From the IMG/VR virus record IMGVR_UViG_3300005289_000052, positions 179,670 through 243,669 of that record: a stretch of 64,000 nt of DNA; one strand, given 5' to 3'. How positions within the stretch are numbered: the stretch's first letter is position 1; every line of letters starts with the position of its first letter. Positions 1-64,000 of the stretch are shown here, piece after piece. The position numbers and the translations under genes are program-made. The notes beneath the pieces are model-generated. The model saw nothing but the letters and a program-made list of their open reading frames with translations. It was not told the origin of the DNA and did no database searches.

Positions 1-423
1 GCGGCGGTAGTCATAATGATCATGACCAATCGCATTGCCTTCGGTGTTCTTGTAGGTGTCAGAATAACCGTCGAGTTTCTGAGCCAGGTAGCGTGCCCGA
101 ATGAACGGGTCTGCCATGAGGTAACGCTGCATCACCGGTGGAGCATTTTGCATCTGTGCAATCGATGATAACAGCCGGATAGCATCAGTATCCCACATGG
201 TCTGGACACTACGAACAGCAGCACGAGCCGCCCGCATTGCATCTTGACCGAAATACTGATCCCACTTCTGCGTAGCCATCTGCACGAATGCTCGACCAGA
301 ATCCGTAAGGTTCTGAGTAAACATCGCGGCAGATTCAGCCAGGTACTGCATTGTTGATTCGGCTCTTGGCGCGTACGCCAATTCGTTGAATGCCAACGAG
401 CCGCCTTCGATATAGCCTGCCAT
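1..423 (-). CDS. Conserved chimallivirus protein, partial (runs off left edge); position and sequence resemble phiKZ gp59-type protein
   Basis: Manual translation from ATG at 423 (GGAG RBS upstream): MAGYIEGGSLAFNELAYAP...QRYLMADPFIRARY...GHDHYDYRR, open to base 1; absent from ORF track; downstream of nvRNAP subunit. Confidence 0.7.
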   Translation of the reverse strand, partial: MAGYIEGGSLAFNELAYAPRAESTMQYLAESAAMFTQNLTDSGRAFVQMATQKWDQYFGQDAMRAARAAVRSVQTMWDTDAIRLLSSIAQMQNAPPVMQRYLMADPFIRARYLAQKLDGYSDTYKNTEGNAIGHDHYDYRR

Positions 424-464
424 GGTAGCTCCCTCGTTACATACTTTATTGGCTACCTGTAAGA

Positions 465-746
465 TTAGACGTGCTCAAACCCTCGGGCAGCCAGCCATTC
501 AGGTTGAGCGTTAGTTGCGACCAGCACCATGGAGTCGGTTCCTTTGTCCACCAGGTACAGGTCATATTGCTTCTTGTCATCGTGTTGACGACCGCGCAGT
601 TCGAAAACCACGTTGTGTTCCGCGAGTCCTTGCTTCATCGACACGAAGTCTTCCGCCGGTTGTGGGAACATGGCAAGATAGAGAGCAGGGGTGGAGTGGT
701 GTCCATCCTTGATCATCTGGAGCACTTTCTCAGCACTGGTGTTCAT
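465..746 (-). CDS. Hypothetical protein (93 aa)
   Basis: ORF track; AAGGA RBS; co-oriented with operon. Confidence 0.7.
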   Translation of the reverse strand: MNTSAEKVLQMIKDGHHSTPALYLAMFPQPAEDFVSMKQGLAEHNVVFELRGRQHDDKKQYDLYLVDKGTDSMVLVATNAQPEWLAARGFEHV

Positions 747-760
747 AGTTTCCTTTTCCT

Positions 761-788
761 TAAAAGGGAAGGGGGACTCAAGTCCCCC
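761..788 (-). terminator. Intrinsic terminator after nvRNAP subunit
   Basis: GGGGGAC-TTGA-GTCCCCC stem followed by TTCCCTTTT on minus strand. Confidence 0.55.
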
Positions 789-793
789 AGAGG

Positions 794-2236
794 TTAGCGG
801 CCATGGTGAATGAAGTTGGCAAGCGTTGCGATGATTGGTGCAGGAAGCGATACGTGTCCAGAGATTGCCCTGGGGTTACGTAGATCCAGTACACCATTAT
901 GCGGGGCCAACGGGTCCAACTTGAGAAGCGTCTTTTCGTCCAGGATCACAATGCCGTTCAAGGCGTCACCGTCAAAGTCGGCGTTCATCCCGGACAGGAT
1001 GTTCACAGATGGGCTGATGGTGTTGATCTTGGGGTCTTTCTTGATGCGACGGATGTACAGGCGCTGAGCCGAGAGACGGGTCAACGTCGGGTTACGCTGG
1101 AAGATTACCGCAATACCGCCACGGTGTCCTTCTGCGATCAGTTCCTCAAACAGCTCATCCAGCAGTGGGTGATACCGCAGGGTGTGCTCGTAAAGGAACT
1201 TGTTGATTTCGTTCGGGCTAAAGAGTTGGTCTGTTCCCGGAACGCAACGACGAAGTAGCTTGCTGGTCAGGTGAACCTTCAAGGTCATCACTGCCATCGG
1301 CCACGGTAGTTCGAGATCCTCGTAGTGGTGAGGGTCAGACAGGGACGAAATTACACCACGGAACGAGTAGTTAACTCGAGAGCCGAAGATGTGCTTACGA
1401 TACCAGCCTGGCTTACCACCCAGTTGCCCTGCGATGAAAGGCGCATAATAAGCCACCAACATGTTCAGAGCTTTGATCGTCATCACTTCAATCTGCCGAG
1501 GTTTCAGCGGAGTGGGTGAGTTTTCGATCGAACTGAATGTCCGCATGGCGTTAATCGCCGGAGTCATCCCTGTGTCAGCGTAGGTGCCAGTTGCCGTGTT
1601 CTCCGTAATAAAGGAGATCCGACTTGGACAGGGGATATACTTCGAGAAGATCGCATGACGGTACATCTGGACAAACATCAACGCGTCGTCCATTTGTTGC
1701 TGGTTCTTGTTGTTCGGAAGAATCTCCCGCAAGAACAAGTTCATCAGGTCATCGAAATGCCTGTAGAACGTATTGATACCCCGACCAATGTTCAGCCCTT
1801 TCAGGTACTGCAACACGTGTTGGGCATCGTTGTTGGGGGGAATGTACGATGGATTGGTTACCCAGTCCAGTAGGTTCGTTCCCTTGAAAGCGAAGATCGG
1901 CTTAAGCACATGGAGTGCCCAAGGGTTGATCAGTGCGTCAATGCCTCTTGGCGCAGCAATCCACAACAAGGACTCCAAAGGTCTTTCCGTAACCGACATA
2001 CAGGGAAACCCGCAGTGGTCACACACAACACCAACGTTGTGTTCGTACTTAACCCTCTTACATTCACATGACGGCACGACGTCTAAGGTGTCACCCTCAT
2101 AACGCGTCATGATCATTTGGTTCAGTCGTTCCCGATCCAGCTCGGTAGTAACATCGAAGTCGTTGATGATCACGGGAGCTGTTGTCAACTTGTTGAACAA
2201 CTCATCGTGACTAACGATTTCCGCTTCTACGCCCAT
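794..2236 (-). CDS. Non-virion RNA polymerase beta'-like subunit with catalytic motif (phiKZ gp55-56.1 type), uninterrupted
   Basis: Zn-binding CEC...CDHC, RKHIFGSR, QRNPTL and NADFDGD motifs; adjacent to chimallin. Confidence 0.93.
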   Translation of the reverse strand: MGVEAEIVSHDELFNKLTTAPVIINDFDVTTELDRERLNQMIMTRYEGDTLDVVPSCECKRVKYEHNVGVVCDHCGFPCMSVTERPLESLLWIAAPRGIDALINPWALHVLKPIFAFKGTNLLDWVTNPSYIPPNNDAQHVLQYLKGLNIGRGINTFYRHFDDLMNLFLREILPNNKNQQQMDDALMFVQMYRHAIFSKYIPCPSRISFITENTATGTYADTGMTPAINAMRTFSSIENSPTPLKPRQIEVMTIKALNMLVAYYAPFIAGQLGGKPGWYRKHIFGSRVNYSFRGVISSLSDPHHYEDLELPWPMAVMTLKVHLTSKLLRRCVPGTDQLFSPNEINKFLYEHTLRYHPLLDELFEELIAEGHRGGIAVIFQRNPTLTRLSAQRLYIRRIKKDPKINTISPSVNILSGMNADFDGDALNGIVILDEKTLLKLDPLAPHNGVLDLRNPRAISGHVSLPAPIIATLANFIHHGR

Positions 2237-2253
2237 GGGCTACTCCTGAAGTG

Positions 2254-2292
2254 ACGGACATAAAAAGAAAAGGGGACCGAAGTCCCCTTTTG
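2254..2292 (-). terminator. Intrinsic terminator after chimallin
   Basis: AAAAGGGGAC-TTCG-GTCCCCTTTT then CTTTTTATGTCCG. Confidence 0.8.
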
Positions 2293-2316
2293 CTCAGTGC
2301 AACACGCTACCGCTTA

Positions 2317-4353
2317 TTAACGGTTCCAGGTCCCGGTGAAGGGGGAACCGAACATGCGGGAACCTTGTTGCTGACCGCCACCGTAGTTGAAGAAGCCACC
2401 AACGTTGTTGGCAACCAGGTGGTTGAGGTCGTAGCCGCCGCGCTGGGTCAGGACGTTGTTGTCGTCCAGGCCTTTCGCAGGACGCACGTTCAGACCGCAA
2501 CGTACGATTGCTTCGGACAGCGCTTCCAGGAAGGAGTTGTCGAAGCTTACGCGACGAGCAAAGCCTTTGACGTGGATTTCCGATGCCAGGAGCTGACGCA
2601 GGATTTCTTTGCGCTGAGCCAGGCGGATTTCCAGAGGAACCTGGATGTTGCGGTGAGTTTCTTCCCACGCCTCGACCAGTTTCGGGTTGGTCTTGCCAGC
2701 CAGGTTGAGGATGGCCAGGTAGTCGATCTCACGCAGGTCACGACGATTGCCTTCGCGATCGTAGTAGAAGCCCAGGTGGATACGGTCCTGATCGTCGTAG
2801 CACACTGGCTTGGACGCATCGAACAACTGCTGGAAGTGACCCATGGTCAGGTTGTTGGCTGCTTGCAGGATGGTCAGACGTGCGTTCTCGTCGCCGTTGG
2901 CGGCCGCGATGTAGGTCTGGTGAATCCAGGACAGCTCGCCAACCTCGGCGATGTCGAGGGTGAAGATCAGCTTTTGACCGATCAGCATGTTGATGAGCTG
3001 GCGCATTTCGTTGTCACCGAAGTCGGCGGAACGAGTTGGCAGTGCATCAGGCTTGGCTTGCGGATCGCCGGTCAGGTTGACTTCGTAACCGGTAGCACCC
3101 AGGTCTTTCAGGTCCACGTCGGTAGCCTTGCCCTTGTTGGCGCGCCAGGTACCGGTGAACAGGCCGTTGCGGTTCAGGCCGAAAGCAGTGGACAGGGCCA
3201 GGAGTTGCAGCTCCATGTTCACGGCGTCGGTCAGGGTGTCGACCGAGGTCAGCACCATACGCGGCTGGTACATCTGGGTAGCCATCATTTGCTGCTGGTT
3301 GCCGAACATGCCGAAGGCTTGCTGCTGAGGCTGGAAGCCTGCTTGAGCCGGTTGGTACATCAGGTCGACGTAGCCAGCGACGCGAGTCAGTTGGCGGGTC
3401 TGTTGCAGGCTGAACTGCGAGTCGGCTTGGGACTGCGCGGACATGGTGACGATGATGTCTTCACGTACCGGCATGCCCACGATGTCTTCGCCGTGCTGAC
3501 GAGTGAACTCGACGCGCGCGCTCAGTTGGTCGCCGGAGCCGACTTCACCCAGGGTGAACGGTTCTTCGTTGCCGCCGAGCTGGTTGTCCATGATGGTGTA
3601 GCAGGCCTGGGTGCTGTTGTGCAGCAGGCGGTTGAAGCGGTTCTCGGTGCTGACTTCAGCTTCGGCTGGAATCACAACGCCACCGGCATCGTGGATCTGA
3701 GCGTTGAAGCCGTAGCTGTTGATGACGAACTGCTCCAGAACTTGCCAGTACGACTTGTTCAGGTAGATGTCGCCAGGCACGATGTCGACTTCGACGGTGG
3801 TGCCGCCCAGGTTCACGCTGCTTGGGTCCAGTGGAGCGCCGCTCGATTCGACCAGCAGGCTGTAGACAGCGATGTGCTTCTGGCCCTGGTATTCTTCGTA
3901 GTAGCAGACCAGGATGCTGGAGAAAGTCACCTTGGACTGGTTGTTGTCCAGTACCAGGATGTTGAACTCTTTCTTCTGCTGTTCGGTCAGCACTTTGCCA
4001 GCGCGTTCTTTCAGACCCAGTTGAATGGTCTGAACGTCTTCACCGGACATGTTCCGTGGAACAGGGCGGCGGTGGTTGGCGTTGATGTCCAGGACCGAAC
4101 GGCCACGGCTACCTACGCGGGAGTTGTTGTTGGATTGCTGGTTCATCTGAGCACCTGCGTTGAAAGGCTGTTGCGGTTGAGCATTGCCGCCAGTTGGCTG
4201 CTGTTGCTGCCCACCGGTTGGTTGTTGAGTTTGTTCTTGGGGCTGTTCAGCACCCGTTGGAGTCATACCCGCTTTCAGCATGGCATCTGCCATTGCGCTG
4301 TTCTGCGGCTGGTTCCCCTGGCTCTGGCCAGGTCCATTACGTTTGACGGACAT
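2317..4353 (-). CDS. chmA: Chimallin / phage nuclear shell protein (phiKZ gp54 type)
   Basis: 678 aa, strongly biased high-expression codons, lies between DNA polymerase block and nvRNAP beta' as in phiKZ; RIHLGFY...RDLREIDYL segment; low-complexity N-terminus and G/F-rich C-tail; early promoter upstream. Confidence 0.88.
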   Translation of the reverse strand: MSVKRNGPGQSQGNQPQNSAMADAMLKAGMTPTGAEQPQEQTQQPTGGQQQQPTGGNAQPQQPFNAGAQMNQQSNNNSRVGSRGRSVLDINANHRRPVPRNMSGEDVQTIQLGLKERAGKVLTEQQKKEFNILVLDNNQSKVTFSSILVCYYEEYQGQKHIAVYSLLVESSGAPLDPSSVNLGGTTVEVDIVPGDIYLNKSYWQVLEQFVINSYGFNAQIHDAGGVVIPAEAEVSTENRFNRLLHNSTQACYTIMDNQLGGNEEPFTLGEVGSGDQLSARVEFTRQHGEDIVGMPVREDIIVTMSAQSQADSQFSLQQTRQLTRVAGYVDLMYQPAQAGFQPQQQAFGMFGNQQQMMATQMYQPRMVLTSVDTLTDAVNMELQLLALSTAFGLNRNGLFTGTWRANKGKATDVDLKDLGATGYEVNLTGDPQAKPDALPTRSADFGDNEMRQLINMLIGQKLIFTLDIAEVGELSWIHQTYIAAANGDENARLTILQAANNLTMGHFQQLFDASKPVCYDDQDRIHLGFYYDREGNRRDLREIDYLAILNLAGKTNPKLVEAWEETHRNIQVPLEIRLAQRKEILRQLLASEIHVKGFARRVSFDNSFLEALSEAIVRCGLNVRPAKGLDDNNVLTQRGGYDLNHLVANNVGGFFNYGGGQQQGSRMFGSPFTGTWNR

Positions 4354-4438
4354 CGTGTGTTCCTTTCATTGAGGGTGAGCACTACAACAAACCATTTGCC
4401 TATGCTCTATTTAATTACACTTGGCATGGTCTCACTTA

Positions 4439-4457
4439 GGTAATATGTGGCTCAAAT
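4439..4457 (-). promoter_or_regulatory. Early (virion RNAP) promoter for chimallin
   Basis: ATTTGAGCCACATATTACC, matches phiKZ early TATATTAC-type motif; one of 8 copies. Confidence 0.75.
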
Positions 4458-4574
4458 GACTTTGAATCAAACATCACCTAAGCGGGTTACCAAGATCATG
4501 CGCCCATAAATCTAAATGCCGAAGCATCCAGTTGAGAGCATTCTCCTATAACATAGTGCAGTGTATGTAAGAAA

Positions 4575-4871
4575 TTACTTTATCCTCACATTACTGATCA
4601 GCGAGTAGACGGTAAGTCCTTTCGCTTTAGCAGCTTTTCGAGCATCCATCTCGGCTTGAAGTTCCATCATTGACTTGGAATCAAATTCAAACTCCGTGAT
4701 ATCGTGACCACGGTTGTTGCTGATCCCCAGTACAACTTTGCGTTCGAACTTCTTTCTGGCCTTAACAGCGGCCTTCACCGGCTCCGATGCAACGGACACT
4801 TGACCAGTAGACTGGGCAATTGCCAAACGCAGTGCTGCTTCGAAATCCGAGAGTTCATTGCTAACAACCAT
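4575..4871 (-). CDS. Hypothetical basic protein (98 aa)
   Basis: ORF track; AGGAG RBS; early promoter upstream. Confidence 0.75.
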   Translation of the reverse strand: MVVSNELSDFEAALRLAIAQSTGQVSVASEPVKAAVKARKKFERKVVLGISNNRGHDITEFEFDSKSMMELQAEMDARKAAKAKGLTVYSLISNVRIK

Positions 4872-4928
4872 GGTTCAACTCCTAAGTTGAAAAAGTTTAT
4901 AAGACAGATTACCTTGTGTCTGTCACGT

Positions 4929-4948
4929 GGATATTATGTATTTGAAAT
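4929..4948 (-). promoter_or_regulatory. Early promoter
   Basis: ATTTCAAATACATAATATCC variant of motif. Confidence 0.6.
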
Positions 4949-4979
4949 TCCTTTTAATCAACTCTAAAGGGCCGCCCCA

Positions 4980-6080
4980 ATGTACACCCTTTTCAATGAA
5001 CCGATCTGGGGTACGCAAGGTGCTAGCATTACCTTCCCCAAATATCAGCGAGCTATTCAGGGGCTGCGCCAGAATCTGGACAAGGTGATCGAGTACAACC
5101 GTACCTATCCACGTGCCGTTGATAGTGGTCACTTCCTCGTGAAACTGCTGCAATCCCTTAACGTACCATTGTCCATGGACGTGAACATTTACAGGGATCG
5201 TGTCGAGGAAGCCGCAGAAGGTCTCGCTATGGCGATGAACCTCACCTCTTCATTATACCGTGGTCGAGTCTTTAGTCCAGGACTTTTCTACGGGCCGGGT
5301 TCCTACGAGATCGTGGTTGCCCATGCTGAGGAATTCGATTTACGGGATATTGAGGATAACTGGGAGCAGTTGTGCCCAGTGACTTTCCTGACTCACCCCA
5401 AGACCGACCTCGGAATGGATACCCCCATGGGTTTCCAAACCAACGGTGAAGAAGGGTTGTCGATTATCCTGATCAACATTCCCATGCTGGCTGTGCAGTA
5501 TAAACAGTGGCGTATTCGGGAGTGGCACCAGAATAATGAAGCGCAGCGGACGATGATGCAGTTTGTATCCTCGTATCCCCTGAACAACGCTTTGCATTCG
5601 CAGTTGGACATTGCGATCCTGAACCGTTTCATGAATGTCTACCGGGGAGACCCAGTGGGACTGAGCATGATCCGTAAACCGTTTACCATGACTCGATGGG
5701 AAGCGGAACTGGACTTTGGGTTGGATCAGTACGCCGAAGACTTGCAGAAACGCAAGTATACCTTCGATCACTTCTTAGCTGTCTTTAAAGGAGTGTCAGC
5801 ATGGACCCTACGAGACGCTCTACGCATTCCTACGATGGCACCGACCCGTCAGGTCACGTGGGCGCTTGCGATGTCCAGAGCGCGTCTGGTGGACTTCCTG
5901 TTGGACTGGACCAAAGAGAACCGAGTGGATCGTAACAAGAGCTACTGTAACGATATCCAGTTGGAAACTTCTCGACTGCTGAATGACAGTGCTCTGCGTA
6001 GCTCCCTCCCGCGTTGGGCATATCCAGCTTGGGAAGACCTCTTTAAAGAGATCATCGCCAAAGCTAAAAGCGTCCGCTAG
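4980..6080 (+). CDS. Conserved chimallivirus protein (phiKZ gp52-like by synteny)
   Basis: 366-aa ORF opposite in orientation between DNA polymerase and chimallin. Confidence 0.75.
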   Translation: MYTLFNEPIWGTQGASITFPKYQRAIQGLRQNLDKVIEYNRTYPRAVDSGHFLVKLLQSLNVPLSMDVNIYRDRVEEAAEGLAMAMNLTSSLYRGRVFSPGLFYGPGSYEIVVAHAEEFDLRDIEDNWEQLCPVTFLTHPKTDLGMDTPMGFQTNGEEGLSIILINIPMLAVQYKQWRIREWHQNNEAQRTMMQFVSSYPLNNALHSQLDIAILNRFMNVYRGDPVGLSMIRKPFTMTRWEAELDFGLDQYAEDLQKRKYTFDHFLAVFKGVSAWTLRDALRIPTMAPTRQVTWALAMSRARLVDFLLDWTKENRVDRNKSYCNDIQLETSRLLNDSALRSSLPRWAYPAWEDLFKEIIAKAKSVR

Positions 6081-6124
6081 GGAAACGGGGAAGCCTTGCG
6101 GCCTCCCCGTTTCCCTTTATGCCG
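6079..6124. terminator. Terminator between convergent genes, with TTTATGCCG tail
   Basis: AGGGAAACGGGGA...TCCCCGTTTCCCT inverted repeat then TTATGCCG. Confidence 0.75.
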
Positions 6125-8345
6125 CTGCGGATGCTGGGACAAAGTCCGAAACCAACTTGGTATTGTTGTCGTTAGACAAGAACACGCCGAGCGATTCCAA
6201 GATCAGATAGAACGGCCGGACTGTAGAGTAGACCAGTTTACGAATGTTCATTGCTGACAATACTTCTTTTGGCAGACCAGTCAACTCCACAACGTCCTTC
6301 GGCAGCAGCAACGTGGTAGCGTTGGTTTTGCCAGCGTAGGTATCGGTGAGGGTTTGTTTGATCTGAGGATCTTCGATCGTATCCAACCACAGGCCCAATG
6401 CCGTTTTGTTAGGCAAGTCCAGGGAGACTTTGATCGCAGAGTACGGAGGTTTTGGAGCTTCCCCGTATTTTGGACGGAACACACGCTCCCACAGGAGGTA
6501 GTGTTGATAAGGAGACTGACCTGGGTTGACGTATGCCGCCGGGTCTTTCACCTGAGTCCGTGCCAAGTAAGTAGATTCAGCGCGCATCACAGAACCAATA
6601 ATGCCGTGTTCGATATCAGCAACACGCTGCATGATTTCCGTGATCTTGATCTTCTTGCCGTCGATGATGCAGTCCATGATTTCACACATGGTCGACGTCA
6701 CTTGTTTCATGATCTGTGGCGGACAGTTAGAGTCTTTGAGGTAAACCCCTTTGATCTCTTCTTCCAGCTTCGAGAACACGTTCCCTTCTTTGGCTGCCTT
6801 GTAGGCGTAGTAATGCTTAGCCATCGAAGTCAGCGAGAACACCGAGAATGCAAACTCGTTCTTCATCGCCAATACGTTCAGCTTCTCTGGTACCACACCG
6901 AGTGTAGTGGACAGCATAGCCAAAACGTGGATGATCGACTGGGTGGCCAGGTAAACCATGGTGTAGTCCACGGCAAACGCGGTTTCACTAAAGTCAATCT
7001 TACCGGTGTACCACTCAACCCAGTTCTGCACGGTGAAGATCGTGGAGTCTGTGTCGGAGGTGATCGCTACGTGTCGGACAGAATCCCGAATCCATGCAAC
7101 CGAGGCTGGCATGTTGTCGGATACCCAGAACGCTTTGATCAGGTACTGGTATTCGTTCAGTACGTGGTGGATGTTCTTGATGGTTGCCCCGATCAAGCAG
7201 TAGCTCGTTGGGTTTACTTCCAGCAAGCGACCCAGACCCAAACCTTGTAGCTCCTTAGCGCACAGGAGGCTCACAAACGCTTTTAAGTCCGCATCCATAC
7301 CCTTGACATAGACCTTGGCTTCTTCCAGCTCCAGCGGCACTTCTACCTTCATGGAGAGGCGAGCCATGAACACCCGCATTGGTCCGTCGTTGAACTTCGC
7401 CAAGTGCCAGCAATCGCCGACATAAGCAAAGGCCGAACGTTGCAGATCGTTCATACCTTCAACCAGCTTACGGATTTCCGCAATCTGACTTTTGTTGGTC
7501 CAGTAGTGGTGAGTCGAGTAAAGGATCAGTTCCATTACTTCGTCTACGGTTGGAGCACGGAACCCGTAGAGGCTCATCGCTTTCTCAATCAGATCGTAGT
7601 CAACGTGACCGATGATGCTGACGATATTTGCCTTCACTACATCAGGACACCAATAATGTCGGTTGCCTGCCAAGAACTTCTCGTTGTTGGCGTTCCCCAA
7701 ACTGGTGGCTACACGGCAGGTCGAAGTCAGGCTCGAGTGAGCAGACTTGTTGTGCAGGATCGTGGAGGTCGACGCTTGTGCCCCGGACAGACTGTTGTTC
7801 GCAATCTTGTACGTGGTTTGTTCGTTCTCCTTAAGTTCTGCCAGTTCTTCCATCTGTACAGCATGGCGGCGGAACTTCTTGACTGCTTCAACATCCCCGG
7901 CTTTCTCAGCCTCATCTGCTTTCAGATTGGATTCTTGTTGCTCCATCTGTGCATTGTGACCTTCCTTCTTTACAGCACCCCGGCCCACAATGTTACCGGT
8001 GATGTATTCCGACAGTAGAGAAGGAATAACGTCCGGGTGTTCGTACACAGTCATGGACGGTGCAAACAACCAGTTGTTATCTTTGATGTCCTTGAGGTAG
8101 GTCGAGTAAGTCATCTCCGTACGCTCACGGTCACCGACTTTGTTCCGGTGCAGGCAGTACAGAGCTGGGTCTTTGATCTCGAATTTACCACCCGGACCTG
8201 TCACACGGTGAATGTACCCTTGACAGTCTTCCAACGGCTTCCCCGTACGCACATGCAAAAAGATTGCCATGTCACGACGGTAGTTAGCCAGAATATCTAG
8301 GTCGCGCTTATAAGCGGACGCTGGCTTGATGAAATGGTTTTCCAT
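6117..8345 (-). CDS. Family B DNA polymerase, polymerase subunit (phiKZ gp50 type)
   Basis: KIANNSLSG (motif B), SDTDSTIF (motif C), KHYYA; probable start MENHF at 8345. Confidence 0.9.
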   Translation of the reverse strand: MENHFIKPASAYKRDLDILANYRRDMAIFLHVRTGKPLEDCQGYIHRVTGPGGKFEIKDPALYCLHRNKVGDRERTEMTYSTYLKDIKDNNWLFAPSMTVYEHPDVIPSLLSEYITGNIVGRGAVKKEGHNAQMEQQESNLKADEAEKAGDVEAVKKFRRHAVQMEELAELKENEQTTYKIANNSLSGAQASTSTILHNKSAHSSLTSTCRVATSLGNANNEKFLAGNRHYWCPDVVKANIVSIIGHVDYDLIEKAMSLYGFRAPTVDEVMELILYSTHHYWTNKSQIAEIRKLVEGMNDLQRSAFAYVGDCWHLAKFNDGPMRVFMARLSMKVEVPLELEEAKVYVKGMDADLKAFVSLLCAKELQGLGLGRLLEVNPTSYCLIGATIKNIHHVLNEYQYLIKAFWVSDNMPASVAWIRDSVRHVAITSDTDSTIFTVQNWVEWYTGKIDFSETAFAVDYTMVYLATQSIIHVLAMLSTTLGVVPEKLNVLAMKNEFAFSVFSLTSMAKHYYAYKAAKEGNVFSKLEEEIKGVYLKDSNCPPQIMKQVTSTMCEIMDCIIDGKKIKITEIMQRVADIEHGIIGSVMRAESTYLARTQVKDPAAYVNPGQSPYQHYLLWERVFRPKYGEAPKPPYSAIKVSLDLPNKTALGLWLDTIEDPQIKQTLTDTYAGKTNATTLLLPKDVVELTGLPKEVLSAMNIRKLVYSTVRPFYLILESLGVFLSNDNNTKLVSDFVPASAAA

Positions 8346-8403
8346 TAGTGCTCCCGAAAGCGGTAGTCCCACATTCTATTACCCTCTGACAGATTTTAAT
8401 ACT

Positions 8404-8433
8404 GACGTCATAAAAGGAGGCCGAAGCCTCCCT
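8404..8433 (-). terminator. Intrinsic terminator
   Basis: GGAGGC-TTCG-GCCTCC TTTTATGACG. Confidence 0.75.
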
Positions 8434-8437
8434 TCAT

Positions 8438-9085
8438 TTATTCCTCTTCCGAGGACTCTTCGTGTTCGATCTGCGCAGGCTCGGCTTTCTGGTCCGAAAC
8501 CATGTTCGCCATGTCGACGTTGATGGTCCATTCCTTGAAGAGGTTACCGATGTGGGCGTTCTCTTCCTCAGTACGCTGAGCAGGCTGGTTCACGATAACC
8601 TCTTTGAGAGGGTACGGGAATTTCGGCAGCTCAGTTTCCTTGGACTTGACTTCAAGGTCGATCTTGATCCACGCGTGACGCTCACCGCTTTGGGTGGTGT
8701 AGACGTCAACTTCCCATTTCAGATCAGTGTCTTCGATAGGGAAGAAGTACCGCGTCTTGTTCAGGCCTTTGTCGGCGAACAAACGGAACAGCTCGAAATA
8801 GTCCTTGGTGCAGACTTGTTCCACTTCGCGCTTACCGAGTTCCCCAGAGAACTTGGCTTTAACGCACATGTGGTACACGTTGTCGTTGATGGCCCGGACA
8901 CGGTTCTGAGCAAAGTTACCCTCACCGCGATCACGGTAGGACTCCCACTGCTCTTGCTTTTCCTGACCGGCAGCCTGCTCCAGGAAACTCCAGTCGTCTA
9001 CACGAGCAAAGAAGGTGTATTCGATTTCTTGCTGGACTTCACCATTGGCTTCGTCTTCGAGCGAAATGCTCAGGCGCTTCAACAT
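8438..9085 (-). CDS. CYTH / triphosphate-tunnel metalloenzyme-like protein
   Basis: N-terminal ExE (QEIEY), RVR, K, REVE, KTRY, WEVDVY, IDLEV pattern; GAGG RBS before ATG 9085 (track start at 9244 is too long). Confidence 0.75.
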   Translation of the reverse strand: MLKRLSISLEDEANGEVQQEIEYTFFARVDDWSFLEQAAGQEKQEQWESYRDRGEGNFAQNRVRAINDNVYHMCVKAKFSGELGKREVEQVCTKDYFELFRLFADKGLNKTRYFFPIEDTDLKWEVDVYTTQSGERHAWIKIDLEVKSKETELPKFPYPLKEVIVNQPAQRTEEENAHIGNLFKEWTINVDMANMVSDQKAEPAQIEHEESSEEE

Positions 9086-9131
9086 AACTTCCCCTCGCAA
9101 AAAAAAAAGAGGTGGGACCGAAGCCCTACTC

Positions 9132-9545
9132 TCAGATAGGTTTAGCCGACAGTTCCACGTGGTCGTATCCGTTCGCACCCAACAGCGCCAGGATGTGCTC
9201 GTAGTCGTCAGGCTTGACTTGAGAGATCTTGGCGTAGAGGACATCGAAGTTCATGGATACGATCGTGGATTCCCTGATCCATGGCAAGCCGAGGATTTCA
9301 AACTCGCCAGAAGGATGCTGAATACGCACATACATGTACGCAGTCGGATCGTCCGGGGTACCGGCTGGGAGCGAGGGATAAACGTTGACGTGCTTCTCCT
9401 GCACGCTGTGCCCCAGAGCACGAGCCGTGGTGTCGTCGATAATCGCCAACACTTTCACGTTCTTGTAGCTCGAAGGGAGCGCAGCGGCCGGGTAAACGGA
9501 AAACGACACAGTGCTCTTGGGGATCAATAAGTCCTGGGTAGCCAT
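9132..9545 (-). CDS. Conserved chimallivirus hypothetical protein (137 aa)
   Basis: ORF track; GGAG RBS; VYPSLPAGTPDDP...GLPWI motif. Confidence 0.75.
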   Translation of the reverse strand: MATQDLLIPKSTVSFSVYPAAALPSSYKNVKVLAIIDDTTARALGHSVQEKHVNVYPSLPAGTPDDPTAYMYVRIQHPSGEFEILGLPWIRESTIVSMNFDVLYAKISQVKPDDYEHILALLGANGYDHVELSAKPI

Positions 9546-9892
9546 TGGAAGTAAGACTCCTTGAACTCTACGAAGACTAGGCCTCGTGAATTCATTACTT
9601 TAATAGAAAGGAGAGGACCTCTTACCATGGTCTGCCAGAACCGTTCCCGTCTGATTCCTTCCACAAGATCCCAGAACAACTGGAATTGATCGTGGTCGTA
9701 CTCAGGGATATCGTAGTCATGCGGATCTACGATACCCAGAACAATGTTTATCAGCAGCTCAAGGTTGTTGGTGCGCTCTTCATCATAGGGTGTATCCTCA
9801 TAATGATTCTCCTCAGAATGGAGAGAACGCAAACCTTGGTACTGCTTAAGAGCCTCCGCTAGGCTTTGTGACACGAAGGCAACTCGACCCAC
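9524..9892 (-). CDS. Hypothetical protein, member of tandem small-gene run
   Basis: ORF track, GTG start with GAGG RBS. Confidence 0.7.
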   Translation of the reverse strand: MGRVAFVSQSLAEALKQYQGLRSLHSEENHYEDTPYDEERTNNLELLINIVLGIVDPHDYDIPEYDHDQFQLFWDLVEGIRRERFWQTMVRGPLLSIKVMNSRGLVFVEFKESYFQWLPRTY

Positions 9893-9900
9893 GATGACCT

Positions 9901-10257
9901 CTACTTAGTCGCCACCACCATTACAGTCTGGCTGACGAGTGCTTGAAAACGGTAGTGTAGCTTACCGGACTCATCGTAAAGCTTCATCTGACGGAAACAC
10001 TGTTGGAACCCGTTGGCCAGGTCTTGGAGTGCTTCTACCATGATGGAGCCATCGAATCCTGAACCGCCTTCACGGTGATCCAGTTCCCGATACGACTCGA
10101 TGTAAGCGTTGAGTGTGTTCATGTTATTACTATCGTGCAAATGATTAATTACATCCGACACGATAGATTTCAGATCATACTCGACGACAGACATCTTTGA
10201 GGTCGAAGCTTGGAAGTGCCGCAAAATATTTACACTGTTTAATGCGCAAGAAAGCAT
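9901..10257 (-). CDS. Hypothetical protein, tandem run
   Basis: ORF track, GAGG RBS. Confidence 0.7.
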   Translation of the reverse strand: MLSCALNSVNILRHFQASTSKMSVVEYDLKSIVSDVINHLHDSNNMNTLNAYIESYRELDHREGGSGFDGSIMVEALQDLANGFQQCFRQMKLYDESGKLHYRFQALVSQTVMVVATK

Positions 10258-10292
10258 GGCAAATCCTCGTCATAAAGCGAGGGCCGCAGCCC

Positions 10293-10712
10293 TCATCGAA
10301 ATGGTTCAATCAAGATGTTACTTCCGATCCATCTGCGGATCTCGTGATATCCATAGTTAGGTAACGGGGTGTATTGCAAAACCATTTCCCAAACTCGGTC
10401 GTGAATCTCACTAGCGAGTACGGTCAGGTGATGGATAGCAATAGCCTCCCCGTCAGAAAGCTCCGGCATACCAGCAGGCCGGTTAGCAATTAGATAGTCA
10501 GACATGATAGAGAGTGTAGACCATGTCGAATGTGGACGTAAGTCAAAAGACTGATTCAGATTCGACACAGTGAACGACAGCTCAATCAGATCCTTTATTT
10601 CAAGCGTGTGTTCTGCCAAGTACGGACCAAGATGGCTGTACTCGCGCATGATTCGTTCGACGGGAACGAGGATCTGTTGGTTTTGCACGATTACCAATCC
10701 TTCCATTTCCAC
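10293..10712 (-). CDS. Hypothetical protein, tandem run
   Basis: ORF track, AGGAG RBS. Confidence 0.7.
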   Translation of the reverse strand: MEMEGLVIVQNQQILVPVERIMREYSHLGPYLAEHTLEIKDLIELSFTVSNLNQSFDLRPHSTWSTLSIMSDYLIANRPAGMPELSDGEAIAIHHLTVLASEIHDRVWEMVLQYTPLPNYGYHEIRRWIGSNILIEPFR

Positions 10713-10732
10713 TCTCCTGAGAGTGTGTCAGG

Positions 10733-11164
10733 TTACCAGATTTCGATAAGATACCCACGGTCTGTGTGGTTGAGGTCGAAACTCCAATCACGGTGGCGCA
10801 TCAGTTTGGCTAGGTAGGGACGACAGATGCGTCTACCCAAGCCGTACACGTATTCGTAATGCTGTAGCAGGTCTCGCTCGGTGTGGAAGGCGTAGTAATC
10901 ATCCTTACACATCTGGTTTACCAAGATCTCATCCATCGCCATAACGAGACTTTCATGGTAAGCCAAAGGGTCATGAGTCAATTCGCCGTGTATCATGGTT
11001 AGCGTAAAGTCTACATGACCCATACCGATTATTCTCAGGGCCCGATCTTCTAACCTAGGAAAGATACTATCAGGCAAGTAAATGCTGAATATACCCTTAC
11101 AGGTCGGTAAGGTCACCTGTGATACCAAGCTGTCGGCGAAGTTCTGAAGGGTACCAATCGCCAT
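10733..11164 (-). CDS. Hypothetical protein, tandem run
   Basis: ORF track, GGAG RBS. Confidence 0.65.
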   Translation of the reverse strand: MAIGTLQNFADSLVSQVTLPTCKGIFSIYLPDSIFPRLEDRALRIIGMGHVDFTLTMIHGELTHDPLAYHESLVMAMDEILVNQMCKDDYYAFHTERDLLQHYEYVYGLGRRICRPYLAKLMRHRDWSFDLNHTDRGYLIEIW

Positions 11165-11570
11165 TATCTACTCCCTCTTGAATCTTTTGTCGCAAAACAT
11201 CAGTAGGGTTCTCTGGTCGGCAGCGTGCCAGTTGATAGATCACCACATCGCCACGTGGTGTCAACTCAAAGTCCCAACTCCAATCAGCCACCTCCACACG
11301 CACAAGTCCCCATACGTAACGCTTGATAGCGTCAATGGCTTCATCGAGCATGTCTTCGGCTTGGTTGTCAGGTATCTTATCGTCGTATGACTTAAGGTAC
11401 TTAACCAAGCTGTGGTAGCTAGACATCACGTTCCCATAGAGAACGTTTTCAACCAACCCGAAGTAGAACCCGGACAGGTCAACAAACTTGGCTTGAGCGC
11501 CAATGTAACTTGCTAGGCGCCCCTCCAGTTGTCTAATGACAGGAGCCCCAGGGATGACAAATGAGGCCAC
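11097..11570 (-). CDS. Hypothetical protein, tandem run
   Basis: ORF track; likely GTG start at 11570 with GGAG RBS. Confidence 0.65.
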   Translation of the reverse strand: MASFVIPGAPVIRQLEGRLASYIGAQAKFVDLSGFYFGLVENVLYGNVMSSYHSLVKYLKSYDDKIPDNQAEDMLDEAIDAIKRYVWGLVRVEVADWSWDFELTPRGDVVIYQLARCRPENPTDVLRQKIQEGVDNGDWYPSELRRQLGITGDLTDL

Positions 11571-12051
11571 GAGTGTTACTCCAATCCCAAATCCGGTAAT
11601 CACCTTTACGCTCCAGAATCAAGTTATTGCCGAACTCCTTGATTTCATAGACATCCCAACTCGGTCTATCCCCAAAGAGTTTGCCGAAGATCTGATTGAT
11701 TAAGCCTTCAATCGGATCACCAACAGCATCTACGAACATAGCTTTAAATTGGGGATGTAGATATTCATCGTTTGGACACAGTCGAGCCATTGCTCCCGAA
11801 CGGTGGCCACGCTCGATGAATTCCTTAGGGAACGGTCCGAATGCACGGGTGAGTTTCTTTTCTTCTGCTTCGATGGGGTACCAGCTCAACCAAGAGCGCA
11901 GTTGCTGGAGGACCATTGCTTTGGCCAACAACATACACTTAGATCGAGTTGCAGCAGGGATCAGGTGTTGACACCCAACCTCCAAGTAGAAGTTATCAAG
12001 CCTGTACTTCAACTGTAGTGCAATAGTTTCTACCGGATACAAGAAGTTCAT
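11533..12051 (-). CDS. Hypothetical protein, tandem run
   Basis: ORF track, GAGG RBS. Confidence 0.7.
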   Translation of the reverse strand: MNFLYPVETIALQLKYRLDNFYLEVGCQHLIPAATRSKCMLLAKAMVLQQLRSWLSWYPIEAEEKKLTRAFGPFPKEFIERGHRSGAMARLCPNDEYLHPQFKAMFVDAVGDPIEGLINQIFGKLFGDRPSWDVYEIKEFGNNLILERKGDYRIWDWSNTRGLICHPWGSCH

Positions 12052-12059
12052 GCCAGCCT

Positions 12060-12419
12060 CTAACTGCTAATCAAATACAATCCCGTCGGTCGGATCTCCA
12101 CACGGAGTTCTGACTCTGGGACATGGCTATACCCGCAGGCAGTCACCAACCGGAAGAGCCTATTACGCAGTACATTGTTTCTGTCAATACGCTGCATCAC
12201 TTTCAATACGGCGAATGAGGGACGTGGTTTCTCTATGCTGAGCAAAGTACTCAACTCGATACACTCAGCAACCCATGACAGTTCAACGGCTTCCACTGCA
12301 TTGACGTAGGAGAGTTCTTCGAAATCCCCATTGTACCAAGGTTCACAAATTTCCCGGTGGATCTCCATGCGGACCAAAGGGTGTAGGTTACGGTAATCCG
12401 CAACCAGTTCAAGTGCCAT
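12060..12419 (-). CDS. Hypothetical protein, first gene after early promoter
   Basis: ORF track, AGGTG RBS. Confidence 0.7.
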   Translation of the reverse strand: MALELVADYRNLHPLVRMEIHREICEPWYNGDFEELSYVNAVEAVELSWVAECIELSTLLSIEKPRPSFAVLKVMQRIDRNNVLRNRLFRLVTACGYSHVPESELRVEIRPTGLYLISS

Positions 12420-12450
12420 AACTTTTCACCTTTCTGAAGGTTAGTCACTT

Positions 12451-12470
12451 GGATAATATAGGTCTAAAAC
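12451..12470 (-). promoter_or_regulatory. Early promoter
   Basis: GTTTTAGACCTATATTATCC. Confidence 0.65.
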
Positions 12471-12557
12471 TAATTGGGATGGCGTCTATGACGTCTTCTC
12501 TATAGGATCAGGGGTATGTGTCAATTTAAACGGTATGTCGCTCACAGCGGCTAATAG

Positions 12558-13210
12558 ACGGCATAAGAAGGGTGAACCCCCACAGCACACCCCTCGGACA
12601 AGGAATGACTGTGGGGTAACCCACCAACAACACCAGTTCGCTTAGGAGGACGAACTTGAAGCAACACCCGGATCGCTTCCCTAAACATACTCAGTCAAGG
12701 TCGGCCGCCAGAGAGCCGAGTATGTTTAAGGCTGCGGTCAAGACGCTAAATCCCACCGGGAAAGAGTGAGAGGGTCAAGACAACAACTTGAGGGATTCGC
12801 CGTCCCTCCAGACCTTTCAGTTCCTTAGCATTTGCGAGACGCTAAGCAACTTCCTTACTGCCCCTGTGTTGGAAGTCGAGGTACACAGGAGTCCCCGGCA
12901 CTACTGGCCGGAGAATTACGCACAGGCGACAAGCCGCGCTCGCAGCGGCCGCCTTATCGCGTCAAGCTGCTTTCACTCTTTGAGCCGTCTACACTTACAC
13001 GGTGACTCGGTTCTTAGCCAAGGCCATGATTTGGGGTTCTGTCCTGAAAGTAGTAACAGTTCCTACGACGCCCGGTTTTACCCGGAGAAAGCACAACCTA
13101 GGGTGAGTGGGAAAGCCGAAACCTTCCAGACAGTTAATAGTCCGACGGGGAGGGACCCTGTCCATGGTGGGGTAGATTAGCTCCCACGCAAGTCTTACGA
13201 TACACTCACT
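12558..13210 (-). ncRNA. Candidate large structured ncRNA block at the 3' end of the tRNA operon
   Basis: No credible ORF; many hairpins; long-range pairs 12761-12769/12973-12981 and 13104-13110/13204-13210; ends in stem plus TTATGCCGTC. Confidence 0.5.
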
Positions 13211-13212
13211 TG

Positions 13213-13298
13213 TGGTACCCGAAGCCGGACTCGAACCGGCACGGCCTAAGGCCAACGCATTTTAAGTGCGGTGCGTCTACCGATTCCGCCATTCGGGT
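13213..13298 (-). tRNA. tRNA-Leu(UAA)
   Basis: Cloverleaf, CT-TAA-AA loop, long variable arm, GGTTCGAGTCC, encoded CCA. Confidence 0.95.
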
Positions 13299-13397
13299 GA
13301 ATGGGTGCCTTCTTTCTATTTGTCTCTGAAAGGGTTCTTTGTTTCCGGCGCAGATCCTAACTCATTGACGAAAGAAGACATTGAAACGTTGAGAGAA

Positions 13398-13472
13398 CGA
13401 CGCTACAGGATTCGAACCTGCGGGAAATACCGGTCGCAATGCGACTGCCTTCGACCACTCAGCCAAGCGCCG
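13398..13472 (-). ncRNA. tRNA-like RNA with collapsed 3-nt anticodon loop and no CCA
   Basis: Acceptor CGGCGCT/AGCGTCG, D arm GCTGAGTGGTCGAAGGC, GTCGC-ATT-GCGAC, T arm GCAGG-TTCGAAT-CCTGT. Confidence 0.7.
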
Positions 13473-13545
13473 AACTCTCAAACTAGATTTCCCCACTAGG
13501 TTAAAGCCTAGCTGCCAAGGTCGGGATCGACCTAGTGGAGAAAGA

Positions 13546-13633
13546 TGGCGGAAGGACAGGGACTCGAACCCTGGGACCTTTTACAGTCGGCGGTTTTCAA
13601 GACCGCTGCAATACGCCGCTATGCGACCCTTCC
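13546..13633 (-). tRNA. tRNA-Ser(UGA)
   Basis: GCGGT-CTTGAAA-ACCGC, long variable arm, GCCA end. Confidence 0.95.
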
Positions 13634-13887
13634 GAAAATCAAGCCAGGGCTATTCCCTGGAGTCACTCCCACGCCTAGGCGACGCGACCGATTAGAGGAA
13701 ACCTGAGAGGACCGATCGGCACGGTTTGTCTCTCACCCTTTTGGGTATGGATGTCTAGACGTTGAGTTGTGTGAGCAACTCCCCATTCGTCCACAGGGCA
13801 GGGCCACCAGCAGGGCAGGCGCTTGGTGTTGGGCGGACCATCCCGTTTATACTCGGGTATCTAAGCGCCTGAGGCGCGATCCATAAA

Positions 13888-13975
13888 TGGCAGTAGATAA
13901 GAGATTCGAACTCTTGTGGCTGTTACACCAACACGCTTTCCAGGCGTGCCCCTTAAGCCTCTCGGGCAATCTACT
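13888..13975 (-). tRNA. tRNA-Ser(GGA)
   Basis: CACGC-CTGGAAA-GCGTG, long variable arm, GCCA end. Confidence 0.95.
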
Positions 13976-14142
13976 GTAAAAGATGTAGCAAATCAATCAT
14001 TACCCGGTGTGCGACGTGTTGTATTTAGACAGCTCGGTGTCCCTGCCAGGATTTCGGGTTGTACCTGGAATACTCTCCCGAAGGACAGTGTTATACCTTT
14101 CGGCGTTTTTAACTATAGGGACTGTTCTATCGCACCACTGAT

Positions 14143-14217
14143 TGAAACCTCTTGATGGAATCGAACCATCGTCTTCCCGCTTGGGCGGCAGGCTATCTAC
14201 CATTGAAATAAAGAGGG
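14143..14217 (-). tRNA. Atypical or pseudo tRNA-Gly(CCC)
   Basis: Cloverleaf with CCTGC-CGCCCAA-GCGGG (G33 instead of U33), good T arm, 1:72 mismatch, ends TTCA not CCA. Confidence 0.6.
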
Positions 14218-14218
14218 T

Positions 14219-14405
14219 GAGTTGTTTCCCTTTGGTCTATGTTCTCTGAGGTCGGACTCGAACCGACAATGTCTAACGCTCTAACCATTACGCTAGCACG
14301 CTTCGACGCACCCACAGACAGGCAGCCCTACTAAGGGGCCAGGGTCATCTTGCCCGAAGGCTCAACCCAGGGTATACCAATTCCCCCACTCGAGGGAAAC
14401 AACTC
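14219..14405 (-). ncRNA. Expanded tRNA-Leu(UAG)-like RNA with extra arms, enclosed by a 13-bp stem
   Basis: Leu-type D arm GGGGAATTGGTATACCC, GGCCC-CTTAGTA-GGGCT arm, T arm GTCGG-TTCGAGT-CCGAC, flanking GAGTTGTTTCCCT/AGGGAAACAACTC. Confidence 0.6.
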
Positions 14406-14585
14406 TGATCATTCTTAAGCAGTAGATTTCACCGTACCGTCGGCTGTAATGTTACTTTCTACTTGCCTAGGCTTTCGCCTTGATTCCCTGCATCCAGACT
14501 CGCGTTACTGGATACTGCTTAAGAACAACAATGACAAACAAGATTCCTTTGTAACGCGTATTGTATTGCCTAATTTTTCAAGGCG

Positions 14586-14665
14586 TGGCCAGGGGAGCCT
14601 TCGGACCCTACTCCCACATGGAACCCCTGTTGGTGGGGCTGCTTTAGAGCTTTTAGCGACTGGCC
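14586..14665 (-). pseudogene. Degenerate tRNA-Leu(CAA)-like element
   Basis: GGCCAG/CTGGCC-A acceptor, GCCCC-ACCAACA-GGGGT arm, variable hairpin; D and T loops non-canonical. Confidence 0.4.
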
Positions 14666-14694
14666 GTTTCACGTTACCGCTGTTTATCAATGTA

Positions 14695-14770
14695 TGGCAC
14701 GCATCCAAGGACTCGAACCTTGAACCTCTGGGTTTGGAGCCCAGCGCTCTGCCAGTTGAGCTAGACACGC
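14695..14770 (-). tRNA. tRNA-Trp(CCA)
   Basis: CTGGG-CTCCAAA-CCCAG, canonical D and T loops, GCCA end. Confidence 0.95.
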
Positions 14771-14879
14771 GTTGTTGCGGTCGCCCACACCACCGGTTAC
14801 TGATACCCTGAAGCGGGTTTCGGGTCATGAGTCCCCGTGCGTCAGTTAACTGCGATTTTACCAATGATGCAGGCGAACA

Positions 14880-14955
14880 TGGTAGCACCAAGTGGGTTCG
14901 AACCACCGACCTCGCCCTTATCAGGGGCGCGCTCTACCAACTGAGCTATAGCGCT
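14880..14955 (-). tRNA. tRNA-Ile(GAU)
   Basis: CGCCC-CTGATAA-GGGCG, ACCA end. Confidence 0.95.
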
Positions 14956-14962
14956 ATGAAAC

Positions 14963-15193
14963 TTAACACAGGATCGCGATACCCTCATCACAGTGACAAG
15001 GACAAGTACAAACCTCTTCGTCCTTACCATCGGGCTTTACAAGCACCCAATTGCGATGTGGTCGCGGTGTAGCGATGTCACGTTCTTCAATGCGAACGAT
15101 CTCACCAAACAGCTTTCGAAGGCGTTCAATATCGGGCGGACTATCGTAACTGGTCCTGAAAGTTGCTTGGGGGTATTTGCAACATCCAAACAT
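14963..15193 (-). CDS. Small Cys-rich protein (76 aa)
   Basis: Likely ATG at 15193 (MFGCCKY...CTCPCHC...C); follows the 60-aa gene. Confidence 0.55.
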   Translation of the reverse strand: MFGCCKYPQATFRTSYDSPPDIERLRKLFGEIVRIEERDIATPRPHRNWVLVKPDGKDEEVCTCPCHCDEGIAILC

Positions 15194-15209
15194 GACGTCA
15201 CCCTTGTGC

Positions 15210-15392
15210 TTAGGAAGCCTTGAGGACTTCGCCGATCTTGATCTCGCGATCGTCGTACACAACCCGGTGGCTGCTTTGACCATCTTGCAAGACGAACTCT
15301 TCATGAATCTCGCCAGTGACGCGATTCACGATACTCACTTTAACTTCCTTATCGGAAGAACAGTGGGCGGCAACAGTAACGGTGGTGGTCAT
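15210..15392 (-). CDS. Small beta-rich hypothetical protein (60 aa)
   Basis: GAGGAG RBS; MTTTVTVAAHC... Confidence 0.75.
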   Translation of the reverse strand: MTTTVTVAAHCSSDKEVKVSIVNRVTGEIHEEFVLQDGQSSHRVVYDDREIKIGEVLKAS

Positions 15393-15401
15393 GGTGACTC
15401 C

Positions 15402-15776
15402 TCAGGCTGAACGACGGTTGTGGTTGACGCGCTGGATTTCCAGCTCGACATACAATTCCATCGGGTACTGAGAAGGCAACTCAACCGAGACACGCGCATT
15501 GGCAGTCTCAGGATTCACGAACACCGCAAACGGTGCATTGGCGAAAGAGCCCAACACACCCTGCATGTTCACACCACGCGCAGCCTCGTTAACAATCGGG
15601 CTGTTGATGTTGCAAGCGATGTCAACACCATCGACGGTGGTAACACGCACAGCTTTCACCGATTCGATCGAGTCGGTTGCGTCGAAGTCTTCGATCTGGG
15701 TAGCCAACAGGCCAAACAGATTGACTTCACTAACCTTCAGCGGCAAGCGCAGATGGTCGACAGGATACTTGTACAT
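15402..15776 (-). CDS. Hypothetical protein; stand-alone paralog of the C-terminal domain of the DUF2829 protein
   Basis: Aligns by eye with the C-terminal ~120 residues of 15786..16418; both end NRRSx. Confidence 0.8.
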   Translation of the reverse strand: MYKYPVDHLRLPLKVSEVNLFGLLATQIEDFDATDSIESVKAVRVTTVDGVDIACNINSPIVNEAARGVNMQGVLGSFANAPFAVFVNPETANARVSVELPSQYPMELYVELEIQRVNHNRRSA

Positions 15777-15785
15777 GACAGCCCC

Positions 15786-16418
15786 TTAATCCGAGCGACG
15801 GTTGCGTTGGCCGTATTCGATACGAAGAACGGCGAACAGTTCGACACCGGCAGTCGGTGCGGCGTGAGCACAGGCTTCCCACATCTGGGTATCTACCTGA
15901 ATCGACAGAGCACGACCATTCGGCATCCGGTCGTTGAACGACTTCATGCGAGTCTCGCTCTTGTGTGCTACTGCTTCAACGACGTTGCTCTGGACGACCA
16001 GGGCATCAACCGTTTCAATGCGCACCACTTGGACTGAGAAGATCGCATCCAGCTTTTCCAACTTGGCGCCAGCGGCTTCACCCAACTCGTACAAGTTGGA
16101 GCGCACATCACCATCAAGCGGAATACGGACCTCGAACTTGTTGACGTAATCCTCAGCATCAAGGACTACCCAGTCGTCAGCCAGGATGTCAGACTGAGAG
16201 GCAACCCACGGCACAAAATCACCGTTGTGTGCTTTCAAGCCCAACCAAGGTCGCAGGTTCGGTGTAGGGTCCTTACGAACGTTGAGCCCAACGGTTCGGG
16301 CACCCACGTCATAGTGACTAGCGCCAACTAAGACGACCCACATGCCTTTACCGTTCCAACCCTCGCGTGTGGCGCGAGAGCCGTGCTTCAATCCCGTAAG
16401 GGCTTGACCGAACTCCAT
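15786..16418 (-). CDS. DUF2829 (Tad2-like anti-defence sponge) domain fused to an unknown C-terminal domain
   Basis: MEFGQAL..LK.G....R.GWNGKGMWV ... FVPWVASQSDILADDW signature; AGGAG RBS. Confidence 0.85.
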   Translation of the reverse strand: MEFGQALTGLKHGSRATREGWNGKGMWVVLVGASHYDVGARTVGLNVRKDPTPNLRPWLGLKAHNGDFVPWVASQSDILADDWVVLDAEDYVNKFEVRIPLDGDVRSNLYELGEAAGAKLEKLDAIFSVQVVRIETVDALVVQSNVVEAVAHKSETRMKSFNDRMPNGRALSIQVDTQMWEACAHAAPTAGVELFAVLRIEYGQRNRRSD

Positions 16419-16439
16419 GTGAAGCTCCTGTTGTGAAAT

Positions 16440-16513
16440 TGGGGTGAAGCCGGGAATCGAACCCTGGTCCTCTGCGCCACAAGCAGATGTTCTACCACTG
16501 AACTAGCAACACC
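16440..16513 (-). tRNA. tRNA-His(GUG)
   Basis: TCTGC-TTGTGGC-GCAGA, G-1:C73, CCA end. Confidence 0.92.
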
Positions 16514-16521
16514 ATTGAAAT

Positions 16522-16609
16522 TGGAGGTGGGTAAGAGATTCGAACTCTTGGAGCTGTTACACCCTGATCCTTAGCAAGGACCCGCAATCGGCCTCTCTGC
16601 CAACCCACC
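16522..16609 (-). tRNA. tRNA-Ser(GCU)
   Basis: GGTCC-TTGCTAA-GGATC, long variable arm, CCA end. Confidence 0.93.
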
Positions 16610-16629
16610 TTAAAACTGTACAACGAAAA

Positions 16630-16704
16630 TGGCTCCGAGACCTGGATTCGAACCAGGGACCAAACGGTTAACAGCCGTCTACTCTACCGCTGAGCTATCC
16701 CGGA
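16630..16704 (-). tRNA. tRNA-Asn(GUU)
   Basis: GACGG-CTGTTAA-CCGTT, GCCA end. Confidence 0.95.
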
Positions 16705-16811
16705 AAGGAAATTGAATGGGAAATGTGCCTCCGTCCCAAAGCGGAGGCGTAGGATATGGAGTGAACCATAACTGACGCCCGCAGCCACCCCGAAGGGCAA
16801 TCCACCACAAA

Positions 16812-16898
16812 TCAACGTAGGTTGCTTTATACCTGACTAAGCGACCAGACCATGGAGGAACTGACTAGGGGTATGATCCCTAGTTCTCCCTACGTTGA
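16812..16898 (-). ncRNA. Circularly permuted tRNA-like (YrlA-like topology) RNA candidate
   Basis: 10-bp terminal stem; T-like arm precedes an acceptor-like hairpin (with internal CCA) and a D-like arm. Confidence 0.5.
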
Positions 16899-16901
16899 AT
16901 A

Positions 16902-16977
16902 TGGCGCCTCCGAAGGGACTTGAACCCTCGGCCCCCGGCGTGACAGGCCGGTGCTCTAACCACTGAGCTACGGAAGC
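16902..16977 (-). tRNA. tRNA-Asp(GUC)
   Basis: CCGGC-CTGTCAC-GCCGG, GCCA end. Confidence 0.95.
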
Positions 16978-17171
16978 GTAAACGTCCTGAGGAAAATGGA
17001 CTCTGCGATCACCCAGACTGTGCCTGTAGGTGCATCACTTGTTGGCTCAAGGTTCGTGTAGACTACCATGGGCCAGGAACAATCTTGAGCGTGTCGACCG
17101 ACGTGGAGCACTAGAAAGCGCAACCCACTAGGAGAGAGGTACTCTCGATCCTTCTCAACAATCTCAATCAT
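16968..17171 (-). CDS. DUF1653-like small protein; stop codon lies inside tRNA-Asp
   Basis: Y..PSG..F.VLHVGRH......MVVY......G.VWV.....F pattern; GAGG RBS. Confidence 0.65.
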   Translation of the reverse strand: MIEIVEKDREYLSPSGLRFLVLHVGRHAQDCSWPMVVYTNLEPTSDAPTGTVWVIAESIFLRTFTLP

Positions 17172-17608
17172 GTTCATTCCTCGAATATGGCTCCGGCTTG
17201 CTTCCCGCCGCAAAGACGGTTCACTAACTCATGTGTAGCCAGACGACCCGCCGGAGAGGTCTTTAACTAGATGCACCAGTATCCCTGAGGTTCCGAAGAA
17301 GGCAGGTACACGATGCAACTCCACTGGACTACGAGTTTGGGTGATCCTCTCGGCAGATTCCCGCCGAGTTAATGCTGTGGGCCGCGGGGAGGGTTCGCTC
17401 AAAAGGCAACCAAAGCGGCTCTACTGCAAAGGATCGTAATCAACTTCCCTCGCACTGAGTGGATTGCTCAGCACTTATTTTCCTTGATCCCCAGGGACGG
17501 TAGGGACATCGACTCGGTGCCTGGCTACCCTTCCACAGGGCTGCTGGTAACGTTGTCTCACAAGGTAAAACCACCGTATCGCCAGCAAGGGTCGTTGCGG
17601 TGTTAAAA

Positions 17609-17684
17609 TGGCGGAGGGTAGTGGGATCGAACCACTGCATGATGGAATCAAAGTCCATTGCCTTACCAACTTGGCTAACCCTCT
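17609..17684 (-). tRNA. tRNA-Gln(UUG)
   Basis: ATGGA-CTTTGAT-TCCAT, GCCA end, 1:72 mismatch. Confidence 0.92.
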
Positions 17685-17834
17685 CTGAAATTTTTACCTC
17701 GCCGCTAAGCACGACACCTAGCGACTTATTATTACCGTGACCCCGGATCAAGGGTTGTCGATCAGGTTCGTTACGCCTGGCCCTACACGGTAAAACCCAT
17801 TGCAAAATCCCTAGGGCTATCACAATGTTAAAAG

Positions 17835-17919
17835 TGGTGGATGATCTAGGACTCGAACCTAGGGTGTATCAATGTGCCGATTTACAGTCGGTTGTCTTCG
17901 CCGCTCGACGCAATCATCC
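17835..17919 (-). tRNA. tRNA-Tyr(GUA)
   Basis: CCGA-CTGTAAA-TCGG, long variable arm, ACCA end. Confidence 0.93.
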
Positions 17920-18196
17920 AGTAAAGCTGACAGTGTTGCGCATCGAAGCGCTGCTGGTTCCCGGACCGCACCAGCTTTCCATTAACGACGGCTGACGCGT
18001 TGTCAGCTATGGCCCTCGTTAATGACTCCCCAGGAGTACACCGCCTCAAAATGGTGCCCCGTTTCCCTATTACGGGAATCTGTTCGACTGACTCCGTGAG
18101 AGGAGAGTCTAGGTTACACGGACTCAATGTCTCCACCCCGAAAGGTTCATGACACGAACTCCCATGGCCTCAGACCAGGACGTGAAACTAAGAATG

Positions 18197-18327
18197 TGGC
18201 CCCGCTACCTGGATTCGAACCAGGGACCTCCCGACGGGCACGCGTGTTCAAACGTTCTCACCGCAGCGCGGCTATTAACGTAACCGCATGTCAGACGAGT
18301 GCTCTATACCAACTGAGCTATAGCCGG
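18197..18327 (-). ncRNA. tRNA-like RNA (GAC/Val-like) with a 53-nt insertion in the anticodon loop
   Basis: Canonical TAGCTCAGTTGGTATAGAGC D arm, CCTGG-TTCGAAT-CCAGG T arm, GCCA end; insert at 18236-18288. Confidence 0.75.
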
Positions 18328-18330
18328 GAA

Positions 18331-18567
18331 TGAGAGAGACCGCTACCCCGATCTACGGACTGTGATACTCCAAGGGACTCAGGCGAAAGGGAACCGAAAG
18401 CCTGAGAACTGCGGTATGCAAGCGCAGTTTGTCTATTACCCCGGAGACGGGTCACGTGCAGTATGTTGGGTGTGTGGGGTCCGTCAAGTCTCCACGTTCC
18501 CCCTTGGTGGCGAAACCAAGAGCGTGCTGGAACTTTCCCTTCAACCTGCTTCGCGTCATTTCTCTCA
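18331..18567 (-). ncRNA. Candidate structured leader RNA of the tRNA operon
   Basis: Ends pair (TGAGAGA/TCTCTCA); several internal hairpins; no credible ORF. Confidence 0.4.
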
Positions 18568-18595
18568 TGATATCATTGAGCTATGTATTTTTTTA
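18567..18595 (-). promoter_or_regulatory. Putative middle-type promoter driving the tRNA/ncRNA operon
   Basis: AAAAAAATACAT resembles phiKZ middle motif AAanntTAC, about 20 nt upstream of the RNA block and just past a terminator. Confidence 0.4.
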
Positions 18596-18610
18596 CTGTA
18601 CTAGTCAGGG

Positions 18611-18637
18611 CAAAAAAAAGAGGGCTCCGAAGAGCCC
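18611..18637 (-). terminator. Intrinsic terminator
   Basis: GGGCTC-TTCG-GAGCCC TCTTTTTTTT. Confidence 0.8.
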
Positions 18638-18645
18638 ACTACAGA

Positions 18646-19044
18646 TTAAGGGATTTCTGGGAAACCAATGATCTTGAGGATCAGGTTTCTCTTACGACGG
18701 TACCAGCCATCTGGCATCGCAGGAATTCCACGGGCGGCAGACTCTTGTCGAATCTTCTCATCGGTCTGGAATAGCAGCGGTACTGGGAAGTAGTGCCAAG
18801 CATTCGGTTGACCATAGCGCACCAGAGCGTGAGCAGCTTTACGGCTCCACTCTTTTATAGTGACTCCGAGACGCAGGTCTTCTTTGATCTGTTCTTGTAA
18901 CTCAGGTGGGGAGGCTGGGTTCAAGAGACTGATGTAATGGGTGCTCTTCTTCTTGGATCGTCGAGCAGCATAGATGACGCCACCAAGTTCGTGGTGTACC
19001 TGATTGCCGTTAGCGTAAGTGTGGGTGTAGTATTCGCGAGCCAT
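18646..19044 (-). CDS. Hypothetical early protein (132 aa)
   Basis: ORF track; sits between early promoter and terminator. Confidence 0.75.
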   Translation of the reverse strand: MAREYYTHTYANGNQVHHELGGVIYAARRSKKKSTHYISLLNPASPPELQEQIKEDLRLGVTIKEWSRKAAHALVRYGQPNAWHYFPVPLLFQTDEKIRQESAARGIPAMPDGWYRRKRNLILKIIGFPEIP

Positions 19045-19102
19045 GGTTAGATTACCTTCTAAGGTTAATAGGTCAGAGGTTGTAACACCAACTATTCACT
19101 CG

Positions 19103-19121
19103 GGTAATATACATCTGAAAG
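19103..19121 (-). promoter_or_regulatory. Early promoter
   Basis: CTTTCAGATGTATATTACC. Confidence 0.75.
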
Positions 19122-19178
19122 TTCTTTCAATCGACCCGAATAGGATGAGTGGGTTTTCTTTTATATGGGGTGTTCTTA

Positions 19179-19796
19179 ATGAACCGGTTACATCAATTGG
19201 TGGAGGAAGGGGAACTTTCTTATACCTACAGTCCTGAGGGCATAGACCTTCTGGATGCTGCGGGTGCCGAGGTACCCACTAAGGACATCTACATCTTGCT
19301 GACCGATACCAAAACTCTTGTGAGTAAGGTTAGTCGCATGGTGACTGGTGATCCGTACAACCATGTTTCCTTAATGCTCACCGATAACTTCGACGACGGG
19401 ATTTACACGTTCAGTCTGGGTAACGGGATCAATGGCATAAAAGGCGGCTTCATGGTTGAGGACCGTGCTAACCTGAAAGGGTCACGTTACTCGATGTATC
19501 GCCTGGGCGTCACACAGGGCGTGTACGACAAGATCAAAGCTCGGGTGACCGATTATGTCAATGGTGTAGAGAAGACCTCCTACAACCACCTGGGGCTGTT
19601 TAACGCCATCTTTAAGAAGAACATCTTCAAGTCAGAAGACGACCAGACCTCCATCTGTTCTGAGTTCGTGGTTGAAGTGCTAAAGTTCTCAGGCGTAGAA
19701 CTCTTTACCAAAAGATTCTCCAGCTCTGTAAGGCCTTACGAAATGATCAAGTCCAAGCTACTCAAGTTCCACAAGCGCGGCACCATCAAACCGTAA
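19179..19796 (+). CDS. Permuted papain-like (NlpC/P60, YiiX/YaeF C92-type) amidase/peptidase
   Basis: DIYILL, YNHVSL (His) N-terminal to SICSEFV (Cys); YNHLGL. Confidence 0.8.
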   Translation: MNRLHQLVEEGELSYTYSPEGIDLLDAAGAEVPTKDIYILLTDTKTLVSKVSRMVTGDPYNHVSLMLTDNFDDGIYTFSLGNGINGIKGGFMVEDRANLKGSRYSMYRLGVTQGVYDKIKARVTDYVNGVEKTSYNHLGLFNAIFKKNIFKSEDDQTSICSEFVVEVLKFSGVELFTKRFSSSVRPYEMIKSKLLKFHKRGTIKP

Positions 19797-19799
19797 CGT

Positions 19800-19842
19800 A
19801 GACCGGCTCACTTAGGTGGGTCGGTTTATGACGGCATAAAAG
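19800..19842. terminator. Terminator with back-to-back TTTATG(A/C)CG motifs
   Basis: ACCGGCTCAC-TTAG-GTGGGTCGGT TTATGACG overlapping CGGCATAAAA. Confidence 0.65.
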
Positions 19843-19854
19843 CTAAGCTCGAGG

Positions 19855-20377
19855 GAATCTCGACCCTACTCCCGATCGCCCACACCTTAGGGAGGTGGTG
19901 TGGCACGTCAGTTTCGCTGTGGAATCCCTGCGGCTTCGCTTTTATGTTTCTTACTTTCAGATAACGACGTAAGCTCGACGAGTCTAGGTTCAAGTTAGGG
20001 GTGCTCTCGAAGTCACCCAACGTAACCAACCCAGATCTGCCTCACGGTATCGCCCCGGTATCACACTGACACCATATCCTGACGCGGCTTTATCGGCTCG
20101 TCACTTTCAATACGACCACACGTCTACTGAAAGCGCATCCCGGTACCGATAACCGGTGCAACTCCCATGTCTACATGCCTTCGCAGTAGAAAGCGCAAGG
20201 GTCCTGATTGTTGTTTGCCGGAACTCCCCTCTGTGCCTGGCCACAAACTGATAACGAGCTGACGCATCAGTCCATGAAGTACGAATACTCGTACCAAGCT
20301 AAGAGTCCCCAACCAGAACCACATCTTCAACACATTCGTCACGGCGTTGCGCGTTGACCGTCGGATTCCCGAGATTC
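19855..20377 (-). ncRNA. Candidate large (~520 nt) structured ncRNA at the end of the PhuZ operon
   Basis: 5'/3' ends pair (GAATCTCGG/TCGAGATTC, then TCCGA/TCGGG); many hairpins with minus-strand G-U pairs; no credible ORF. Confidence 0.55.
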
Positions 20378-20397
20378 AATAATCGACTGGAGGTCTC

Positions 20398-20724
20398 CTA
20401 TACCTGACACATCCCTCGAACGTGTGGTAGTCGGATCACCGGTGCGGGACTCGCCCGCGCTGTCTTCTCATCGAACGCTGGCTCACCTAAGAGCCAAAGC
20501 ATCTCATCAACCCTGTTCCTCCAAAGATCACCTTGAAGAACCAGAGGCTCAGTGAACTGGTCAGTTCTACACCACAGACCAACTTCCTCAGCCTTAACGA
20601 GATGCGGGTTCCAGGAGCGCCAACGCTGATCGCTATCTTCGATAACTTCAACATTGTGCTCCAAGAATATCTGAGCAAGCAACGAACTCAACCCGAGACA
20701 GCCCCCAACAATGAGAACTCTCAA
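20398..20724 (-). CDS. Hypothetical protein with Rossmann-like N-terminal strand-loop-helix
   Basis: MRVLIVGGCLGLSSLLA; TTG start, AAGGA RBS. Confidence 0.55.
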   Translation of the reverse strand: MRVLIVGGCLGLSSLLAQIFLEHNVEVIEDSDQRWRSWNPHLVKAEEVGLWCRTDQFTEPLVLQGDLWRNRVDEMLWLLGEPAFDEKTARASPAPVIRLPHVRGMCQV

Positions 20725-20738
20725 ATGGTCGTCCTTAC

Positions 20739-20918
20739 TTAGCCCAAACCAATCCCCGAAGGACGGTTCTCAACCAGGTCTTGGTCGGGATCGTACTTCT
20801 TTTGAGGGTAAGGTTCGGCCCAAGGCTTTCCTTGACAACAGTCACAATGGAACGGCGTAGCGGGTGGTGCAGCCAACATCACGATGGTATTGCACTTATC
20901 GCAAGCGTACTCCCGCAT
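20739..20918 (-). CDS. 59-aa zinc-ribbon protein (not in ORF track)
   Basis: AGGAG RBS, MREYACDKCNT...FHCDCCQGK...GLG*; fills the gap directly after phuZ. Confidence 0.7.
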   Translation of the reverse strand: MREYACDKCNTIVMLAAPPATPFHCDCCQGKPWAEPYPQKKYDPDQDLVENRPSGIGLG

Positions 20919-20930
20919 GACGTTCTCCTT

Positions 20931-21896
20931 TTACAGAACCAGGAAGTCCTGGGTTGCAGCGTCTTTCTCGGTCACGAGGACTTTGGCAGAGCTGCGGCCT
21001 TCACGACGTTCCACGAATTGCTCGACCGTACGGTTAAGCGTGTCGTAAGATTGGCCAAGGAACTGCGTCGAAATGACGTAGTGCAGTTCGCTGACACCCT
21101 CGACCGGCGTCTGGAAGAAACCGGCGCAGGAGTATTCCGGCACTGGGCTTTGCAGTTGCGCTTGGTCGCGATCGGCGTACAGGCTTGCGATTGCGATTGG
21201 GTCCAGGATTTCCTTGACCTTCTCGGCGTCGCTGTAGATGTCCAGCAAGGCCAGTTGTGCTTCGACCGAAGTGGACTTGTTGAAACGCAGCCAGTGCAGA
21301 ACGTCCATGGTGTCCAGCTCGGCGTTCTGGCGGGAAGCCAGGTAGCGCAGGCAGGTGATGGCGAAGTGCAGTTGACCGTCGATGGTAGAACGCGTGGTGC
21401 CCTCGCCACTGTGGCGGTAGAAGGCAACGACCGGAACCTTGATACCGTTGGAGATCGCCGACAGCGACTTCAAGGTGTTCAGGCTGTTCTGTGCAGTGAT
21501 GGTGGACTCGGCGGAACCCGCACTGACCACGACCACAGCTTTGCCACGTTCCAGGAGTTCACGAACGATCAGCGGACCGATCACCGAACCCGAACCGCCC
21601 GAGGCGGAGAACACGACGATGTTGAAATCTTCTGGTGGCTGAGCCAACAGGATTTGCTTGATGCTGTCCGAGATGACCTGGTGGTTCTCGCGACGAACCT
21701 TACCGGAACCGTCAGTGCCTTCGAGCACGAAGATGGCTTCGGCTGGGATGGTGGTGTCCAGGTTGGAACGGCTGGTGTCTACGAAAGAGACCAGTGGGGT
21801 GGCGAAACCTGCGACTTCTTTCTGGCCGAGGTAACGTTTGGCGATGTTGTTGCCCAGACCGCCTGCACCGTAAATACGAACTTTGCCTTGAGACAT
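20931..21896 (-). CDS. phuZ: PhuZ phage tubulin
   Basis: GAGGLGNN, VDTSRSN, GSGKVR, ASGGSGSV tubulin signature, ELDTMD (T7 loop), acidic/hydrophobic C-tail. Confidence 0.95.
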   Translation of the reverse strand: MSQGKVRIYGAGGLGNNIAKRYLGQKEVAGFATPLVSFVDTSRSNLDTTIPAEAIFVLEGTDGSGKVRRENHQVISDSIKQILLAQPPEDFNIVVFSASGGSGSVIGPLIVRELLERGKAVVVVSAGSAESTITAQNSLNTLKSLSAISNGIKVPVVAFYRHSGEGTTRSTIDGQLHFAITCLRYLASRQNAELDTMDVLHWLRFNKSTSVEAQLALLDIYSDAEKVKEILDPIAIASLYADRDQAQLQSPVPEYSCAGFFQTPVEGVSELHYVISTQFLGQSYDTLNRTVEQFVERREGRSSAKVLVTEKDAATQDFLVL

Positions 21897-21954
21897 TGAA
21901 TCAATCCTTGCGTAAAGTGACGGAAGTGACTGTCGGGGTTCCCCAAACTAACAG

Positions 21955-22311
21955 TTACTGCTCAGGGAAACCCAGAGCAGCTCGAACCTCTGCATCAAGA
22001 CGCTCAATCAACGCCTTCACCTCATCGGCAACCCAATCGAACTGCCAGCCTTCTTTCAGAATGTGCTCAAGCTGGGAGATGGAAGCCTCTTCAGGGTCCC
22101 ATTGTCCTTCCAACCCATAACACGAACAGTGGCTACCGTAAACGGACCAAAGCTGGTTGTCCTTCTTGAATATCACAACGGCGTGTCCATCGTAGTCCTC
22201 GTACTCGTACGCGGCCAAGAGGATTTCAACGCCATCGAGATCTGCTTCACCGATGGAGAAGTCGTTAATCAAACCTTTCTGCTGAGTTTCGGCCCAGTTG
22301 TGCATATACAT
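21955..22311 (-). CDS. Conserved phage hypothetical protein with GSHCSCYG motif
   Basis: YEYEDYDG...YGSHCSCYGLE; GAGG RBS before ATG 22311. Confidence 0.75.
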   Translation of the reverse strand: MYMHNWAETQQKGLINDFSIGEADLDGVEILLAAYEYEDYDGHAVVIFKKDNQLWSVYGSHCSCYGLEGQWDPEEASISQLEHILKEGWQFDWVADEVKALIERLDAEVRAALGFPEQ

Positions 22312-22519
22312 GTAGCAATTCCTCAATGATTTTCGCGTCAAGTGCGAATGCTTCTTTTGCAAAGAGGCGTATCATCGTGGCGTTTTGCTATCTGGGAAAC
22401 CCGAACAATCAGAGAGCTGCATGTTCTCTCAATTCATAACACCACGGAATCTTTTTTTACAGAAGCTTAGGAAACCCCGGTCATTCTATGACCCTAGGTC
22501 CAACTTCTCCGAGGTCATT

Positions 22520-23335
22520 ATGAACCCGATTCAAAAAGCAATCTCGGACGTGAAGATGGCCATCCCTCGGCCTATCCTCGAACGCACGTTCATGAAACCG
22601 GACCCGTACGCTATGGGTACCCGGATGTCTTACAACCCAACGTCTCTGGATTTCCGGCTGCGCACCGCTGTTATTGAAGGCAACGTTCTGCCCGACTGTA
22701 ACTTGGTAGGTGGTACTGAGGTTACGATTCCTTTGGTTTCCGTAATTCCCCAGTGGGTCTCAGACTACAACGTGGTCTACCGCGTCCCAAAATCCTTGAC
22801 TCAAAACCGTAGTATCTTAAGACTGTTGCACCTGACCTTCGGTGATGGTGGTGTGGTCGGTAGTATGAACTTGGCTATCCAAGGTCGTTCTGCTTTGATG
22901 GACGGTGCTCAAGGTGTACTTCAGTCTCACCTGCCCATTCCGATTGTCTCGACCGCTAACCTTGAGTTGCTGGCTGAGAACGTCGTCTTGGTAAAAGACA
23001 ACATCACCATGCCTGGGAACCCGTTCCTGCGCTGTGTGGTAGAGGGTGACTCTGAACTCAACCACTTGCAACCAACCTCCTACAAAGCGTTCTCTAAGTT
23101 GGTGGTGTTGGCTACTAAGGCTTACATCTTCACTAACATCGCTCTGCCAATGGACCAAGCGGAACTGTCCGGCGGTATGGCGTTGGGGCGCTTCAAGGAA
23201 ATCGTCGATGGCTATGCGGATGCTTACGAGCAATACGAACAGTACTTCGAAGAGACTTGGCGCAAGGTTGCTATCTTCAACGACCCAGAGGCGAACAAGC
23301 GTCACCTCAAGTTGCTGACCGGTGGCCGGTGGTAA
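22520..23335 (+). CDS. Conserved chimallivirus virion protein (possibly neck/adaptor)
   Basis: GAGG RBS, ATG 22520, TATG late motif at ~22487; family recalled, not searched. Confidence 0.65.
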   Translation: MNPIQKAISDVKMAIPRPILERTFMKPDPYAMGTRMSYNPTSLDFRLRTAVIEGNVLPDCNLVGGTEVTIPLVSVIPQWVSDYNVVYRVPKSLTQNRSILRLLHLTFGDGGVVGSMNLAIQGRSALMDGAQGVLQSHLPIPIVSTANLELLAENVVLVKDNITMPGNPFLRCVVEGDSELNHLQPTSYKAFSKLVVLATKAYIFTNIALPMDQAELSGGMALGRFKEIVDGYADAYEQYEQYFEETWRKVAIFNDPEANKRHLKLLTGGRW

Positions 23336-23339
23336 GAGG

Positions 23340-23381
23340 CAAAAAAAAAAGAGCAGGGAACAACCCCTGCTCTTTATGCCG
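23340..23381. terminator. Bidirectional terminator
   Basis: A10-GAGCAGGG...CCCTGCTC-TTTATGCCG between convergent genes. Confidence 0.8.
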
Positions 23382-24257
23382 TTAGGCCGCTAGTGAAGGT
23401 CTCGGTTTACGTTCTTTGCTGAACATAAACTCCATACGGGACTTAATGACCTGGTTAAAGTCGTAAGCTGGGAACGCACGGTCGTCATGAAACCACTTGA
23501 AAGAGTACCCGCCAATTTCAGTGATGTCCTTGTCTGCCAGTTTCTTGGCAATCAGCTCAGCGTCGATGCCAGTCATCAGGTAGGCACCCTGGATGGAGTG
23601 GCACACGATGGTGCGGTTATCACCGTGGTCAACGCAACGGATCTTGTCGCCGCCTTTCAAAGGCTTCTCTGGTGGGACGTGTTTCTTCGGAGTATGTTTG
23701 GCTACGAACTCTTCGCGAGGGTTCTTGGCCATTTGATGGACTACGTCCGGCAGGGTCAACTTAGCAGCCAGATCCTGTACCGTCATGTCCATAGCCGAAG
23801 CCGCTACCTGTAGCGAAGGGTAGATGAACATACGGCCGGTGTGTTTCTGACAGACCAGGATTTGAGCACGCCACGAAGAACCACTAGGCTTTTCACGAGC
23901 CGGTGCATCCATCGCTCTAGAAAGCTGGTGACTGATGGTGGGGTTCAGTGTATTGCTGTCTTCCCAGAATAGATTGGAAGCCTTGCAGTTTTCTGGGTTC
24001 ATGTCACGATGGCCAGTAATCCACATCTGGTTACCATCGCCCACGGGTGGCGGACCGTTAAACAATTCGTTTACCAGATCCCCTAAGTACATCTCGGGAC
24101 TCCCGTGCATCTGGAGCTTAAGATAGCCGTCTTCGTCATTGCGACATTGGATCATCCGCCAACGGTTACCCAAACCTTCTTTGCGCACTCGCGCATTACC
24201 CGCATCGCTAACTTCATATTTGCGATTCTCGGGTACTGGTTCCCATCTTTCAGTCAT
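23382..24257 (-). CDS. NUMOD4 / HNH homing-endonuclease-like protein with C-terminal NUMOD1-like repeats
   Basis: ERWEPVP...YEVSDAGNAR; GHRDMNPENCKASNLFW; YPSLQVAA and HSIQGAY repeats. Confidence 0.75.
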   Translation of the reverse strand: MTERWEPVPENRKYEVSDAGNARVRKEGLGNRWRMIQCRNDEDGYLKLQMHGSPEMYLGDLVNELFNGPPPVGDGNQMWITGHRDMNPENCKASNLFWEDSNTLNPTISHQLSRAMDAPAREKPSGSSWRAQILVCQKHTGRMFIYPSLQVAASAMDMTVQDLAAKLTLPDVVHQMAKNPREEFVAKHTPKKHVPPEKPLKGGDKIRCVDHGDNRTIVCHSIQGAYLMTGIDAELIAKKLADKDITEIGGYSFKWFHDDRAFPAYDFNQVIKSRMEFMFSKERKPRPSLAA

Positions 24258-24287
24258 GGTAGTAACTCCAAGCGTTAGTTGTCACAT

Positions 24288-24307
24288 GGATGATATAGAT
24301 CTCAAAT
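24288..24307 (-). promoter_or_regulatory. Early promoter
   Basis: ATTTGAGATCTATATCATCC. Confidence 0.6.
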
Positions 24308-24327
24308 CTTTTTCAAGGTACTACGGT

Positions 24328-25077
24328 ATGTCATATCAAGAAGGTAAGGGTAGTACATTTACACACGATGGAGTCGAGTATCCACTGGACCCATTCTTGG
24401 CTCGTGCTCAGAAACTCAAGGTCAAGCAACTGCGGATCAACGACATCAAGTGGAATCTGGATGGGATGACTCTGGATGCTGAACGTGTTCGTCGTGCTGA
24501 CACCAGCGTTCCGATCCTGTTCACGGTAGATCCTCAATGGGGTATCGTCATTGTTGATGGTACTCATCGCCTAGCCAAGGCTGTACAGCAAGGAAAGTAC
24601 TCGATCTCAGGTCGGGAAATCCCAAAAGCATGGTTTGACGAAATCGGGTCGGTGTCCATGGAATCGGATAACACCAACTTCACAGTAGGACAGGTGACTC
24701 GTGAACAAGTCTTTGAATGGCTCGCCCAACATGACCAAGCCAGACCTGAGCCCCCTAATGAATCAGCTTTTGCCGCTGAAGGTGCTGGGATTGATCGAGT
24801 CTACGCCTTCTGCTGGGACGGTGCCGAAATCGCAGGCTATGCGTGCCTACTCAACGGTCAACGATATCTTATCGACATGTACGTGTGTCCCCAGTATCGA
24901 CGTAAGGGTGTAGGTCGTTTGTTGGTCAACTCGTTGCTCATTGATCTGGTGGTGGTGAAGTCTTATCAGACAGCCATCATTGAGTTCCTAGAGAAATGTG
25001 GGTTCCGCTTAGAGAACGACTTCGTAAGAACCCGAATCTACCGTAAGTACCACGGACCTAAGGTACACGCTTACTGA
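24328..25077 (+). CDS. ParB/Srx-like domain fused to GNAT acetyltransferase
   Basis: PIL...VIVDGTHRLAKA; DMYVCPQYRRKGVGRLL (acetyl-CoA motif) and FLEKCGF; probable start ATG 24328. Confidence 0.8.
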   Translation: MSYQEGKGSTFTHDGVEYPLDPFLARAQKLKVKQLRINDIKWNLDGMTLDAERVRRADTSVPILFTVDPQWGIVIVDGTHRLAKAVQQGKYSISGREIPKAWFDEIGSVSMESDNTNFTVGQVTREQVFEWLAQHDQARPEPPNESAFAAEGAGIDRVYAFCWDGAEIAGYACLLNGQRYLIDMYVCPQYRRKGVGRLLVNSLLIDLVVVKSYQTAIIEFLEKCGFRLENDFVRTRIYRKYHGPKVHAY

Positions 25078-25116
25078 CGGCATAGAGGCTCCCGTGTGGG
25101 AGCCTCGTTATGCGCT

Positions 25117-25452
25117 TTACACGTGACGGCGGAACTTGTACCAGTTTGGATCGTGTACAATGTTCTCGTGGCCCTGTTTGTAGAGCACGAACTTGCCGAC
25201 GCTGGTGAAAACCTCGGTGCAATTGTATTTGTCCTGAATCTCCCAGGAAACCAAACGGGTTTCGTCCAGATACTGCGCAGGTAGCGACGCAGCATGTTGT
25301 CTTGCGTACTCCTGAATGGCTCCAATCATTTTCAGCTTGATAGGGTCCAACAGGCTAGCTTGGTCCAGGTCCCGACTGATGCAACGCCCCACACGTCCAG
25401 TCAAGTCCTCGATTAACTTTTTAAAACGAACTGTGTGTAGTTGTTCGGACAT
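25117..25452 (-). CDS. Hypothetical protein (111 aa)
   Basis: ORF track; followed by terminator at 25076-25115. Confidence 0.65.
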   Translation of the reverse strand: MSEQLHTVRFKKLIEDLTGRVGRCISRDLDQASLLDPIKLKMIGAIQEYARQHAASLPAQYLDETRLVSWEIQDKYNCTEVFTSVGKFVLYKQGHENIVHDPNWYKFRRHV

Positions 25453-25855
25453 TTCTAAGTTCTTCTGAGGGTAAGTGTTGGTTACTACATAGCCATAGCT
25501 TACTCTCTGTAAGTATTTATCCTAACCTTTTGAAATTTCCGGGAATTTTTTTAGTTTTTGTTTTTTCTCTCTTAGGGTCGCCAGTTGCACTAGTGGTCTT
25601 GTTGTACTCGCGTACAGACCACAGGTGCCTGCTCCCTAGGCTTAAGGTTCCCTCGCGGGAACAAAAGCCAGAATAGCATACGGAGTAGGCTATGCTACGC
25701 AGCCACTCACAAAGCAATATTGTTAAGCTTCGCTTTTGTTCTATTAAACCCCCCAAACCCCCCTTGACCTTCATTTCAAAACATCAACTATACTCGCAAA
25801 AGATAAGCTAGCTTAATTATCCAAATATTGCAACAGGGGGACGAACCCCCTGCAT

Positions 25856-26260
25856 TCAAAGATAGAAGTAGTCAGTAGTGTCCTTTTGAACAAAATGGAT
25901 AACGACTTGATGAACCAAAGCCTTGAAGACATCAGGTTCAACCACAAACAACTCAGTCCCCACTTGAACATAGAAACGACTGTACTCCAACCGTCTAAGT
26001 TGATGACCTACCTCAGACGTACAAAGATAATGGTTAGGTCTAACCTTGATATCGTCTTTGTAGTTGACTAACGGTAAGTGGTCATAGATAAACAGCCTCA
26101 CCTTAGGCTGTCCTTCTCTTTCATCAGTTCCCAACTCACGTACCGCAACGAAAGCATCCACACGGGCCTCTAGGAGGCTCTCTAACGAACGTACGCTACT
26201 TGCGAGTACACATCCTAGGATCTGAGCTAACGTGGTATCTACCGCTATTGCCTGCCCCAT
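25856..26260 (-). CDS. Hypothetical protein
   Basis: ORF track; likely start ATG 26260 after terminator. Confidence 0.55.
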   Translation of the reverse strand: MGQAIAVDTTLAQILGCVLASSVRSLESLLEARVDAFVAVRELGTDEREGQPKVRLFIYDHLPLVNYKDDIKVRPNHYLCTSEVGHQLRRLEYSRFYVQVGTELFVVEPDVFKALVHQVVIHFVQKDTTDYFYL

Positions 26261-26303
26261 ACTAACCCCCTGCATAAAAGGGAGCCGAAGCTCCCTTGAA
26301 TGG

Positions 26304-26798
26304 TTAGACCGCACACGCTACGAATAACGCAGCATCTTCCAGACTGGCCACAACGACTGCACCGGAGTCAGAACATTGGGTCAGTAACTTCGAACGTTCA
26401 GCGTTAACCGGACGGCCAACGACGATGGCGTTCTCAGGTTCTTCGATTGCACCAGCTACGCGACGCTGCTCGAACGCGGAAGTACCGGGTTCTTCAGGCA
26501 GCACGAAGATACGAGTAGCAGTTGCCAGGGCCTTCACAGTGTCGACGACGGCCTGTTCTTGTAGCTGGATGGTTTCCAGGGAAGGAGAGTTGGAGGTGTC
26601 GACGTTCCATACTTTCACTTCCTTGTGGCATTCCATCATGATGGCTTCCCACTCACCAGAACCGATGTCGCCGTGGATCACCACGTTACGTTCGTTCTGA
26701 ATCCCGTCCACATCCGCCTGCTCATCGATAGGAGCTGCGTTGTTTTCAGGAGCCTCATCTGCTTCGTCCGACGGATCGAAGTATTCACCAAGAGACAT
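26304..26798 (-). CDS. Degenerate nucleoside 2-deoxyribosyltransferase-like fold protein with acidic N-terminus
   Basis: AAGGAG RBS; VVIHG...W...WN...IFVL...G.VVVASLED pattern. Confidence 0.45.
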   Translation of the reverse strand: MSLGEYFDPSDEADEAPENNAAPIDEQADVDGIQNERNVVIHGDIGSGEWEAIMMECHKEVKVWNVDTSNSPSLETIQLQEQAVVDTVKALATATRIFVLPEEPGTSAFEQRRVAGAIEEPENAIVVGRPVNAERSKLLTQCSDSGAVVVASLEDAALFVACAV

Positions 26799-26875
26799 AT
26801 AAAGCTCCTTTTGCAGTTTGGTCTCATAAGATCGCAAAAAAAAGAGGGAGTGTGACCTCCCTTCTTTTTGCCGCG

Positions 26876-27526
26876 TCAAACGCGTTGCCGCAAGATAGCC
26901 TTCTCACGAGCCACCTGGATGAACAGCCCGTTCTTCGAGCCATCCTTGTTTCCGGTGATTGTGAGCAGGTCTACTTTCATGTGTGCGATCTCGACACGCT
27001 TTACGTTTTCTTCGTTCAGCGTACCGTCCTTATTGAGCAAGCAGTTGTGGATGCGAAGACCCAGCAAGCGCAGCTCGTCAATCTGTGGTTGAGCTTCTTT
27101 CGGATAACCTTCGAGCAAACACACGTGCTCATAGAAGATTGCGAAGTGACGGATTAAATCACCCACTGGATCTTTTACTATGGTCGTTGGATCTGGCATG
27201 GTACGGTTTCCTACATTGTTCCACCGGTCACGCACCTCCTGAAGGGCAGCTCGGAGATTGTCTTCTCCAAGTTGCTCAATCATGTACTTCGTCATCCCTG
27301 AGATAACACTCTCACGAGTGAAGGTAACACCGGGGTTCTCTTGCAGGTACTGCTCGAGGAAAGTAGGAGGGCGAGGTTCATAGTCATTACCAACCTCCAT
27401 ACCTTTTAACGCAGCCGGATCATCACCGGTAAAACTTGGAGCTGGAATACCCCATTGTGGAGTATCCATGATGGAACTGAAGTCACACGGGATTTCGTCT
27501 TCTGAGACGTTAGTTTCTTGGCGCAC
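26876..27526 (-). CDS. Hypothetical protein (216 aa)
   Basis: ORF track; GAGG RBS; flanked by terminators. Confidence 0.7.
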   Translation of the reverse strand: MRQETNVSEDEIPCDFSSIMDTPQWGIPAPSFTGDDPAALKGMEVGNDYEPRPPTFLEQYLQENPGVTFTRESVISGMTKYMIEQLGEDNLRAALQEVRDRWNNVGNRTMPDPTTIVKDPVGDLIRHFAIFYEHVCLLEGYPKEAQPQIDELRLLGLRIHNCLLNKDGTLNEENVKRVEIAHMKVDLLTITGNKDGSKNGLFIQVAREKAILRQRV

Positions 27527-27587
27527 GTGAGTAGCCTCTAGAGAAAAAAGAAAAGTCCCCAGGAGCCGAAGCTCCCAGGGTTATTGC

Positions 27588-28193
27588 TTACAGGGTGGAT
27601 TGACCGCCCTGCTGGGTGGACATGCTCAATGCGTTGAGCGCTTCAACCAGTGCTGGGTCAGCCACTTGGGAGAACGCGTCGCGCATATCTTCGTCGATGA
27701 GGGGTTCTGGTTGCTCGCCCACTTCAACTGCACCGCCGTCCATGCCGTGTGCGACGTTAGTAGGCATCCGATGGATACCGCCTTTGCGCCCACGAACGAT
27801 GGTGGCGAGTCGAGCCTTGACCATTTCTTCGACCTTGACTTTGAAACCAGGTTCGATCAGCTCTTTGGCTTCAGCGATGGTTTCGTAGTGCTTGCCTTTC
27901 TGATCGAGCTTTTCGGCTTCGTCGGTTTTACCGGCGCGGGTAGCCAACTCGAGTTGAATGGCCAGGTCGAACATTTTCTCAGCCATCTTTTCGACGGTGT
28001 AGGATTTCAGAAGGAACTCAGAAACCCGACGCTCGGCCGGACGGACGATTTCAGCTTCACGCATGGCCAGGATTTGATCGGCAGTGCGAACAGCCGGAAC
28101 TGGTGCAGGCTGAGGGTTGCTCAGTACAGCCAGAGACAAGGCGCTGAAAGTACGTGGGCCCATTTTTTCGGTAGTGGTGAAAGTATTGAACAT
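27588..28193 (-). CDS. Hypothetical early protein, helical (201 aa)
   Basis: AAGGAG RBS; high-expression codon bias. Confidence 0.8.
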   Translation of the reverse strand: MFNTFTTTEKMGPRTFSALSLAVLSNPQPAPVPAVRTADQILAMREAEIVRPAERRVSEFLLKSYTVEKMAEKMFDLAIQLELATRAGKTDEAEKLDQKGKHYETIAEAKELIEPGFKVKVEEMVKARLATIVRGRKGGIHRMPTNVAHGMDGGAVEVGEQPEPLIDEDMRDAFSQVADPALVEALNALSMSTQQGGQSTL

Positions 28194-28262
28194 GGTGACT
28201 CTCCTTAGAGCATTAGCTTAGGTGTGGACCACCCGGAATTGGATGGTCCGTTGGGGTTGGTA

Positions 28263-29069
28263 TTACTGTTGGGTGAGGAACGCGAAACCGGTGACATCAC
28301 CGTTATCGTCGGTCAGCGGCTTGGTGCCGAAGAACGCAACGAGTTCGTTATTACCGAGCAGCGCACCAACAGGTACGTTGTCGAACGAACCAGGCAGGTT
28401 GGTCATCAGGCGGCGCAGTTCATTGACGGTGAGCTGAGGAATTTCCAGCTCATCTTCCTTACCGTCTACACGAACCATATCCCACAGCACGTTACCGGAC
28501 ATGTCGCTGTAGCGAGAAGCCGCAGCGCGAGCCGATTGAGTGCGGGTATCGAGGTTGCCGCCGCAGGAGTAGGTGCTCAGTTGAGCATCGCCTTCTTCGG
28601 ACAGGCACAGTTCGTTCAGGCAGAAAATGGTGTTACCCATGATTGCTACCACACGCTCACGCTGACCTGGTTTGCCGAACTTGGCAACGTGAGTCAGTTG
28701 AGTGTGCGAACGACCGTTGTTGTGCAGGTCTTTGATCAGACCCTTTTGCTCGATGGCCGAGGCGATCAGCTTGTCGTTCTCGAGACCTTTCTTGCGGAAG
28801 ATGCGTTCAGCTTTGGTTTCCAGCGGCAGCCACAGATCAGCGATGGCTTGCTTGAAAGCATTACCAGCACCGAACGATTCGACGCACACTTGATCCAGCT
28901 CATTCACCCACGCGTTGTCGATGTTGCCATCTTCACGCATCAGGTAGATAATCGGGGTGCCGTCGATGCCAGCTACTACGGAGTGCTTGGTGTAAAGACC
29001 ATCTTTGCTGCGAGCGAACTCAACAACTTGATTGGTGATTACTTCAACGGCTTCTTTGGTGTATTTCAT
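28263..29069 (-). CDS. Hypothetical early protein
   Basis: AAGGA RBS before ATG 29069; early promoter upstream. Confidence 0.8.
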   Translation of the reverse strand: MKYTKEAVEVITNQVVEFARSKDGLYTKHSVVAGIDGTPIIYLMREDGNIDNAWVNELDQVCVESFGAGNAFKQAIADLWLPLETKAERIFRKKGLENDKLIASAIEQKGLIKDLHNNGRSHTQLTHVAKFGKPGQRERVVAIMGNTIFCLNELCLSEEGDAQLSTYSCGGNLDTRTQSARAAASRYSDMSGNVLWDMVRVDGKEDELEIPQLTVNELRRLMTNLPGSFDNVPVGALLGNNELVAFFGTKPLTDDNGDVTGFAFLTQQ

Positions 29070-29129
29070 TTTACTTTCCTTCTGAGGATAATTAGGTTGT
29101 CGAAAGGGATTTGGTATCCTATTCACTGT

Positions 29130-29148
29130 GGTAATATGTATCTGAGAT
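29130..29148 (-). promoter_or_regulatory. Early promoter
   Basis: ATCTCAGATACATATTACC. Confidence 0.75.
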
Positions 29149-29212
29149 TTCTTTATTTCGACTTTTCCCTTAGGCGTAATTTATGACTACAGTTACTCCT
29201 GAGGAAGGCGTC

Positions 29213-30439
29213 ATGGCCAGTACTATCAAAGGGGTCTTCAACGATGAACTCGGAGACCTCGAGCTTGACCCTAAGCTCGCAAAACGTTTGTCACATTTCA
29301 AGCACGCCTTTATCAACAAGAACGATGACCACATCAACTTCTTCGGTGGTAACCTTCTAGGCGTGGAGATTGTCCGTTACCTACAGGCTGACCGCGACCA
29401 ATGGTTCAGCGAGGTGTTGGATATCGACGACGTACTCCTGACCGAGAAGCTGTACGGTTTGGATGTCATCAACGAGGAGTTCAAACGGACTTCCGACGTA
29501 GTGAACCTGACCAGCGTTTGGTTACTGCACGCGCTTTATAACTCCAAGCGACTGACCGCTACGGAGAAAGAGAAAGCGATGGTCGATGTGGCGTACATGT
29601 TACAGGTGAAGTTCATCACCAGTATCTTTGCCCACTACTTCAAGTTCCCCGCGGATAAAGAGATTGCTCAAGCGGTCTACGAATCCTTAAGTTACAAGTT
29701 CGCTCTTAAACGAGCTGGTAGCTGGAACGCTTTGTTCATTGAACGTTCCAAGGACATCATTGCCCACAACAGCATTCACTTCAAGACCATCAAGGATTTC
29801 AACGACGACGAGGCGATCTTGTACATGATCACCGACATCCAAGGTCGTATCCGTGAAGTGGTTAAGAAGATGTACGCTGTACTGATTCAGATGCGCGATG
29901 ACAAGAACCGCATTACCAGTACCTCCAGTGTGTCTTTAACCACAGATGGGGAGATGATCCTCAAAGACCGTCAGCGTGGCTTCTCCACCTACAAGCGGTA
30001 TATCCACGAGATCATCCCAGACCGCACCACGTTTATTCGTGATGAGGTCGTGTCTGTTATTACAGACGCCATGCACACTATGTCACCAAAGCTGTTCCTG
30101 GACGTGTTGGAACATTGTAGCGCCAACTACGGCAAAGCAAACCACGCCGAGATTGGTGAGCTGTGTGACGAGACCTTGCTCCACGCCTTCGACTGGTTGT
30201 CGGCTAACAAAGCCTTGCTTCGTAACCAAGCGGACCTCGGTAAGTTGTTGACCCGACTGCGCTCGCTGTATATGGCATCGCGTATGGTTGACCCGACGCT
30301 ACTCAAGATGCGGGATCTGGCTGACAACATCGTTAACAAATCCAGTACCTCCAAGAACAAGGCCATGCAAGCATCTCTGCGAACTGGCCTGCAATTGTAC
30401 ATCGTGCTTCGGACGTTCACGATGAACTACTACTCCTGA
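29213..30439 (+). CDS. Conserved chimallivirus protein (phiKZ gp32-like)
   Basis: NKNDDHINFFGGNLLGV, KFALKRAGSW motifs; GAGG RBS. Confidence 0.7.
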   Translation: MASTIKGVFNDELGDLELDPKLAKRLSHFKHAFINKNDDHINFFGGNLLGVEIVRYLQADRDQWFSEVLDIDDVLLTEKLYGLDVINEEFKRTSDVVNLTSVWLLHALYNSKRLTATEKEKAMVDVAYMLQVKFITSIFAHYFKFPADKEIAQAVYESLSYKFALKRAGSWNALFIERSKDIIAHNSIHFKTIKDFNDDEAILYMITDIQGRIREVVKKMYAVLIQMRDDKNRITSTSSVSLTTDGEMILKDRQRGFSTYKRYIHEIIPDRTTFIRDEVVSVITDAMHTMSPKLFLDVLEHCSANYGKANHAEIGELCDETLLHAFDWLSANKALLRNQADLGKLLTRLRSLYMASRMVDPTLLKMRDLADNIVNKSSTSKNKAMQASLRTGLQLYIVLRTFTMNYYS

Positions 30440-30445
30440 GGCAAT

Positions 30446-30808
30446 ATGAAAAGACTCATCCCGCTCTTTAAAGCGTTAGGCACCCAGTTCAACTCGGAAC
30501 ATGTCGAGACGATCATGAAGGTTGAGCGCGCTCCTTTTGAGGGCGACTTGCGCAAGATCATCAAGTCGACTGAACAAGCCATCCGGGTCACCACTCGGAT
30601 TGAAAGCTGGGAGTTTCTGTGGTGGAGCGGGTATGAGGAAAAGTCGTGGGTGAACTACCATGTAGTCCATAACCTCAAGCTCGGTTACATGAATGGTCGA
30701 AACGTTTTGGCCTACAGTGACCGGACTGAGGGTACGATCGTCAACTACCACAAGCTGGCGAAATTGTACAGCGACTCGTTGAACTTGGTTTTCCAACAAG
30801 TTGGTTGA
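30446..30808 (+). CDS. Hypothetical protein (120 aa)
   Basis: GAGG RBS; ends at bidirectional terminator 30807-30846. Confidence 0.65.
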   Translation: MKRLIPLFKALGTQFNSEHVETIMKVERAPFEGDLRKIIKSTEQAIRVTTRIESWEFLWWSGYEEKSWVNYHVVHNLKLGYMNGRNVLAYSDRTEGTIVNYHKLAKLYSDSLNLVFQQVG

Positions 30809-30846
30809 CAGCATAAGGGGAGGGCCTGAGCCCTCCCTCTATGCCG

Positions 30847-33057
30847 TTATGCAGCCCGAGGCATTCCCCACGGTGAGGAAACCTGAGCCGGAGCACGCTT
30901 CTGACCCCAAGAGATGCCCTTGGAGAAGAAGTCGTTTTGTTGCACACGAGCCTGACGGTTGTTACGAACCATGCGCTCTTCCGAGGCACGTTTGATCAGG
31001 GCGTTCATGTTGTTCACTTCATCAGTGTCATCTTTGATACGTCCGCTCAAGAACCGCAGACGTGCTTCCAGACGAGCAATGGTGAAGGTGTCCTGTGCTT
31101 CCCCGAGGCGAACATAGAGGTCATCCAGTTCGGAACGGAAATCTTTCTGCACTTGACGATCTCGGACTTCTTGAGGAGTGAGTACTCGAGAGTTGTCACT
31201 CACCATCGACATCACAAGGCTGGTATCAATCCCGTAGAAGTCGAGGTTGGTCCCAAGCTGCAACATCCAGTTAGCCAACAGCCAAGCGATTACCGTATCG
31301 TCGTGACCTGAGGCTTCGTGGTCGATTCGTCCTCGCTTCACTACCAATGCTCGGATCTCGTTTGACAAGGCTTTGTCCCTGACGAGATGTCCTCCTTTCT
31401 TCGCGGCGTTCTGCAACACAGTGGAGTAAAGGATGTTCCGAGACTCGGAGGTGGTGTTGAAACCGAAGTACTTCTTGGTTGAGTCCATGAAGCTTTCGGA
31501 ACGAGCACCAGGCTTGGAGATCTCTTTGAACAGTTCTTGACGCTCGCTGGATTCTTCCACGATGCGGTTGAAGATCCGACGGTACGGGTCGATCCCGTGT
31601 TTCGGCAGAGTCAACAACAGGGAGTCCACGATCATTTGACCGGTAGACTTCTTCTCTGGGATCACGGTCATGTTCGGGTAGCGGACCATGATTTCTGCCA
31701 GAGCGTTGGAGAAGCGGATCAGGTTGGTTTCGTTCACAGTGAACGCACCGACCACCGACATGTCCTTGACCGACAGGATAACACCAGCGATAGCATCTCG
31801 ACCCACAGCTTCCGAGGTATCGAGACCCAGGATGAAGTGATCGGTAAGCTTGGCGTGTGCCAACTCGCGTTCGTCCAAGTACCAGCGGATGACGTACAGT
31901 TCTTTGGTGATCTCGGTGTGCTTGACTTCCACAACACTGTCGCGGATCTTTTCGTTGAGCGACGGAGTAAGTGGAGAACTCTGGGTACCAGATGTCCACA
32001 CGTTGAAGAAGTCACGGTCTGCCGCATCGCCGAAGGAACTGGCTTGAGACATTGCCTCGTACAGCCATTCGTCGGTGTAACCCAACTGACGGTGCGAGAA
32101 GGTGGCGTTGATAATAAGCTTACGTCCACCACAGTTACGACGAACCATTTCAACCAGCGATTCCCGATCGACGCAATCGAAGAACAGCTCGGTCCAAGTA
32201 GCACCGCCGATAATCATGTCGTACATGAAGCGACCGTCGCGGTCGTCTTTCTTACCTGCCGTTGTAGTGAAGATGTTACCGTACGGACGACCGTACTTCT
32301 TAGCTTCTTCACGAGCTGTGGTAGCAGCAGCCAGTGCCGCTGGCAGGGTGGTACCGATGTGACTAATGAACGGACCTTCGTCGATGTGAGCGATAGGTGC
32401 AGTGAGACCCCGACCCAGGTTGTTCGCAGCAGACTCGGAGGACTGAGCCACACCAGTGGTGTATTGGTTATCGTGGTACTTACAGGTAACTTCGAACTGG
32501 TTGTCGGAGTCTTCCCGTGTAAGCGGAACCAGGTACGCTGGCAACAGGTCACGCAGTTTCTTGATACGCTCAACGTTCTTCTTACGGAGGGTATCGTCCT
32601 TGGTGATCATGTTGATGATGGAGTTACCAGCACCGATGAACAGCAGCCAAAGCATGATGCAGTCAGTAGACACAGATTTACCGGTCTGACGTGGCTGGAT
32701 CAACGCGATGTCGATACTGTTTAAGAAAGCCCAGGTGGTTGCGATGTTACCACGGTTGGCTTTGTAGGGAATTGGGTTGGGACCTGCTACGGGCGGGATT
32801 CGAACAACCTCGCGCAGGAAGTACCACATGTTCCAGCGACACTCCAAACCGATGGCGACTTTAGTCTCTTCGGAAAGGATACCGCAGTGAGGATCTACCC
32901 CTTTGAGTTGAGGGTTGATGAGTGCCAGGGGGAAGAATCTATTCTTGACACCCATCTCGCCATACAAGGCTACGAGGCGTAAGAACGATTCATTCTTTGT
33001 TTCAAAGTCTGGGCGTGCCGTGGCATATCGCGTCCAGTCATTGTTGAATAGAATCAT
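30847..33057 (-). CDS. terL: Terminase large subunit
   Basis: Walker A PRQTGKS, Walker B AHIDEG, TTTAG, nuclease LGLDTS and GHDDTVIAW; start MILFNNDW at 33057. Confidence 0.93.
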   Translation of the reverse strand: MILFNNDWTRYATARPDFETKNESFLRLVALYGEMGVKNRFFPLALINPQLKGVDPHCGILSEETKVAIGLECRWNMWYFLREVVRIPPVAGPNPIPYKANRGNIATTWAFLNSIDIALIQPRQTGKSVSTDCIMLWLLFIGAGNSIINMITKDDTLRKKNVERIKKLRDLLPAYLVPLTREDSDNQFEVTCKYHDNQYTTGVAQSSESAANNLGRGLTAPIAHIDEGPFISHIGTTLPAALAAATTAREEAKKYGRPYGNIFTTTAGKKDDRDGRFMYDMIIGGATWTELFFDCVDRESLVEMVRRNCGGRKLIINATFSHRQLGYTDEWLYEAMSQASSFGDAADRDFFNVWTSGTQSSPLTPSLNEKIRDSVVEVKHTEITKELYVIRWYLDERELAHAKLTDHFILGLDTSEAVGRDAIAGVILSVKDMSVVGAFTVNETNLIRFSNALAEIMVRYPNMTVIPEKKSTGQMIVDSLLLTLPKHGIDPYRRIFNRIVEESSERQELFKEISKPGARSESFMDSTKKYFGFNTTSESRNILYSTVLQNAAKKGGHLVRDKALSNEIRALVVKRGRIDHEASGHDDTVIAWLLANWMLQLGTNLDFYGIDTSLVMSMVSDNSRVLTPQEVRDRQVQKDFRSELDDLYVRLGEAQDTFTIARLEARLRFLSGRIKDDTDEVNNMNALIKRASEERMVRNNRQARVQQNDFFSKGISWGQKRAPAQVSSPWGMPRAA

Positions 33058-33134
33058 AGTTGAAAGTCCAGGTATATGGGTCGTATACTCATAGACTAAG
33101 GGCATAAAGCCGGGGTTTCCCCCGGCTCCATGTT

Positions 33135-34817
33135 TTACAGGGCTTCGACTTGCAGCGTAACCATACCACCCATGCCCAGTTGGAGGTCGCCCTCTTGCTG
33201 GCGCTTGATGAAGCGGATGAACAACGATTCGCCGTTCTTCGGAACCGCTGGAACCTGAATCTCCGTGTTCCAACGATCGATTGGGTAGGCGTACTCCTTG
33301 TCCCCGATCATCAGTACGAAGTAGTTCGGCTCTGGCGCTTGTACTTCCGATTGAGTGTTGATCAAAGGTTGTGCGTTGTAGAACACGTCCTTGATCCACA
33401 GATCTTTGAGTACGTAACCAGAATCGATCTTGAGCTTCCAGTTGTTCACGTTAATGAACTTGGCACGAGCCCGCAGTCCTTTACCGTACAGCTCAGGTTG
33501 CCCTGGGTAGTACTCGACGTTCCAGCCATTGGACTCGGTGTTACCCGGAGCCAACAGTGCAATACCGATGGACTGTGCATGACGCCAGTTGCTGTACGAG
33601 CTGTCGACGTCTTGCATGTTGATACCAACCGACACACGCTGGATCGGACCGTAGGAGATCGGATCGAACGGGTTGGAGTTGATGTTGAACGTAACCTTGG
33701 AGGTAACGTCGTAGAACTCGGAACGGTTCAGGTTGAACAGGAACCAACGCAGACGATAACCCTGAGTGGCATCGACCCATTCCGGGAAGCAGAACAGCTT
33801 GACCGAGAACGCACCGTCCATACGCGTAGTGGTTGCCCAATACGGTTCCGACATGAACTTCTGCACGTTTGCCGAAGCACCGTACACGTATTCATCCGAG
33901 GACAGTTTGTACGACAGAACCAACTCGATCTTCTGGCCCACGATAGTACCGATGAAGTTGGACAACCCGTACAGGTTGAACTTGGTGCCGTCGATTGGGA
34001 AGAACTTGCGGGAACCATCGGAGTAGGTCACCACACCACGGGCGTTGATTGCATCCACCGGCATGTTGATAGCGAAACTCAACAGGCTGTCGTCGCCTTC
34101 GGTGAGGAATGGCGATTCCAGGTGGATACTGGTGATGAACTTCTTCGAGGCATCCGTGGTGCGGATGAACGCAGTGTTCATGACCAACAACTTGGTGATG
34201 GAGGTCACGTTACCCACGTCGTCGTACAGTACCGCAGTCACGACTTCGTTGTCAGGCAACTCTTGCAGGGTGTAACCAACCATCGGTGCTTTGACCGCGT
34301 AGTTGAGTGCACTGTCTACCCCAGTTGCAGACTTGGGAACCTGAACCAGTTCCAGCGGGATGTTCTCACCGAGCAGCGTACCGCCCTGGTCGTACATCGC
34401 CGAGATCACCTTCGACTCGTCACCGATGTCAGTGCCCAAGAAAACCTTGAGGCTGGTCACAGTGGTACCGTACACACGCAAGCGCGAGTCCAGAGCCAAG
34501 ATGTGAGGGCTGACAGAAGTGTCGAGGTAAGCACGGTAGGATTCGTTCTGATGCTCGTACCCTACACCCAACAGGATGTCGAGATCGGAGACGTCTTCGC
34601 CTTCCTTCGGTGCTTCGTATTTCTTGAGCTGGCTAAGACCAGTGAGCAGGTTTACCGCAACCACCTGCCACAGACCAGTTACCCAGTCCCAAACCTCGTC
34701 GTCCACGTTTGGTACGTAACGACCAGTGCCGGTAGGACCGGTATAGATTTCACTCTTGCGCCACCGACGGTGACCCCGGTTGGGATCAGAGATCGGGACG
34801 ATAAACGTATCGCTCAT
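33135..34817 (-). CDS. Virion structural protein (phiKZ gp26-like)
   Basis: Synteny between terminase and sheath; beta-rich. Confidence 0.75.
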   Translation of the reverse strand: MSDTFIVPISDPNRGHRRWRKSEIYTGPTGTGRYVPNVDDEVWDWVTGLWQVVAVNLLTGLSQLKKYEAPKEGEDVSDLDILLGVGYEHQNESYRAYLDTSVSPHILALDSRLRVYGTTVTSLKVFLGTDIGDESKVISAMYDQGGTLLGENIPLELVQVPKSATGVDSALNYAVKAPMVGYTLQELPDNEVVTAVLYDDVGNVTSITKLLVMNTAFIRTTDASKKFITSIHLESPFLTEGDDSLLSFAINMPVDAINARGVVTYSDGSRKFFPIDGTKFNLYGLSNFIGTIVGQKIELVLSYKLSSDEYVYGASANVQKFMSEPYWATTTRMDGAFSVKLFCFPEWVDATQGYRLRWFLFNLNRSEFYDVTSKVTFNINSNPFDPISYGPIQRVSVGINMQDVDSSYSNWRHAQSIGIALLAPGNTESNGWNVEYYPGQPELYGKGLRARAKFINVNNWKLKIDSGYVLKDLWIKDVFYNAQPLINTQSEVQAPEPNYFVLMIGDKEYAYPIDRWNTEIQVPAVPKNGESLFIRFIKRQQEGDLQLGMGGMVTLQVEAL

Positions 34818-34820
34818 GGC

Positions 34821-37391
34821 TTATACCCATCCGTCTTTGATGGACACGAAGTGACTTAGGTCGACTTTGTTATCCAGGTAAAGGGCAATCGCCCGTTTCA
34901 GGAAGTTGTACTGATAGATGTTCAACTCCGTTTCGTACGACAGGTGGTGTGGGTGGATCGAAACATACCGTGTGTCCACACCCTGCTTGCACGGGTCAAA
35001 CTTCAACAGGTACTCGTAGTCTTTCAACCACCGCTTGATCTCCACGTCCCCGTAGTAGGCTTCCATCTGGTCGTCCCAGATCAAACCAGTCATCAGGTCG
35101 AACATCACCTTACACGCAAACGGGCTAAACACCTCGTAGCGTTCTTCAATGATGTTGGGCGAGTTGATCACCGCTTCCGGTAACTTGAGCGTCAGGTAAT
35201 CTGAGATCGCCGTATCGATCGCACGAGACTTGGCCCGCAGGGAATACGTGTTCTCATCTACCAGATCACGCAGAGGAACCACCACATCGTCAATCACGTA
35301 CGGACTGCCGTTCTTCACTTCGGTAGTGAGGTACACTCCGCTGTGCTCTTCGGCAAAGGCCAACACGTCACGCGTCTTGGTCTGTCCACGCACGATCATA
35401 CGCATGACCTTGTCGTCACGGATGTCAAACCGTTTGTTACGGCTGAGCAACCCATTCCACACAAAGCCAAACTCGGCTGGGGGTTCTTGCGTCATGTCAT
35501 CCTGTGGGAACCCGGTGACACGACCAGTGATCTGCTGAGTACCGTTCTCAATCATGAACTCCCGGTTCGTCAACGTGACGTACGGCCAGTTCAAGAAATA
35601 ATCCAACCCTTGGATGATTGGGTGTCCATTGAGGAACAGTTCCAGCTTACCCATCGGCAGGTTCATTTCCTGCTCGTACCAATTCCCATCCGTACGCTTC
35701 TCGGTCGCTTTGATCGGGAAGTAGTACAGGCCATCCGGTGCCGTAATCTCGATATTGAAAGCGAGGAACTTACGGTCGTCACGAACTGCCGTGTACCAAC
35801 GTACACGGTCCAGTGTCCAGGTCACTTTACCATTAGCCAACACGTAGTCGACATCTGGCGTTGCCGTTACCCATTCAAACGAAGGCGTCCCGGCGACCAT
35901 AGAGCACTTGTAGAACCGATAGTTGCAAGACGGGTTCAGGGTGCTAGTCACTTGATGGTAAATCGTGTCCAAAGAGTTCGAACCAATCCCCACCAAAGCT
36001 TCAATCAACTTGCAACCTTCATTGCGAGGGTTGTAGTACTCACCTGAGGTGTGCGGGTAGAAACCCAGCAGCTTACCGTCTTTGTCGTGCTCGAACACAG
36101 TCGATTCAAACTGAAGTCCGTACGGCAACTTCGCGAAACGATCACGCGGATGGATAGTCACCTTCTGAGGAGTGTCAGCCACCAACTTCGAGATAGCGTT
36201 GTACCCGTAGGCATTCTGGACCATCTCACGATTGATCTCAGGACCCATGGAACGCATGATCTTCGTGTACATTGCAGCTTCGAGTTCTTCTGCACGCCAG
36301 ACCTTAACAGTCGACTCCAAACCCAACATCGCTTTCGGGATGTCAGAAGGCTTCAACTTGTACAGCTCTTTAATGCGGGAGTTCTCATTTACCAGCGGCC
36401 GTTTCCAACCCGCTTCACGGATACACAGACGTACGGTGATTTCAGCTAAGTCATGCCACCCTTCGGTTGCAGCAACAAAGCCTGCCACGTAAGGTACTAC
36501 AATCGAGTAGTCCTTGTGCGTGACCATCCGCATCGAGTCGTCTTGGTTCTTGTGGTGGTAAACGCCTTTGTAACGACCATTGGTTTCTTTCTTGATCAGA
36601 TAGATGTCAATGTCGTCACGGTAATCAATCGTCTCCTTTTGGTTAGCCACATAGTGGAGCAAGTATTTACGCTTGTTATCCAGTTTGCTGACGAACGTTG
36701 GGAGGTTCTTGAGAGGCAGGTCTACAACACGCCGAATGGTCGAGTCGTAAACGTACTCCAGGATGTCGCCAACCTTAATGCGATCAGGTTGGAAGTCATC
36801 CACCAGGTAGCCGTTGTGATAGGCGTACGTGTGACCGATCTTAGCACGCCATGCTTGGTACTCGCGCTGATAGGTCAGGAGCAGAGCCCGGTCACCGGTG
36901 TAGACGTGTCCCTTGACCTTGATCTGGTTCTCGTCGGGATAAGACCGAGTCGACGCAAAGAAGGCGTTGGAATACACGCGGAAGAAAACGGGATTGTGAT
37001 ACAGGTCACCAAAGATCTCGCTACGCTTGATGGCGATAACGATGTTGCGATCCCCCATTACTTGCAGGTACGCCATATGGCGAGGGATTTGCACACCGTC
37101 AACGTTGTACAGATCCACCAACATCTTCGCCTGTTCGCACACAGTCGAGAAAGGTGTCCACGTCTTCCATGAGTTAACTAACCCAAGAAGCTTAGGATGG
37201 ATCTGGCCAATCCAGTACACGTTAAACAAGTCGGTGCGGTTCGGCAGAGGGATGGTCTGCCATTCCACATCAACATAGCGAGCTTCACCAAATTTGTCCG
37301 TGATGTGGGCCATTTGGTAAATGTATTGGTAATCCTGATCGGGAGTACACCAGACATTGTCTAAGGCGTGCTCAATCAGGAAATCAGCCAT
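34821..37391 (-). CDS. Virion structural protein (phiKZ gp27-like)
   Basis: HALDNVWCTPDQD N-terminus; synteny. Confidence 0.78.
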   Translation of the reverse strand: MADFLIEHALDNVWCTPDQDYQYIYQMAHITDKFGEARYVDVEWQTIPLPNRTDLFNVYWIGQIHPKLLGLVNSWKTWTPFSTVCEQAKMLVDLYNVDGVQIPRHMAYLQVMGDRNIVIAIKRSEIFGDLYHNPVFFRVYSNAFFASTRSYPDENQIKVKGHVYTGDRALLLTYQREYQAWRAKIGHTYAYHNGYLVDDFQPDRIKVGDILEYVYDSTIRRVVDLPLKNLPTFVSKLDNKRKYLLHYVANQKETIDYRDDIDIYLIKKETNGRYKGVYHHKNQDDSMRMVTHKDYSIVVPYVAGFVAATEGWHDLAEITVRLCIREAGWKRPLVNENSRIKELYKLKPSDIPKAMLGLESTVKVWRAEELEAAMYTKIMRSMGPEINREMVQNAYGYNAISKLVADTPQKVTIHPRDRFAKLPYGLQFESTVFEHDKDGKLLGFYPHTSGEYYNPRNEGCKLIEALVGIGSNSLDTIYHQVTSTLNPSCNYRFYKCSMVAGTPSFEWVTATPDVDYVLANGKVTWTLDRVRWYTAVRDDRKFLAFNIEITAPDGLYYFPIKATEKRTDGNWYEQEMNLPMGKLELFLNGHPIIQGLDYFLNWPYVTLTNREFMIENGTQQITGRVTGFPQDDMTQEPPAEFGFVWNGLLSRNKRFDIRDDKVMRMIVRGQTKTRDVLAFAEEHSGVYLTTEVKNGSPYVIDDVVVPLRDLVDENTYSLRAKSRAIDTAISDYLTLKLPEAVINSPNIIEERYEVFSPFACKVMFDLMTGLIWDDQMEAYYGDVEIKRWLKDYEYLLKFDPCKQGVDTRYVSIHPHHLSYETELNIYQYNFLKRAIALYLDNKVDLSHFVSIKDGWV

Positions 37392-38310
37392 TGAGAACCT
37401 CGATCAGACGTGACAGGTTGAGGATGAACGACTTGCCAGCGCCGTTACGGTCACAGGCTTGAACGATCTTGGCGATACCCGAGTTACGGTAGCTGCGATC
37501 GAGTAAGGACATGTAGACCATGGCCAGGAAGGTTGGAACGTGTTCCAGACCTACGCCGACAATCTCTTTGGCATTGAGGCCATACCAACCACCACCGACC
37601 AGGGCATAGATCAGAGGAGTGTTGAGGCTCTCGGCACGTTTGTTGTCCAGTACTTCACGCAGGACTTGAACGTAGTCGTCGATGGACTCCATGTGGCGCA
37701 GAGCAGCAGCCTTGTCGAAGATCACATCGGCAGGGATACGAGTAGCACGGGCTACCTTGAGCGACAGGCGTTGCAGTTCACGCTCGTCGAACGGACCGTC
37801 TTCACCACCGACTGGCTTCTCTTGGAAGTGGCAGGCGTACCAAACAGCACTGACCATGGTGATCAGCATTTGTTCTTGTGGCGAGAAGTGCAGTTGGCGA
37901 GTGATACGCTCAGCCAGGAAACGGGAGAACACAGCCATCGGCAGGTCACCCAAACCAGCCATGTCAGCCACGCCATTTTTCAGGCCATAACTGGTCAACG
38001 CTGCACGCACGCCATTGAAGGCGTATTCGGCATAGTTAGACGGAGTCAGAACACCGTCACCCATGCGAGCGTAAGCGCGAGTGTCGATCACCACCATCTG
38101 GAGGTCGTAGCGGTCTTTGAATGGGTAGGGGTGAGCAAACGGAGGAATCTCCTTGTTACCCGGAACGATACCCCAGACCGAATTGATGGTCTTACCGTTG
38201 ATCTGAATAGGCGCCAGACCACCTTCGATCTCGGCCAGTTTCAGGCCTTTTTCAACTGCGCCCATCTGGTATCCGGCGCAGGGTTTGCATTCGTACGGAG
38301 AAAGCTTCAT
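37384..38310 (-). CDS. Virion-associated protein (phiKZ gp28-like)
   Basis: Synteny; divergent from sheath gene. Confidence 0.7.
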   Translation of the reverse strand: MKLSPYECKPCAGYQMGAVEKGLKLAEIEGGLAPIQINGKTINSVWGIVPGNKEIPPFAHPYPFKDRYDLQMVVIDTRAYARMGDGVLTPSNYAEYAFNGVRAALTSYGLKNGVADMAGLGDLPMAVFSRFLAERITRQLHFSPQEQMLITMVSAVWYACHFQEKPVGGEDGPFDERELQRLSLKVARATRIPADVIFDKAAALRHMESIDDYVQVLREVLDNKRAESLNTPLIYALVGGGWYGLNAKEIVGVGLEHVPTFLAMVYMSLLDRSYRNSGIAKIVQACDRNGAGKSFILNLSRLIEVLNG

Positions 38311-38513
38311 TCGGTCAAGTCCCCTTGAAGGATATTGTAAAAGTTTACGAAACCGACATATGTACTTTCCGACATGGATAGTATGATGTATTACATCGGT
38401 TTAGGCAACTATACCATTCAAGTCAATTCGCCCCACAAAGGACCATGGCCTTATGGGAACGAACCTTGTTTGGCCAACGCAGTACTTTAGATAGATCTAT
38501 CACAGGAGCTGTT

Positions 38514-40574
38514 ATGATCACCATCAGAAACGCTGCTCCTCGCTCAATCCTGTTGGGTCTGAAAGATGAGAGTGGTCGCGCTCCGGTTGTTGAGCCGGAA
38601 CAAATTCCCTCCCACCTGGCACACGTGTTCACGTTCGCTGAGCGTGGTTCACTGATTCCCCAACTGGTTGTCGGGGACAGCCTTCTCACCGCCTTCGGTG
38701 CGAAGACTTTCGACTACCGCTCCAAGTTCGCTACTCACCAGACTCCGCTGATCAACACCATCAATGGTGAAGCGAACAGCATGATGGTGCAGCGCTTGGT
38801 TCCTGACGACGCCACCACCGCGACCTTGGTCCTGTGGCTGGACACCGTTGCCGACGAAATCGTTGACTACGAACGTAATGGCGATCTGAGCTTCAAGCTC
38901 GACGCACAAAGCGTACGTATTCCAAAAGCCGACAAGATCGCGGGTAACCGTGCGCGTTGGAAAGCTGAGCTGCTGCCTGCCGACAAAGGCCTGGCCGAGC
39001 TGACCAGCAAAGTCGGTGAAATCATCGCGGACAAGGACGGCGCTCAGTCGACCATGTACCCAATCCATGCGTTCTCCGTATCGTCTCCGGGCGGTTTCGG
39101 TAACCTGGTTGGTATCCGCCTGTCTGCTCCGACCATGTTGTCGTCCAACCCGATCGACAACACCACTGCTGAAGAGGCGAAAGCCTACCTGTACCGTGTG
39201 GCCTTCGTTGAGCGCCCGGATCAGTTCAGCACTCCGGCGATCATCGAAACCATCCAAGGCGAGCAGTTCATCGACTTCGCCTACAAGGAAGGTGTGATCA
39301 ACTCCCGTACCGACAGCCTGGTGTCTGCAAACGACACTCTGCTGCAAGCGTGGAATGCTCCGGCGATCAACGGCATCCCAGCCACCGTCGGTGTGGTTGA
39401 CCAGATGCACGTCTACCAGGACAACATCGAAACTCTGTTGGCTGTGTTCCAGCAAGCAGAAGCCGAGTTGGGTCTGATCGGCGAAGACGAGGAGGACCTG
39501 CACCTCTTCAACTTCGTGGGCGGCACCAACCTGGAAGGCATCCCGTACTACACCTACTCGGTGGAAGGTCCTCAGTCCGGCGGCCTGCTCATGGCAGATT
39601 CCGCTACTCACTACTTCGGTGGTGGTTCTGACGGTACCCTGACCAACGAGAACTTCGACAAGTTGGTAGCTGCTCAAGTTGCTGGTTACGGCAACCTGGC
39701 TGGCTTCGACTTCCTGGACACTGCGATCTATCCGCAGAGCTGCATCTACGACTCCGGCTTCACGCTGGAGACCAAGAAGAAGCTGTTGACCGTCCTGGGC
39801 CGTCGTAAGGACATGTGGGTTGTACTCTCTACCCAAGACGCTGCTGCTCGTCAGAACAGCCCTTCGGAAGAGTCGAGCATCGCGATCTCCCTGCGGACCG
39901 CTGCTCGCATGTACCCAGAGTCGGAAGTTTACGGTACGCCGGTTTGCCGCGCTATCGTGATCGGACACTCCGGTTACCTGATCAACTCCAAGTGGACCAA
40001 GCTGACCCCGCTGACCATCGAGTTCGCGGCCAAGTCTGCTCGTTACATGGGTGCTGGCAACGGTATCTGGAAGTCGGCTCAGTCCTTCTCCATTTCTCCG
40101 GCCAACCAAGTCACCATGTTCCGCAACGTGAATGCTTCCTTCAAGAAGGCAGAAGTACGTTCGCAGGACTGGGAAAACGGCTTGGTGTGGGTACAGAACT
40201 ACGACCGTCGTAGCCTGTTCTTCCCAGCGTTCCAAACCGTCTACGATGACGATTCCTCGATCCTGAACAGCTTCTTCAACATGGCCGTGGCCGTGGAGCT
40301 GGAAAAGATCTCGGACCGCGCCTGGCGCGATCTGACCGGCATCGACGGTCTGACCCCTGGTCAATTCATCCAGCGCAGTAACCGTCTGATTCAAGACGCA
40401 GTGAAGGGTCGTTTCGATGGTCGCGTTACCATTGAAGTTGACACCATCCTGACTGCTGCTGATACCCAGCGTGGCTATAGCTGGTCCTGCAAAATCACCA
40501 TGTATGGTAACAACATGATGACCGTGGGTACCTTCACTATCGTCGCACGTCGTCAAGAGGATCTCGCACAATGA
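38514..40574 (+). CDS. Tail sheath protein (phiKZ gp29-like)
   Basis: AGGAG RBS; NAAP...GLKDES, YDSGFTLETK, YPESEVYGTPVCR motifs; strong codon bias. Confidence 0.9.
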   Translation: MITIRNAAPRSILLGLKDESGRAPVVEPEQIPSHLAHVFTFAERGSLIPQLVVGDSLLTAFGAKTFDYRSKFATHQTPLINTINGEANSMMVQRLVPDDATTATLVLWLDTVADEIVDYERNGDLSFKLDAQSVRIPKADKIAGNRARWKAELLPADKGLAELTSKVGEIIADKDGAQSTMYPIHAFSVSSPGGFGNLVGIRLSAPTMLSSNPIDNTTAEEAKAYLYRVAFVERPDQFSTPAIIETIQGEQFIDFAYKEGVINSRTDSLVSANDTLLQAWNAPAINGIPATVGVVDQMHVYQDNIETLLAVFQQAEAELGLIGEDEEDLHLFNFVGGTNLEGIPYYTYSVEGPQSGGLLMADSATHYFGGGSDGTLTNENFDKLVAAQVAGYGNLAGFDFLDTAIYPQSCIYDSGFTLETKKKLLTVLGRRKDMWVVLSTQDAAARQNSPSEESSIAISLRTAARMYPESEVYGTPVCRAIVIGHSGYLINSKWTKLTPLTIEFAAKSARYMGAGNGIWKSAQSFSISPANQVTMFRNVNASFKKAEVRSQDWENGLVWVQNYDRRSLFFPAFQTVYDDDSSILNSFFNMAVAVELEKISDRAWRDLTGIDGLTPGQFIQRSNRLIQDAVKGRFDGRVTIEVDTILTAADTQRGYSWSCKITMYGNNMMTVGTFTIVARRQEDLAQ

Positions 40575-41428
40575 GCCGTTTAGCAGATACCATTCTTGAC
40601 AACAAGGCGTACAACCAGTACGGGCGGTCGGCCATGGTCGACATCCGTAAGGGTGGTTCCAACGGTCCGGCACCGGACTACGCGGCCTACGTAACGAACT
40701 CCGCGTACGTTCGTCGGAACATCATCGCTATCCTCATCGAGGCCCCTCGTGGGTTCCAAGATCTGGAAGACCCGGACTATTGGGTTTCCACTCTGAAGAA
40801 CCTGGTCGAGCTGGCACCGAAGACTATCGAGGGTCTGTCTCAGACTCTGACTGTCGAGCACATCGAAAACCCATTCGGTGGTGCTGGTGAGGTTCAGCAG
40901 GATATTTCGAACGTCACCCGTCAGCGTTCGGCTCCACAGTTCACCTGGAACGAGAAGTACGGCAAAGCTGTGGCTTCGTTCCTGAACGGTTGGGTTCTGA
41001 ACCTGATCATGGACCCGGATACCAAGTACCCGCGCGTTGTCAAGAACACCGACAAACCGGCGGACTTGCTCCCCGACTACACCGGGATGACCGTGCTCTT
41101 CATCGAGCCGGACCCAACCCACACCAAGGTGATCACTGCCTGGCTGTCTACCAACATGCGCCCAACCGGCACTGTTGCGGAGATCTCCGGTTCTCGTGAC
41201 ATCACCGCTGCGCTGCAAGGTGCGGACTACTCGGTTGAATTCACTGCCCTGACCCAAATTGGTGAAGGCGTGAACAGCTTCGCTCAAGAGATCCTGGACA
41301 ACATGACTCTGACCGGCGCTAACCCGAGCCTGCAAGAAGCTTTCGTACGAGAAATCGACGCGGAAGTAGAAGCAGCCGACACCGGCTACGCAAACCGCAT
41401 CGAGAAGATGGCTTCGGCCACCATCTAA
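40571..41428 (+). CDS. Tail tube / major virion protein (phiKZ gp30-like)
   Basis: Coupled (ATGA overlap) to sheath; YVRRN, EKYG, LFIEPDP motifs. Confidence 0.82.
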   Translation: MSRLADTILDNKAYNQYGRSAMVDIRKGGSNGPAPDYAAYVTNSAYVRRNIIAILIEAPRGFQDLEDPDYWVSTLKNLVELAPKTIEGLSQTLTVEHIENPFGGAGEVQQDISNVTRQRSAPQFTWNEKYGKAVASFLNGWVLNLIMDPDTKYPRVVKNTDKPADLLPDYTGMTVLFIEPDPTHTKVITAWLSTNMRPTGTVAEISGSRDITAALQGADYSVEFTALTQIGEGVNSFAQEILDNMTLTGANPSLQEAFVREIDAEVEAADTGYANRIEKMASATI

Positions 41429-41435
41429 GTGTGGT

Positions 41436-41472
41436 GACATACTCGGGGGCCTTCGGGTCCCCGTTTATGCCG
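41436..41472 (+). terminator. Intrinsic terminator
   Basis: CGGGGGCC-TTCG-GGTCCCCG TTTATGCCG. Confidence 0.8.
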
Positions 41473-41522
41473 TATTTTGTGAAGGCCTCTGTTTTCAACA
41501 CTTCACCTTAGGGATAGCAACC

Positions 41523-42779
41523 ATGCTTAAGCAATACATGGAGCCTGATCAGCTCCCAACTACCAATTGGTCAATGGAGGCGATTGACAGTCTGATCGCA
41601 TCCGCTGACGCCAAACTGGATCGCTTTGAAGCGCTCTGTGTTGCGATGGAGGAAATCGAGGAGATCCATAACGACCTCGAAACCCTGATCGAAAACAACG
41701 ATGCGAACCAGACCACTGCGGTCATGATCCGTGAGCGTATCGAACGTGTCTCTGACGACACCGGTATCCAAGCAGTCATTCCTGCTCTGGAAGACCACGG
41801 CGACGATATGATCGCTTACCACCAGATCTCGATGGAAGCTGTGTCGGGTATCTGGAACCGCATCAAACAAGCGTACGTCTCCGAATGGCAGACCATGTTC
41901 GATGGTTTCTCCACCCTGTTCGGTGGCTATCGTCGTTGGGGTCTGCGTCAACAAGCGCGTATCCACAAACTGCGTCAAGAGTGGAAAGACAAGAAGCCAG
42001 AACTGAACGAACAGCGCCACAAAGGTTCGCTGGCCGGTCAAACCGTCTTCATGGCTTTCACCATCGACGGTCGTATGTCTAAAGACCCAGTCGGCGACAT
42101 GCAGAAGGACGTGGCCAACGCCAAGTACCTGACCCAAGAGTATCCGAAAGCCCTGGCGATGTACCTCGAGAAAGTTCGCGGTATTATCAACGGTGGTAAG
42201 TACGACAACGACGCAGGCTTTGAGTCTTCTGTACTCGGCAAGCTCGGCGGTCTGGAACACCCGTCTCAAGTCCTCAAGTCCCCAATCATCGGTAAAGGCA
42301 ACGTCATGTTGCACAACCGTGGTCTGGAAGTGAAGAAGGGTCGTTCGGTCAAGCCAGTGGGTTCCGATGACAAGTACCGTAAGTTGGCCGACCTGTCGGT
42401 TCAAACCTACGTGAAAGAATTCGTGTTCACCTGGTCCAACCTCAACTCTGGTATCATCGAGGACTTCTACCTGTCCACCGCTGATGTCGACAAGATGCTG
42501 GATCTGTGCGACGAGTACTGCAAGTGCCTGATCAATGCGATGGAAGTGTTCCGTCCAATGCAGAAGGCTATGAAAGGTCTGGCTGACTTCGCCAAGAAGA
42601 ACATCGAGACCGATCGTCTGAACGGCACCAACCAGAAAGCGTTCAAGCAGATGCTGAGCTTCGTACGTGGTCTGCGCCGTTACGCCAAGACTCCGTACCG
42701 GATCGAGATCACTCGTATCCAAGGCATCGTCATCGCCTCCCGCATCATCGCCAGCCGGACTATCGCTACAGCGAAATGA
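41523..42779 (+). CDS. Internal head protein with acidic propeptide
   Basis: Acidic N-terminal ~100 aa with SME, AME, ALE, SME prohead-protease sites. Confidence 0.72.
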   Translation: MLKQYMEPDQLPTTNWSMEAIDSLIASADAKLDRFEALCVAMEEIEEIHNDLETLIENNDANQTTAVMIRERIERVSDDTGIQAVIPALEDHGDDMIAYHQISMEAVSGIWNRIKQAYVSEWQTMFDGFSTLFGGYRRWGLRQQARIHKLRQEWKDKKPELNEQRHKGSLAGQTVFMAFTIDGRMSKDPVGDMQKDVANAKYLTQEYPKALAMYLEKVRGIINGGKYDNDAGFESSVLGKLGGLEHPSQVLKSPIIGKGNVMLHNRGLEVKKGRSVKPVGSDDKYRKLADLSVQTYVKEFVFTWSNLNSGIIEDFYLSTADVDKMLDLCDEYCKCLINAMEVFRPMQKAMKGLADFAKKNIETDRLNGTNQKAFKQMLSFVRGLRRYAKTPYRIEITRIQGIVIASRIIASRTIATAK

Positions 42780-42832
42780 CGGCATAAAGGCAAAAAAAAG
42801 CAGGGGCCGAAACCCCTGCTTTTTATGCCGTC
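42778..42832. terminator. Bidirectional terminator flanked by inverted TTTATGCCGTC motifs
   Basis: GACGGCATAAA...AAAAAGCAGGGG-CCGAAA-CCCCTGCTTTTT-ATGCCGTC. Confidence 0.8.
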
Positions 42833-43215
42833 TGTTTCTGACGGTATTCCAACACCAACTCGTGTGTCTGCATGAACAGCTCAACCTTCTCCAAGAACCC
42901 GACGTCCAACGTGCACCGGAGTTTGTAGCCGTTCTTCTGACAGTACTCGTAGAACTTGTGATAACTGTCCTCCGCTTTGGTGAAACGATCGGCGTATGCC
43001 AAACACCACTGAAAGATAGTTAGAGGTAAACCCTGATCACCACGCACCTGATGGATACGTAGAGGGAGTGCCTCACGTTCAAGTTCTTCAACAAACAAGT
43101 CGAAGTCCACGACGTTGTACATCAACAAACCGACTTCATTCAGATTGTCGAAGTTTCGCTCCCCAGCGAGAATCGCCCCCACCAACTTCTTGTACCACTG
43201 AACGTTCAACCCCAT
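42823..43215 (-). CDS. Hypothetical protein (130 aa)
   Basis: ORF track; AAGGA RBS. Confidence 0.7.
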   Translation of the reverse strand: MGLNVQWYKKLVGAILAGERNFDNLNEVGLLMYNVVDFDLFVEELEREALPLRIHQVRGDQGLPLTIFQWCLAYADRFTKAEDSYHKFYEYCQKNGYKLRCTLDVGFLEKVELFMQTHELVLEYRQKQTA

Positions 43216-43245
43216 GGTCAGTATCCTTACGATGCTCTAGTCATA

Positions 43246-43608
43246 TTAGATCAGTTCGCCTGCATCTACTGCTGTGAGGCCCTGAGCCTCTGCGTAGCGC
43301 ATCAAACGGTCCTTGAGGTTATGTCGGTGACAGAAGACACCGGCACGACACATACAAGCCACTACAACGCGTTCCAGCCGTACGACCCGGTCCCACTCTG
43401 CTTGGTGTTCGACCTGTTTGTCATCGAGGATCTCATTGTAGCGTCGGGTGTACTCTTCTTGGCTGAGCCCGGAGTACTTGATCCCGTGAACGATTTCTTT
43501 GATCGGCGAGAAAGCCACATTGCCATTGCGCCAGGTCGTGTCGATAAACTCAATACCCAGCTCTTTAGCACGTCGCCACTTACCCATTTGGATCGTGTAG
43601 ATTTCCAT
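43246..43608 (-). CDS. DUF488-like protein
   Basis: IYTIQ...DTT...FSP...YTRRY...VVACMC....CHR pattern. Confidence 0.65.
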   Translation of the reverse strand: MEIYTIQMGKWRRAKELGIEFIDTTWRNGNVAFSPIKEIVHGIKYSGLSQEEYTRRYNEILDDKQVEHQAEWDRVVRLERVVVACMCRAGVFCHRHNLKDRLMRYAEAQGLTAVDAGELI

Positions 43609-43686
43609 ACCCATCTCAGCCAAAAAAAAAGAGGTCAGCATAAAAGCGGTAGGGGGTTACCCTACCGCTTGGCCTAGGCCGGATGA

Positions 43687-44178
43687 TCAGCCAGCGAGAG
43701 CAGCTTTCGCGCGCTCGTTGATGCTGTCACGAACTTTCTTCAGCACACCCTTGTTGGCGTGGGCGTTGACGCCGTACTTCATCGACACGATACCGTACTT
43801 GGTGATGACCGCGTTCGGATCGCGCTCTTCGCCTTCTTTCGGGATGCCGCCAGCCGGGTATTCTTTCGAACGCTGGATGGTACCAGCAACGGAGTCGGCG
43901 CCGTAGCCGAATTCGACCGACAGTTGTTCCAGCTTCTCGTCGCCTTTGAAAGCTTCGATGCCGATGCGGCCCAGGGCTTCGGCAGTGGCAGCGACCAGGT
44001 TCACCGGGTGCTCTTGGTGCAGAGCGCGCGACTCGACGGTGATGCCTTCTGGCAGAGTGGTGTCGCCGATGTTGGATGGCAGCGAAACGATGGAGCCTTC
44101 GCGGGTCATCTGCGAGAACAGGGAGTCAGCCAGAGCGTTGACGGTTTCCAGGGCGGTGGCTTTCTTGGATTCGGACAT
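43687..44178 (-). CDS. Abundant-type hypothetical protein (163 aa); also the C-terminal part of a 294-aa ORF from 44571
   Basis: Internal AAGGA RBS and ATG at 44178; strong codon bias only in this part. Confidence 0.7.
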   Translation of the reverse strand: MSESKKATALETVNALADSLFSQMTREGSIVSLPSNIGDTTLPEGITVESRALHQEHPVNLVAATAEALGRIGIEAFKGDEKLEQLSVEFGYGADSVAGTIQRSKEYPAGGIPKEGEERDPNAVITKYGIVSMKYGVNAHANKGVLKKVRDSINERAKAALAG

Positions 44179-44605
44179 TGCACGTTTTCCTTGCGGGTTA
44201 TGAAGACTACGGGTTGCGTTGCGGATATCGCTTACATATCCTTGCACTTTGCCGTAATCAATTACAGGTAGATTGAGTCTTCTCTCGAAGCTTTCGCGGG
44301 CAGCGCTTACTGCGTTGTCCACAATTTGTTGGATTTCGTCCTCAGTCAACTTCCGAGGTTTCGGATAGACGAGTTCGATCACCTGGGCGATTTCTTCGAC
44401 AATCTCGACTTGAGTTTCCTCATCGATGTTATCGAACCACCCATCAAAGCCACCACGACCATCCAAAGAGCGGATGACTCCGTTAGCAGCTCGTGTAGCA
44501 CGACAGCTCAAATCCATGTCTTCGAAGACAGGAAATAGATCAGCGCGGTCGAGTGTAGCTTGTGCGGACATGATGAATCTCCATTCAAGCCAGGTATTGC
44601 ACTAG

Positions 44606-44624
44606 AGTAATATATACCCCAGAT
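44606..44624 (-). promoter_or_regulatory. Early promoter (for the ORF starting at 44571)
   Basis: ATCTGGGGTATATATTACT. Confidence 0.65.
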
Positions 44625-44633
44625 TCTTTTCAA

Positions 44634-44987
44634 TCACATCGCGCAGACACACTCAGAAGGAGGTGGGTCACGCGGGATGATCTTCACGACTTGCTCGAGT
44701 TGCTTTTCCCAGACGACGTGTTCACGATAGCCATCAGACTTGACAGCCACGCATAGACCACAGTAGGGGAAGATGTAACCATGCCAGCCACCATTACGGG
44801 AATGGAACTTGAGACGTGGAATTTTCCTTACTTCCCCATCGAGGTTACCCAGGGCATCAGTAGAGACCTGAGTGTTAGGTTGATGGACAGCCTTCTCTTC
44901 GTAGATCTCCCAGAAGTCGCCATCAGCCGGAATCAGCACGTCACCTTTTTGCAGACGCACTGTTTCCATCATTACGGGTTCTTTCAT
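44634..44987 (-). CDS. Hypothetical protein, paralog 3 of triplet
   Basis: LQKGDVL...HQPN...DALGNLDG...YIFPYCG. Confidence 0.7.
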   Translation of the reverse strand: MKEPVMMETVRLQKGDVLIPADGDFWEIYEEKAVHQPNTQVSTDALGNLDGEVRKIPRLKFHSRNGGWHGYIFPYCGLCVAVKSDGYREHVVWEKQLEQVVKIIPRDPPPSECVCAM

Positions 44988-45286
44988 CGTCGACTTCCTG
45001 AGGTGTCTTTGATGCCATTGTTTGGCTTCTCGCGGCGGACTACGATGTGCTCTGGCACAGCCACCGACGAAATGATTTTCTTGACATCATGATTGCGACA
45101 ACGCACAGCAGTGCGCTCACGCATCATCAGTACACGACCATCACTGAGCTGGTAGTGAACGTTAGTCGTTGCATGTGGGTTTGGAGCAGGGATGTCCTCC
45201 TTACCAATCACCCGCGCTTCCAATGAGTCGATGAAGTCACCGATCTTGATATCGCGGATGTGAACTCGTTCTTCAACGTGACGCAT
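44984..45286 (-). CDS. Hypothetical protein, paralog 2 of triplet
   Basis: IKIGDFI...PAPN...YQLSDGR. Confidence 0.7.
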   Translation of the reverse strand: MRHVEERVHIRDIKIGDFIDSLEARVIGKEDIPAPNPHATTNVHYQLSDGRVLMMRERTAVRCRNHDVKKIISSVAVPEHIVVRREKPNNGIKDTSGSRR

Positions 45287-45634
45287 TTATTTCCCCTTGG
45301 ATCGAAGTAGTGGGGTCTCGATACGGGGATGGTGTACAACCTTGAATGTCTTCGGAAAGTTTTCTTCCTTAACTACCTTGCCTTCATTGTTCACGTACAA
45401 CAGCACACCGGAGTGTGGGAACAGGTAAGCTTGATAGCCGCGACCATCACGGAAATGATACTGCCAGACATTTTCAGGTGGTTTACCAACCCACTGACCC
45501 AACGAATTGGTCTTACCCTCATAGTTAGGTTCAGGTACGTAATTTCTTCCCACGAAGGTCAAGTCATACGCCGGTAGATAATCGCCAGCAAAGATCTGGT
45601 CAACGCTAGCAGTCGAAGGCTTTACTCCGGTCAT
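45287..45634 (-). CDS. Hypothetical protein, paralog 1 of triplet
   Basis: IFAGDYL...PEPN...NSLGQWVG...YHFRDGR...YLFPHSG. Confidence 0.7.
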   Translation of the reverse strand: MTGVKPSTASVDQIFAGDYLPAYDLTFVGRNYVPEPNYEGKTNSLGQWVGKPPENVWQYHFRDGRGYQAYLFPHSGVLLYVNNEGKVVKEENFPKTFKVVHHPRIETPLLRSKGK

Positions 45635-45637
45635 CCT

Positions 45638-45865
45638 TTACATCCTTTTCTTAAATGTGTACACGATTACCAGCCCAACCGACAACACCACAACGTAAGC
45701 GATCTGTGCGATCTCGATACCATCACGGTGTCCTACCACACACTTCAAATAGATGGCCAACGCCACGTAAAGGATTGACGTTATGATCAAGAACCAAGCG
45801 GTCTTGCTCCAACCCTTAATGAAAGCCCAGAACTCTTTAAGAGCTTCCAAATTCTCTTTCCACAT
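45638..45865 (-). CDS. Small membrane protein (2 TM)
   Basis: GGAGGAG RBS; two hydrophobic stretches; basic C-terminus. Confidence 0.7.
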   Translation of the reverse strand: MWKENLEALKEFWAFIKGWSKTAWFLIITSILYVALAIYLKCVVGHRDGIEIAQIAYVVVLSVGLVIVYTFKKRM

Positions 45866-45917
45866 ATTCTCCTCCTGAGGATAAATAGATCTCTACAACT
45901 TTGTAGCTTATCCCTAA

Positions 45918-45936
45918 GGTAATATGTGTTTGAAAT
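45918..45936 (-). promoter_or_regulatory. Early promoter
   Basis: ATTTCAAACACATATTACC. Confidence 0.75.
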
Positions 45937-46011
45937 AGATTTAGATAGAATGCGATTTAAGCGGCATAAAAGCCCTAGGGGTATAACCCCTAGGGTCTTA
46001 TGACGATCGTA

Positions 46012-46725
46012 TCACCACCGGGCGCTGGGCGGCTCCTGATGGGACAGCAACTCGGCTGTAGCACCCTTGACTTTCTTCCACTCGGTAGAATCAAGTTTTC
46101 GGAGATTAGTTACCTCTCCTTTATCCCAACCCTTAACCCAACGAGAGAACTCAAAGGTCCAATACCCCTCGGTCAAGATCACGTCATGACTGAAACGTAC
46201 GGTAGCCCCTTTAGCAACCTCAAAGAACACCTCGATGGTTTTCTCACCCCGAGCATTACGCTGATACTCACGCACCGAGCGATAGAAGTACTTACCAATG
46301 ATCTCAGCACTGTACTGCCACTTCTCAGGTGTATAAGGAACCAGCCAACGTTCGTCAGTGAAGTCAGCATCGTAGAGCACTTTGACGTTAGGCTTGACAG
46401 AGACCTCGTTACGGAAACCGTAAACGTACCATCCGTCCCGCCATTTCTTTTCAGCACGACCCCACTCCCAATCAGCACGATCCTGTTGATAACCCAGGAT
46501 GCAACCAAAGATCGTAGGTGCAACACTTACCCGAGGAACCGAACGATCTTCCTTAGGTGCAGAACGTTGCGTCAAAGCCGGGACAAACTTCTTGATGCCA
46601 GGGTTAGTGGAGATGTGGTACAACCACTCCTGACCCAAGTCATCAGGGGACACTACTTCACAGTTCTTACCGACACCGTTACGGAAGGACCCAATGTACG
46701 CTTCACAGGCTTCAATGTCATTCAT
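46012..46725 (-). CDS. Conserved protein (phiKZ gp174-like by synteny), probable head protein
   Basis: LYHIS...F.P......ED.SVPRVSVAPTI.GC; follows protease; ends PPSARW. Confidence 0.7.
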   Translation of the reverse strand: MNDIEACEAYIGSFRNGVGKNCEVVSPDDLGQEWLYHISTNPGIKKFVPALTQRSAPKEDRSVPRVSVAPTIFGCILGYQQDRADWEWGRAEKKWRDGWYVYGFRNEVSVKPNVKVLYDADFTDERWLVPYTPEKWQYSAEIIGKYFYRSVREYQRNARGEKTIEVFFEVAKGATVRFSHDVILTEGYWTFEFSRWVKGWDKGEVTNLRKLDSTEWKKVKGATAELLSHQEPPSARW

Positions 46726-46734
46726 GTCGCCCCC

Positions 46735-47499
46735 TTACCAGCGAGCGGACGGTGGCAGGACCAGACCAGCCTTACCGTGTTTCTTCCAGCCGAAGTCGAC
46801 GAAGATAGTGGAGCCAGAAACGCCACCAGACGATTCCATGGAAACGCCAGCACCAACGCCAGTATCCAAGGATTCGATGTGATCTCGGGTGAACTCCATT
46901 TCCTGGAAGGATTCCAGAGACGGAGCATTCCACTTACGAGCATAGTCAATGCCAGGCTCGTTCACGTAGTCCCAGGTCACGATGGTGCGGATGTGCTTGA
47001 CCAGACGACCACCTTCGATCTTGTCATCGGTCAGAGAACGTACCGAGAAGCAAACGCTCTCGTTTGGGTTCTCCAGCGATTCACCCAACGCTTGACCTTT
47101 CGGACCGCTAGGCTTCACACGACCAATTACGGCAACCACACGTTGACCAGACTTATCCTTGACGGCGTTCTGTTCAATGCGTACGTCAGCGAAGTGACAG
47201 CAGACGTTGTCTTCGTAGATGGTGGAGACACGGCGCAGGAAGCTACGCATGTCCTGGTTGGGGAGTTGTTTCGGGTGACCGTATTCACCACGGCAAGCAC
47301 CGGTTTCAATCCGACGCATCAGGCTGGACGATTGCTCGAACAGCGACTTGGCCGATGCCAGTGGATAGAATGCACCACCACTGTTGTAACAATCCAGACC
47401 ACCCAGCACCAGCTCGTAATAGCCTTCGCTGTCGGGTCGGACCTTTCCTACTTTGTTTGTGCCGAGCAACGCGACACAACCATAACTGACACGTTCCAT
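46735..47499 (-). CDS. Prohead maturation protease (phiKZ gp175-like)
   Basis: GEYGHP (His), FSVRS (Ser), TWDYVNEPG; C-terminal SLE/SME autocleavage sites. Confidence 0.9.
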   Translation of the reverse strand: MERVSYGCVALLGTNKVGKVRPDSEGYYELVLGGLDCYNSGGAFYPLASAKSLFEQSSSLMRRIETGACRGEYGHPKQLPNQDMRSFLRRVSTIYEDNVCCHFADVRIEQNAVKDKSGQRVVAVIGRVKPSGPKGQALGESLENPNESVCFSVRSLTDDKIEGGRLVKHIRTIVTWDYVNEPGIDYARKWNAPSLESFQEMEFTRDHIESLDTGVGAGVSMESSGGVSGSTIFVDFGWKKHGKAGLVLPPSARW

Positions 47500-47505
47500 A
47501 GCACG

Positions 47506-48228
47506 TTACCTTCTCAAGAGTCCTTCGATAGGCTCCACTGTGTCGGAAGGGTTCACCAATGCGGAGGTTAAGCCTTCTTCCCAATAGGCACCTACCAGTT
47601 TAGCGGTGGTGTTACTTGCCCCGTACGTAACGCTTCGCAGCGGAATGAATGTCGGGTCGATAGCCAAGTCCTTTTCGGTCTTGACTGACTGGCGGTAGTA
47701 TTGCGTCCGGTCATTGGCCAAACGACTGATGGCGGCTACAATCATTTCCACGATGGCGTGGTTAGCCCCCACCGAGACTCCCGCATGGTGGCGAGCGCTC
47801 TCGAAGATACGTCCCAGTTCTTGGTAACCCATGAACCAAGGTACGTGCCCTTTACCTAACAGCTCCGAATAAATTCGGTAGATGAAGATGTCGCTCTTGA
47901 GGAGGTTGATGTTGGCAATCACCACAGAACCAGGAGTGAACACGAACTCGATGTAGTCTTCGTCTTCAATCTTGATATAGTTGGTGATCGTGGGCTCGAT
48001 GCGCATCATGGCGTTGGCTAACGATACACCCATGTAGGTGTCGTCAACCGTGATTGCAAAGATACCAGAGATCGAAGTCTCAGTACCTAGGAACGCCATC
48101 TGTTGTTCAGCAAAACGGGCAGGGATGTAGATCTTACACCCCTTCGTTGTTACCAACGTCCCGTCTTCCATTTCCTTCAGATACGCATGAACCTTGGAAG
48201 CATCCCGCTTAAGCTTCTTCGGGTCCAT
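47506..48228 (-). CDS. Conserved protein (phiKZ gp176-like)
   Basis: Synteny; GHVPWFMGY motif. Confidence 0.72.
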   Translation of the reverse strand: MDPKKLKRDASKVHAYLKEMEDGTLVTTKGCKIYIPARFAEQQMAFLGTETSISGIFAITVDDTYMGVSLANAMMRIEPTITNYIKIEDEDYIEFVFTPGSVVIANINLLKSDIFIYRIYSELLGKGHVPWFMGYQELGRIFESARHHAGVSVGANHAIVEMIVAAISRLANDRTQYYRQSVKTEKDLAIDPTFIPLRSVTYGASNTTAKLVGAYWEEGLTSALVNPSDTVEPIEGLLRR

Positions 48229-48238
48229 ACTCTACCCC

Positions 48239-49684
48239 TTACTGGCCAGGTGCGTCTTTGGTGATCAGAGTCGCAACCCAAGTAGGGACGAACTCCATCA
48301 GAGCCAGCAAGCCGACTTCACGCATTTCCAGTTCTGGGTGCTCTTTGGCAACGCTGTCCATGGTGGACAGGATGTCGTAGGCGTTGGTGTGCGGGAAGAT
48401 CACCGAGCAGATGACTTTACGCAGAGTGATGAACAGGTCATCCTCGTACCAGTTGTTCGGCATCTGGCGGATGTAGTTGTGCAGAGCAACAACGTACACC
48501 TTACGCTCGGTCACCAGCAGGTCTTCCGGCAGGTTCTCGATCTCTTTCTCGACCGCACGAACCAGACCAGTTTGGTAGTGGTTGGCTTTCTGCAAACGCA
48601 GGTTGGTAGCCATCACACGTTCCTGGGATTCCCAGACCTTGATGTAACGGTCCTTGCGCTCCAGCAGGATGTCGTAGTTCGAGTTGCGATCCGAAACGAA
48701 TGCACCGAACAGAACTTCTGGAGTACCACCGGCTTCGAGCCACTTGTCGTAGACGTCGGCGTTCACACGGATTTCGACAGGGTTAATACCGATGTCGTCT
48801 TCACGGAAACGCGACCAGTCAGCAACCAGGACTTTACGCTTGGAGTTGGACTCACGACGCTCCAGGGTACGGCAAACAGCACGAGCAGCTTGGCTCATGA
48901 TGTCGATGACGTACTCTTTGTACTCGTTCAGACCAGCCTGTACACCTTCCGGGGTCACTTCGCACAGACGCGAGGCAATCAAGAAGATCACGAGGATCTG
49001 AGTCGGTTCAACGTACAGGTGGTTCAGGTGCGACAACAGCGAAGAGTTGTAAGACTCGTCACGGTTAACGAAGATCTTGTTGTAGATCTCCTGAACGTAA
49101 CCTTGCGGCAGCGTGTCGATGAACGATTGCAGCTCGGTATTGAAACGGGCAACGCCGGTCTCAACCAGAGCCAGTGGGGAAGCTAGGCCGTCAGCCATCG
49201 GTACGGTGATGCTCAGACGAACATCCTTTACAGGAGTTTCGTTGTAGCGGTCAACCAGACCGGTCAGGTAGTGGCTGTCCCAGATGTCAGCAAACTTGTC
49301 AGCACGTACCGAGATGGCAGTGTTCTTCAAAGTCAGTGCATCGTCGACGTATTGCGACACGTAGTCACAAGCAGCCTTTACCGAAGGGTTGACTTGGTTA
49401 CGGGCAACGTCGAGGTTCCAGGCGATGGTCTTCTTCAAGACCTCGATGACCTCATCCATTACCATGTCGTGTTCAACCACGCCAGCGGCGTTCTTGGATT
49501 GAGCGCCGAACATGATGCGTTCTTCGATCGACATCTCGAGAGTGCCGACGTCAGGGTTTGGCAGGTAGCCTGCACGGACCAGACTGGCCAGAGGAGTACC
49601 GTCGATTGCACGAATCGCCAGACCCTTGTTATCCAGTACCTGAGCCAGGCTCACCGCTGCTGTCAAGGAGTTATAGTTCAGCAT
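48239..49684 (-). CDS. Conserved protein (phiKZ gp177-like)
   Basis: Synteny; 481 aa. Confidence 0.72.
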   Translation of the reverse strand: MLNYNSLTAAVSLAQVLDNKGLAIRAIDGTPLASLVRAGYLPNPDVGTLEMSIEERIMFGAQSKNAAGVVEHDMVMDEVIEVLKKTIAWNLDVARNQVNPSVKAACDYVSQYVDDALTLKNTAISVRADKFADIWDSHYLTGLVDRYNETPVKDVRLSITVPMADGLASPLALVETGVARFNTELQSFIDTLPQGYVQEIYNKIFVNRDESYNSSLLSHLNHLYVEPTQILVIFLIASRLCEVTPEGVQAGLNEYKEYVIDIMSQAARAVCRTLERRESNSKRKVLVADWSRFREDDIGINPVEIRVNADVYDKWLEAGGTPEVLFGAFVSDRNSNYDILLERKDRYIKVWESQERVMATNLRLQKANHYQTGLVRAVEKEIENLPEDLLVTERKVYVVALHNYIRQMPNNWYEDDLFITLRKVICSVIFPHTNAYDILSTMDSVAKEHPELEMREVGLLALMEFVPTWVATLITKDAPGQ

Positions 49685-49686
49685 GG

Positions 49687-49881
49687 TTACACGACCCCTT
49701 GATCTTTGGCCAGTTTGCGTTGGATAGTCGCGGTGATCGCCGACTTCATGGTGGCTGGAGGAATGCGTTCCCCATTGATGGTGTTCGAGACAGCTTCACC
49801 AGCAACAGCCATGATCAGTGTAGCCGACAGTTCAACTGCGTTGGCTAACACCGTCAAGTTCTGCTCGTAATTTTTGGACAT
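49687..49881 (-). CDS. Small hypothetical protein (64 aa)
   Basis: ORF track; abuts next gene. Confidence 0.6.
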   Translation of the reverse strand: MSKNYEQNLTVLANAVELSATLIMAVAGEAVSNTINGERIPPATMKSAITATIQRKLAKDQGVV

Positions 49882-49932
49882 AACGGAACCCGTTCTGAGA
49901 GTTAACGATGGGGTCCCGAAGGACCCCTAAAT

Positions 49933-52900
49933 TCAACCTTTTCTGTACGCCTCAACCACCTTCTTGCTGAGGACCTTGAGAAGCGTGGTAGTGGTACCAA
50001 TCAACTCAGGCGACAGCACGATACGGTTCGAGAAGGAAGTGTACGAGAAGATGGCACCCAGTGGCAGACCAGACAGCGTCGTGTTGACACCGGACATCAC
50101 CCGACCAAAGATGGTCTTCATCTGGTTAGCGAACACACCTTTGTCACCCACGCCTGCCCCGACCTCAGTCGTTACATAGATGCGGATCAACATCGAGTCC
50201 ATGTTCAGAGGGTTACCCGCTACACGCAGGGCACCGTCTACGCTACCAGTCAGAACCTTACGACCCAAAGCCCTTTGGAGCTTAGCCCGTTCTTTGTCCC
50301 CGTGATCAGCAATGGCGCGAAGACTTTCAGACATGTCTTCTTTATCGCCGTTGTAGTACACCTCGATGGATTCTACCACCCCGTTGTACTTCGCTTTCGG
50401 AGTTGGACTCCCCAGCAAACGGAGTGTATCGATCGAGTCTTCGTCGAACAAATCGGTGTTAGCCGTTACGGCGTCTTCGATTGTACATAAAATATCCTCA
50501 CTATCGACCTTTTGCCCCTTGGTTACCAGACCGTGAATCTTCTGGTCAAACGTTACCACGAGGTCACGAGGTTTAGTGATCTGAGTCCGAAGCAATTTTG
50601 CAATGTCTTCAGAGATCACCGAGGAGTCTTCTAAGGTATCGGCACACTCCAGAATAGCTGTCCGTACAGTGATACCAGTCTTCAAAGAAACTTGAGACGG
50701 GTTCAACGCACTAGGCTTGAAGTAGTGAGAGTTGTAGGCAACCACATCACCAGCTTTGATCTTCTGCCCCACCTTGAGTTCTGAAACTACCTCATGTGGG
50801 AAGATCTTACCGGCTACCGTACCGAAGCGACGACCCAGCTCTACCGAACGCTGAGTACCGTCTTTGTATTCAACCGTAATAGCTTTGTCGCTGACAGCAA
50901 CCACAACACCATCACCCTTCGCCGTGTAGGCAAAGAGGTCGTTCACACGGTGAGGCAATACGTCGCCATAACCAGTCTGAACTGGCTGGACATCGTAACC
51001 CACGGCAAACATGGTGGAGTGATACTGGATACCAATGAAGTTCACACGCTTCGGGTCGTCCCGGTCTGCACAAGGCGAAACCAGAGCAGCAGTCGAGATC
51101 AACTTGGTCGCACCATCTTGACCAGGTTCGTAACGACGGCTCAAACCACGCAAGGAAGTGAAGTTCGGGTCCGCAGTGGTAAACGTCGAAATAGCTACGT
51201 CACCAGAGTCCACGGTCGACTCGGAGATCACACCCATGTCGTTAGGGTGGAATACACGGCTACGCTTAACCATCGAACGACGGCTACGTCCACCAGTACC
51301 ACCAAACGTCACAGACTCTTGGGTACGCAAGCACTCAATCGGGTTCGACTCTTCCACCTGACCTTTTGACGGGTCGTCCTGAATAGCCTGCCAGATAGCG
51401 TGAGGCGCCATCTCCATCTTGTTCCCCGCCGCACCACGACGAGCGTTGTGTACACGAGCGGAGCGAACCATCTCTGCGTAGACCGCACCAGAGATCCTTT
51501 CATACCCCTTGATCCGCATGTACTCCATATCCGTTTCGGCAGGAGCCCAGTCAGTGGTCAACAACTCCACTGCACGAACCAACAGACCTTCCCACTCAGT
51601 GGGTTCCTTCATCTCTGTCAGGAGGTCGAAGGTGATAGGGTCAATGAACAGATCACGCAACAGGTCGAGTTCACGCAGATAACGCACACCGATCTTGTTG
51701 GTCTCCAACACGTTCAGGTAAACGTCTTTGCGGTTGAAGTCGTACACACTGTGCGAACGGATAGCTTTCCAATACGACAGGAAGCCAGCCATCAACAGAG
51801 AGACTACTTTATCGTCACGATGGAAGATCAAGTTCTCATCGGCAAAGCGAACAGCGTATTCGCCTTCACCCAACTTGAGTCGCTCACCCACCTGCTGACG
51901 ACGGAACACGGTTGGCCTGAGGGCCTTGATCACACGTTCCAGACCGAAGTAGTAGCCGAGGATAATGCCCATCGGGATGGACTTGTTGAACACACCCATC
52001 TCTGCCATTTCAAGCGGAGCCTTAGAGGTGTCCAACTGCAACAGCTCTTCCAGTTTACCCAATGGTTCAGGACCACGGGCTTTCTGGACGTACAGGGTAT
52101 CGTACTGATCGACCAAGACCAGTTCAGCACCCTTCTTACCGATGACCACCATGCCCTTGGATTCAGCAGCACGAACTTTAGCCTCACCGAACTCCTTCTC
52201 ACGATTAGTAAACTCGAAGAAGAAGTCAATCCCTACCGCAGTGAAGCGCCGGAAACTCTGAGACAGCAAGCTGTAGAGTCGTGGGGTTTTGTTCAGGTGA
52301 TCAAACACGTTTGACGGGCGCAACTCAGACACACGGTTGTCTTTCGGGTCCAGTCCGATTGCTCGGATGGTATCACTCAGCCATTTTGGATAGTTGTTGA
52401 CAGATCGTGGTGACCGATCAACGAAGACTTTACCATAATAGCTAGTGAGAGCAACACTGGTCGAATCAACCTTCCGAATAGGGACATCGCCACGCTGCTT
52501 CCGTAAGCTGTAGCGTACCCCGTTTGCCAAATAAGAACCATCTGGTGATACCTTGGGAACTTTAAAACGAATGGTGGAGGCAGGGCCGGTAGCCGGTGCC
52601 AGTTTAATGGTGTGGATTTCGTAGTGGTTGAGAACATCCTCTACTTCTTCCACTTGGTAATCGACAATCGCGATACCAGCGTTCTGCAACGACATCACCG
52701 AGTTGACGATGTCTTTGTTCAGGATCTCCGTGACGTACCGGCTATCGAACTCCAGCAGAGACGATTGCAGCATGGTCTTGTCGAAGACCAGTGGGTTGTC
52801 AGGGATCTTGGTGGACGACGTGATCTTTAGGGACTCAGGCTTGATCACAATGTGGTCAGCCAACATACCTGGACCGTACGGGTTCTTGATCTCTTTGTAG

Positions 52901-54207
52901 CTGTTAGCCAGCTTCATGAGACGACGATACTCACCGCCAGTCATCATCCCCGAGTCAGCCATTTCGTTGGCCTTATCGACGATCCCTTGGTCCAGTGGCT
53001 TACGCTCACCGCCGATCTTCACGAGTGCCGGAACTGTAGTCTCCAGCTCAGCCTCGTTCTTCTCAGCAGCTTCGTTCATCTGGTCCAGACCCTCAAGATC
53101 TTTATCGATCTCAGCATCCATCGCAGCAATAGCAGCCAACTCGTCCAAGTCTTCTTTGAGGTGTCGTGCTTGTTCCTCTTTGAAGTCGACGTCGGAGATG
53201 AAGTCCTCATCCTGCGTAGTGACAACAGGGCCAGACTCTTCCAACTGCTTCGCAACAGTGGACGTGCCTTTCTTGTTCTCAATCGCATCAGGGTGAAGGT
53301 TGTCCTCGTCCTCTACCTGCTCTTCCTCCTCCTGCACCTCTACGATGGTGTGGGATTCTTGCAGGGTCATCAAAGACTTGAGGAAACGCTTCTGGAGTAC
53401 GAGAGAGTCGACACCTGGTGTCTTCTTACCCTCAGCATCCACCCCTGACTTCCACGAGTTCAGCAACCCAAGGTTCACACAGAACCAACGATCCTTCGAT
53501 TGGAAGATCACGTTGACCTTAGCGTAGTTCTCGGGTTTGATGTGACCCATCGGGGACTCAGCCCGGTTATCACCCAACCACTGGAACATGTCCATGATGT
53601 TGAATGATTCGTTGCCTTGGATCTTCGTCAGGCTGGTACGGTCAATACGGCGATCAGCCATACGCAGCGCAGTAAAGGATGGCAACATGTCTGGGAGTTG
53701 GACACGGACGAACTGGTGACGGTCAGGCCACTCAGTTGCAATCTCATCCACCTTCTTCCACATGGTCACCCGAACGTTTACCCAGCGGTAGTAAGCCGCA
53801 AAGAAACTGGTTGGGTAACGCTTGAGGAATTGAAGCGGTGCAAAGTTCTCAACCACCCAAATCCGTGGGTTACCAAACACCGAGGCCGGGGACATCAACG
53901 GACGGATCTTAGATCGCGTACGACGTTGGTATTCCCGGATTGGCTTCTGGACAATGAACGGAGTGGGCTTAGGATTACCGATATCGGAACGCAACTCGAT
54001 GTTGTGCTCGATGTAGACCATCTTCTCAGAGTTCTTGATCAGAGGGTCGTCCAGGCCGATGCCGAACGTTGCAGAGTCTTCAGGAAAGTAGTTGATCACC
54101 GCCCCTTGTGGGAGCGACAACTTAGCGATCCCGAATGAAACAGGCATCGTGAAATTCGGTAGACGACGCACACCGAATGCACGATACCACATGGGGTAAA
54201 GAAGCAT
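49933..54207 (-). CDS. Virion RNA polymerase beta-like subunit (phiKZ gp178-like)
   Basis: GGTGGRS, SESTVDSGDV, DDPKR, EDSSVIS, GDKGVFANQMKT motifs; 1424 aa. Confidence 0.92.
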   Translation of the reverse strand: MLLYPMWYRAFGVRRLPNFTMPVSFGIAKLSLPQGAVINYFPEDSATFGIGLDDPLIKNSEKMVYIEHNIELRSDIGNPKPTPFIVQKPIREYQRRTRSKIRPLMSPASVFGNPRIWVVENFAPLQFLKRYPTSFFAAYYRWVNVRVTMWKKVDEIATEWPDRHQFVRVQLPDMLPSFTALRMADRRIDRTSLTKIQGNESFNIMDMFQWLGDNRAESPMGHIKPENYAKVNVIFQSKDRWFCVNLGLLNSWKSGVDAEGKKTPGVDSLVLQKRFLKSLMTLQESHTIVEVQEEEEQVEDEDNLHPDAIENKKGTSTVAKQLEESGPVVTTQDEDFISDVDFKEEQARHLKEDLDELAAIAAMDAEIDKDLEGLDQMNEAAEKNEAELETTVPALVKIGGERKPLDQGIVDKANEMADSGMMTGGEYRRLMKLANSYKEIKNPYGPGMLADHIVIKPESLKITSSTKIPDNPLVFDKTMLQSSLLEFDSRYVTEILNKDIVNSVMSLQNAGIAIVDYQVEEVEDVLNHYEIHTIKLAPATGPASTIRFKVPKVSPDGSYLANGVRYSLRKQRGDVPIRKVDSTSVALTSYYGKVFVDRSPRSVNNYPKWLSDTIRAIGLDPKDNRVSELRPSNVFDHLNKTPRLYSLLSQSFRRFTAVGIDFFFEFTNREKEFGEAKVRAAESKGMVVIGKKGAELVLVDQYDTLYVQKARGPEPLGKLEELLQLDTSKAPLEMAEMGVFNKSIPMGIILGYYFGLERVIKALRPTVFRRQQVGERLKLGEGEYAVRFADENLIFHRDDKVVSLLMAGFLSYWKAIRSHSVYDFNRKDVYLNVLETNKIGVRYLRELDLLRDLFIDPITFDLLTEMKEPTEWEGLLVRAVELLTTDWAPAETDMEYMRIKGYERISGAVYAEMVRSARVHNARRGAAGNKMEMAPHAIWQAIQDDPSKGQVEESNPIECLRTQESVTFGGTGGRSRRSMVKRSRVFHPNDMGVISESTVDSGDVAISTFTTADPNFTSLRGLSRRYEPGQDGATKLISTAALVSPCADRDDPKRVNFIGIQYHSTMFAVGYDVQPVQTGYGDVLPHRVNDLFAYTAKGDGVVVAVSDKAITVEYKDGTQRSVELGRRFGTVAGKIFPHEVVSELKVGQKIKAGDVVAYNSHYFKPSALNPSQVSLKTGITVRTAILECADTLEDSSVISEDIAKLLRTQITKPRDLVVTFDQKIHGLVTKGQKVDSEDILCTIEDAVTANTDLFDEDSIDTLRLLGSPTPKAKYNGVVESIEVYYNGDKEDMSESLRAIADHGDKERAKLQRALGRKVLTGSVDGALRVAGNPLNMDSMLIRIYVTTEVGAGVGDKGVFANQMKTIFGRVMSGVNTTLSGLPLGAIFSYTSFSNRIVLSPELIGTTTTLLKVLSKKVVEAYRKG

Positions 54208-54221
54208 ACGCTACTCCAGTG

Positions 54222-55382
54222 TCAATCTTTGTAAAGGAACAGGGACTCTTCCACCAGGTCAACAATCGACTTGGCGTAGTACGGGGCCAAGACACAGAGC
54301 TTCATGGCAGGGTTGAGCATGTCATCAGCAGTGAAGCGGTAGATGTCGTCCAACATACCGAGGTAGTAACCCGACAGACCGTCAGCACCGAAGTTGATGG
54401 CAGGGCGCAGGAACGATGCTACTTGAGCATAGTTGCAAGGACCTTTGTTGATGATGTCGACCACACGATCGTATTCATCTTCCACCTGAACAGCCATGTC
54501 CTCGAACTTCAACGCAACCTCGAGCAGAGCCAGCATCTCTTTCGGAGCCAGCGCACGGAAGTCACGGAACTTGAGTTGGTTATTCTTAACGTTGGTCCAA
54601 CGAGCCGAACGATGCTGTTTCTCAGCAAAGTGCTGGAGCAACTTACGAACCTCTGGGTTCACCGAAGAGGTGTCCACAGGTTCTGGGTTGAAGATACGCT
54701 CCTCACCCGGCAACACGATCTTGAGATCCTTGTCACCCAGTGCAGCAGTAGGAGCTGTGAACTTCTGACAGAACTGTTCGAACTCCATGCGGATGACGTC
54801 TTCTTTCAACGTCTTGTTCATCGCAGCGTTGTTCAGACGCTTAACGATCTCGCCGATCTCTTTACGGACCGCTTGACCTTTAACGATGTACGCACCCTGG
54901 TACGGTTTCAACCAACCAGAGAAGTTGCCGAACATGTCGATCAGGTTATAGTCCAGACGACCATTGATGCAAAGACGTTTGAATACAACCTCGTCCTTGA
55001 TCTTGCCAGTCGGCGAACCTTTGATCTTCTCGATACGAGGCTTGAGCTTAGCCACACGAGCAGAAATCTGCTGTGGGGCGTTGCCGGTGTAGAAACGTTG
55101 CTTGTTGTTGAAGATGCTTTCGTACGCTTTGTTCAACGCACGCTTAACACGGTCCAACATCGAGTTGATCGCTTCCAGGGAGATGGTCGCCTCGTCTTCC
55201 ATCGAGATCTGAGGGATACCCGTCGCCACACAGAACTCAGCAACCGCCTCCATTGACTCCATGGAGATCTGGCCACCTTGCAGCTCGCTACGAGCCTTCA
55301 TCAGAGCACGCTTGGCGCTACGCAGATCGCGCATCATCTTGCGGTGGTCTTTACGTTTCATCGAGTGGATGTCGAAGCTCAT
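54222..55382 (-). CDS. Probable internal head protein with propeptide, between vRNAP genes
   Basis: SMESME, ISME, ISLE sites in first ~75 aa. Confidence 0.6.
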   Translation of the reverse strand: MSFDIHSMKRKDHRKMMRDLRSAKRALMKARSELQGGQISMESMEAVAEFCVATGIPQISMEDEATISLEAINSMLDRVKRALNKAYESIFNNKQRFYTGNAPQQISARVAKLKPRIEKIKGSPTGKIKDEVVFKRLCINGRLDYNLIDMFGNFSGWLKPYQGAYIVKGQAVRKEIGEIVKRLNNAAMNKTLKEDVIRMEFEQFCQKFTAPTAALGDKDLKIVLPGEERIFNPEPVDTSSVNPEVRKLLQHFAEKQHRSARWTNVKNNQLKFRDFRALAPKEMLALLEVALKFEDMAVQVEDEYDRVVDIINKGPCNYAQVASFLRPAINFGADGLSGYYLGMLDDIYRFTADDMLNPAMKLCVLAPYYAKSIVDLVEESLFLYKD

Positions 55383-55383
55383 C

Positions 55384-57012
55384 TCAGTCCCCAGTCATAT
55401 TCCGTAATACGAGTTGAACAGTCTGCACGTTGCAGGAAGCTTTAAAGCCACCACGTGGATCGAGGTAAGCCTCGCGACTGTTAAGAAGTTTGTCGATCTC
55501 ATCAATGGACTCTTGCGTGTACACGATGGTCGAAGAAGCGGTGTCACCGTCGAAGTCAGCACCCAGGCCACCCAAGCGAGAAGGATGGATAACCTGCGAG
55601 TCAACGTAAGCCAGTGGTTCGTAGGACGGGAACTCCAAAGCTACAGAGTCCTCCATCGGGTTCCAATCAACACCCAGCTCAACCCGCACCTCACCTTTCA
55701 TGGTGGTCTTGGTGTAGATGGTGGATGGATAGGTCGAACCAATGCCCGTCACTGGGTAACGAGTTACGATGGTCTTCAACGTGTTCCAGCGTTTATAGCC
55801 GGAGAGGTAGATCAGTTCGATCAGGGTCAGAGGAGCTACGTTCTTACGATCGAAGCCTTCTGGGAGTTCACCGATGTCGCCAAAGATCTTGAAGGTGTTA
55901 TCAGGCCCACGATACACCAGGCCCAAGTAGCGGTCTTCAAGCATCACTGGTTTGTGACGGTTCTCCACGATCCGCATCGACTCAATGACTTTCTCCAAAC
56001 CTTCAACCGTAATCCAACGGTCACGAACATCTGGAGGCAGATCAACCAGTTCAGACTTGAGGGTCTTGGGGTCAATCAATCGAGCAGAAGTAGAACTGTC
56101 ACCTACCGAGAACACTTCACCCAACCATCCATTTCGCAACAGGAAGATAGTCAGAGGAAGTGCACCTTTGGCTACTTGGAACATACCCAAGATAGTGTCG
56201 GTGTAATCTGGCGAGTTGACCTCATCCAAATCCGCAGTGGAGGTGTCCATTGCAGAGATCACGTTCCGAGTACCGTTGAAGATACGACGGCTACCGTATT
56301 TCTCTTGGATGAAGCCTTTCTTACCAGTGATCATCCGCAGGACGTGGTCGTACACATCGTTAAAGCCCTGTTGGAGGGATCTGCGGCTGTTATCGTACAA
56401 CGGGGATGTCTCTGTACCGTCAGCAGAAACGATCACCTTAGAGGCGCCGAGAATGCGTCGGTAGACATCGTTGATCTCATCCTGTGTACCACGTCCCGTC
56501 GAGTCGACGATGTAGTCACGCAGGCCAGCAGGCATCACCAAGATCTTGCTGGTGGTGGAGATCGCTTGATACTTCTGAATCATCTTGATCCGTTCAGTAC
56601 GGACCGGAGACTTCGATTCACGGTATTTGATCTTCTTCCAATGTTTCAGGAAGTAGGCGTAACCAGTCTCACCCGTCAATTCGTTAGCAAGGATGAAGTC
56701 ACCTTCCTTGTCATCGAAGATGGCGTAAGCAGTACCGGCCATGATGTCACGATACAAGCCACGCAGTTGTACTAATGCGCGGTAGATCGTTGGGTGGAAA
56801 ATGTTCAGGTGGATGTCGATGTACGAGAAGCGGGTGTCCCGCAATTCATCACCAACCCGACCGAACGTTAAGACACTGAACAGGCCGTCTTCGTTGAAGT
56901 TACCAGTCACCCCGTCATGAACGTCAGGGGACTTAACAGGCCGTAACAACTTCAACTTCTCTGCCGTTAAATTCAGGATCGAGACGTTAAATGGGATCTG
57001 GCTATTTTTCAT
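55384..57012 (-). CDS. Virion RNA polymerase beta'-like subunit (phiKZ gp180-like)
   Basis: DGLFS..FG, GKKGFIQ...SRRIFNGTRNVI, TRYPV, GADFDGD. Confidence 0.92.
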   Translation of the reverse strand: MKNSQIPFNVSILNLTAEKLKLLRPVKSPDVHDGVTGNFNEDGLFSVLTFGRVGDELRDTRFSYIDIHLNIFHPTIYRALVQLRGLYRDIMAGTAYAIFDDKEGDFILANELTGETGYAYFLKHWKKIKYRESKSPVRTERIKMIQKYQAISTTSKILVMPAGLRDYIVDSTGRGTQDEINDVYRRILGASKVIVSADGTETSPLYDNSRRSLQQGFNDVYDHVLRMITGKKGFIQEKYGSRRIFNGTRNVISAMDTSTADLDEVNSPDYTDTILGMFQVAKGALPLTIFLLRNGWLGEVFSVGDSSTSARLIDPKTLKSELVDLPPDVRDRWITVEGLEKVIESMRIVENRHKPVMLEDRYLGLVYRGPDNTFKIFGDIGELPEGFDRKNVAPLTLIELIYLSGYKRWNTLKTIVTRYPVTGIGSTYPSTIYTKTTMKGEVRVELGVDWNPMEDSVALEFPSYEPLAYVDSQVIHPSRLGGLGADFDGDTASSTIVYTQESIDEIDKLLNSREAYLDPRGGFKASCNVQTVQLVLRNMTGD

Positions 57013-57074
57013 GGGCGCCTTCTCAGGAATTTATATGAATACCATTACTACACCCAAGAGCCGGGAGCATTACC

Positions 57075-60000
57075 ATGGCTAAGGATCATAACGACATTGA
57101 TGACGATTTAGACAATTTTGACGACTTTGACTTCGGGGATGATTTCAATTTTGATACTCCTCCTCCGAAGGATGATCGCAAGCCAATTGTCAAGGTCGCC
57201 ACTTCGTTCCTGGCGGGGGCTGCCGAAGAGTTATCTGACCCTACTCGGGTTAAGAAGATGGCTCTTGACGCTCTCCCCGAGGGATACGGTAAAGCGGCTG
57301 GGATGGCCGATAAGGTAGCGTCAACTGGGCGCGAACTATACCATACGACCGCCGAAGAATTGAAGCCGGTGATTCGAGACGCCAAACGCTTAGGGCGTCG
57401 CGTTTTGCCGATGACAAAATCCTTTTTGCCCGAGAAACTGCAAAAGAAGTTTGAGGACATTGTCTCCGAAGAACCTAAGGGTCCGTCGGTAGAACAAACC
57501 CGTGATGCACTGATTAACTCAGAAGTCAGCGACATCTTTAAACTTCAGATGGAGGCTGATGCTCAGCAACGGGAAGAGGACAACATCCAAGACCAAGCTG
57601 AGCGTAAGCAAGACACCGCTCGGTTTAAGACTCAGATCGAAACGCTTAACTCGATCCTGTCTGGGGTTAACCGTCAGGTTGCATACCAAGACCAGATCCT
57701 GGCACGTTTCCAGAAGAAGAGTCTGGAACTGCAATACCTGCAATACTTCACCCTGCGTGATACCTACGAGTTGCAGAAAGCTGCTGCGAAGGACACGAAG
57801 ACCGCACTCCAAGACATCGTGAAGAACACGGGTCTGCCTGAATTCGTCAAGTCCAACTTGAGCGAACACGGTGGACATCTGTTCCGTGAACGTCTGCTTG
57901 GTGCAGCATCGTCGAAGGTGAGGGAGTACGGTGCCAAGTTCATTGACAAGTACGCTGGCAACATCAAAGACGCGATGAAGAAGAACGTTGGGGCATTTAA
58001 AGACGCCGCAATGAACGGTCTGACTTCGGCTGACATGTTGTTGGATGCTCGTCAAGGCATGCAAGATGCCGGTGAGTCTACTGATCCGTACACCAGTGGT
58101 GGTAAGTTTGCTGGTGGAATGATCGGTGGTGAACTGGGCGATCGGTTGGCTAAGTTCCTGCGCCCACACGTGGCCAAGATCCCAGGTGTTGCAAAGCTTG
58201 GGAACAAACTTGAATACGGTGCAGACAACCTTCCTGCCCTGATCTCTGATTGGGCGAAAGGAAACCAAGGTGAAGATACCAACTCACCGATGTGGAACAA
58301 GTTGCTACGAGGCTTTAAGGACCTAGCGCCTAAAGATGTCGTGGACAACAAACTTGGTGAGACAGACCTACTGCGTTCTCAAGACGCGGTGCCGTTTACT
58401 CATCTGGTCCGTAAGTCGATCACAGACATCATCCCAGGCTACCTCTCGCGGATTCACCATGAGTTGGCAATCCTGCGTACTGGTGACGCCAGTATCAAGC
58501 GGGTTGGGTATGACCTGAAAGATGGGTCATTTGCTTCCATGGATAAGATCACAAAGTCCATGGCGGGAAGTCTGTTCGATCAGACTAAGAACTTCGATGG
58601 GGTTAAGGATAAAACCAACGAACTCATTGACAAGATTGAAGAGAAGCACGGGGAGAAGCTTTCACCTACTCAACGTAAAGCGCTCTACAACAAGTTCATT
58701 GAAAAGGCTGCAAGTGGACAAGGCCGCTTCAACGTTAAGGAACTCTCTGACGTTGACACTTGGAAGGATCTGGATGATGACGATGCTCTGAAGCTTTCGT
58801 ACATGTTCAGTGACGACGTGGGTGAGGAGAACCAAAACCACTATTCAAAACAATTCCTGAAGATTCGGGATCACGTTAACAACCCTACGGATGCCATCAA
58901 GTCGATGGTCGATGCTGGGCAACTCGAACAGATGCGAGCGTTGGGTCTGATCACTGGCGAGGGTGAAAACCGTCGCATTGATCAGAAGCGTATCATCGAG
59001 ATCTTACAGCGAGGTGGATTCGGTGAGCCAACTGATGGCGGAACTGATTCTCCTGGTGGTACTCCTCGTAATCCTAACGGTGGTCCTAACGGTGGAAATC
59101 CTCTTGGCGGTCTTCGCGGCGCCAACGACAATCCTCAGGCTGCTCACTCGGACGCCGAAAAAGTAGCGACGCCCAAGAACCCTAACGAGTTCATGGAGAC
59201 CATTGGTGAGTACCAGATGTTGCTGTTGGAGGATATCCGTAAGGGTATCGCTAACCCGGCGGCGTTGGCGCAATATTCCGAAGCAGCACGCAATGATCCG
59301 AAGGCTACAGATGACGAGTGCACCTGTGTCGAGCGAATGATCAAAGCGTATCAGGAAGGCAACCAACAACTGGTTGATCAACTGACTGCTACCTACGAGC
59401 TGTTGATCTCTGGTCAACTGCAAACCATTTCGATGGGGGTTCCGTTTGACCCTGAGAAATTGGGGATGCGAACTTTAGGTGGTCATCTGGGTAAAGGTTT
59501 CGGGAAACTTAAGAACGCCGGTAAATGGGCGGGTGGTAAGTTCTCGAGTTACTACAAAGGTGCGATGAACCTCCAGAAGAACATTATCAAGGGTGGATTC
59601 AAAGGCGCTTGGGCTGGTGCCAAGGGTGCTGCGAATCTGATGTTTGGTCGGGCAAAAGGTAAGCTCAACGAGTGGGGCGACGTTTACGTCAAAGGTCAGT
59701 TCCGCCCAATCTTGACCTGGGCTCAACTCAAAGCCGGTGAATACCTCAACGAAGACGGTACGCCGATTACTTCGTGGAAGGACGTCAAAGGTCCAGTGAA
59801 GAACAAAGCAGGCGAGTACGTCTTAACTGCTGAGCAATTCGCACAAGGCTTGGTGGATGAAAAGGCTCGTCCTCTCTTCACCAAACTCAAGGACTTCGGC
59901 AAGGGGATGTTCAGCAAGATCAACAGCCTTTACACAGCACCGTTCAAAGCGATCAAGAACATGGTCTCTGGTGCGTGGAATGGACTGAAAGGTTTCGTTG

Positions 60001-63000
60001 AACGACCTCGTGACATGTACATCCCTGGCAACCCAGTGCCGGTACTGTTGGCCTCTGTAATGGCGGCTGGTGGATACCGTAACGCCGACGGGTCTCCGAT
60101 CACTAAGTGGACGGATATCAAAGGTACGGTGTATGACCTTGAGAACAACGTAGTAGTCTCTCTGGAGACGATGCGTCAAGGCTTGGTCGACATGGCAGGT
60201 AAGAAGTTCACGACTCTCAAGGGTGCTCTGTGGAGCGGTGCTAAATCCTTGGTGGGTGGTGCCTTCCGAATGGGTCGTCGTGCTATCGGTTCTGTCAAGA
60301 GCATGATGGGCAAAGGGTTCGGTGCTCTCAAGAAGGGTGCCGGTGGTTTGATGGGTATGGTCAAAGGTGGCCTCAAGAAAGCGGGAATCGGTGGAGGCGG
60401 TGGTTCTTCTGAGATGATGGAAGTCATCGGGGAATACCAAATCCTGCTGCTCGAAGAAATTCGGGATGGCATCCGTGACCTCAAACCTAAAACCATTCGT
60501 GGTGACATTGATGGTGACGGTATTCGTGAAGGTTCGTCACAGTGGTTGAGTGAACGCCGGAAGAAACGTCGTGAGGATCGAGAGGCTGCACAGAAAGCCA
60601 AAGACGATGCGCGTAACGGGAAGAAGGAAGAGAAGAAAGGTGGCCTGCTGGGTCTCATTACTCTGATCGCCGGTGGCGTGATGGGGATGGCGAAGAACCT
60701 GTTGTCTCTGCCTAAAGCTTTGTTCAGCATCGCTCGGAGTCTCAGTGCTGCAAAAGGCATTGGTGCTCTGGCTGACATCGCAGGTGGCATGGGTCGCGGT
60801 GGGCGTCTGGGTCGTATTGGACGCGGAGCTGCAACCGTAGGCCGTGGTGCTATGGCGGTGGGTGGTATGTTAGGTCGTACCGCTCTGGGTGTTGGTCGTC
60901 TGGCCTTTGGGGGCGTTGGTGGTATTGCTCGCGGTGCTTGGGCTTTAGGTTCAGCAGCCATTGGTGTACTCGGTGCTCCGTTGGTGCTCGGTGCTGCTGC
61001 GGTTGCCGCAGTAGGTTATCTGGCGTACAAAGGGTACAAGGCCTACAAGAAAGCCAAGAACTCCCACCTGGTCAAGTACCGGATGGCACAGTACGGTATT
61101 TCTTGGGACGACGAAGATCAAGTCAGCAAGGCTATGGAGTTGGAACTGATTGTGGCTCCGGCTGTACAGTTCAATTCCAACAACCCTCGCATTGATTGGA
61201 AGGCGGTGAAGGTAGACAAGATCAAGGAACTGTTTGGTCTCTCGGACGATGAGCCTGAGAAAACTGAACGCTTCGGCAAATGGTTCGAGACTCGTTTCGG
61301 TCCAGTCCTCATCAACCATCTGAAAATGCTTCAGAAGTATTCAACCAGCACCAAGCTGGAAGAAGCTGACGATGTAGTGAAGATGGAAGATAAGCTGAAG
61401 TACTTGGAAGGCGTTAAAGTTGACGACCCAGATACCACCTACGGTGATCTGACCAGTCCGTTTGACGATGACGATCTTTCGATGGGTCCTGCTCAAGTCC
61501 AAAAGGTGTGGGAAGAAGTTACTGCCGCCATCAAGGAGGACATGCCTGAGAAGGCTAAGGAATCCAAAGGTGAACAAGCTCAAACCGGCGCTAAGGAAGC
61601 TGCTGGTGCTGCGGCTGCTGCCGGTGCTCTGAAACAGAAAGGTTTCATGGATGGAATCAAAGACGGACTGGTTAACAGTACGTTGCTGGGTCGAGCGGCT
61701 AGTTGGCTCAACGAGAAAACGGGTGGTGCTATTGTCAAAGGGGCTTCGGCTATCTTTGGTGCGATGGCTGCTCCGTACGTTGGTGCATTCAACTGGATCA
61801 AGGAAAAGATCTTCGGTAAGGACTTCAAGGTTCCATCCATCTTGTCAGGTGAGATCGACCCTCTGACCAGTATCCGGTATCGTCTCTACGGTATCTACTC
61901 AATGGAGTACGCGCGTGTCTCGCCTATCTCCAAGCTGGAAGAGTTGTTGATTGATGACGTTAAGTATTCGGGTAGCGGTAAGGCTGAGTACGATGGTGAA
62001 CCTGGTGACATCTGGAAGAAGGTAGCAGGTAGCTTTACTGCAACGCCGGATTCCGATGAGGCCAAGGATCGCTGGATGCAGTGGTTCAGCAATCGTTTCC
62101 TGCCGGTGTATATCTCCTACCTGACGGCTGTACGTGGCTTCTCGAAGAACGGTAACCCGTTCGATGCGTACTCTCGTCTGCGTGCTGCACAGAGCCTTGA
62201 GATCGCTCGGTTTATGAACTCGGCTAACGCTGAGGAAGATTCCAAGTCTGAGAACAACCGTTCTGTGTGGGGAGTGACTGCTTCGCCGTTTGATGATTAT
62301 CCGCTCAACACGGATGCCAAGATCATTGAACCGTTCATCTCGGTGATTCAAGCCGATGCTAACAAGGAAGTATTGAACGAGAAGGTGAAGGTTGGTGCGG
62401 CTGCCAAAACTCAGGACATGATCAATCGTGCTCTGGGTACTAACAGCACTTCCGGTCCGTTGATGATGCGTCAGGACAACGGTAACGCAGCACAGTCAAA
62501 ACTGCCGGGTGGTCTGCTGAGTGCGATGTATGGCACGATGAAGACTGCGGGTGGTGACCCAGGCTACATGAATGGTGGCTTGCAGGTTCAACACCCAGGT
62601 AATGGTACTGGTGGTAGTGTCAACGACTTGCCTCAGGTCTCAGGAGCTGATGGAGAGTACTCGACCTACAAGGACATGATTGTAGCGGCATCGAGGATGG
62701 TCGGGGTTGACCCTGGCTTGATGGCAACCATGGCTGCCTTGGAGTCTAACTTCAAAGGTCGTGTGAAGTCTAAGTCCTCGTCTGCAACCGGCCTGTACCA
62801 GTTCATTGACGATACATGGAAAGCGATGTTGCTCAAGTACGGTCCGAAGTATGGACTGGACCCCAACACGCCTCCAACCGATCCACGTGCGAACGCCCTG
62901 TTGGGTGCTGAGTACATTCGTGAAAACACTGAGAAGCTGAAACAAGGTCTGGGTCGAGATCCAACGGACACCGACATCTACCTGGCTCACTTCTTCGGTC

Positions 63001-64000
63001 CTGCTGGTGCGCTCAAGTTCCTCTCCGCTAAGGGTGATGCGAACGCGGCGAGCATCATGCCAAAAGCTGCCAACGCCAACAAAGCGATCTTCTTCGCTGA
63101 CGGTCGTCCTCGGACTATCAGTCAGGTCTACGCTGAGGTCGACAGACGGGTTAAGGTCAAGCGTGACATGTACGCAGGGGATGCACGCAGTGCCATGGGT
63201 ATGGCTCCAGGTACAGCGAATACTCCAACCCCAGCTATCCCAGGCGTTACCTCATCTGCTGGTCTCGGAATGCCGCCTGCGGCTAACGAAGGCAGCGGTG
63301 GTGGTAGTGGTTCCATGGGTGCTGGTACTGTAGGGATCATGGCTCCTTCGGGTGCACCGTCTCCTACAGGCGTGGGTTCGGGTAGTGGTGGTAGTGATAC
63401 TGGTGCTCTCGGTGGTGGGATGTCTGTCCCAGGCATTACTCCGATGGGTGGTCAACCAGTCAGTGGCTCACAACAAGCACTGTCTACTAACACAACGCTT
63501 GCCGGTGGTAAAGATGCGGGTACGGTTATCCTGCAACGGGAGAAGTCGACTGATGGTGGTACGTTCGGTAAGTTGACCTTGCCTGACGGTACCTCGTACA
63601 ACACCTTGGAACTGGCTTGGCGTAACAACGAGTCAGGTAAGTCTTGCATTCCTCCGGGGACTTACAAAGTCGAGACGCGGAACTCTCCGAAGTTCGGTCC
63701 TGGCGTATACGAGGTGAAGAACGTACCTGGCCGTTCAGCGATCCTGATTCACTCCGGTAACTTTGCCGGTAACGTGGACAAGGGTCAAAAGTCGAACGTA
63801 CAAGGTTGCATCATGCTGGGCTTCTCACGCTCAGTACAAAGTGGCCAGCCGATGATCAACGAATCTAAGGCTGCAATGCAATCGTTCATGGAGAAGATGG
63901 GTGGACGTCCGTTCACCATGACTGTCGTGAGCGCAGAAGGAAGTACCGAGACTCCTCAAGGTACCCAAGGGGCTCCTGCTCAGGAGCAAAGTCAAGTATC
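57075..64000 (+). CDS. Tape-measure / virion lysin (phiKZ gp181-like), partial: SLT transglycosylase domain (~62660-63150) and DUF5675-like peptidase domain (~63520-63930)
   Basis: Manual translation from ATG 57075 (GGAG RBS; MAKDHNDIDDD...); same frame gives AALESNF...SATGLYQF...YLAHFFG and TLE...CIPPGTY...ILIHSGN...GCIMLG; absence from the ORF track fits no stop in window. Confidence 0.88.
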   Translation, partial: MAKDHNDIDDDLDNFDDFDFGDDFNFDTPPPKDDRKPIVKVATSFLAGAAEELSDPTRVKKMALDALPEGYGKAAGMADKVASTGRELYHTTAEELKPVIRDAKRLGRRVLPMTKSFLPEKLQKKFEDIVSEEPKGPSVEQTRDALINSEVSDIFKLQMEADAQQREEDNIQDQAERKQDTARFKTQIETLNSILSGVNRQVAYQDQILARFQKKSLELQYLQYFTLRDTYELQKAAAKDTKTALQDIVKNTGLPEFVKSNLSEHGGHLFRERLLGAASSKVREYGAKFIDKYAGNIKDAMKKNVGAFKDAAMNGLTSADMLLDARQGMQDAGESTDPYTSGGKFAGGMIGGELGDRLAKFLRPHVAKIPGVAKLGNKLEYGADNLPALISDWAKGNQGEDTNSPMWNKLLRGFKDLAPKDVVDNKLGETDLLRSQDAVPFTHLVRKSITDIIPGYLSRIHHELAILRTGDASIKRVGYDLKDGSFASMDKITKSMAGSLFDQTKNFDGVKDKTNELIDKIEEKHGEKLSPTQRKALYNKFIEKAASGQGRFNVKELSDVDTWKDLDDDDALKLSYMFSDDVGEENQNHYSKQFLKIRDHVNNPTDAIKSMVDAGQLEQMRALGLITGEGENRRIDQKRIIEILQRGGFGEPTDGGTDSPGGTPRNPNGGPNGGNPLGGLRGANDNPQAAHSDAEKVATPKNPNEFMETIGEYQMLLLEDIRKGIANPAALAQYSEAARNDPKATDDECTCVERMIKAYQEGNQQLVDQLTATYELLISGQLQTISMGVPFDPEKLGMRTLGGHLGKGFGKLKNAGKWAGGKFSSYYKGAMNLQKNIIKGGFKGAWAGAKGAANLMFGRAKGKLNEWGDVYVKGQFRPILTWAQLKAGEYLNEDGTPITSWKDVKGPVKNKAGEYVLTAEQFAQGLVDEKARPLFTKLKDFGKGMFSKINSLYTAPFKAIKNMVSGAWNGLKGFVERPRDMYIPGNPVPVLLASVMAAGGYRNADGSPITKWTDIKGTVYDLENNVVVSLETMRQGLVDMAGKKFTTLKGALWSGAKSLVGGAFRMGRRAIGSVKSMMGKGFGALKKGAGGLMGMVKGGLKKAGIGGGGGSSEMMEVIGEYQILLLEEIRDGIRDLKPKTIRGDIDGDGIREGSSQWLSERRKKRREDREAAQKAKDDARNGKKEEKKGGLLGLITLIAGGVMGMAKNLLSLPKALFSIARSLSAAKGIGALADIAGGMGRGGRLGRIGRGAATVGRGAMAVGGMLGRTALGVGRLAFGGVGGIARGAWALGSAAIGVLGAPLVLGAAAVAAVGYLAYKGYKAYKKAKNSHLVKYRMAQYGISWDDEDQVSKAMELELIVAPAVQFNSNNPRIDWKAVKVDKIKELFGLSDDEPEKTERFGKWFETRFGPVLINHLKMLQKYSTSTKLEEADDVVKMEDKLKYLEGVKVDDPDTTYGDLTSPFDDDDLSMGPAQVQKVWEEVTAAIKEDMPEKAKESKGEQAQTGAKEAAGAAAAAGALKQKGFMDGIKDGLVNSTLLGRAASWLNEKTGGAIVKGASAIFGAMAAPYVGAFNWIKEKIFGKDFKVPSILSGEIDPLTSIRYRLYGIYSMEYARVSPISKLEELLIDDVKYSGSGKAEYDGEPGDIWKKVAGSFTATPDSDEAKDRWMQWFSNRFLPVYISYLTAVRGFSKNGNPFDAYSRLRAAQSLEIARFMNSANAEEDSKSENNRSVWGVTASPFDDYPLNTDAKIIEPFISVIQADANKEVLNEKVKVGAAAKTQDMINRALGTNSTSGPLMMRQDNGNAAQSKLPGGLLSAMYGTMKTAGGDPGYMNGGLQVQHPGNGTGGSVNDLPQVSGADGEYSTYKDMIVAASRMVGVDPGLMATMAALESNFKGRVKSKSSSATGLYQFIDDTWKAMLLKYGPKYGLDPNTPPTDPRANALLGAEYIRENTEKLKQGLGRDPTDTDIYLAHFFGPAGALKFLSAKGDANAASIMPKAANANKAIFFADGRPRTISQVYAEVDRRVKVKRDMYAGDARSAMGMAPGTANTPTPAIPGVTSSAGLGMPPAANEGSGGGSGSMGAGTVGIMAPSGAPSPTGVGSGSGGSDTGALGGGMSVPGITPMGGQPVSGSQQALSTNTTLAGGKDAGTVILQREKSTDGGTFGKLTLPDGTSYNTLELAWRNNESGKSCIPPGTYKVETRNSPKFGPGVYEVKNVPGRSAILIHSGNFAGNVDKGQKSNVQGCIMLGFSRSVQSGQPMINESKAAMQSFMEKMGGRPFTMTVVSAEGSTETPQGTQGAPAQEQSQV

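What the first reader, a model, noticed from the sequence alone, without database searches (positions are those of the whole stretch)
12558..18595. Operon of remodelled tRNA mimics and structured RNAs interleaved with real tRNAs and an anti-defence-like cassette
Seen: a 6-kb minus-strand unit bounded by a putative promoter (~18590) and a TTATGCCG-tailed stem (12558). It carries 11 canonical tRNAs and at least 7 tRNA-derived elements. In the best-preserved ones (13398, 14143, 14219, 18197) the D/T elbow is intact while the anticodon arm or ends are altered (inserted, collapsed, expanded); one is permuted. Most spacers are hairpin-dense. Known: many anti-phage effectors (PrrC, RloC, PARIS AriB, retron PtuAB) cut tRNA anticodon loops, and a phage nucleus protects DNA but not cytoplasmic RNA. 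Inference: random decay should not selectively spare elbows, so this may be an undescribed RNA-based counter-defence or translation-control system (decoys for tRNA-recognising enzymes), released by RNase P/RNase E processing of the flanking tRNAs.
Basis: partly seen in the sequence, partly recalled or inferred. Interest (0 to 1): 0.9.

Follow-up and report, generated by a model that had tools for sequence, protein, structure and literature searches.

The report
Phage operon of non-decoding tRNA mimics
Between 11 ordinary tRNA genes, a 6-kb stretch of an uncultured nucleus-forming jumbo phage encodes about seven tRNA-shaped RNAs whose anticodon end has been replaced or destroyed, plus a dozen other folded RNAs; selection has kept them in ten related phages, so they look like an undescribed RNA toolkit whose job is still unknown.

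Summary
The window is a chimallivirus-type jumbo phage with chimallin, PhuZ and multisubunit RNAP. On the minus strand, 12558-18600 carries 13 ARAGORN/Infernal tRNAs. Eleven are normal. Two (14144-14218, 13397-13472) are non-canonical. There is also a 131-nt tRNA-like RNA (18197-18327) whose anticodon loop is replaced by a 53-nt three-helix arm.

Ten related uncultured phage genomes each carry one copy of that RNA. In it, 18 of 38 base pairs show compensatory changes and the tRNA core is invariant, but neither the 'anticodon' nor U33 is conserved. Other tRNA-derived elements are 18062-18196, 17929-18045, 16812-16898 (permuted arm order) and 14235-14319.

Most spacers are conserved structured RNAs: alifold z is -4 to -9, against about 0 for coding controls. 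Rfam and 50,697 cultured phage genomes contain no counterparts.

A Tad2-like anti-Thoeris gene cassette sits exactly between two tRNAs.

My reading is a tRNA-punctuated operon that releases tRNAs, mRNAs and stable non-decoding tRNA-bodied RNAs, which probably act as protein-binding RNAs. A role as decoys for anticodon nucleases is unlikely, because the anticodon loop is the very part that is missing. A role as decoys for enzymes that recognise the tRNA body remains open. The function is untested.

The parts
18562..18598 (-). Putative promoter block of the tRNA/ncRNA unit, just downstream of the upstream gene's terminator (18622-18637)
   Evidence: AT-rich stretch identical between the window and L002. 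The leader as a whole is about 87% identical in L091 and L092. Terminator called. No sigma-70 consensus match. Promoter function is inferred.
18330..18567 (-). E1: structured leader upstream of the first tRNA-like RNA
   Evidence: Four close homologues; 77 predicted pairs, 6 compensatory against at most 3 when slid; z=-2.3. Weak support because the sequences are close.
18197..18327 (-). E2: 131-nt tRNA-like RNA. It has an 8-position acceptor stem with one mismatch, an encoded CCA, and normal D and T arms. The anticodon stem and variable loop are invariant. The anticodon loop is replaced by a 53-nt three-helix arm (insert about 18235-18287).
   Evidence: Rfam tRNA 44.9 bits with a 55-nt insertion. 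ARAGORN calls Val(GAC) with a 53-nt 'intron'. Seven-sequence alignment: 93.9% of cells paired against 38-46% slid, 18/38 pairs compensatory, 0/500 shuffles reach this. The covariance model finds one copy in each of 10 clade genomes. U33 and the 'anticodon' are not conserved.
18062..18196 (-). E3a: structured RNA homologous to the insert ('payload') of a 165-nt tRNA-like RNA (E2b) of related phages. In the window lineage the tRNA body is lost.
   Evidence: Alignment A8 with E2b of L085-L088 and L093: 24 shared pairs, 10 compensatory. Within the window group: 7 compensatory against 0 slid.
17929..18045 (-). E3b: five-way junction like a class II tRNA. It has an 8-bp closing stem, a 5-bp hairpin with an NGG triloop, an expanded arm, a variable-arm-like hairpin and a T-arm-like hairpin (loop UUCGAU, or UUCGAUC/UUCGAGC in relatives). 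Wherever a tRNA-Tyr is called it lies directly 5' of it.
   Evidence: Seven genomes; z=-8.8; 14/40 pairs compensatory against at most 2 slid. Single-sequence z=-3.3.
17835..17919 (-). tRNA-Tyr(GUA), normal, CCA encoded
17685..17834 (-). E4: structured spacer between Tyr and Gln
   Evidence: Three genomes; z about -3.7 to -4.0; 4 compensatory.
17609..17684 (-). tRNA-Gln(UUG)
17178..17608 (-). E5a/E5b: conserved spacer ahead of the 69-aa ORF. Partly structured; the strand of E5a is ambiguous.
   Evidence: E5a has 7 compensatory pairs but folds better on the plus strand (z -6.8 against -3.3). E5b z=-1.7.
16968..17177 (-). 69-aa ORF (phrog_9138, unknown function). Its last codons and stop lie inside tRNA-Asp.
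   Evidence: PHROG E=8.7e-29. Homologues in cultured jumbo phages. Overlap read from the sequence.
16902..16977 (-). tRNA-Asp(GUC)
16812..16898 (-). E6a: four-way junction with a 9-10-bp closing stem. A 5-bp/7-nt-loop hairpin comes first, then a variable middle hairpin, then a D-arm-like hairpin. This is a permuted, YrlA-like arm order.
   Evidence: Five genomes; 27 pairs but only 2 compensatory because most are invariant. YrlA arm order taken from PMC4201824.
16441..16704 (-). tRNA-Asn(GUU), tRNA-Ser(GCU) and tRNA-His(GUG), tightly packed
14963..16418 (-). Protein cassette flanked by tRNA-His (22 nt upstream, including AGGAG) and tRNA-Ile (7 nt downstream). It holds a Tad2-like N-domain protein (210 aa, 15786-16418) and ORFs of 124, 60 and 76 aa.
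   Evidence: Pfam PF11195 E=7.9e-23. Solved Tad2 structures 8v3e and 9eib, E=1.1e-14. The other ORFs have no family. Spacing.
14695..14955 (-). tRNA-Ile(GAU), spacer E7 and tRNA-Trp(CCA)
   Evidence: E7 has only one near-identical homologue.
14532..14689 (-). E8a: structured module closed by a 10-bp stem
   Evidence: Three close genomes; z=-4.0 to -4.4 on the minus strand against -0.9 on the plus strand.
14409..14528 (-). E8b: about 104-120-nt module with a GNRA-capped hairpin, closed by a 12-14-bp stem whose outer pairs differ but stay complementary. It sits in three different contexts in three lineages.
   Evidence: 94-99% identical core. 9/36 pairs compensatory, 7 of them in the closing stem; z=-6.1.
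14320..14398 (-). E9a: three conserved hairpins upstream of E9b, the middle one variable in length
   Evidence: Alignment A6.
14235..14319 (-). E9b: tRNA-derived RNA with an acceptor-like stem containing a G.G mismatch, a long central arm capped by GUAAUG, and a canonical T arm (14251-14267). No D arm and no CCA.
   Evidence: ARAGORN relaxed call 14241-14318. T-arm scan. MFE fold. Six genomes with compensatory changes in the central arm.
14144..14218 (-). E10: tRNA-shaped RNA called Gly(CCC) here and Val(CAC) or Val(AAC) in relatives. Position 33 is a purine in every member. No encoded CCA.
   Evidence: Rfam 41 bits. Alignment A9. CCA check.
13995..14143 (-). E11: multi-helix module with highly conserved loops, always 5' of a tRNA-Ser
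   Evidence: Eight genomes; z=-5.4; 9/35 compensatory against at most 1 slid.
13546..13975 (-). tRNA-Ser(GGA), structured spacer E12 (13634-13887) and tRNA-Ser(UGA)
   Evidence: E12 has 16/51 compensatory pairs against at most 3 slid.
13397..13472 (-). E13: anticodon-less tRNA-like RNA, called Ala(UGC) by ARAGORN and Ile(AAU) in L091. It has a Ser-type D arm, a 5-bp stem with a triloop (13433-13445) in place of the anticodon arm, a normal T arm, and no CCA.
   Evidence: Rfam 36.5 bits. The homologue in L117 keeps the triloop hairpin, acceptor and T stem through compensatory changes..
13213..13396 (-). Spacer E14 and tRNA-Leu(UAA)
12558..13209 (-). E15a-c: about 650-nt 3' structured region. Domain 1 (13103-13209) is a four-way junction with a 7-bp closing stem. 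Domain 2 is 12963-13100. Further hairpins follow, including a 30-bp stem (12663-12747) and the terminal stem 12578-12616.
   Evidence: E15a: 8 genomes, z=-8.7, 22/74 compensatory against at most 4 slid. E15b z=-4.5; E15c z=-4.3. No Rfam match.

Best explanation
The region is a tRNA-punctuated polycistronic operon of a nucleus-forming jumbo phage. It is probably transcribed from a phage promoter near 18590. The host's tRNA-maturation enzymes would cut it: RNase P at 5' ends, and RNase E, RNase Z or exonucleases at 3' ends. RNase III may also cut the long closing stems.

The operon would yield three kinds of product:
1. Eleven ordinary tRNAs.
2. Short mRNAs, namely the Tad2-like cassette and the 69-aa ORF.
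3. Stable RNAs that do not decode.

Several of the non-decoding RNAs keep a tRNA body (acceptor/T minihelix plus D/T elbow). This body would serve as a handle for processing, for stability, and for proteins that recognise the tRNA body. The anticodon end is abolished in different ways: a triloop, an extended arm, or a 53-nt three-helix insert. Where there is a conserved insert, that insert is the functional 'payload'. The remaining spacers are independent multi-helix modules.

The most likely molecular activity of these RNAs is binding or sequestering a host or phage protein, as a sponge or scaffold, and not translation.

Shown: the structures, their conservation and their covariation. Inferred: transcription as one unit, processing, stability and protein binding.
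For: Structure and selection:
- E2 has 18/38 compensatory pairs. It is 93.9% paired against 38-46% slid, and 0/500 shuffles reach this.
- The tRNA core nucleotides that match the standard tertiary positions (my mapping to U8, A14, G15, G18, G19, G53, U54, U55, C56, A58 and C48) are invariant in 9 sequences. The acceptor and T stems covary freely, and the 'anticodon' and U33 vary.
- Each of 10 genomes has one copy.

Several independent ways of removing the anticodon loop occur in the clade:
- a 53-56-nt insert (E2);
- an insert of about 90 nt with two branches (E2b);
- long hairpins of 106 and 109 nt;
- a 9-bp stem capped by UUCG (L117);
- a triloop hairpin (E13, covarying).

Evidence for a payload: E3a keeps the E2b insert, with 10/24 compensatory pairs, although the tRNA body is lost.

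Spacer modules: z is -4 to -9, there are many compensatory pairs, and slid and coding controls are near zero. Most fold better on the tRNA strand.

Anatomy fitting punctuation:
- All 11 tRNAs and E2 encode CCA.
- The cassette lies 22 nt after tRNA-His and 7 nt before tRNA-Ile.
- E3a starts immediately after E2's CCA.

Spacers are 75-93% identical between lineages whose neighbouring coding DNA is about 70-73% identical.

Precedents:
- YrlA's tRNA-like domain is cut by RNase P and receives CCA (PMC4201824).
- Engineered tRNA scaffolds stabilise RNAs inserted at the anticodon arm (PMC3753655 and PMC3401473 listed; the mechanism is from my own knowledge).
Against: - There are no expression, processing or binding data. 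The phage is uncultured and its host is unknown.
- The acceptor stems of E2, E2b and E9b carry a conserved mismatch and an eighth pair, so RNase P cleavage is not guaranteed.
- E10 and E13 lack an encoded CCA.
- Elements with trivial replacements (triloop, UUCG cap) carry no payload. For them only the tRNA body can matter, which is closer to a decoy model than to a scaffold model.
- Several modules are known only from 3-4 close genomes, so their covariation counts are small.
- The z-scores come from my own column-shuffle implementation, and related sequences inflate such measures.
- E5a folds better on the opposite strand.
- No partner protein is identified. A test for CsrA-type GGA loop motifs was negative.
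Confidence: 0.5

Rival explanations
1. The remodelled tRNAs are decoys that soak up anticodon-loop nucleases (PrrC, RloC, PARIS AriB, retron PtuAB) and so protect real tRNAs.
For: A Tad2-like anti-defence gene sits inside the cluster in the window and in relatives. The island is hypervariable, like other counter-defence islands. The normal tRNAs include Tyr, Asn, Asp and His, which are known nuclease targets (own knowledge; tRNA list).
Against: These nucleases recognise the anticodon stem-loop. In E2, E13, E9b and E3b, and in the relatives' variants, that loop is replaced, capped or absent, and its sequence is not conserved. A decoy would be expected to preserve the recognised loop.
Confidence: 0.08
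2. The mimics are decoys or competitors for proteins that read the tRNA body or 3' end and not the anticodon. Candidates are RNase P or RNase Z, the CCA-adding enzyme, tRNA-modifying enzymes, and toxins that act on the acceptor end (MenT/AbiEii-type nucleotidyltransferases, tRNA acetyltransferases, acceptor-stem RNases).
For: What is invariably kept is the acceptor/T minihelix and, in E2, E2b and E10, the complete elbow. The anticodon end is dispensable and is removed in at least five different ways. Variants with only a triloop or a UUCG cap have no payload. E2 and E2b encode CCA.
Against: E3a lost the tRNA body but kept the insert. E10, E13 and E9b have no encoded CCA. Acceptor stems vary freely in sequence, so any target must read shape only. 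No candidate target is identified.
Confidence: 0.2
3. Some of the odd elements are working tRNAs. E10 would be a tRNA-Val whose altered anticodon loop (purine 33) evades a host nuclease. E2 would be a tRNA-Val(GAC) precursor whose insert is an intron removed by an unknown enzyme.
For: E10 homologues keep a 7-nt loop ending in CA and mostly the CAC anticodon, with covarying stems. In the window, E2 retains the loop sequence CUGACAU, which is typical of tRNA-Val(GAC) (the comparison with bacterial tRNA-Val is from memory). The cluster has no normal tRNA-Val. Phage tRNAs with anticodon-loop changes that evade nucleases are known (own knowledge).
Against: U33 is replaced by A or G in all E10 members, and the anticodon differs among them (CAC, AAC, CCC). 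In E2 both U33 and the 'anticodon' change among orthologues. The insert is far too small for a group I intron, has no Rfam intron match, and has no bulge-helix-bulge motif: its two unpaired strands face each other. In E2 the discriminator position is G, paired with an extra 5' C, and not the A that ValRS uses (identity rule from own knowledge). E10 lacks CCA, while every normal tRNA here encodes it.
Confidence: 0.1
4. The elements have only cis roles. They would be processing punctuation, insulators or stabilisers for the neighbouring tRNAs and mRNAs, or slowly decaying tRNA duplicates, and would have no function of their own in trans.
For: The tRNA-cluster layout is tight and the mRNAs are flanked by tRNAs. 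The tRNA content of the cluster turns over rapidly among relatives, and an HNH endonuclease is present in one relative. Some elements occur only in the closest relatives (E13, E7).
Against: Loops and junctions are conserved in sequence, in places above neighbouring coding DNA. Examples are the E11 loops, E8b at 94-99% and E3b at 82-96%. Punctuation alone does not require this. Elements move as intact units between contexts (E2, E8b). Decay is excluded for the widely shared elements by compensatory changes.
Confidence: 0.15

Closest known systems
Bacteriophage T4 RNAC and RNAD (small stable RNAs of the T4 tRNA region)
   Same: They are small non-tRNA RNAs encoded within and co-transcribed with a phage tRNA gene cluster, and their function is still unknown (PMC3014915).
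   Different: There is no sequence similarity: blastn of the whole region against 50,697 phage genomes, which include T4-type phages, matched only tRNAs. Here there are many more elements, several with a clear tRNA body and a replaced anticodon end, in a chimallivirus and not a T4-like phage.
YrlA / bacterial Y RNAs (tRNA-like domain plus Ro60-binding stem), also found in some phages
   Same: Both are non-decoding RNAs that mimic the tRNA D arm, T arm and acceptor stem. M. smegmatis YrlA is cut by RNase P and receives CCA (PMC4201824). E6a has the same permuted arm order: T position, middle stem, D-like arm.
   Different: E2, E2b, E10 and E13 have normal (non-permuted) topology, with their ends at the acceptor stem. 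There is no GNCGAA motif, no Rfam match and no TROVE/Ro60 gene in the region. The E6a T-position loop is not a canonical T loop.
tmRNA
   Same: It is a tRNA-like acceptor/T domain fused to a large non-tRNA RNA.
   Different: ARAGORN finds no tmRNA. There is no tag reading frame and no pseudoknot ring. The insert replaces the anticodon loop of a complete cloverleaf.
Engineered 'tRNA scaffold' for recombinant RNA (RNA of interest inserted at the anticodon arm)
   Same: The architecture is the same as E2 and E2b: an intact tRNA body with a foreign structured RNA in place of the anticodon loop. In E. coli the chimera is processed and protected like a tRNA (papers PMC3753655 and PMC3401473 listed; details from own knowledge).
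   Different: That is a laboratory design. Here the arrangement is natural, conserved and under selection in a phage clade.
Phage tRNAs with anticodon-loop changes that escape host anticodon nucleases (own knowledge, not retrieved here)
   Same: They are phage-encoded tRNA variants altered in the anticodon loop. E10, with a purine at position 33, could be of this kind.
   Different: Those tRNAs still decode. E2, E13, E9b and E3b have no usable anticodon loop.
GOLLD / ROOL large ornate RNAs found next to tRNAs in phages and prophages (own knowledge; the Rfam families were searched)
   Same: They are large conserved structured RNAs of unknown function lying beside tRNA genes in phage genomes. 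The 650-nt E15 region is the nearest analogue here.
   Different: There is no match to either Rfam model, even at E<=5. The sizes and architectures differ.

Membership tests
Canonical elongator tRNA (Rfam RF00005), tested for E2 (18197-18327) | Cloverleaf with acceptor, D, anticodon and T arms, and conserved core nucleotides | tested here: met
   44.9 bits against a gathering score of 29. Core nucleotides are invariant in 9 homologues.
Canonical elongator tRNA, tested for E2 | 7-nt anticodon loop with U33, and an anticodon conserved among orthologues | tested here: not met
   The loop is replaced by a 53-56-nt structured arm. Position 33 is U, A, G or C, and the 'anticodon' differs among the 9-10 orthologues.
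Canonical elongator tRNA, tested for E10 (14144-14218) | U33, a conserved anticodon, and a 3' end like the other tRNAs of the genome | tested here: not met
   Position 33 is a purine in all 6 E10-family members (the seventh row of the alignment is a separate paralogue with U33). Anticodons are CCC, AAC and CAC. There is no encoded CCA, although all 11 normal tRNAs have it.
Canonical elongator tRNA, tested for E13 (13397-13472) | Anticodon arm with a 5-bp stem and a 7-nt loop | tested here: not met
   The covarying structure is a 5-bp stem with a 3-nt loop. ARAGORN assigns different anticodons to copies that are 98.7% identical.
tRNA gene with a group I intron | A self-splicing intron of roughly 200 nt or more with a P1-P9 core, inserted in the anticodon loop | tested here: not met
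   The insert is 53-56 nt (E2) or about 90 nt (E2b). No Intron_gpI hit or any other Rfam hit at E<=5.
tRNA gene with an archaeal/eukaryal protein-spliced intron | Bulge-helix-bulge motif at the exon-intron junctions | tested here: not met
   The consensus structure has an internal loop with the two unpaired strands directly opposite each other, and not two 3-nt bulges separated by 4 bp.
tmRNA | tRNA-like domain plus a tag-peptide reading frame | tested here: not met
   ARAGORN tmRNA search of the window found none.
YrlA / Y RNA | Permuted tRNA-like domain (T, acceptor-like and D arms) closed by a stem | tested here: inconclusive
   E6a has this order and a D-arm-like hairpin. However, its T-position loop is non-canonical and only 2 of 27 pairs covary.
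YrlA / Y RNA | GNCGAA(N)G Ro-binding motif and a Ro60/TROVE gene within about 4 kb | tested here: not met
   The motif is absent from E6a. The ORFs of the region have no TROVE match. The rest of the 243-kb genome outside the window was not examined.
Known self-cleaving ribozymes, riboswitches, GOLLD, ROOL and other Rfam families (for the spacers) | Match to the family covariance model | tested here: not met
   Permissive cmscan of 12000-19200 at E<=5 returned only tRNA hits and chance-level hits.
Tad2 (Thoeris anti-defence 2, PF11195), tested for the 210-aa ORF 15786-16418 | Tad2-like domain | tested here: met
   Pfam 81.2 bits against a cut-off of 25, E=7.9e-23, residues 1-85. Solved Tad2 structures at E=1.1e-14.
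Tad2 | Binding and sequestration of the Thoeris signalling nucleotide | not testable with these tools
   This needs biochemistry. The protein also carries an extra C-terminal domain of about 125 aa with no family match.
Chimalliviridae-type nucleus-forming jumbo phage (context) | Chimallin shell protein, PhuZ tubulin and multisubunit RNAP genes | tested here: met
   PHROG hits: nuclear shell protein E=3e-116, PhuZ E=2e-90, and RNAP beta-subunit families.

The most novel reading that the evidence does not exclude
A clade of nucleus-forming jumbo phages makes a family of non-decoding tRNA mimics: an intact tRNA body with the anticodon end deleted, capped or replaced by a structured insert. These would act as an RNA-based counter-defence. 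They would be matured like tRNAs in the cytoplasm, and would then sequester or misdirect host immune effectors or housekeeping enzymes that recognise the tRNA body or CCA end. The inserts would add further protein-binding specificities. This would be the first natural use of the 'tRNA scaffold' principle by a virus of bacteria.
Probability: 0.2. Interest if true: 0.9.

Novelty: new variant of a known kind. Interest (0 to 1): 0.75.

Why it matters
Phage tRNA clusters are usually read as codon-usage helpers or as spare parts against tRNA-cutting defences. Here a clade of jumbo phages devotes more of its tRNA island to conserved RNAs that cannot decode than to tRNAs themselves.

If these RNAs accumulate, they define several new RNA families:
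- the 131-nt E2 and the 165-nt E2b tRNA chimeras;
- anticodon-less tRNA bodies;
- modules of about 100-650 nt such as E3b, E8b, E11 and E15.

They would also be a natural counterpart of the engineered tRNA scaffold.

They would open a testable question: what, in a bacterial cell, is worth binding with a tRNA body that has no anticodon? The answer bears on RNA-level counter-defence, which matters especially for phages whose DNA is shielded by a nucleus while their RNAs are exposed. It also bears on tRNA-processing capacity during infection, and on the old puzzle of the T4 RNAC and RNAD species.

Tried and rejected
- Rfam at gathering and at permissive thresholds gave nothing but tRNA hits.
- Megablast and blastn of the whole region against 50,697 phage genomes matched only tRNAs.
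- An exact-pattern scan of IMG/VR for the E8b core found only the window's contig and one relative.
- An E2 signature pattern in IMG/VR matched only this clade. In 185,579 representative prokaryotic genomes it gave a single match inside an ORF-like stretch of a Desulfosporosinus MAG, with no tRNA features. I rejected that match as chance.
- The E2 covariance model found nothing in loci of more distant chimalliviruses.
- The nearest cultured relative by PhuZ, Xanthomonas phage LucasX (44% aa), has protein genes and no tRNA island downstream of PhuZ.
- Pseudomonas phage D6 has a compact tRNA cluster with short spacers and one 'tRNA-OTHER'. I did not pursue it.
- ARAGORN's 'tRNA-Val with 61-nt intron' at 14243-14395, and its many calls at 70% threshold, were rejected as artefacts.
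- Small ORFs inside spacers, such as 12551-12688, were rejected because they overlap strong covarying hairpins and lack a ribosome-binding site.
- The idea of a CsrA/RsmA-type sponge was rejected: GGA is not enriched in unpaired regions (11 of 55 occurrences).
- A repeated phage promoter motif could not be defined; the motif upstream of the next gene occurs only once in the window.
- Literature searches found no description of phage tRNA-like RNAs with replaced anticodon arms.
- Simple pseudogene decay was rejected for the shared elements because of compensatory changes. It cannot be excluded for E7 and E6b, which have only near-identical homologues.

Full report
**Context.** The window is part of IMG/VR contig 3300005289_000052 (243.7 kb). 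PHROG matches show a nucleus-forming (chimallivirus-type) jumbo phage: a nuclear-shell protein (2320-4353), PhuZ tubulin (20934-21896), several multisubunit-RNAP subunits, terminase and tail sheath. Its nearest cultured relatives are only 40-44% identical in a virion protein and in PhuZ; they are Xanthomonas phages Xoo-sp14, LucasX and RTH11.

**Checking the observation.**
- ARAGORN tRNAs on the minus strand between 13213 and 17919. Infernal recovers all 13 (11 of them at default filters), plus a further tRNA hit at 18200-18327 that contains a 55-nt insertion in the anticodon loop.
They have the lowest scores.
- The upstream gene (18649-19044) ends in a strong intrinsic terminator at 18637-18622.
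- An AT-rich block follows at about 18562-18598, identical between the window and L002. This is consistent with a promoter but is not proof of one.
- At the 3' end, the stem 12616-12578 exists, but the scan does not call it a terminator.

**Relatives.** Using the Tad2-like protein and PhuZ as anchors, I retrieved the orthologous region from nine other distinct uncultured phage genomes and one short fragment:
- L002/L084, L085-L088 and L117 from IMG/VR;
- L091, L092, L093 and L107 from metagenomes.

All carry a tRNA island downstream of PhuZ, but its tRNA content and order vary widely. Between the window and the more distant lineages, coding DNA next to the island is about 70-73% identical. Many spacers are 75-93% identical.

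**The 131-nt tRNA-like RNA (E2, 18197-18327).**
- ARAGORN with introns allowed reads it as tRNA-Val(GAC) with a 53-nt intron.
- Homologues from seven, then nine, genomes align well.
- RNAalifold predicts 38 pairs, of which 18 show compensatory changes.
- On the explicit count, 93.9% of cells pair, against 38-46% when partners are slid. None of 500 shuffles reaches the observed covariation.
- The acceptor and T stems covary freely.
- The D arm, T loop, variable loop, anticodon stem (CUCGU/CGGG) and the other core nucleotides are invariant.
- The anticodon loop is replaced by three stacked helices with a conserved 4x3 internal loop (NNUA/GAK).
- Neither U33 nor any 'anticodon' is conserved.
- The acceptor stem has eight positions with one conserved mismatch, and in the window lineage it is followed directly by CCA.
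- A covariance model built from nine sequences finds exactly one full-length copy (100-145 bits) in each of ten genomes. It sits either at the head of the island or after tRNA-Ser(UGA). The model finds none in loci of more distant chimalliviruses.
- A signature pattern found it nowhere else in IMG/VR, and only as a chance match in 185,579 prokaryotic genomes.
- The insert is too small for a group I intron and has no bulge-helix-bulge motif.

E2 is therefore a conserved, non-decoding tRNA mimic.

**More mimics in the clade.** The same model picked up further insert-bearing tRNA-like RNAs in relatives:
- a 165-nt family (E2b) with a two-branched insert of about 90 nt;
- RNAs of 106 and 109 nt with a long hairpin in place of the anticodon arm;
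- an 89-nt RNA whose 'anticodon arm' is a 9-bp stem capped by UUCG.

The window's spacer E3a (18062-18196) is homologous to the E2b insert, with 24 shared pairs of which 10 are compensatory. It has lost the D arm, the T arm and the 5' acceptor strand. In this lineage the insert is what selection kept, not the elbow.

**The other tRNA-derived elements of the window.**
- E13 (13397-13472). ARAGORN called it Ala(UGC), and called a 98.7%-identical copy Ile(AAU). It has a homologue in L117 in which the central 5-bp stem with a triloop, the acceptor stem and the T stem are all kept through compensatory changes. It is an anticodon-less RNA with a Ser-type D arm.
- E10 (14144-14218). It belongs to a family called Val(CAC), Val(AAC) or Gly(CCC) in different genomes. 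Every member has a purine at position 33 and lacks CCA, whereas all 11 normal tRNAs and E2 encode CCA.
- E9b (14235-14319). It has an acceptor-like stem, a long covarying central arm and a canonical T arm.
- E3b (17929-18045). It lies directly 5' of tRNA-Tyr wherever a Tyr gene is called. It is a five-way junction resembling a class II tRNA, with an NGG triloop hairpin and a T-like hairpin. Across seven genomes z=-8.8, and 14 of 40 pairs are compensatory.
- E6a (16812-16898). It is a four-way junction whose arm order (T position, middle stem, D-like arm) matches the permuted order described for YrlA. Its pairs hardly vary, so the evidence is weaker.

That makes about seven tRNA-derived elements, as claimed. 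A scan for T-arm motifs found no others.

**The remaining spacers.** For each spacer I collected homologues, aligned them, ran RNAalifold and compared the result with column-shuffled alignments, slid partners, the opposite strand and coding or promoter controls.

| Element | z | Compensatory pairs |
|---|---|---|
| E15a | -8.7 | 22 of 74 |
| E8b | -6.1 | 9 of 36 |
| E11 | -5.4 | 9 of 35 |
| E12 | not quoted | 16 of 51 |
| E15b | -4.5 | not quoted |
| E15c | -4.3 | not quoted |
| E8a | -4.0 | not quoted |

- Slid controls give 0-4 compensatory pairs.
- The PhuZ and 132-aa coding controls give z of -1.35 to +1.14.
- The promoter region of the next gene gives z=-0.9 and no compensatory pair.
- Most elements fold better on the tRNA strand. 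E5a does not.
- The modules are closed by long stems and carry UUCG and GNRA tetraloops.
- E8b is 94-99% identical across three lineages yet lies in three different contexts. The outer part of its closing stem differs in sequence but stays complementary.
- None matches Rfam or any cultured phage.

**Protein genes in the island.**
- The 210-aa ORF (15786-16418) has an N-terminal Tad2-like domain (Pfam E=8e-23; solved Tad2 structures E=1e-14).
- It is followed by ORFs of 124, 60 and 76 aa with no family match.
- The cassette begins 22 nt after tRNA-His, with an AGGAG, and ends 7 nt before tRNA-Ile.
- A 69-aa ORF (phrog_9138) ends inside tRNA-Asp.
- The five relatives whose island ORFs were scanned also carry Tad2-like genes (L085, L086), an HNH endonuclease (L084), SNase-like nucleases (L086-L088), a Kelch protein (L086) and an alginate lyase (L088). 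The island is therefore a hypervariable accessory region.

**Interpretation.** The anatomy fits a tRNA-punctuated polycistronic unit that is processed by tRNA-maturation enzymes into tRNAs, mRNAs and stable non-decoding RNAs. This is an inference; there are no expression data.

For the mimics, two things are under selection:
- the tRNA body, in nearly all of them;
- the insert, in E2, E2b and E3a.

[quoted passage not shown] RNAs that carry only a triloop or a UUCG cap suggest that the body itself is also a ligand.

I therefore favour protein-binding RNAs (sponges or scaffolds), at about 0.5 confidence.

A decoy role towards enzymes or toxins that read the tRNA body or CCA end remains open, at about 0.2. 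E10 could be a nuclease-evading tRNA-Val. Neutral decay is excluded for the shared elements.

**Novelty.** The closest known cases are:
- T4 RNAC and RNAD, which have the same genomic setting and an unknown function (PMC3014915);
- YrlA;
- tmRNA;
- the laboratory tRNA scaffold.

None is homologous, and none has this combination of features. I rate the finding a new variant of a known kind, namely tRNA mimics and small RNAs of phage tRNA clusters. It comprises several new RNA families that so far are restricted to one uncultured phage clade.

Noticed in passing
window 19800-20760 (minus strand), between the PhuZ gene and the 132-aa gene: This is a second non-coding region of about 1 kb with conserved RNA structure, outside the finding. 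For 20150-20399, z=-5.7 on the minus strand (11 sequences, 12 compensatory pairs) against -0.14 on the plus strand. For 20200-20379, z=-8.0. There is no convincing minus-strand ORF and no Rfam match.
   Followed up: partly
window 16968-16977: The last codons and the stop codon of the 69-aa ORF (phrog_9138) lie inside the 5' acceptor strand of tRNA-Asp. In at least L085 and L107 an ATG-initiated 69-aa ORF at the equivalent position likewise runs about 10 nt into tRNA-Asp (homology not separately checked). RNase P maturation of tRNA-Asp would then remove the stop codon from the mRNA.
   Followed up: partly
window 14409-14528; L084 16759-16862; L093 15057-15161: The 104-nt core of E8b is 94-99% identical in three lineages but sits between different neighbours in each. 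The outer 5-6 bp of its closing stem differ in sequence yet remain complementary. It behaves like a mobile or shuffled RNA cassette.
   Followed up: partly
window 17438-17608 (E5a); plus-strand terminator-like site 17455-17471: This spacer folds better on the plus strand (z -6.8 against -3.3) and contains a plus-strand terminator-like hairpin. An antisense transcript or a bidirectional element is possible.
   Followed up: no
L084 14819-15328; L086 16785-17690 and 18617-19093; L087 17997-18476; L088 17882-18577 and 19515-19964: The tRNA islands of relatives carry different accessory genes: an HNH endonuclease, a Kelch-repeat protein, SNase-like nucleases and an alginate lyase. L085 and L086 also carry a Tad2-like gene; the long ORFs at the same position in L087, L088 and L107 were not scanned.
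   Followed up: partly
window 19149-19796 (plus strand): A 215-aa GTG-initiated ORF lies on the strand opposite to all neighbouring genes, in a region conserved at coding-like levels and without RNA-structure signal. I did not determine whether it is a real gene.
   Followed up: no
window 12442-12475 and relatives' loci near position 12790 (equivalent to about window 19100): A 34-nt AT-rich motif containing TATATTAT lies upstream of the gene that follows the island. A similar copy occurs upstream of the 132-aa gene region in several relatives. It may be a phage promoter motif, but it occurs only once in this window.
   Followed up: partly
window 14963-15193: The 76-aa ORF is cysteine-rich (CC near the N-terminus, CxCxCxC near the C-terminus), matches no family, and is absent from L002.
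   Followed up: no

What the first reader, a model, noticed from the sequence alone, without database searches (positions are those of the whole stretch)
12558..13210. ~650-nt multi-domain non-coding block after tRNA-Leu
Seen: a domain closed by GTGAGTG/CACTCAC (13204-13210 with 13104-13110); a ~220-nt domain closed by AAAGAGTGA/TCACTCTTT containing at least five hairpins; an 11-bp TAAACATACTC/GAGTATGTTTA helix; CTTGAC recurring four times, GTCTTGACC twice. Inference: one or more large ncRNAs, in a tRNA-adjacent location like GOLLD.
Basis: partly seen in the sequence, partly recalled or inferred. Interest (0 to 1): 0.6.

Follow-up and report, generated by a model that had tools for sequence, protein, structure and literature searches.

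The report
New large phage RNA behind tRNAs
The block is a real, previously uncatalogued, roughly 650-base folded non-coding RNA that sits at the tail end of the tRNA gene cluster of a phiKZ-like giant phage, in the same genomic setting as the mysterious giant phage RNAs GOLLD and ROOL but unrelated to them in sequence and fold.

Summary
The finding holds, with corrections. Window 12555-13212, minus strand, encodes a structured non-coding RNA of about 655 nt. It starts on the base after the CCA of tRNA-Leu(UAA), the last gene of a 13-14-tRNA array in a 243.7-kb phiKZ-like jumbo phage.

Eleven distinct homologues (650-850 nt) turned up, all in one narrow clade of uncultured phages (DNA polymerase at least 80% identical) and always downstream of the tRNA array. 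Covariation is strong:
- 5' 251-nt core: 94.6% of cells paired against 36-46% in slid controls, and 25 pairs with compensatory changes against 1-5.
- Full length, seven sequences: 173 pairs, 53 compensatory.

The sense strand is the window's minus strand, judged from fold z-score, alifold energy and G-U pair content. No conserved ORF exists, and no Rfam 15 family matches even at E up to 10.

RNA-type libraries hold near-identical contigs inside the RNA and none over the neighbouring coding genes. That is weak evidence of expression.

The AAAGAGTGA/TCACTCTTT closing helix and the CTTGAC repeats are not conserved.

The function is unknown. My best guess is a stable trans-acting RNA released from the tRNA-operon trailer, possibly self-associating through an invariant apical GGCC.

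The parts
13213..13298 (-). tRNA-Leu(UAA), last tRNA of the array. Its 3' CCA ends at 13213 and the RNA starts at 13212.
   Evidence: ARAGORN and Rfam tRNA at 56.6 bits. The same direct abutment is seen in L108, L109, L110, L112, L113, L114, L115, L116 and G002.
12555..13212 (-). The whole structured non-coding RNA, about 655 nt. The 5' end is set by the tRNA 3' end. The 3' end is approximate (12555-12575): a terminal hairpin, a U-rich stretch, then the conserved UUAUGCC.
   Evidence: Homologues and alignments; covariation; fold z = -3.97 on minus against -0.87 on plus; no Rfam match; RNA-library contigs at 12559-12718, 12671-12790, 12700-12930 and 12827-13081.
13103..13209 (-). Domain 1. Helix P1 (GUGAGUG/CACUCAC) closes three hairpins: 13166-13189; 13128-13163 with an inner 13139-13157; and 13110-13127, which carries a UUCG loop.
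   Evidence: helices 1-4 (100, 100, 80 and 100% paired; 10 pairs with compensatory change).
12963..13100 (-). Domain 2. A long-range helix (13087-13100 with 12963-12974) encloses hairpin 13071-13086, stem 13067-13070 with 12986-12989, the nearly invariant hairpin 13035-13063, hairpin 13000-13026 and hairpin 12975-12985. This is the most sequence-conserved part of the RNA.
   Evidence: helices 5-12. The CUG/CAG to UGG/CCA switch in four sequences is seen. Invariant blocks are listed.
12790..12962 (-). A row of five hairpins: 12918-12962, 12892-12915, 12861-12891, 12824-12846 and 12790-12808. The last two loops carry invariant CUCGCA and GCGAA.
   Evidence: 3, 4, 2, 4 and 4 covarying pairs respectively. 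Invariant columns.
12749..12776 (-).
   Evidence: 8 bp, 96% paired, 3 covarying pairs.
12662..12748 (-). Its apical loop carries the invariant GGCC.
   Evidence: 21 + 5 bp, 8 covarying pairs..
12703..12706 (-). GGCC, invariant in all 11 homologues, at the tip of the long helix. Flanking bases vary but keep palindromes of 4-12 nt. It is a candidate symmetric kissing or dimerisation site.
   Evidence: The analogy to OLE L9.3 comes from bioRxiv 10.1101/2024.12.08.627333. Inference only.
12577..12614 (-). The terminal hairpin, followed by a U-rich stretch and the conserved UUAUGCC (12560-12576). It is terminator-like.
   Evidence: 5 covarying pairs. In the L032 group the equivalent is a GC-rich hairpin directly followed by UUUAUGCC.
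12420..12554 (-). A block almost invariant in both subgroups (TTGACA or TTCACA ... TATAGAG ... CCTATATTATCC ... GAAAGGTG ATG). It is probably the promoter and 5' UTR of the next gene, not part of the RNA.
   Evidence: The motif does not recur elsewhere in the genome, so the promoter reading is an inference.
12060..12419 (-). A 119-aa ORF of unknown function immediately downstream. Among about 120 fetched loci it occurs only in the RNA-bearing phages.
   Evidence: No Pfam or PHROG match.

Best explanation
Window 12555-13212, minus strand, encodes a new family of large (650-850 nt), highly structured non-coding RNA. The family is specific to one clade of uncultured phiKZ-like jumbo phages.

Shown: the RNA lies on the tRNA strand at the 3' end of the tRNA array, usually starting on the base after the CCA of tRNA-Leu(UAA). 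It has a conserved 250-nt 5' core of two multi-helix junction domains, followed by a more variable tail of 8-12 hairpins. It ends in a terminator-like hairpin.

Inferred mechanism. The RNA is transcribed as the trailer of the tRNA operon. Host tRNA 3' processing frees its 5' end, three bases before the closing helix P1. It then accumulates as a stable folded RNA that acts in trans, as GOLLD and ROOL are thought to. It may act as an RNA-only or RNA-protein particle and may self-associate through the invariant apical GGCC. Its target is most likely in the tRNA, translation or host-takeover sphere.

My sub-probabilities:
- A real structured RNA on the minus strand: about 0.9.
- Made as a tRNA-operon trailer and released by tRNA processing: about 0.6.
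- Homo-oligomeric scaffold or sequestering particle: about 0.2-0.25.
For: Genome context. The window is part of a 243,669-bp IMG/VR phage record with terminal repeats. It has split RNAP beta subunits, a phiKZ-type DNA polymerase and a tail sheath. Thirteen to fourteen tRNAs lie on the minus strand at 13213-18327.

Homologues. There are 11 distinct sequences, from IMG/VR and metagenome contigs. There is one copy per genome.

Covariation.
- 5' core: 94.6% of cells paired against 36-46% when partners are slid; 25 pairs and 95 cells with compensatory change against 1-5 pairs; 0 of 500 shuffles reach the observed value.
- Full length, 7 sequences: 173 pairs, 96.6% paired, 53 compensatory against 2-8.
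- The 4-sequence subgroup: 235 pairs, 44 compensatory.

Strand. MFE z = -3.97 on minus against -0.87 on plus. Alifold energy is -185.8 against -147.5, and G-U cells number 172 against 82.

Non-coding. There is no conserved ORF.

Junction. The RNA model starts on the base after tRNA-Leu in 9 contigs.

Expression hint. A groundwater metatranscriptome and two wastewater cDNA libraries hold contigs at least 99% identical inside 12559-13081 and in the tRNA-array spacers. They hold none over the coding stretch 11500-12440.

Oligomer hint. GGCC is invariant at the helix apex, with palindromic flanks. A GGCC tetranucleotide forms a symmetric intermolecular kissing loop in OLE.
Against: - There is no direct transcript-end or abundance data. 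Only assembled contigs at low depth were available, and two of the three 'RNA' runs may be DNA.
- In five homologues an endonuclease ORF sits between the last tRNA and the RNA. Release by tRNA processing therefore cannot be universal.
- The family is narrow: 11 sequences in one clade. Many pairs never vary, and related sequences inflate the shuffle statistics.
- Function is inferred purely from context and analogy.
- In several members the apical GGCC can also be read as the loop of a small local hairpin, which needs no second molecule.
Confidence: 0.6

Rival explanations
1. It is the RNA subunit of a ribonucleoprotein formed with a phage protein. The obvious candidate is the 119-aa protein encoded immediately downstream, which is found only in the RNA-bearing phages. 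On this reading the conserved junction loops are protein-binding sites rather than RNA-RNA contacts.
For: The 119-aa gene co-occurs strictly with the RNA among about 120 related loci, while the next genes have homologues in phages that lack the RNA. The RNA has invariant single-stranded blocks in junctions.
Against: The protein has no recognisable domain. It evolves fast (33-57% identity) while the RNA core is nearly invariant. In L032 and L034 another gene is inserted between them. Co-occurrence within one clade may be plain shared ancestry. No binding test was run.
Confidence: 0.15
2. It is a cis-acting element of the tRNA operon or of the downstream gene. Possibilities are a giant 3' trailer that blocks 3' exonucleases or terminates and insulates transcription, or a leader that controls the 119-aa gene.
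For: It sits at the operon's 3' end and finishes in a terminator-like hairpin. It is followed by a highly conserved promoter- or UTR-like block.
Against: About 650-850 nt, with two conserved multi-helix junction domains and invariant loops, is far more than termination or exonuclease blocking needs. The RNA is kept when an ORF separates it from the tRNAs and when an extra gene separates it from the 119-aa gene. The terminator-like hairpin lies between the RNA and the downstream gene.
Confidence: 0.12
3. It is a ribozyme. It might cut itself free from the tRNA precursor, or it might be an RNase P-like or other RNA-processing catalyst for the phage tRNAs.
For: It has a conserved, compact 5' core with invariant junction nucleotides. 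It is physically linked to tRNAs. A short run, GGACAGAACCCC, recalls the P4 3' strand of bacterial RNase P RNA; that resemblance is from my own recall, not a test.
Against: No RNase P, group I or II intron, or small self-cleaving ribozyme family matches, even at E up to 10, in seven members. The GGACAG run pairs locally, with covariation, in a hairpin rather than in a long-range P4 (helix 8). Host RNase P and 3' processing enzymes suffice for phage tRNAs (established knowledge).
Confidence: 0.07
4. It is a very divergent GOLLD or ROOL RNA that the Rfam models miss.
For: It has the same setting (phage, tRNA island, sometimes directly behind a tRNA) and the same size range.
Against: Neither RF01998 nor RF03087 gives a match at E up to 10 in seven members. 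The conservation pattern is reversed: here the 5' 250 nt are conserved and the 3' part varies, whereas GOLLD has a universally conserved 3' region.
Confidence: 0.04
5. It is not an RNA gene at all. It could be a decayed coding region or decayed tRNA genes, or a DNA-level element such as an origin or a packaging site.
For: The window sequence has a 130-aa plus-strand ORF and an 86-aa minus-strand ORF.
Against: The ORFs are not conserved. Indels are not in threes. Compensatory changes keep the helices, and 172 G-U cells on the sense strand would be A-C mismatches on the other strand. No tRNA-model hit falls inside the block.
Confidence: 0.02

Closest known systems
GOLLD RNA (Rfam RF01998)
   Same: A large (often over 800 nt), ornate, phage-encoded RNA of unknown function. 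It is often found in or beside tRNA islands and sometimes directly downstream of a tRNA. The size range overlaps the 650-850 nt seen here.
   Different: No covariance-model match. GOLLD's conserved part is the 3' region; here it is the 5' 250 nt. This RNA is found in phiKZ-like virulent jumbo phages, not in Lactobacillales or mycobacterial prophages or marine phages. Multimerisation was not tested here.
ROOL RNA (Rfam RF03087)
   Same: A phage and prophage RNA of about 580 nt that often lies near tRNA islands. It has no known protein partner and is very abundant.
   Different: No model match. The secondary structure is different. Abundance and cage formation are unknown here.
OLE RNA symmetric kissing loop (L9.3)
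   Same: A hairpin-tip palindromic tetranucleotide, GGCC, mediates a symmetric intermolecular kissing loop in OLE dimers. Here GGCC is invariant at the tip of the longest helix, with palindromic flanks.
   Different: OLE is a bacterial (Bacillota) RNA with a different fold and different partners. The match is to one motif only, and here it is an untested inference.
3' external transcribed spacer RNAs of tRNA operons (for example E. coli 3'ETS-leuZ) and tRNA-punctuated RNAs such as MALAT1/mascRNA (own knowledge)
   Same: A functional RNA whose end is made by tRNA processing. In 3'ETS-leuZ the RNA is the trailer right behind a tRNA-Leu at the end of a tRNA operon.
   Different: 3'ETS-leuZ is about 50 nt and acts by base-pairing as an sRNA sponge. 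The RNA here is more than ten times longer and has a compact conserved core. Processing has not been shown.

Membership tests
GOLLD (RF01998) | Match to the family covariance model | tested here: not met
   No hit at E up to 10 in the window or in six other members.
GOLLD (RF01998) | [quoted passage not shown] | tested here: not met
   Here the 5' 250 nt are conserved and the 3' part diverges, with 200 nt of extra length in one subgroup.
GOLLD / ROOL | Encoded in phages or prophages, near tRNA islands | tested here: met
   A jumbo phage record. The RNA abuts tRNA-Leu at the end of a 13-14-tRNA array.
GOLLD / ROOL | Homo-multimeric RNA-only nanocage | not testable with these tools
   This needs in-vitro transcription plus native gel or cryo-EM. 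The only hint is the invariant apical GGCC.
ROOL (RF03087) | Match to the family covariance model | tested here: not met
RNase P RNA (RF00010, RF00011, RF00373, RF00009) | Match to a family model, and a long-range P4 helix with the conserved CR-I and CR-V | tested here: not met
   No hit at E up to 10. The ACAGAA-like run is in a local covarying hairpin (helix 8).
tmRNA | A tRNA-like domain plus a tag-peptide reading frame | tested here: not met
   ARAGORN finds none. No Rfam hit.
Group I / group II introns and small self-cleaving ribozymes | Match to a family model | tested here: not met
   tRNA-Leu is intact and uninterrupted.
Structured non-coding RNA (generic) | Helices kept by compensatory changes, strand-specific G-U pairs, and no conserved ORF | tested here: met
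Structured non-coding RNA (generic) | A discrete transcript with defined ends | tested here: inconclusive
   Only contigs from RNA-type libraries were available. They lie inside the RNA and not over the neighbouring genes, but they show neither ends nor strand.

The most novel reading that the evidence does not exclude
This is a third, independent class of giant phage RNA that, like GOLLD and ROOL, self-assembles into an RNA-only multimer. Here it is nucleated by a symmetric GGCC kissing loop, and it is made by a nucleus-forming jumbo phage as a by-product of tRNA-operon processing. It would act on host or phage tRNAs, on ribosomes or on a defence factor. If true, tRNA-island-linked RNA assemblies would be a general phage strategy rather than two curiosities.
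Probability: 0.2. Interest if true: 0.85.

Novelty: new variant of a known kind. Interest (0 to 1): 0.66.

Why it matters
Bacterial and phage RNAs longer than 500 nt with elaborate conserved folds and unknown function are very few: OLE, GOLLD, ROOL, raiA and a handful more. Two of them share this exact setting, a phage tRNA island.

An unrelated third family in the same setting would strengthen the case that these RNAs are functionally tied to phage tRNAs or translation. This one sits in a different phage lineage, the phiKZ-like jumbo phages. Its 5' end abuts a tRNA 3' end, which suggests how such RNAs could be released.

It also offers a compact 250-nt conserved core for structural work. The limits are a narrow distribution (one uncultured clade), no cultured host-phage pair and no direct transcript data.

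Tried and rejected
- **Rfam.** Gathering thresholds on the whole window, then E up to 10 on 12300-18600 and on six relatives. Only tRNAs and noise came back.
- **GenBank phages by blastn.** Only the tRNA-Leu matches. The nearest cultured relatives (Xanthomonas phages RTH11, LucasX and Xoo-sp14, tail sheath 44-52% identical) lack the RNA when searched with model R1, while positive controls hit.
- **Neighbour protein search.** The 119-aa neighbour found no loci in IMG/VR.
- **Exact-pattern scans.** Conserved 17-25-mers against IMG/VR, metagenomes and 185,579 prokaryote genomes. The scans found only the same clade. The 17-mer also gave 18 chance hits. Bacterial genomes gave nothing.
- **More distant relatives.** Model R1 against 78 loci around the DNA polymerase of more distant relatives, against five whole records at 45-62% polymerase identity, and with filters off on the tRNA-proximal spacer of L037. 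No homologue was found. L037 has a plain terminator behind its last tRNA.
- **Coding reading.** Rejected.
- **RNase P-like reading.** Rejected.
- **CTTGAC as a functional repeat.** Not conserved.
- **Anti-Shine-Dalgarno-like CCUCCU at 12640s.** Not conserved in L115 or in the L032 group.
- **TATATTAT block as a recurring phage promoter.** It does not recur in the genome.
- **Catalogue check.** I looked for this RNA in the IMG/VR structured-RNA catalogue of PMC10690425, but no supplement text is held, so prior listing there cannot be excluded.
- **Not done.** No protein-binding or complex prediction was run.

Full report
**Where the window comes from.** The window is the last 64 kb of a 243,669-bp IMG/VR virus record with direct terminal repeats. 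The record encodes split multisubunit RNA polymerase beta subunits, a phiKZ-type DNA polymerase, a terminase and a tail sheath. The tail sheath is 35-52% identical to those of phiKZ-like jumbo phages. The nearest cultured ones are Xanthomonas phages RTH11, LucasX and Xoo-sp14. The standard genetic code gives dense genes throughout.

**The tRNA array and the block.** On the minus strand, 13213-18327 holds 13 tRNAs by ARAGORN, plus one more found only by Rfam. The flagged block lies directly downstream of the last tRNA, tRNA-Leu(UAA) at 13213-13298, in the direction of transcription.

- The block has no conserved reading frame and no Pfam match.
- Folded as RNA, the minus strand is much more stable than shuffles (z = -3.97). 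The plus strand is not (z = -0.87).

**Relatives.** The DNA polymerase gene 4 kb away served as an anchor. A conserved 25-mer pattern was then run against metagenomes. Together they gave 11 distinct homologues. They fall into two subgroups:
- Seven RNAs of 648-664 nt, including the window's.
- Four RNAs of 845-850 nt.

All lie in phage contigs whose DNA polymerase is at least 80% identical to the window's. There is one copy per genome. In every case the RNA is on the tRNA strand, downstream of the tRNA array.

In nine contigs the covariance model starts on the very base after tRNA-Leu(UAA). In G003, L111 and L032-L034, a secreted SNase-like endonuclease ORF is wedged between the last tRNA and the RNA and ends within six bases of it.

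**How far the family reaches.** The next-closest phages (45-62% polymerase identity), 78 further relatives' polymerase neighbourhoods and the three cultured Xanthomonas phages all lack it. No bacterial genome of 185,579 species holds the signature pattern.

**Structure of the 5' core.** With 12 sequences aligned to a model of the first 251 nt:
- 94.6% of pair cells are standard pairs, against 36-46% when partners are slid by 1-3 columns.
- 25 of 72 pairs show compensatory double changes, against 1-5 in the slid controls.
- No shuffle out of 500 reaches the observed values.

**Full-length structure.** Over the full length of the seven-member subgroup, RNAalifold gives 173 pairs in 24 helices. 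They are 96.6% paired, and 53 pairs are compensatory against 2-8 in slid controls. The four-member subgroup gives 235 pairs, 44 of them compensatory.

**Which strand is sense.** The window's minus strand. Alifold energy is -185.8 against -147.5 kcal/mol, and 172 G-U cells on that strand compare with 82 on the other.

**Architecture, in window coordinates.**
- Domain 1, 13103-13209.
- Domain 2, 12963-13100. It is closed by a covarying long-range helix. It holds the near-invariant hairpin 13035-13063 and several invariant junction strands.
- Five hairpins between 12790 and 12962, followed by a local helix at 12749-12776.
- A terminal hairpin at 12577-12614, followed by a U-rich stretch and the conserved UUAUGCC.

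The relatives contradict it: both strands take part in other, covarying helices. Of the four CUUGAC copies, only the one at 12961-12966 is invariant.

**What follows the RNA.** Next comes a 130-nt block that is almost invariant in both subgroups and ends in a ribosome-binding site and an ATG. I read it as the promoter and leader of the next gene. Its TATATTAT-type motif does not recur elsewhere in the genome, so that reading is an inference. The next gene (119 aa, no known domain) is found only in the RNA-bearing phages.

**Expression.** Only assembled contigs of public runs could be laid.
- A groundwater metatranscriptome holds a 231-nt contig with one mismatch at 12700-12930.
- Two wastewater cDNA libraries hold contigs at 12559-12718, 12671-12790 and 12827-13081.
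- All three also cover tRNAs and tRNA spacers.
- None covers the coding stretch 11500-12440.

This fits a stable RNA, with a 3' end near 12559. It is weak evidence: depth is low, there is no strand or end information, and two of the libraries may be DNA.

**Comparison with known families.** No Rfam 15 family matches the RNA in seven members, even at E up to 10. That excludes recognisable GOLLD, ROOL, OLE, RNase P, tmRNA, group I and II introns and the small ribozymes.

The setting, though, is that of GOLLD and ROOL. Both are large ornate phage RNAs of unknown function that sit near tRNA islands, GOLLD sometimes right behind a tRNA. Both were recently shown to form RNA-only nanocages (bioRxiv 10.1101/2024.12.08.627333).

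The conservation pattern is the reverse of GOLLD's: here the 5' part is conserved, whereas GOLLD's conserved part is the 3' region.

One detail points to self-association. A GGCC at the tip of the long helix (12703-12706) is invariant in all 11 sequences. Its flanks change but keep palindromes of 4-12 nt. The cited paper reports the same tetranucleotide in the symmetric kissing loop that joins OLE dimers. A local mini-hairpin reading of the same bases cannot be excluded.

From my own knowledge, the closest mechanistic precedent for making the RNA is the 3' external transcribed spacer of the E. coli glyW-cysT-leuZ operon. There, a functional RNA is released from behind a tRNA-Leu.

**Verdict.** This is a genuine, new family of large structured RNA. 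I file it as a new variant of the kind 'tRNA-island-associated giant phage RNAs', not as a member of any described family. How it is made is inferred, and its function is open.

The literature searches found no description of such an RNA in phiKZ-like phages. An IMG/VR-wide catalogue of candidate structured RNAs exists (PMC10690425) and could list fragments of it, but its tables were not available here.

Noticed in passing
window 13976-14143 (-): The spacer between tRNA-Ser(GGA) and tRNA-Gly holds a second conserved structured element of about 150 nt, seen in 9 relatives. It has 39 predicted pairs, 98% paired, and 10 compensatory pairs against 0-1 in slid controls. It has no Rfam match. A metatranscriptome contig covers 14004-14181.
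   Followed up: partly
window 18200-18327 (-): A tRNA called by Rfam (44.9 bits) but missed by ARAGORN. It carries a 55-nt insertion in the anticodon loop, so it may be an intron-containing tRNA.
   Followed up: partly
window 15786-16418 (-): A 210-aa ORF inside the tRNA array has a Tad2-like (Thoeris anti-defence 2, PF11195) domain, E = 8e-23. The array may therefore double as an anti-defence island.
   Followed up: no
L004 4577-5125; L033 4409-4891: In five relatives, an SNase-like endonuclease ORF with a signal-peptide-like start (phrog_452) is inserted exactly between the last tRNA and the RNA.
   Followed up: partly
window 12060-12419 (-): The 119-aa ORF downstream of the RNA occurs only in the RNA-bearing phages. 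It evolves fast (33-57% identity) and has no Pfam or PHROG match.
   Followed up: partly
window 13634-13887 (-) and other tRNA spacers: Several other spacers in the array are conserved at 75-90% among relatives. The 13634-13887 spacer shows 14 compensatory pairs in 4 sequences, with little difference between the two strands.
   Followed up: partly
whole stretch 12440-13300: Near-identical DNA is held in runs from food, fermentation, plant, rhizosphere, compost and wastewater metagenomes, and in a few single-organism runs (coded names). These may point to the host. One such run (X8) holds a 95%-identical relative on a 10-kb contig.
   Followed up: no

What the first reader, a model, noticed from the sequence alone, without database searches (positions are those of the whole stretch)
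13389..13481. tRNA-like RNA lacking an anticodon loop
Seen: near-consensus D and T arms and a 7-bp acceptor, but the anticodon arm is GTCGC-ATT-GCGAC (3-nt loop). There is no CCA, and the acceptor is extended by TTGAGAG/CTCTCAA. Inference: it cannot decode, and would be an uncleavable elbow mimic for anticodon nucleases, T-box-like or RelA-type sensors.
Basis: partly seen in the sequence, partly recalled or inferred. Interest (0 to 1): 0.65.

Follow-up and report, generated by a model that had tools for sequence, protein, structure and literature searches.

The report
Non-decoding tRNA-shaped RNA in jumbo phage
A jumbo phage's tRNA gene cluster holds a small tRNA-shaped RNA whose anticodon loop is closed into a tiny hairpin and whose two ends pair with each other, so it almost certainly cannot decode; it is an optional, fast-changing cassette that probably acts as a tRNA look-alike.

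Summary
Window 13387-13482 (minus strand) lies in the tRNA cluster of a 243.7-kb PhuZ-encoding (nucleus-forming type) jumbo phage. It has an intact 7-bp acceptor with G3.U70, a Ser-type D arm, a consensus T arm and no CCA. Its flanks pair as UUGAGAG/CUCUCAA.

ARAGORN and Rfam call it tRNA-Ala(UGC), but that threading needs an anticodon stem of +3.6 kcal/mol. The hairpin GUCGC-AUU-GCGAC is -5.8 kcal/mol, with pair probability >=0.985. All 12 other tRNAs of the cluster have stable canonical arms.

It is not an assembly error: three independent assemblies are identical. A fourth differs only in the triloop (AUU>AAU), which would destroy U33.

A sister allele in at least four samples looks tRNA-Ser(UGA)-derived. 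It has a 6-bp stem capped by GAAA instead of an anticodon loop. It keeps G3.U70 and lacks CCA. It keeps the end-to-end helix through a compensatory A:U insertion, with compensatory changes at pairs 7-66 and 50-64. Two relatives lack the cassette; two carry an unrelated tRNA there.

Best reading: a selected, non-decoding tRNA mimic, function unproven; a decoy role is inferred. Main rival: a decaying duplicate.

The parts
13475..13481 (-). 5' strand of the end-to-end (leader/trailer) helix, UUGAGAG
   Evidence: Pairs 7/7 with 13389-13395. The sister allele has UUGAGAAG/CUUCUCAA, a compensatory A:U insertion. Strongest leader/trailer duplex among about 66 tRNA genes.
13473..13474 (-). Unpaired UU facing U73-U74: a 2x2 internal loop at the expected RNase P / RNase Z cleavage sites
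   Evidence: Sequence. It stays unpaired in the sister allele (CU facing UU). The cleavage role is inferred.
13466..13472 (-). Acceptor 5' strand, CGGCGCU (C1-G72, G3.U70)
   Evidence: ARAGORN and Infernal alignments. G3.U70 is kept in the sister allele. Pair 7-66 changes U-A to G-C.
13447..13463 (-). D arm, GCU-GAGUGGUCGAA-GGC (Ser/Cys type, G18G19 present)
   Evidence: The stretch UGGCUGAGUGGUCGAAGGCAG is identical to the D arm of tRNA-Ser(GCU) genes in 9 viral contigs. The core GAGUGGUCGAAGGC recurs in tRNA-Cys genes of other viral contigs.
13433..13445 (-). Closed 'anticodon' hairpin, GUCGC-AUU-GCGAC (5 bp, 3-nt loop)
   Evidence: -5.8 kcal/mol against +3.6 for the canonical 7-nt-loop threading; p>=0.985. 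The loop is AAU in L040/L043 with the stem unchanged.
13422..13432 (-). 11-nt linker CGGUAUUUCCC; the remnant of the old 3' stem strand and of the variable arm
   Evidence: Comparison with the sister allele ...GACGGU-GGGGCUUGCUCCC.
13405..13421 (-). T arm, GCAGG-UUCGAAU-CCUGU
   Evidence: Infernal alignment. Pair 50-64 changes C-G to U-A and pair 49-65 changes G.U to G-C in the sister allele.
13396..13404 (-). Acceptor 3' strand AGCGUCG, then U73 and U74; no CCA
13389..13395 (-). 3' strand of the end-to-end helix, CUCUCAA
   Evidence: As for 13475-13481.
13387..13482 (-). The whole cassette, as delimited by comparison with relatives
   Evidence: Logan contigs of four runs are identical over 13489-13830. 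In three of them 13395-13488 is replaced by 101 other letters; in the fourth the segment is missing. Fetched relatives show the sister allele, two empty sites and an unrelated tRNA at this place.

Best explanation
It is a non-decoding, tRNA-shaped RNA gene. It is a paralogue that looks derived from a class-II tRNA-Ser(UGA)-like gene, and it sits as an optional cassette between tRNA-Ser(UGA) and tRNA-Leu(UAA) in the phage's tRNA cluster.

Shown:
- The acceptor, D arm and T arm (the tRNA 'elbow') are intact.
- Helices are kept through compensatory changes between alleles.
- The anticodon arm is closed by a minimal loop (AUU here, GAAA in the sister allele).
- CCA is not encoded.
- The 5' and 3' flanks form a conserved 7-8 bp helix that extends the acceptor across an always-unpaired 2x2 loop.

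Inferred:
- It is transcribed with the cluster.
- Either it stays closed as a ~93-nt RNA without a free acceptor end, or host RNase P and RNase BN/Z cut at the 2x2 loop and the host CCA-adding enzyme finishes it. The G3.U70 pair would then make it a possible AlaRS substrate.
- In either form it cannot read a codon.
- It most likely works by occupying a protein that recognises tRNA shape: a competitive, uncleavable tRNA mimic in the phage-host conflict over tRNAs.
For: - Context: a 243,669-bp virus record with direct terminal repeats and a PhuZ tubulin. All its tRNAs lie in this one cluster.
- Non-decoding: energies, with the 12-tRNA control; AUU>AAU removes the would-be U33; the sister allele's arm is a 6-bp stem with a GAAA loop, -6.2 kcal/mol, against -3.0 for ARAGORN's 8-nt-loop reading.
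- Selection on shape, WIN against sister allele: pair 7-66 U-A>G-C; pair 50-64 C-G>U-A; pair 49-65 G.U>G-C; the extension gains a matched A:U pair; the closed hairpin is 5 bp in both alleles, with three positions changed on both sides; only one pair breaks (5-68).
- Ser ancestry: best database matches are phage tRNA-Ser genes. The D arm is identical to tRNA-Ser D arms. Infernal aligns a long variable arm in the sister allele.
- Real and recurrent: WIN allele in 3 samples, the AAU variant in 1, the sister allele in at least 4.
- Accessory, conflict-type locus: present, absent or replaced among near-identical phages. A Tad2-like gene lies inside the cluster.
- Other tRNA genes of the group also carry disrupted anticodon arms on intact bodies.
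Against: - No expression data were obtained, and no binding partner was identified.
- Only three distinct sequences of the family exist, so the covariation evidence is thin. The compensatory changes could date from a time when the ancestor was still a working tRNA.
- Two relatives have simply lost the cassette, so it is dispensable at least in some settings.
- The 99% identity between WIN and L043 says nothing about constraint, because the surrounding block (13299-13633) is also 95-98% identical.
- The phage encodes no recognisable CCA-adding enzyme, RNA ligase or SmpB.
- No family member was found outside this phage lineage.
Confidence: 0.4

Rival explanations
1. Decaying duplicate (tRNA pseudogene). 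A copy of a Ser-type tRNA gene lost its anticodon loop, variable arm and CCA. It is on its way to deletion and has no function.
For: - Lowest Rfam score in the cluster.
- The sister allele has one broken acceptor pair, G5xG68.
- Two relatives have deleted it, with two different junctions.
- The cluster is a mosaic with several replaced spacers.
- The family is confined to one phage lineage.
Against: - Damage is confined to the decoding parts.
- Acceptor, D and T arms remain perfect in the window allele.
- Two pairs changed on both sides while keeping pairing.
- The flank helix gained a matched A:U pair.
- In both alleles the anticodon arm is a perfect, extra-stable capped hairpin rather than random debris.
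- From general knowledge, phage genomes delete useless DNA quickly, yet each allele recurs unchanged in 3-4 independent samples.
Confidence: 0.3
2. RNA-processing or stability module. The tRNA shape and the closing helix serve as entry sites for RNase P, RNase Z or RNase III, or as a protective cap, for maturation of the polycistronic tRNA-cluster transcript. This would resemble tRNA punctuation or rRNA processing stems.
For: - A conserved closing helix with an always-open 2x2 loop exactly at the RNase P/Z positions.
- Other RNAs in the cluster also have closing helices: the ~190-nt RNA at 14215-14400 has a 13-bp one, and tRNA-Leu(UAA) has conserved leader/trailer pairing.
- A shared TTTCAAT motif follows most tRNAs.
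Against: - Genuine tRNAs lie 73 nt upstream and about 100 nt downstream and already supply such sites.
- Relatives without the cassette keep identical neighbours.
- This reading does not explain why the anticodon arm is rebuilt as a capped hairpin in both alleles.
Confidence: 0.15
3. Functional decoding tRNA-Ala(UGC), as ARAGORN and Infernal annotate it. It would be matured by RNase BN/Z plus CCA addition, as happens for some phage T4 tRNAs.
For: - ARAGORN calls tRNA-Ala(UGC); Rfam gives 36.5 bits.
- G3.U70 matches the alanine identity element, and the threaded loop reads A-U-UGC-G-A.
- Lack of encoded CCA is not disqualifying, since tRNA-Gly(CCC) of this cluster also lacks it yet has a normal arm.
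Against: - The canonical stem is +3.6 kcal/mol with a CxC closing mismatch; the competing hairpin is 9.4 kcal/mol better.
- All 12 other tRNAs fold canonically.
- The L040/L043 variant has A at position 33.
- G3.U70 is also present in the sister allele, whose loop carries no alanine anticodon. The UGC reading is therefore roughly a 1-in-16 coincidence.
- The threaded variable region is 7 nt.
- GCA is the least used Ala codon in the phage, at 18%.
Confidence: 0.05
4. DNA-level element. The cassette is a small mobile or recombination unit with 7-8 bp inverted ends, and the tRNA shape is incidental.
For: - Discrete presence/absence and replacement exactly at the inverted-repeat boundaries.
- GTT occurs on both sides, as a possible 3-bp duplication (read by eye).
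- Two slightly different empty junctions exist.
Against: - Single copy in the genome.
- No transposase or homing endonuclease was recognised next to it.
- A 3-bp repeat is not significant.
- The inverted ends are positioned to stack coaxially on the acceptor, which is an RNA-level logic.
- The internal helices co-vary.
Confidence: 0.07

Closest known systems
Phage tRNAs with altered anticodon loops proposed to resist host anticodon nucleases (van den Berg et al. 2023, eLife, PMC10264068)
   Same: A phage-encoded tRNA-body RNA in a tRNA cluster. The change is concentrated in the anticodon loop while the body stays intact. The context is an arms race.
   Different: Those tRNAs keep a 7-nt loop and still decode. 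Here the loop is abolished (3 nt, or a GAAA cap), CCA is missing and the ends are paired. Any benefit would have to come from mimicry, not from replacing depleted tRNAs.
tmRNA tRNA-like domain
   Same: Acceptor with G3.U70, a T arm, no anticodon. It would be chargeable with alanine independently of an anticodon.
   Different: No mRNA-like domain, tag ORF or pseudoknots. ARAGORN's tmRNA search is negative. It has a full Ser-type D arm, no encoded CCA, and no phage SmpB.
YrlA (bacterial/phage Y-RNA-like tRNA mimic bound by Ro60/Rsr); described from memory
   Same: A close tRNA mimic with conserved D/T elbow and no free CCA end. YrlA is known in phages.
   Different: The topology is permuted. In YrlA the 5'/3' ends extend the anticodon-stem equivalent and carry the Ro-binding helix. 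Here the ends extend the acceptor. The Rfam scan of this stretch lists only tRNA and a weak mascRNA match. No Ro60 gene was found: the single six-frame TROVE match is antisense, has 3 stops and is not reproduced.
mascRNA/MEN-beta tRNA-like RNAs and MHV68 viral tRNA-like RNAs; described from memory
   Same: tRNA-shaped, with reduced or non-functional anticodon arms. They are processed by RNase P/Z, not used in translation, and serve as processing signals or mimics.
   Different: They are eukaryotic or herpesviral and show no homology: RF01684 scores 13.7 bits against a gathering score of 42.5.
Stable RNAs of unknown function in the phage T4 tRNA gene cluster (species 1 and 2); described from memory
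   Same: Small non-tRNA stable RNAs co-encoded and co-transcribed with phage tRNAs. Some T4 tRNAs also lack encoded CCA.

Membership tests
Elongator tRNA (tRNA-Ala UGC) | Cloverleaf match to the tRNA covariance model above its curated threshold | tested here: met
   RF00005 scores 36.5 bits against a gathering score of 29, the lowest of the cluster. ARAGORN calls tRNA-Ala(UGC).
Elongator tRNA (tRNA-Ala UGC) | Stable 5-bp anticodon stem presenting a 7-nt loop | tested here: not met
   The canonical stem is +3.6 kcal/mol with a CxC mismatch. The triloop hairpin is -5.8 kcal/mol with p>=0.985. The 12 control tRNAs range from -2.6 to -7.5 kcal/mol.
Elongator tRNA (tRNA-Ala UGC) | Invariant U33 and a conserved anticodon among alleles | tested here: not met
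   L040/L043 have A at the would-be position 33. The sister allele has UGAAAG/GAAA and no alanine anticodon.
Elongator tRNA (tRNA-Ala UGC) | G3:U70 alanine identity pair | tested here: met
   G3.U70 is present in both alleles. Charging was not tested.
Elongator tRNA (tRNA-Ala UGC) | 3' CCA, encoded as in the other tRNAs of this cluster or added later | tested here: not met
   Not encoded: U73 is followed by UCUCUCAA. Post-transcriptional addition is not testable here.
tmRNA | tRNA-like domain plus an mRNA-like tag reading frame and pseudoknots | tested here: not met
   ARAGORN run with tmRNA detection finds none in the genome. The element is only 76-96 nt.
YrlA / Y RNA | Match to a described Y-RNA family, a Ro-binding stem formed by the RNA ends, and an associated Ro60 (TROVE) gene | tested here: not met
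   At E<=10 the stretch matches only tRNA and, weakly, mascRNA. The TROVE six-frame match at window 10506-10892(+) is antisense to called genes, has 3 stops, and is not reproduced on ORFs.
mascRNA/MEN-beta tRNA-like | Match to RF01684 at its gathering score | tested here: not met
   13.7 bits against 42.5, E=3.2.
Class-II tRNA-Ser (as ancestor, not as present identity) | Ser-type D arm (3-bp stem, long loop) and a long variable arm | tested here: inconclusive
   The D arm is identical to phage tRNA-Ser D arms. The variable arm is present in the sister allele but reduced to a short remnant in the window allele. The acceptor is unlike Ser (C1-G72, U73).
MITE-like mobile element | Terminal inverted repeats, target-site duplication and multiple copies | tested here: not met
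   A 7-bp inverted repeat is present. It is single copy in the genome. Only an insignificant GTT repeat flanks it.

The most novel reading that the evidence does not exclude
Nucleus-forming jumbo phages of this lineage encode a family of purpose-built, anticodon-less tRNA mimics. These keep an intact elbow, have a capped anticodon stem, and have an acceptor end closed by a processing helix. They act as uncleavable competitive inhibitors or sponges of host tRNA-targeting immune effectors. Alternatively, after CCA addition they act as alanine-accepting non-decoding tRNAs. Alleles are swapped as cassettes in an arms race.
Probability: 0.2. Interest if true: 0.75.

Novelty: new variant of a known kind. 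Interest (0 to 1): 0.5.

Why it matters
Automatic annotation counts this gene as a tRNA-Ala, which inflates phage tRNA repertoires and distorts codon-compensation analyses.

If the RNA is functional, it would be an RNA-level counterpart of protein anti-defence factors: a tRNA look-alike kept for its shape rather than for decoding. That would extend the current idea that phage tRNAs exist to survive host tRNA nucleases.

The natural allele series gives a ready-made experiment. It comprises the triloop form, the GAAA-capped form, the empty site and an unrelated tRNA at the same place.

The locus also shows how a tRNA gene can be converted stepwise into a structured non-coding RNA.

Tried and rejected
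- Sequencing or assembly error: rejected. The element is identical in JGI 3300005289, JGI 2162886007 and ENA ERZ27251527.
- 'Relatives have a normal 7-nt loop': not found. Homologous alleles have AAU or GAAA/UGAAAG loops. Only the unrelated tRNA at this site in L042 has a normal loop.
- True tRNA-Ala: rejected on energy, on the U33 variant, and because G3.U70 does not track an alanine anticodon across alleles.
- tmRNA, YrlA/Ro60 and mascRNA membership: rejected.
- Phage-encoded CCA-adding enzyme (PF01743), SmpB (PF01668) and RNA ligase (PF09414): none found.
- Wider family search:
  - Exact and degenerate pattern scans of IMG/VR and of JGI metagenomes found only this lineage.
  - L018/L019 share the D and T arms and have an AU-rich stretch in place of the anticodon arm, but no closing helix (read by eye). 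They are probably an independent case.
  - BLAST against whole relatives G001-G005 found nothing.
- Using the 99% WIN/L043 identity as evidence of constraint: rejected, because the whole 13299-13633 block is 95-98% identical.
- Promoter and terminator scan: uninformative.
- MFE folding of the bare 76-mer is not better than shuffles (z = -0.56). With the flanks it is (z = -3.1).
- A covariance model was not built. There are only three distinct sequences, and MAFFT misaligned the helix insertion.
- No alternative genetic code was used.

Full report
**Context.** The window is the last 64 kb of a 243,669-bp IMG/VR virus record with direct terminal repeats. It encodes a PhuZ-type tubulin at 20931-21896(-), the hallmark of nucleus-forming jumbo phages. 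All of the phage's tRNA genes lie in one minus-strand cluster at window 13213-18327. The finding is the second gene from the 3' end of that cluster. It lies between tRNA-Ser(UGA) and tRNA-Leu(UAA).

**Observation.** Read on the minus strand, the RNA is:

U-UUGAGAG-UU-CGGCGCU-UG-GCU-GAGUGGUCGAA-GGC-A-GUCGC-AUU-GCGAC-CGGUAUUUCCC-GCAGG-UUCGAAU-CCUGU-AGCGUCG-UU-CUCUCAA-CG

- a 7-bp acceptor;
- near-consensus D and T arms;
- a 5-bp hairpin with a 3-nt loop;
- no CCA;
- a 7-bp helix between the flanks, separated from the acceptor by a 2x2 U/U loop.

They call it tRNA-Ala(UGC) at 36.5 bits. That reading happens to agree with a G3.U70 pair.

**Which fold.** The canonical anticodon stem (G.U, U.G, C-G, G-C, CxC) evaluates to +3.6 kcal/mol. 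The triloop hairpin evaluates to -5.8 kcal/mol. With acceptor, D and T arms held fixed, the triloop pairs have probabilities of 0.985-1.0 and the canonical pairs about 0. As a control, the 12 other ARAGORN tRNAs of the cluster have canonical arms of -2.6 to -7.5 kcal/mol, and for most of them that arm is also the MFE. ARAGORN shows CCA on ten of those twelve. tRNA-Gly(CCC) clearly lacks it. tRNA-His is shown without a complete CCA, though read by eye with an encoded G-1 it may carry one. The flank helix (-8.8 kcal/mol) and its sister allele (-9.5) are the strongest leader/trailer duplexes among about 66 tRNA genes of this phage group. A helix of at least 7 bp abutting the acceptor arises in 0.16% of shuffles.

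**Relatives.** PhuZ led to five related IMG/VR contigs. In the closest, L002, the flanking tRNAs are about 95% identical, but a different CCA-less tRNA-like gene occupies the site.

Laying Logan contigs of four runs from four studies on 12900-14300 showed phages identical over 13489-13830. In three of them 13395-13488 is replaced by 101 other letters. In the fourth the segment is missing.

Neighbouring small proteins and their 90%-cluster variants brought in the actual contigs. Five states occupy this site:
- The window allele, in three independent assemblies (JGI 3300005289, JGI 2162886007, ENA ERZ27251527), 100% identical.
- The same allele with one substitution in the triloop, AUU>AAU (JGI 3300028608).
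- A homologous 101-103-nt sister allele in at least four samples (L031, L036, L039, L053).
- Two empty sites with slightly different junctions (L032, L033).
- An unrelated class-I CCA-less tRNA (L042), which in L002 carries a 17-nt larger loop.

**The sister allele.** Its sequence is:

UUUGAGAAG-CU-CGGCGCG-UG-GCU-GAGUGGUUUAA-GGC-A-ACCGUU-GAAA-GACGGU-GGGGCUUGCUCCC-GUAGG-UUCGAAU-CCUAC-CGGGUCG-UU-CUUCUCAA

- Infernal aligns it as a class-II tRNA with a one-nucleotide deletion in the anticodon loop, at 33.2 bits.
- ARAGORN can only offer an 8-nt loop.
- The best fold of the arm is a 6-bp stem with a GAAA loop at -6.2 kcal/mol, against -3.0 for the 8-nt-loop reading.
- Its best database matches are phage tRNA-Ser genes.
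- The D arm through the start of the anticodon stem nearly equals that of tRNA-Ser(UGA) in relatives L003-L006.

The family therefore looks derived from a class-II tRNA-Ser(UGA)-type gene that acquired a different acceptor (C1-G72, G3.U70, U73).

**Comparison of the two alleles.**
- Acceptor pair 7-66 is U-A in one and G-C in the other.
- T-stem pair 50-64 is C-G against U-A, and pair 49-65 is G.U against G-C.
- The flank helix is UUGAGAG/CUCUCAA against UUGAGAAG/CUUCUCAA, a matched A:U insertion.
- The 2x2 loop stays unpaired (UU/UU against CU/UU).
- G3.U70 is kept.
- One pair breaks (G5xG68).
- Both alleles carry a perfect 5-6 bp hairpin directly after position 26, with three positions changed on both sides.

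Overall identity of the element is about 75%.

I read this as selection for the tRNA body and for a closed arm, not for any anticodon. Because G3.U70 is a family trait that does not track an alanine anticodon, the 'UGC' in the window allele is best taken as a roughly 1-in-16 coincidence. The AAU variant removes the would-be U33.

**Limits.**
- Only three distinct sequences exist.
- The compensatory changes could predate the loss of decoding.
- The high WIN/L043 identity is uninformative, since the whole 13299-13633 block is 95-98% identical while neighbouring segments are 84-90%.
- The cluster is a recombinational mosaic.
- No RNA evidence was obtained.
- The phage has no recognisable CCA-adding enzyme, SmpB or RNA ligase, so any maturation would use host enzymes.
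- A six-frame TROVE (Ro60) match at 10506-10892(+) is antisense to called genes, contains three stops and is not reproduced by hmmscan on the ORFs. I treat it as spurious.

**Mechanism.** Shown: the structure, the inability to present an anticodon, the lack of CCA, the conserved end-to-end helix, and the cassette behaviour. Everything below is inferred.

The RNA is made with the cluster transcript. It may persist as a ~93-nt closed tRNA mimic. Alternatively it may be opened at the 2x2 loop by RNase P and RNase BN/Z and receive CCA, after which AlaRS might charge it through G3.U70.

My preferred function is mimicry of tRNA shape towards a tRNA-binding protein, most plausibly a host tRNA-directed defence effector. 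The reasons are:
- The cassette is optional, allelically diverse and exchanged between near-identical phages.
- It lies in an accessory stretch that also holds a Tad2-like gene.
- Several other tRNA genes of this phage group also have disrupted anticodon arms on intact bodies.

This extends, but differs from, the published proposal that phage tRNAs carry anticodon-loop changes to resist host nucleases while still decoding (PMC10264068).

T-box and RelA mimicry are unlikely, from general knowledge of host range and of A-site sensing.

The main rival is a decaying duplicate. Lesser rivals are a processing module, a genuine tRNA-Ala and a DNA-level mobile unit.

**Verdict.** I classify it as a new variant of a known kind, namely a tRNA-derived, tRNA-like non-coding RNA in a phage tRNA cluster. 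It is mis-annotated by standard tools as tRNA-Ala. Interest is moderate.

Noticed in passing
window 14215-14400 (-): A conserved structured RNA of about 190 nt with no Rfam match. It has a 13-bp closing helix (GAGUUGUUUCCCU/AGGGAAACAACUC) and an inner helix GUCUGUG/CAUAGAC that encloses a D-like hairpin and a consensus T arm, with no anticodon arm. It is conserved in L043, L003 and L004. ARAGORN with intron search miscalls it tRNA-Val with a 61-nt intron.
   Followed up: partly
window 18197-18327 (-); L002 13543-13675; L003 13973-14129: A tRNA (Rfam 44.9 bits) with encoded CCA and a structured insertion of about 53 nt just after the anticodon loop. ARAGORN calls it Val(GAC) with an intron at 40/41. 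Relatives carry inserts of different length, with a co-varying hairpin. The nature of the insert (intron or permanent extension) is unknown.
   Followed up: partly
window 15786-16418 (-): A 210-aa ORF with a Tad2-like (Thoeris anti-defence 2, PF11195) domain lies inside the tRNA cluster.
   Followed up: no
L002 17800-17897; L042 about 6905-6990: At the same site as the finding, other relatives carry an unrelated CCA-less class-I tRNA. L042 has a normal loop CUUAGUG (anticodon UAG). L002 has the same gene with a 17-nt larger loop.
   Followed up: partly
window 14144-14218 (-) and orthologues in L031, L039, L004, L005: A CCA-less tRNA whose anticodon differs among related phages: CCC here and in L039, UCC in L031; similar CCA-less genes read CAC in L005 and CGC in L004.
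   Followed up: no
L018 6092-6168; L019 4585-4661 and 5125-5237; L021 10090-10167: Unrelated viral contigs with odd tRNA-likes. One has the same Ser-type D arm and T arm as the finding, but an AU-rich 24-nt stretch in place of the anticodon arm and no CCA. One has a 49-nt insert. One has a 9-nt loop (CCUA) next to a tRNA(CUA).
   Followed up: partly
window 13000-18600 (-): A TTTCAAT-like motif follows the 3' end of most tRNAs of the cluster. tRNA-Leu(UAA) has a conserved leader/trailer complementarity of -6 to -8 kcal/mol in four genomes.
   Followed up: no
window 10506-10892 (+): A six-frame match to the Pfam TROVE (Ro60) domain: 25.1 bits, E=7.8e-7. It is antisense to two called genes, has 3 in-frame stops, and is not reproduced by hmmscan on the ORFs. 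Probably spurious.
   Followed up: partly
window 13831-13887: A second replaced segment in the cluster. Relatives carry 184 or 284 other letters here, which shows that the spacers between tRNAs are a recombinational mosaic.
   Followed up: no
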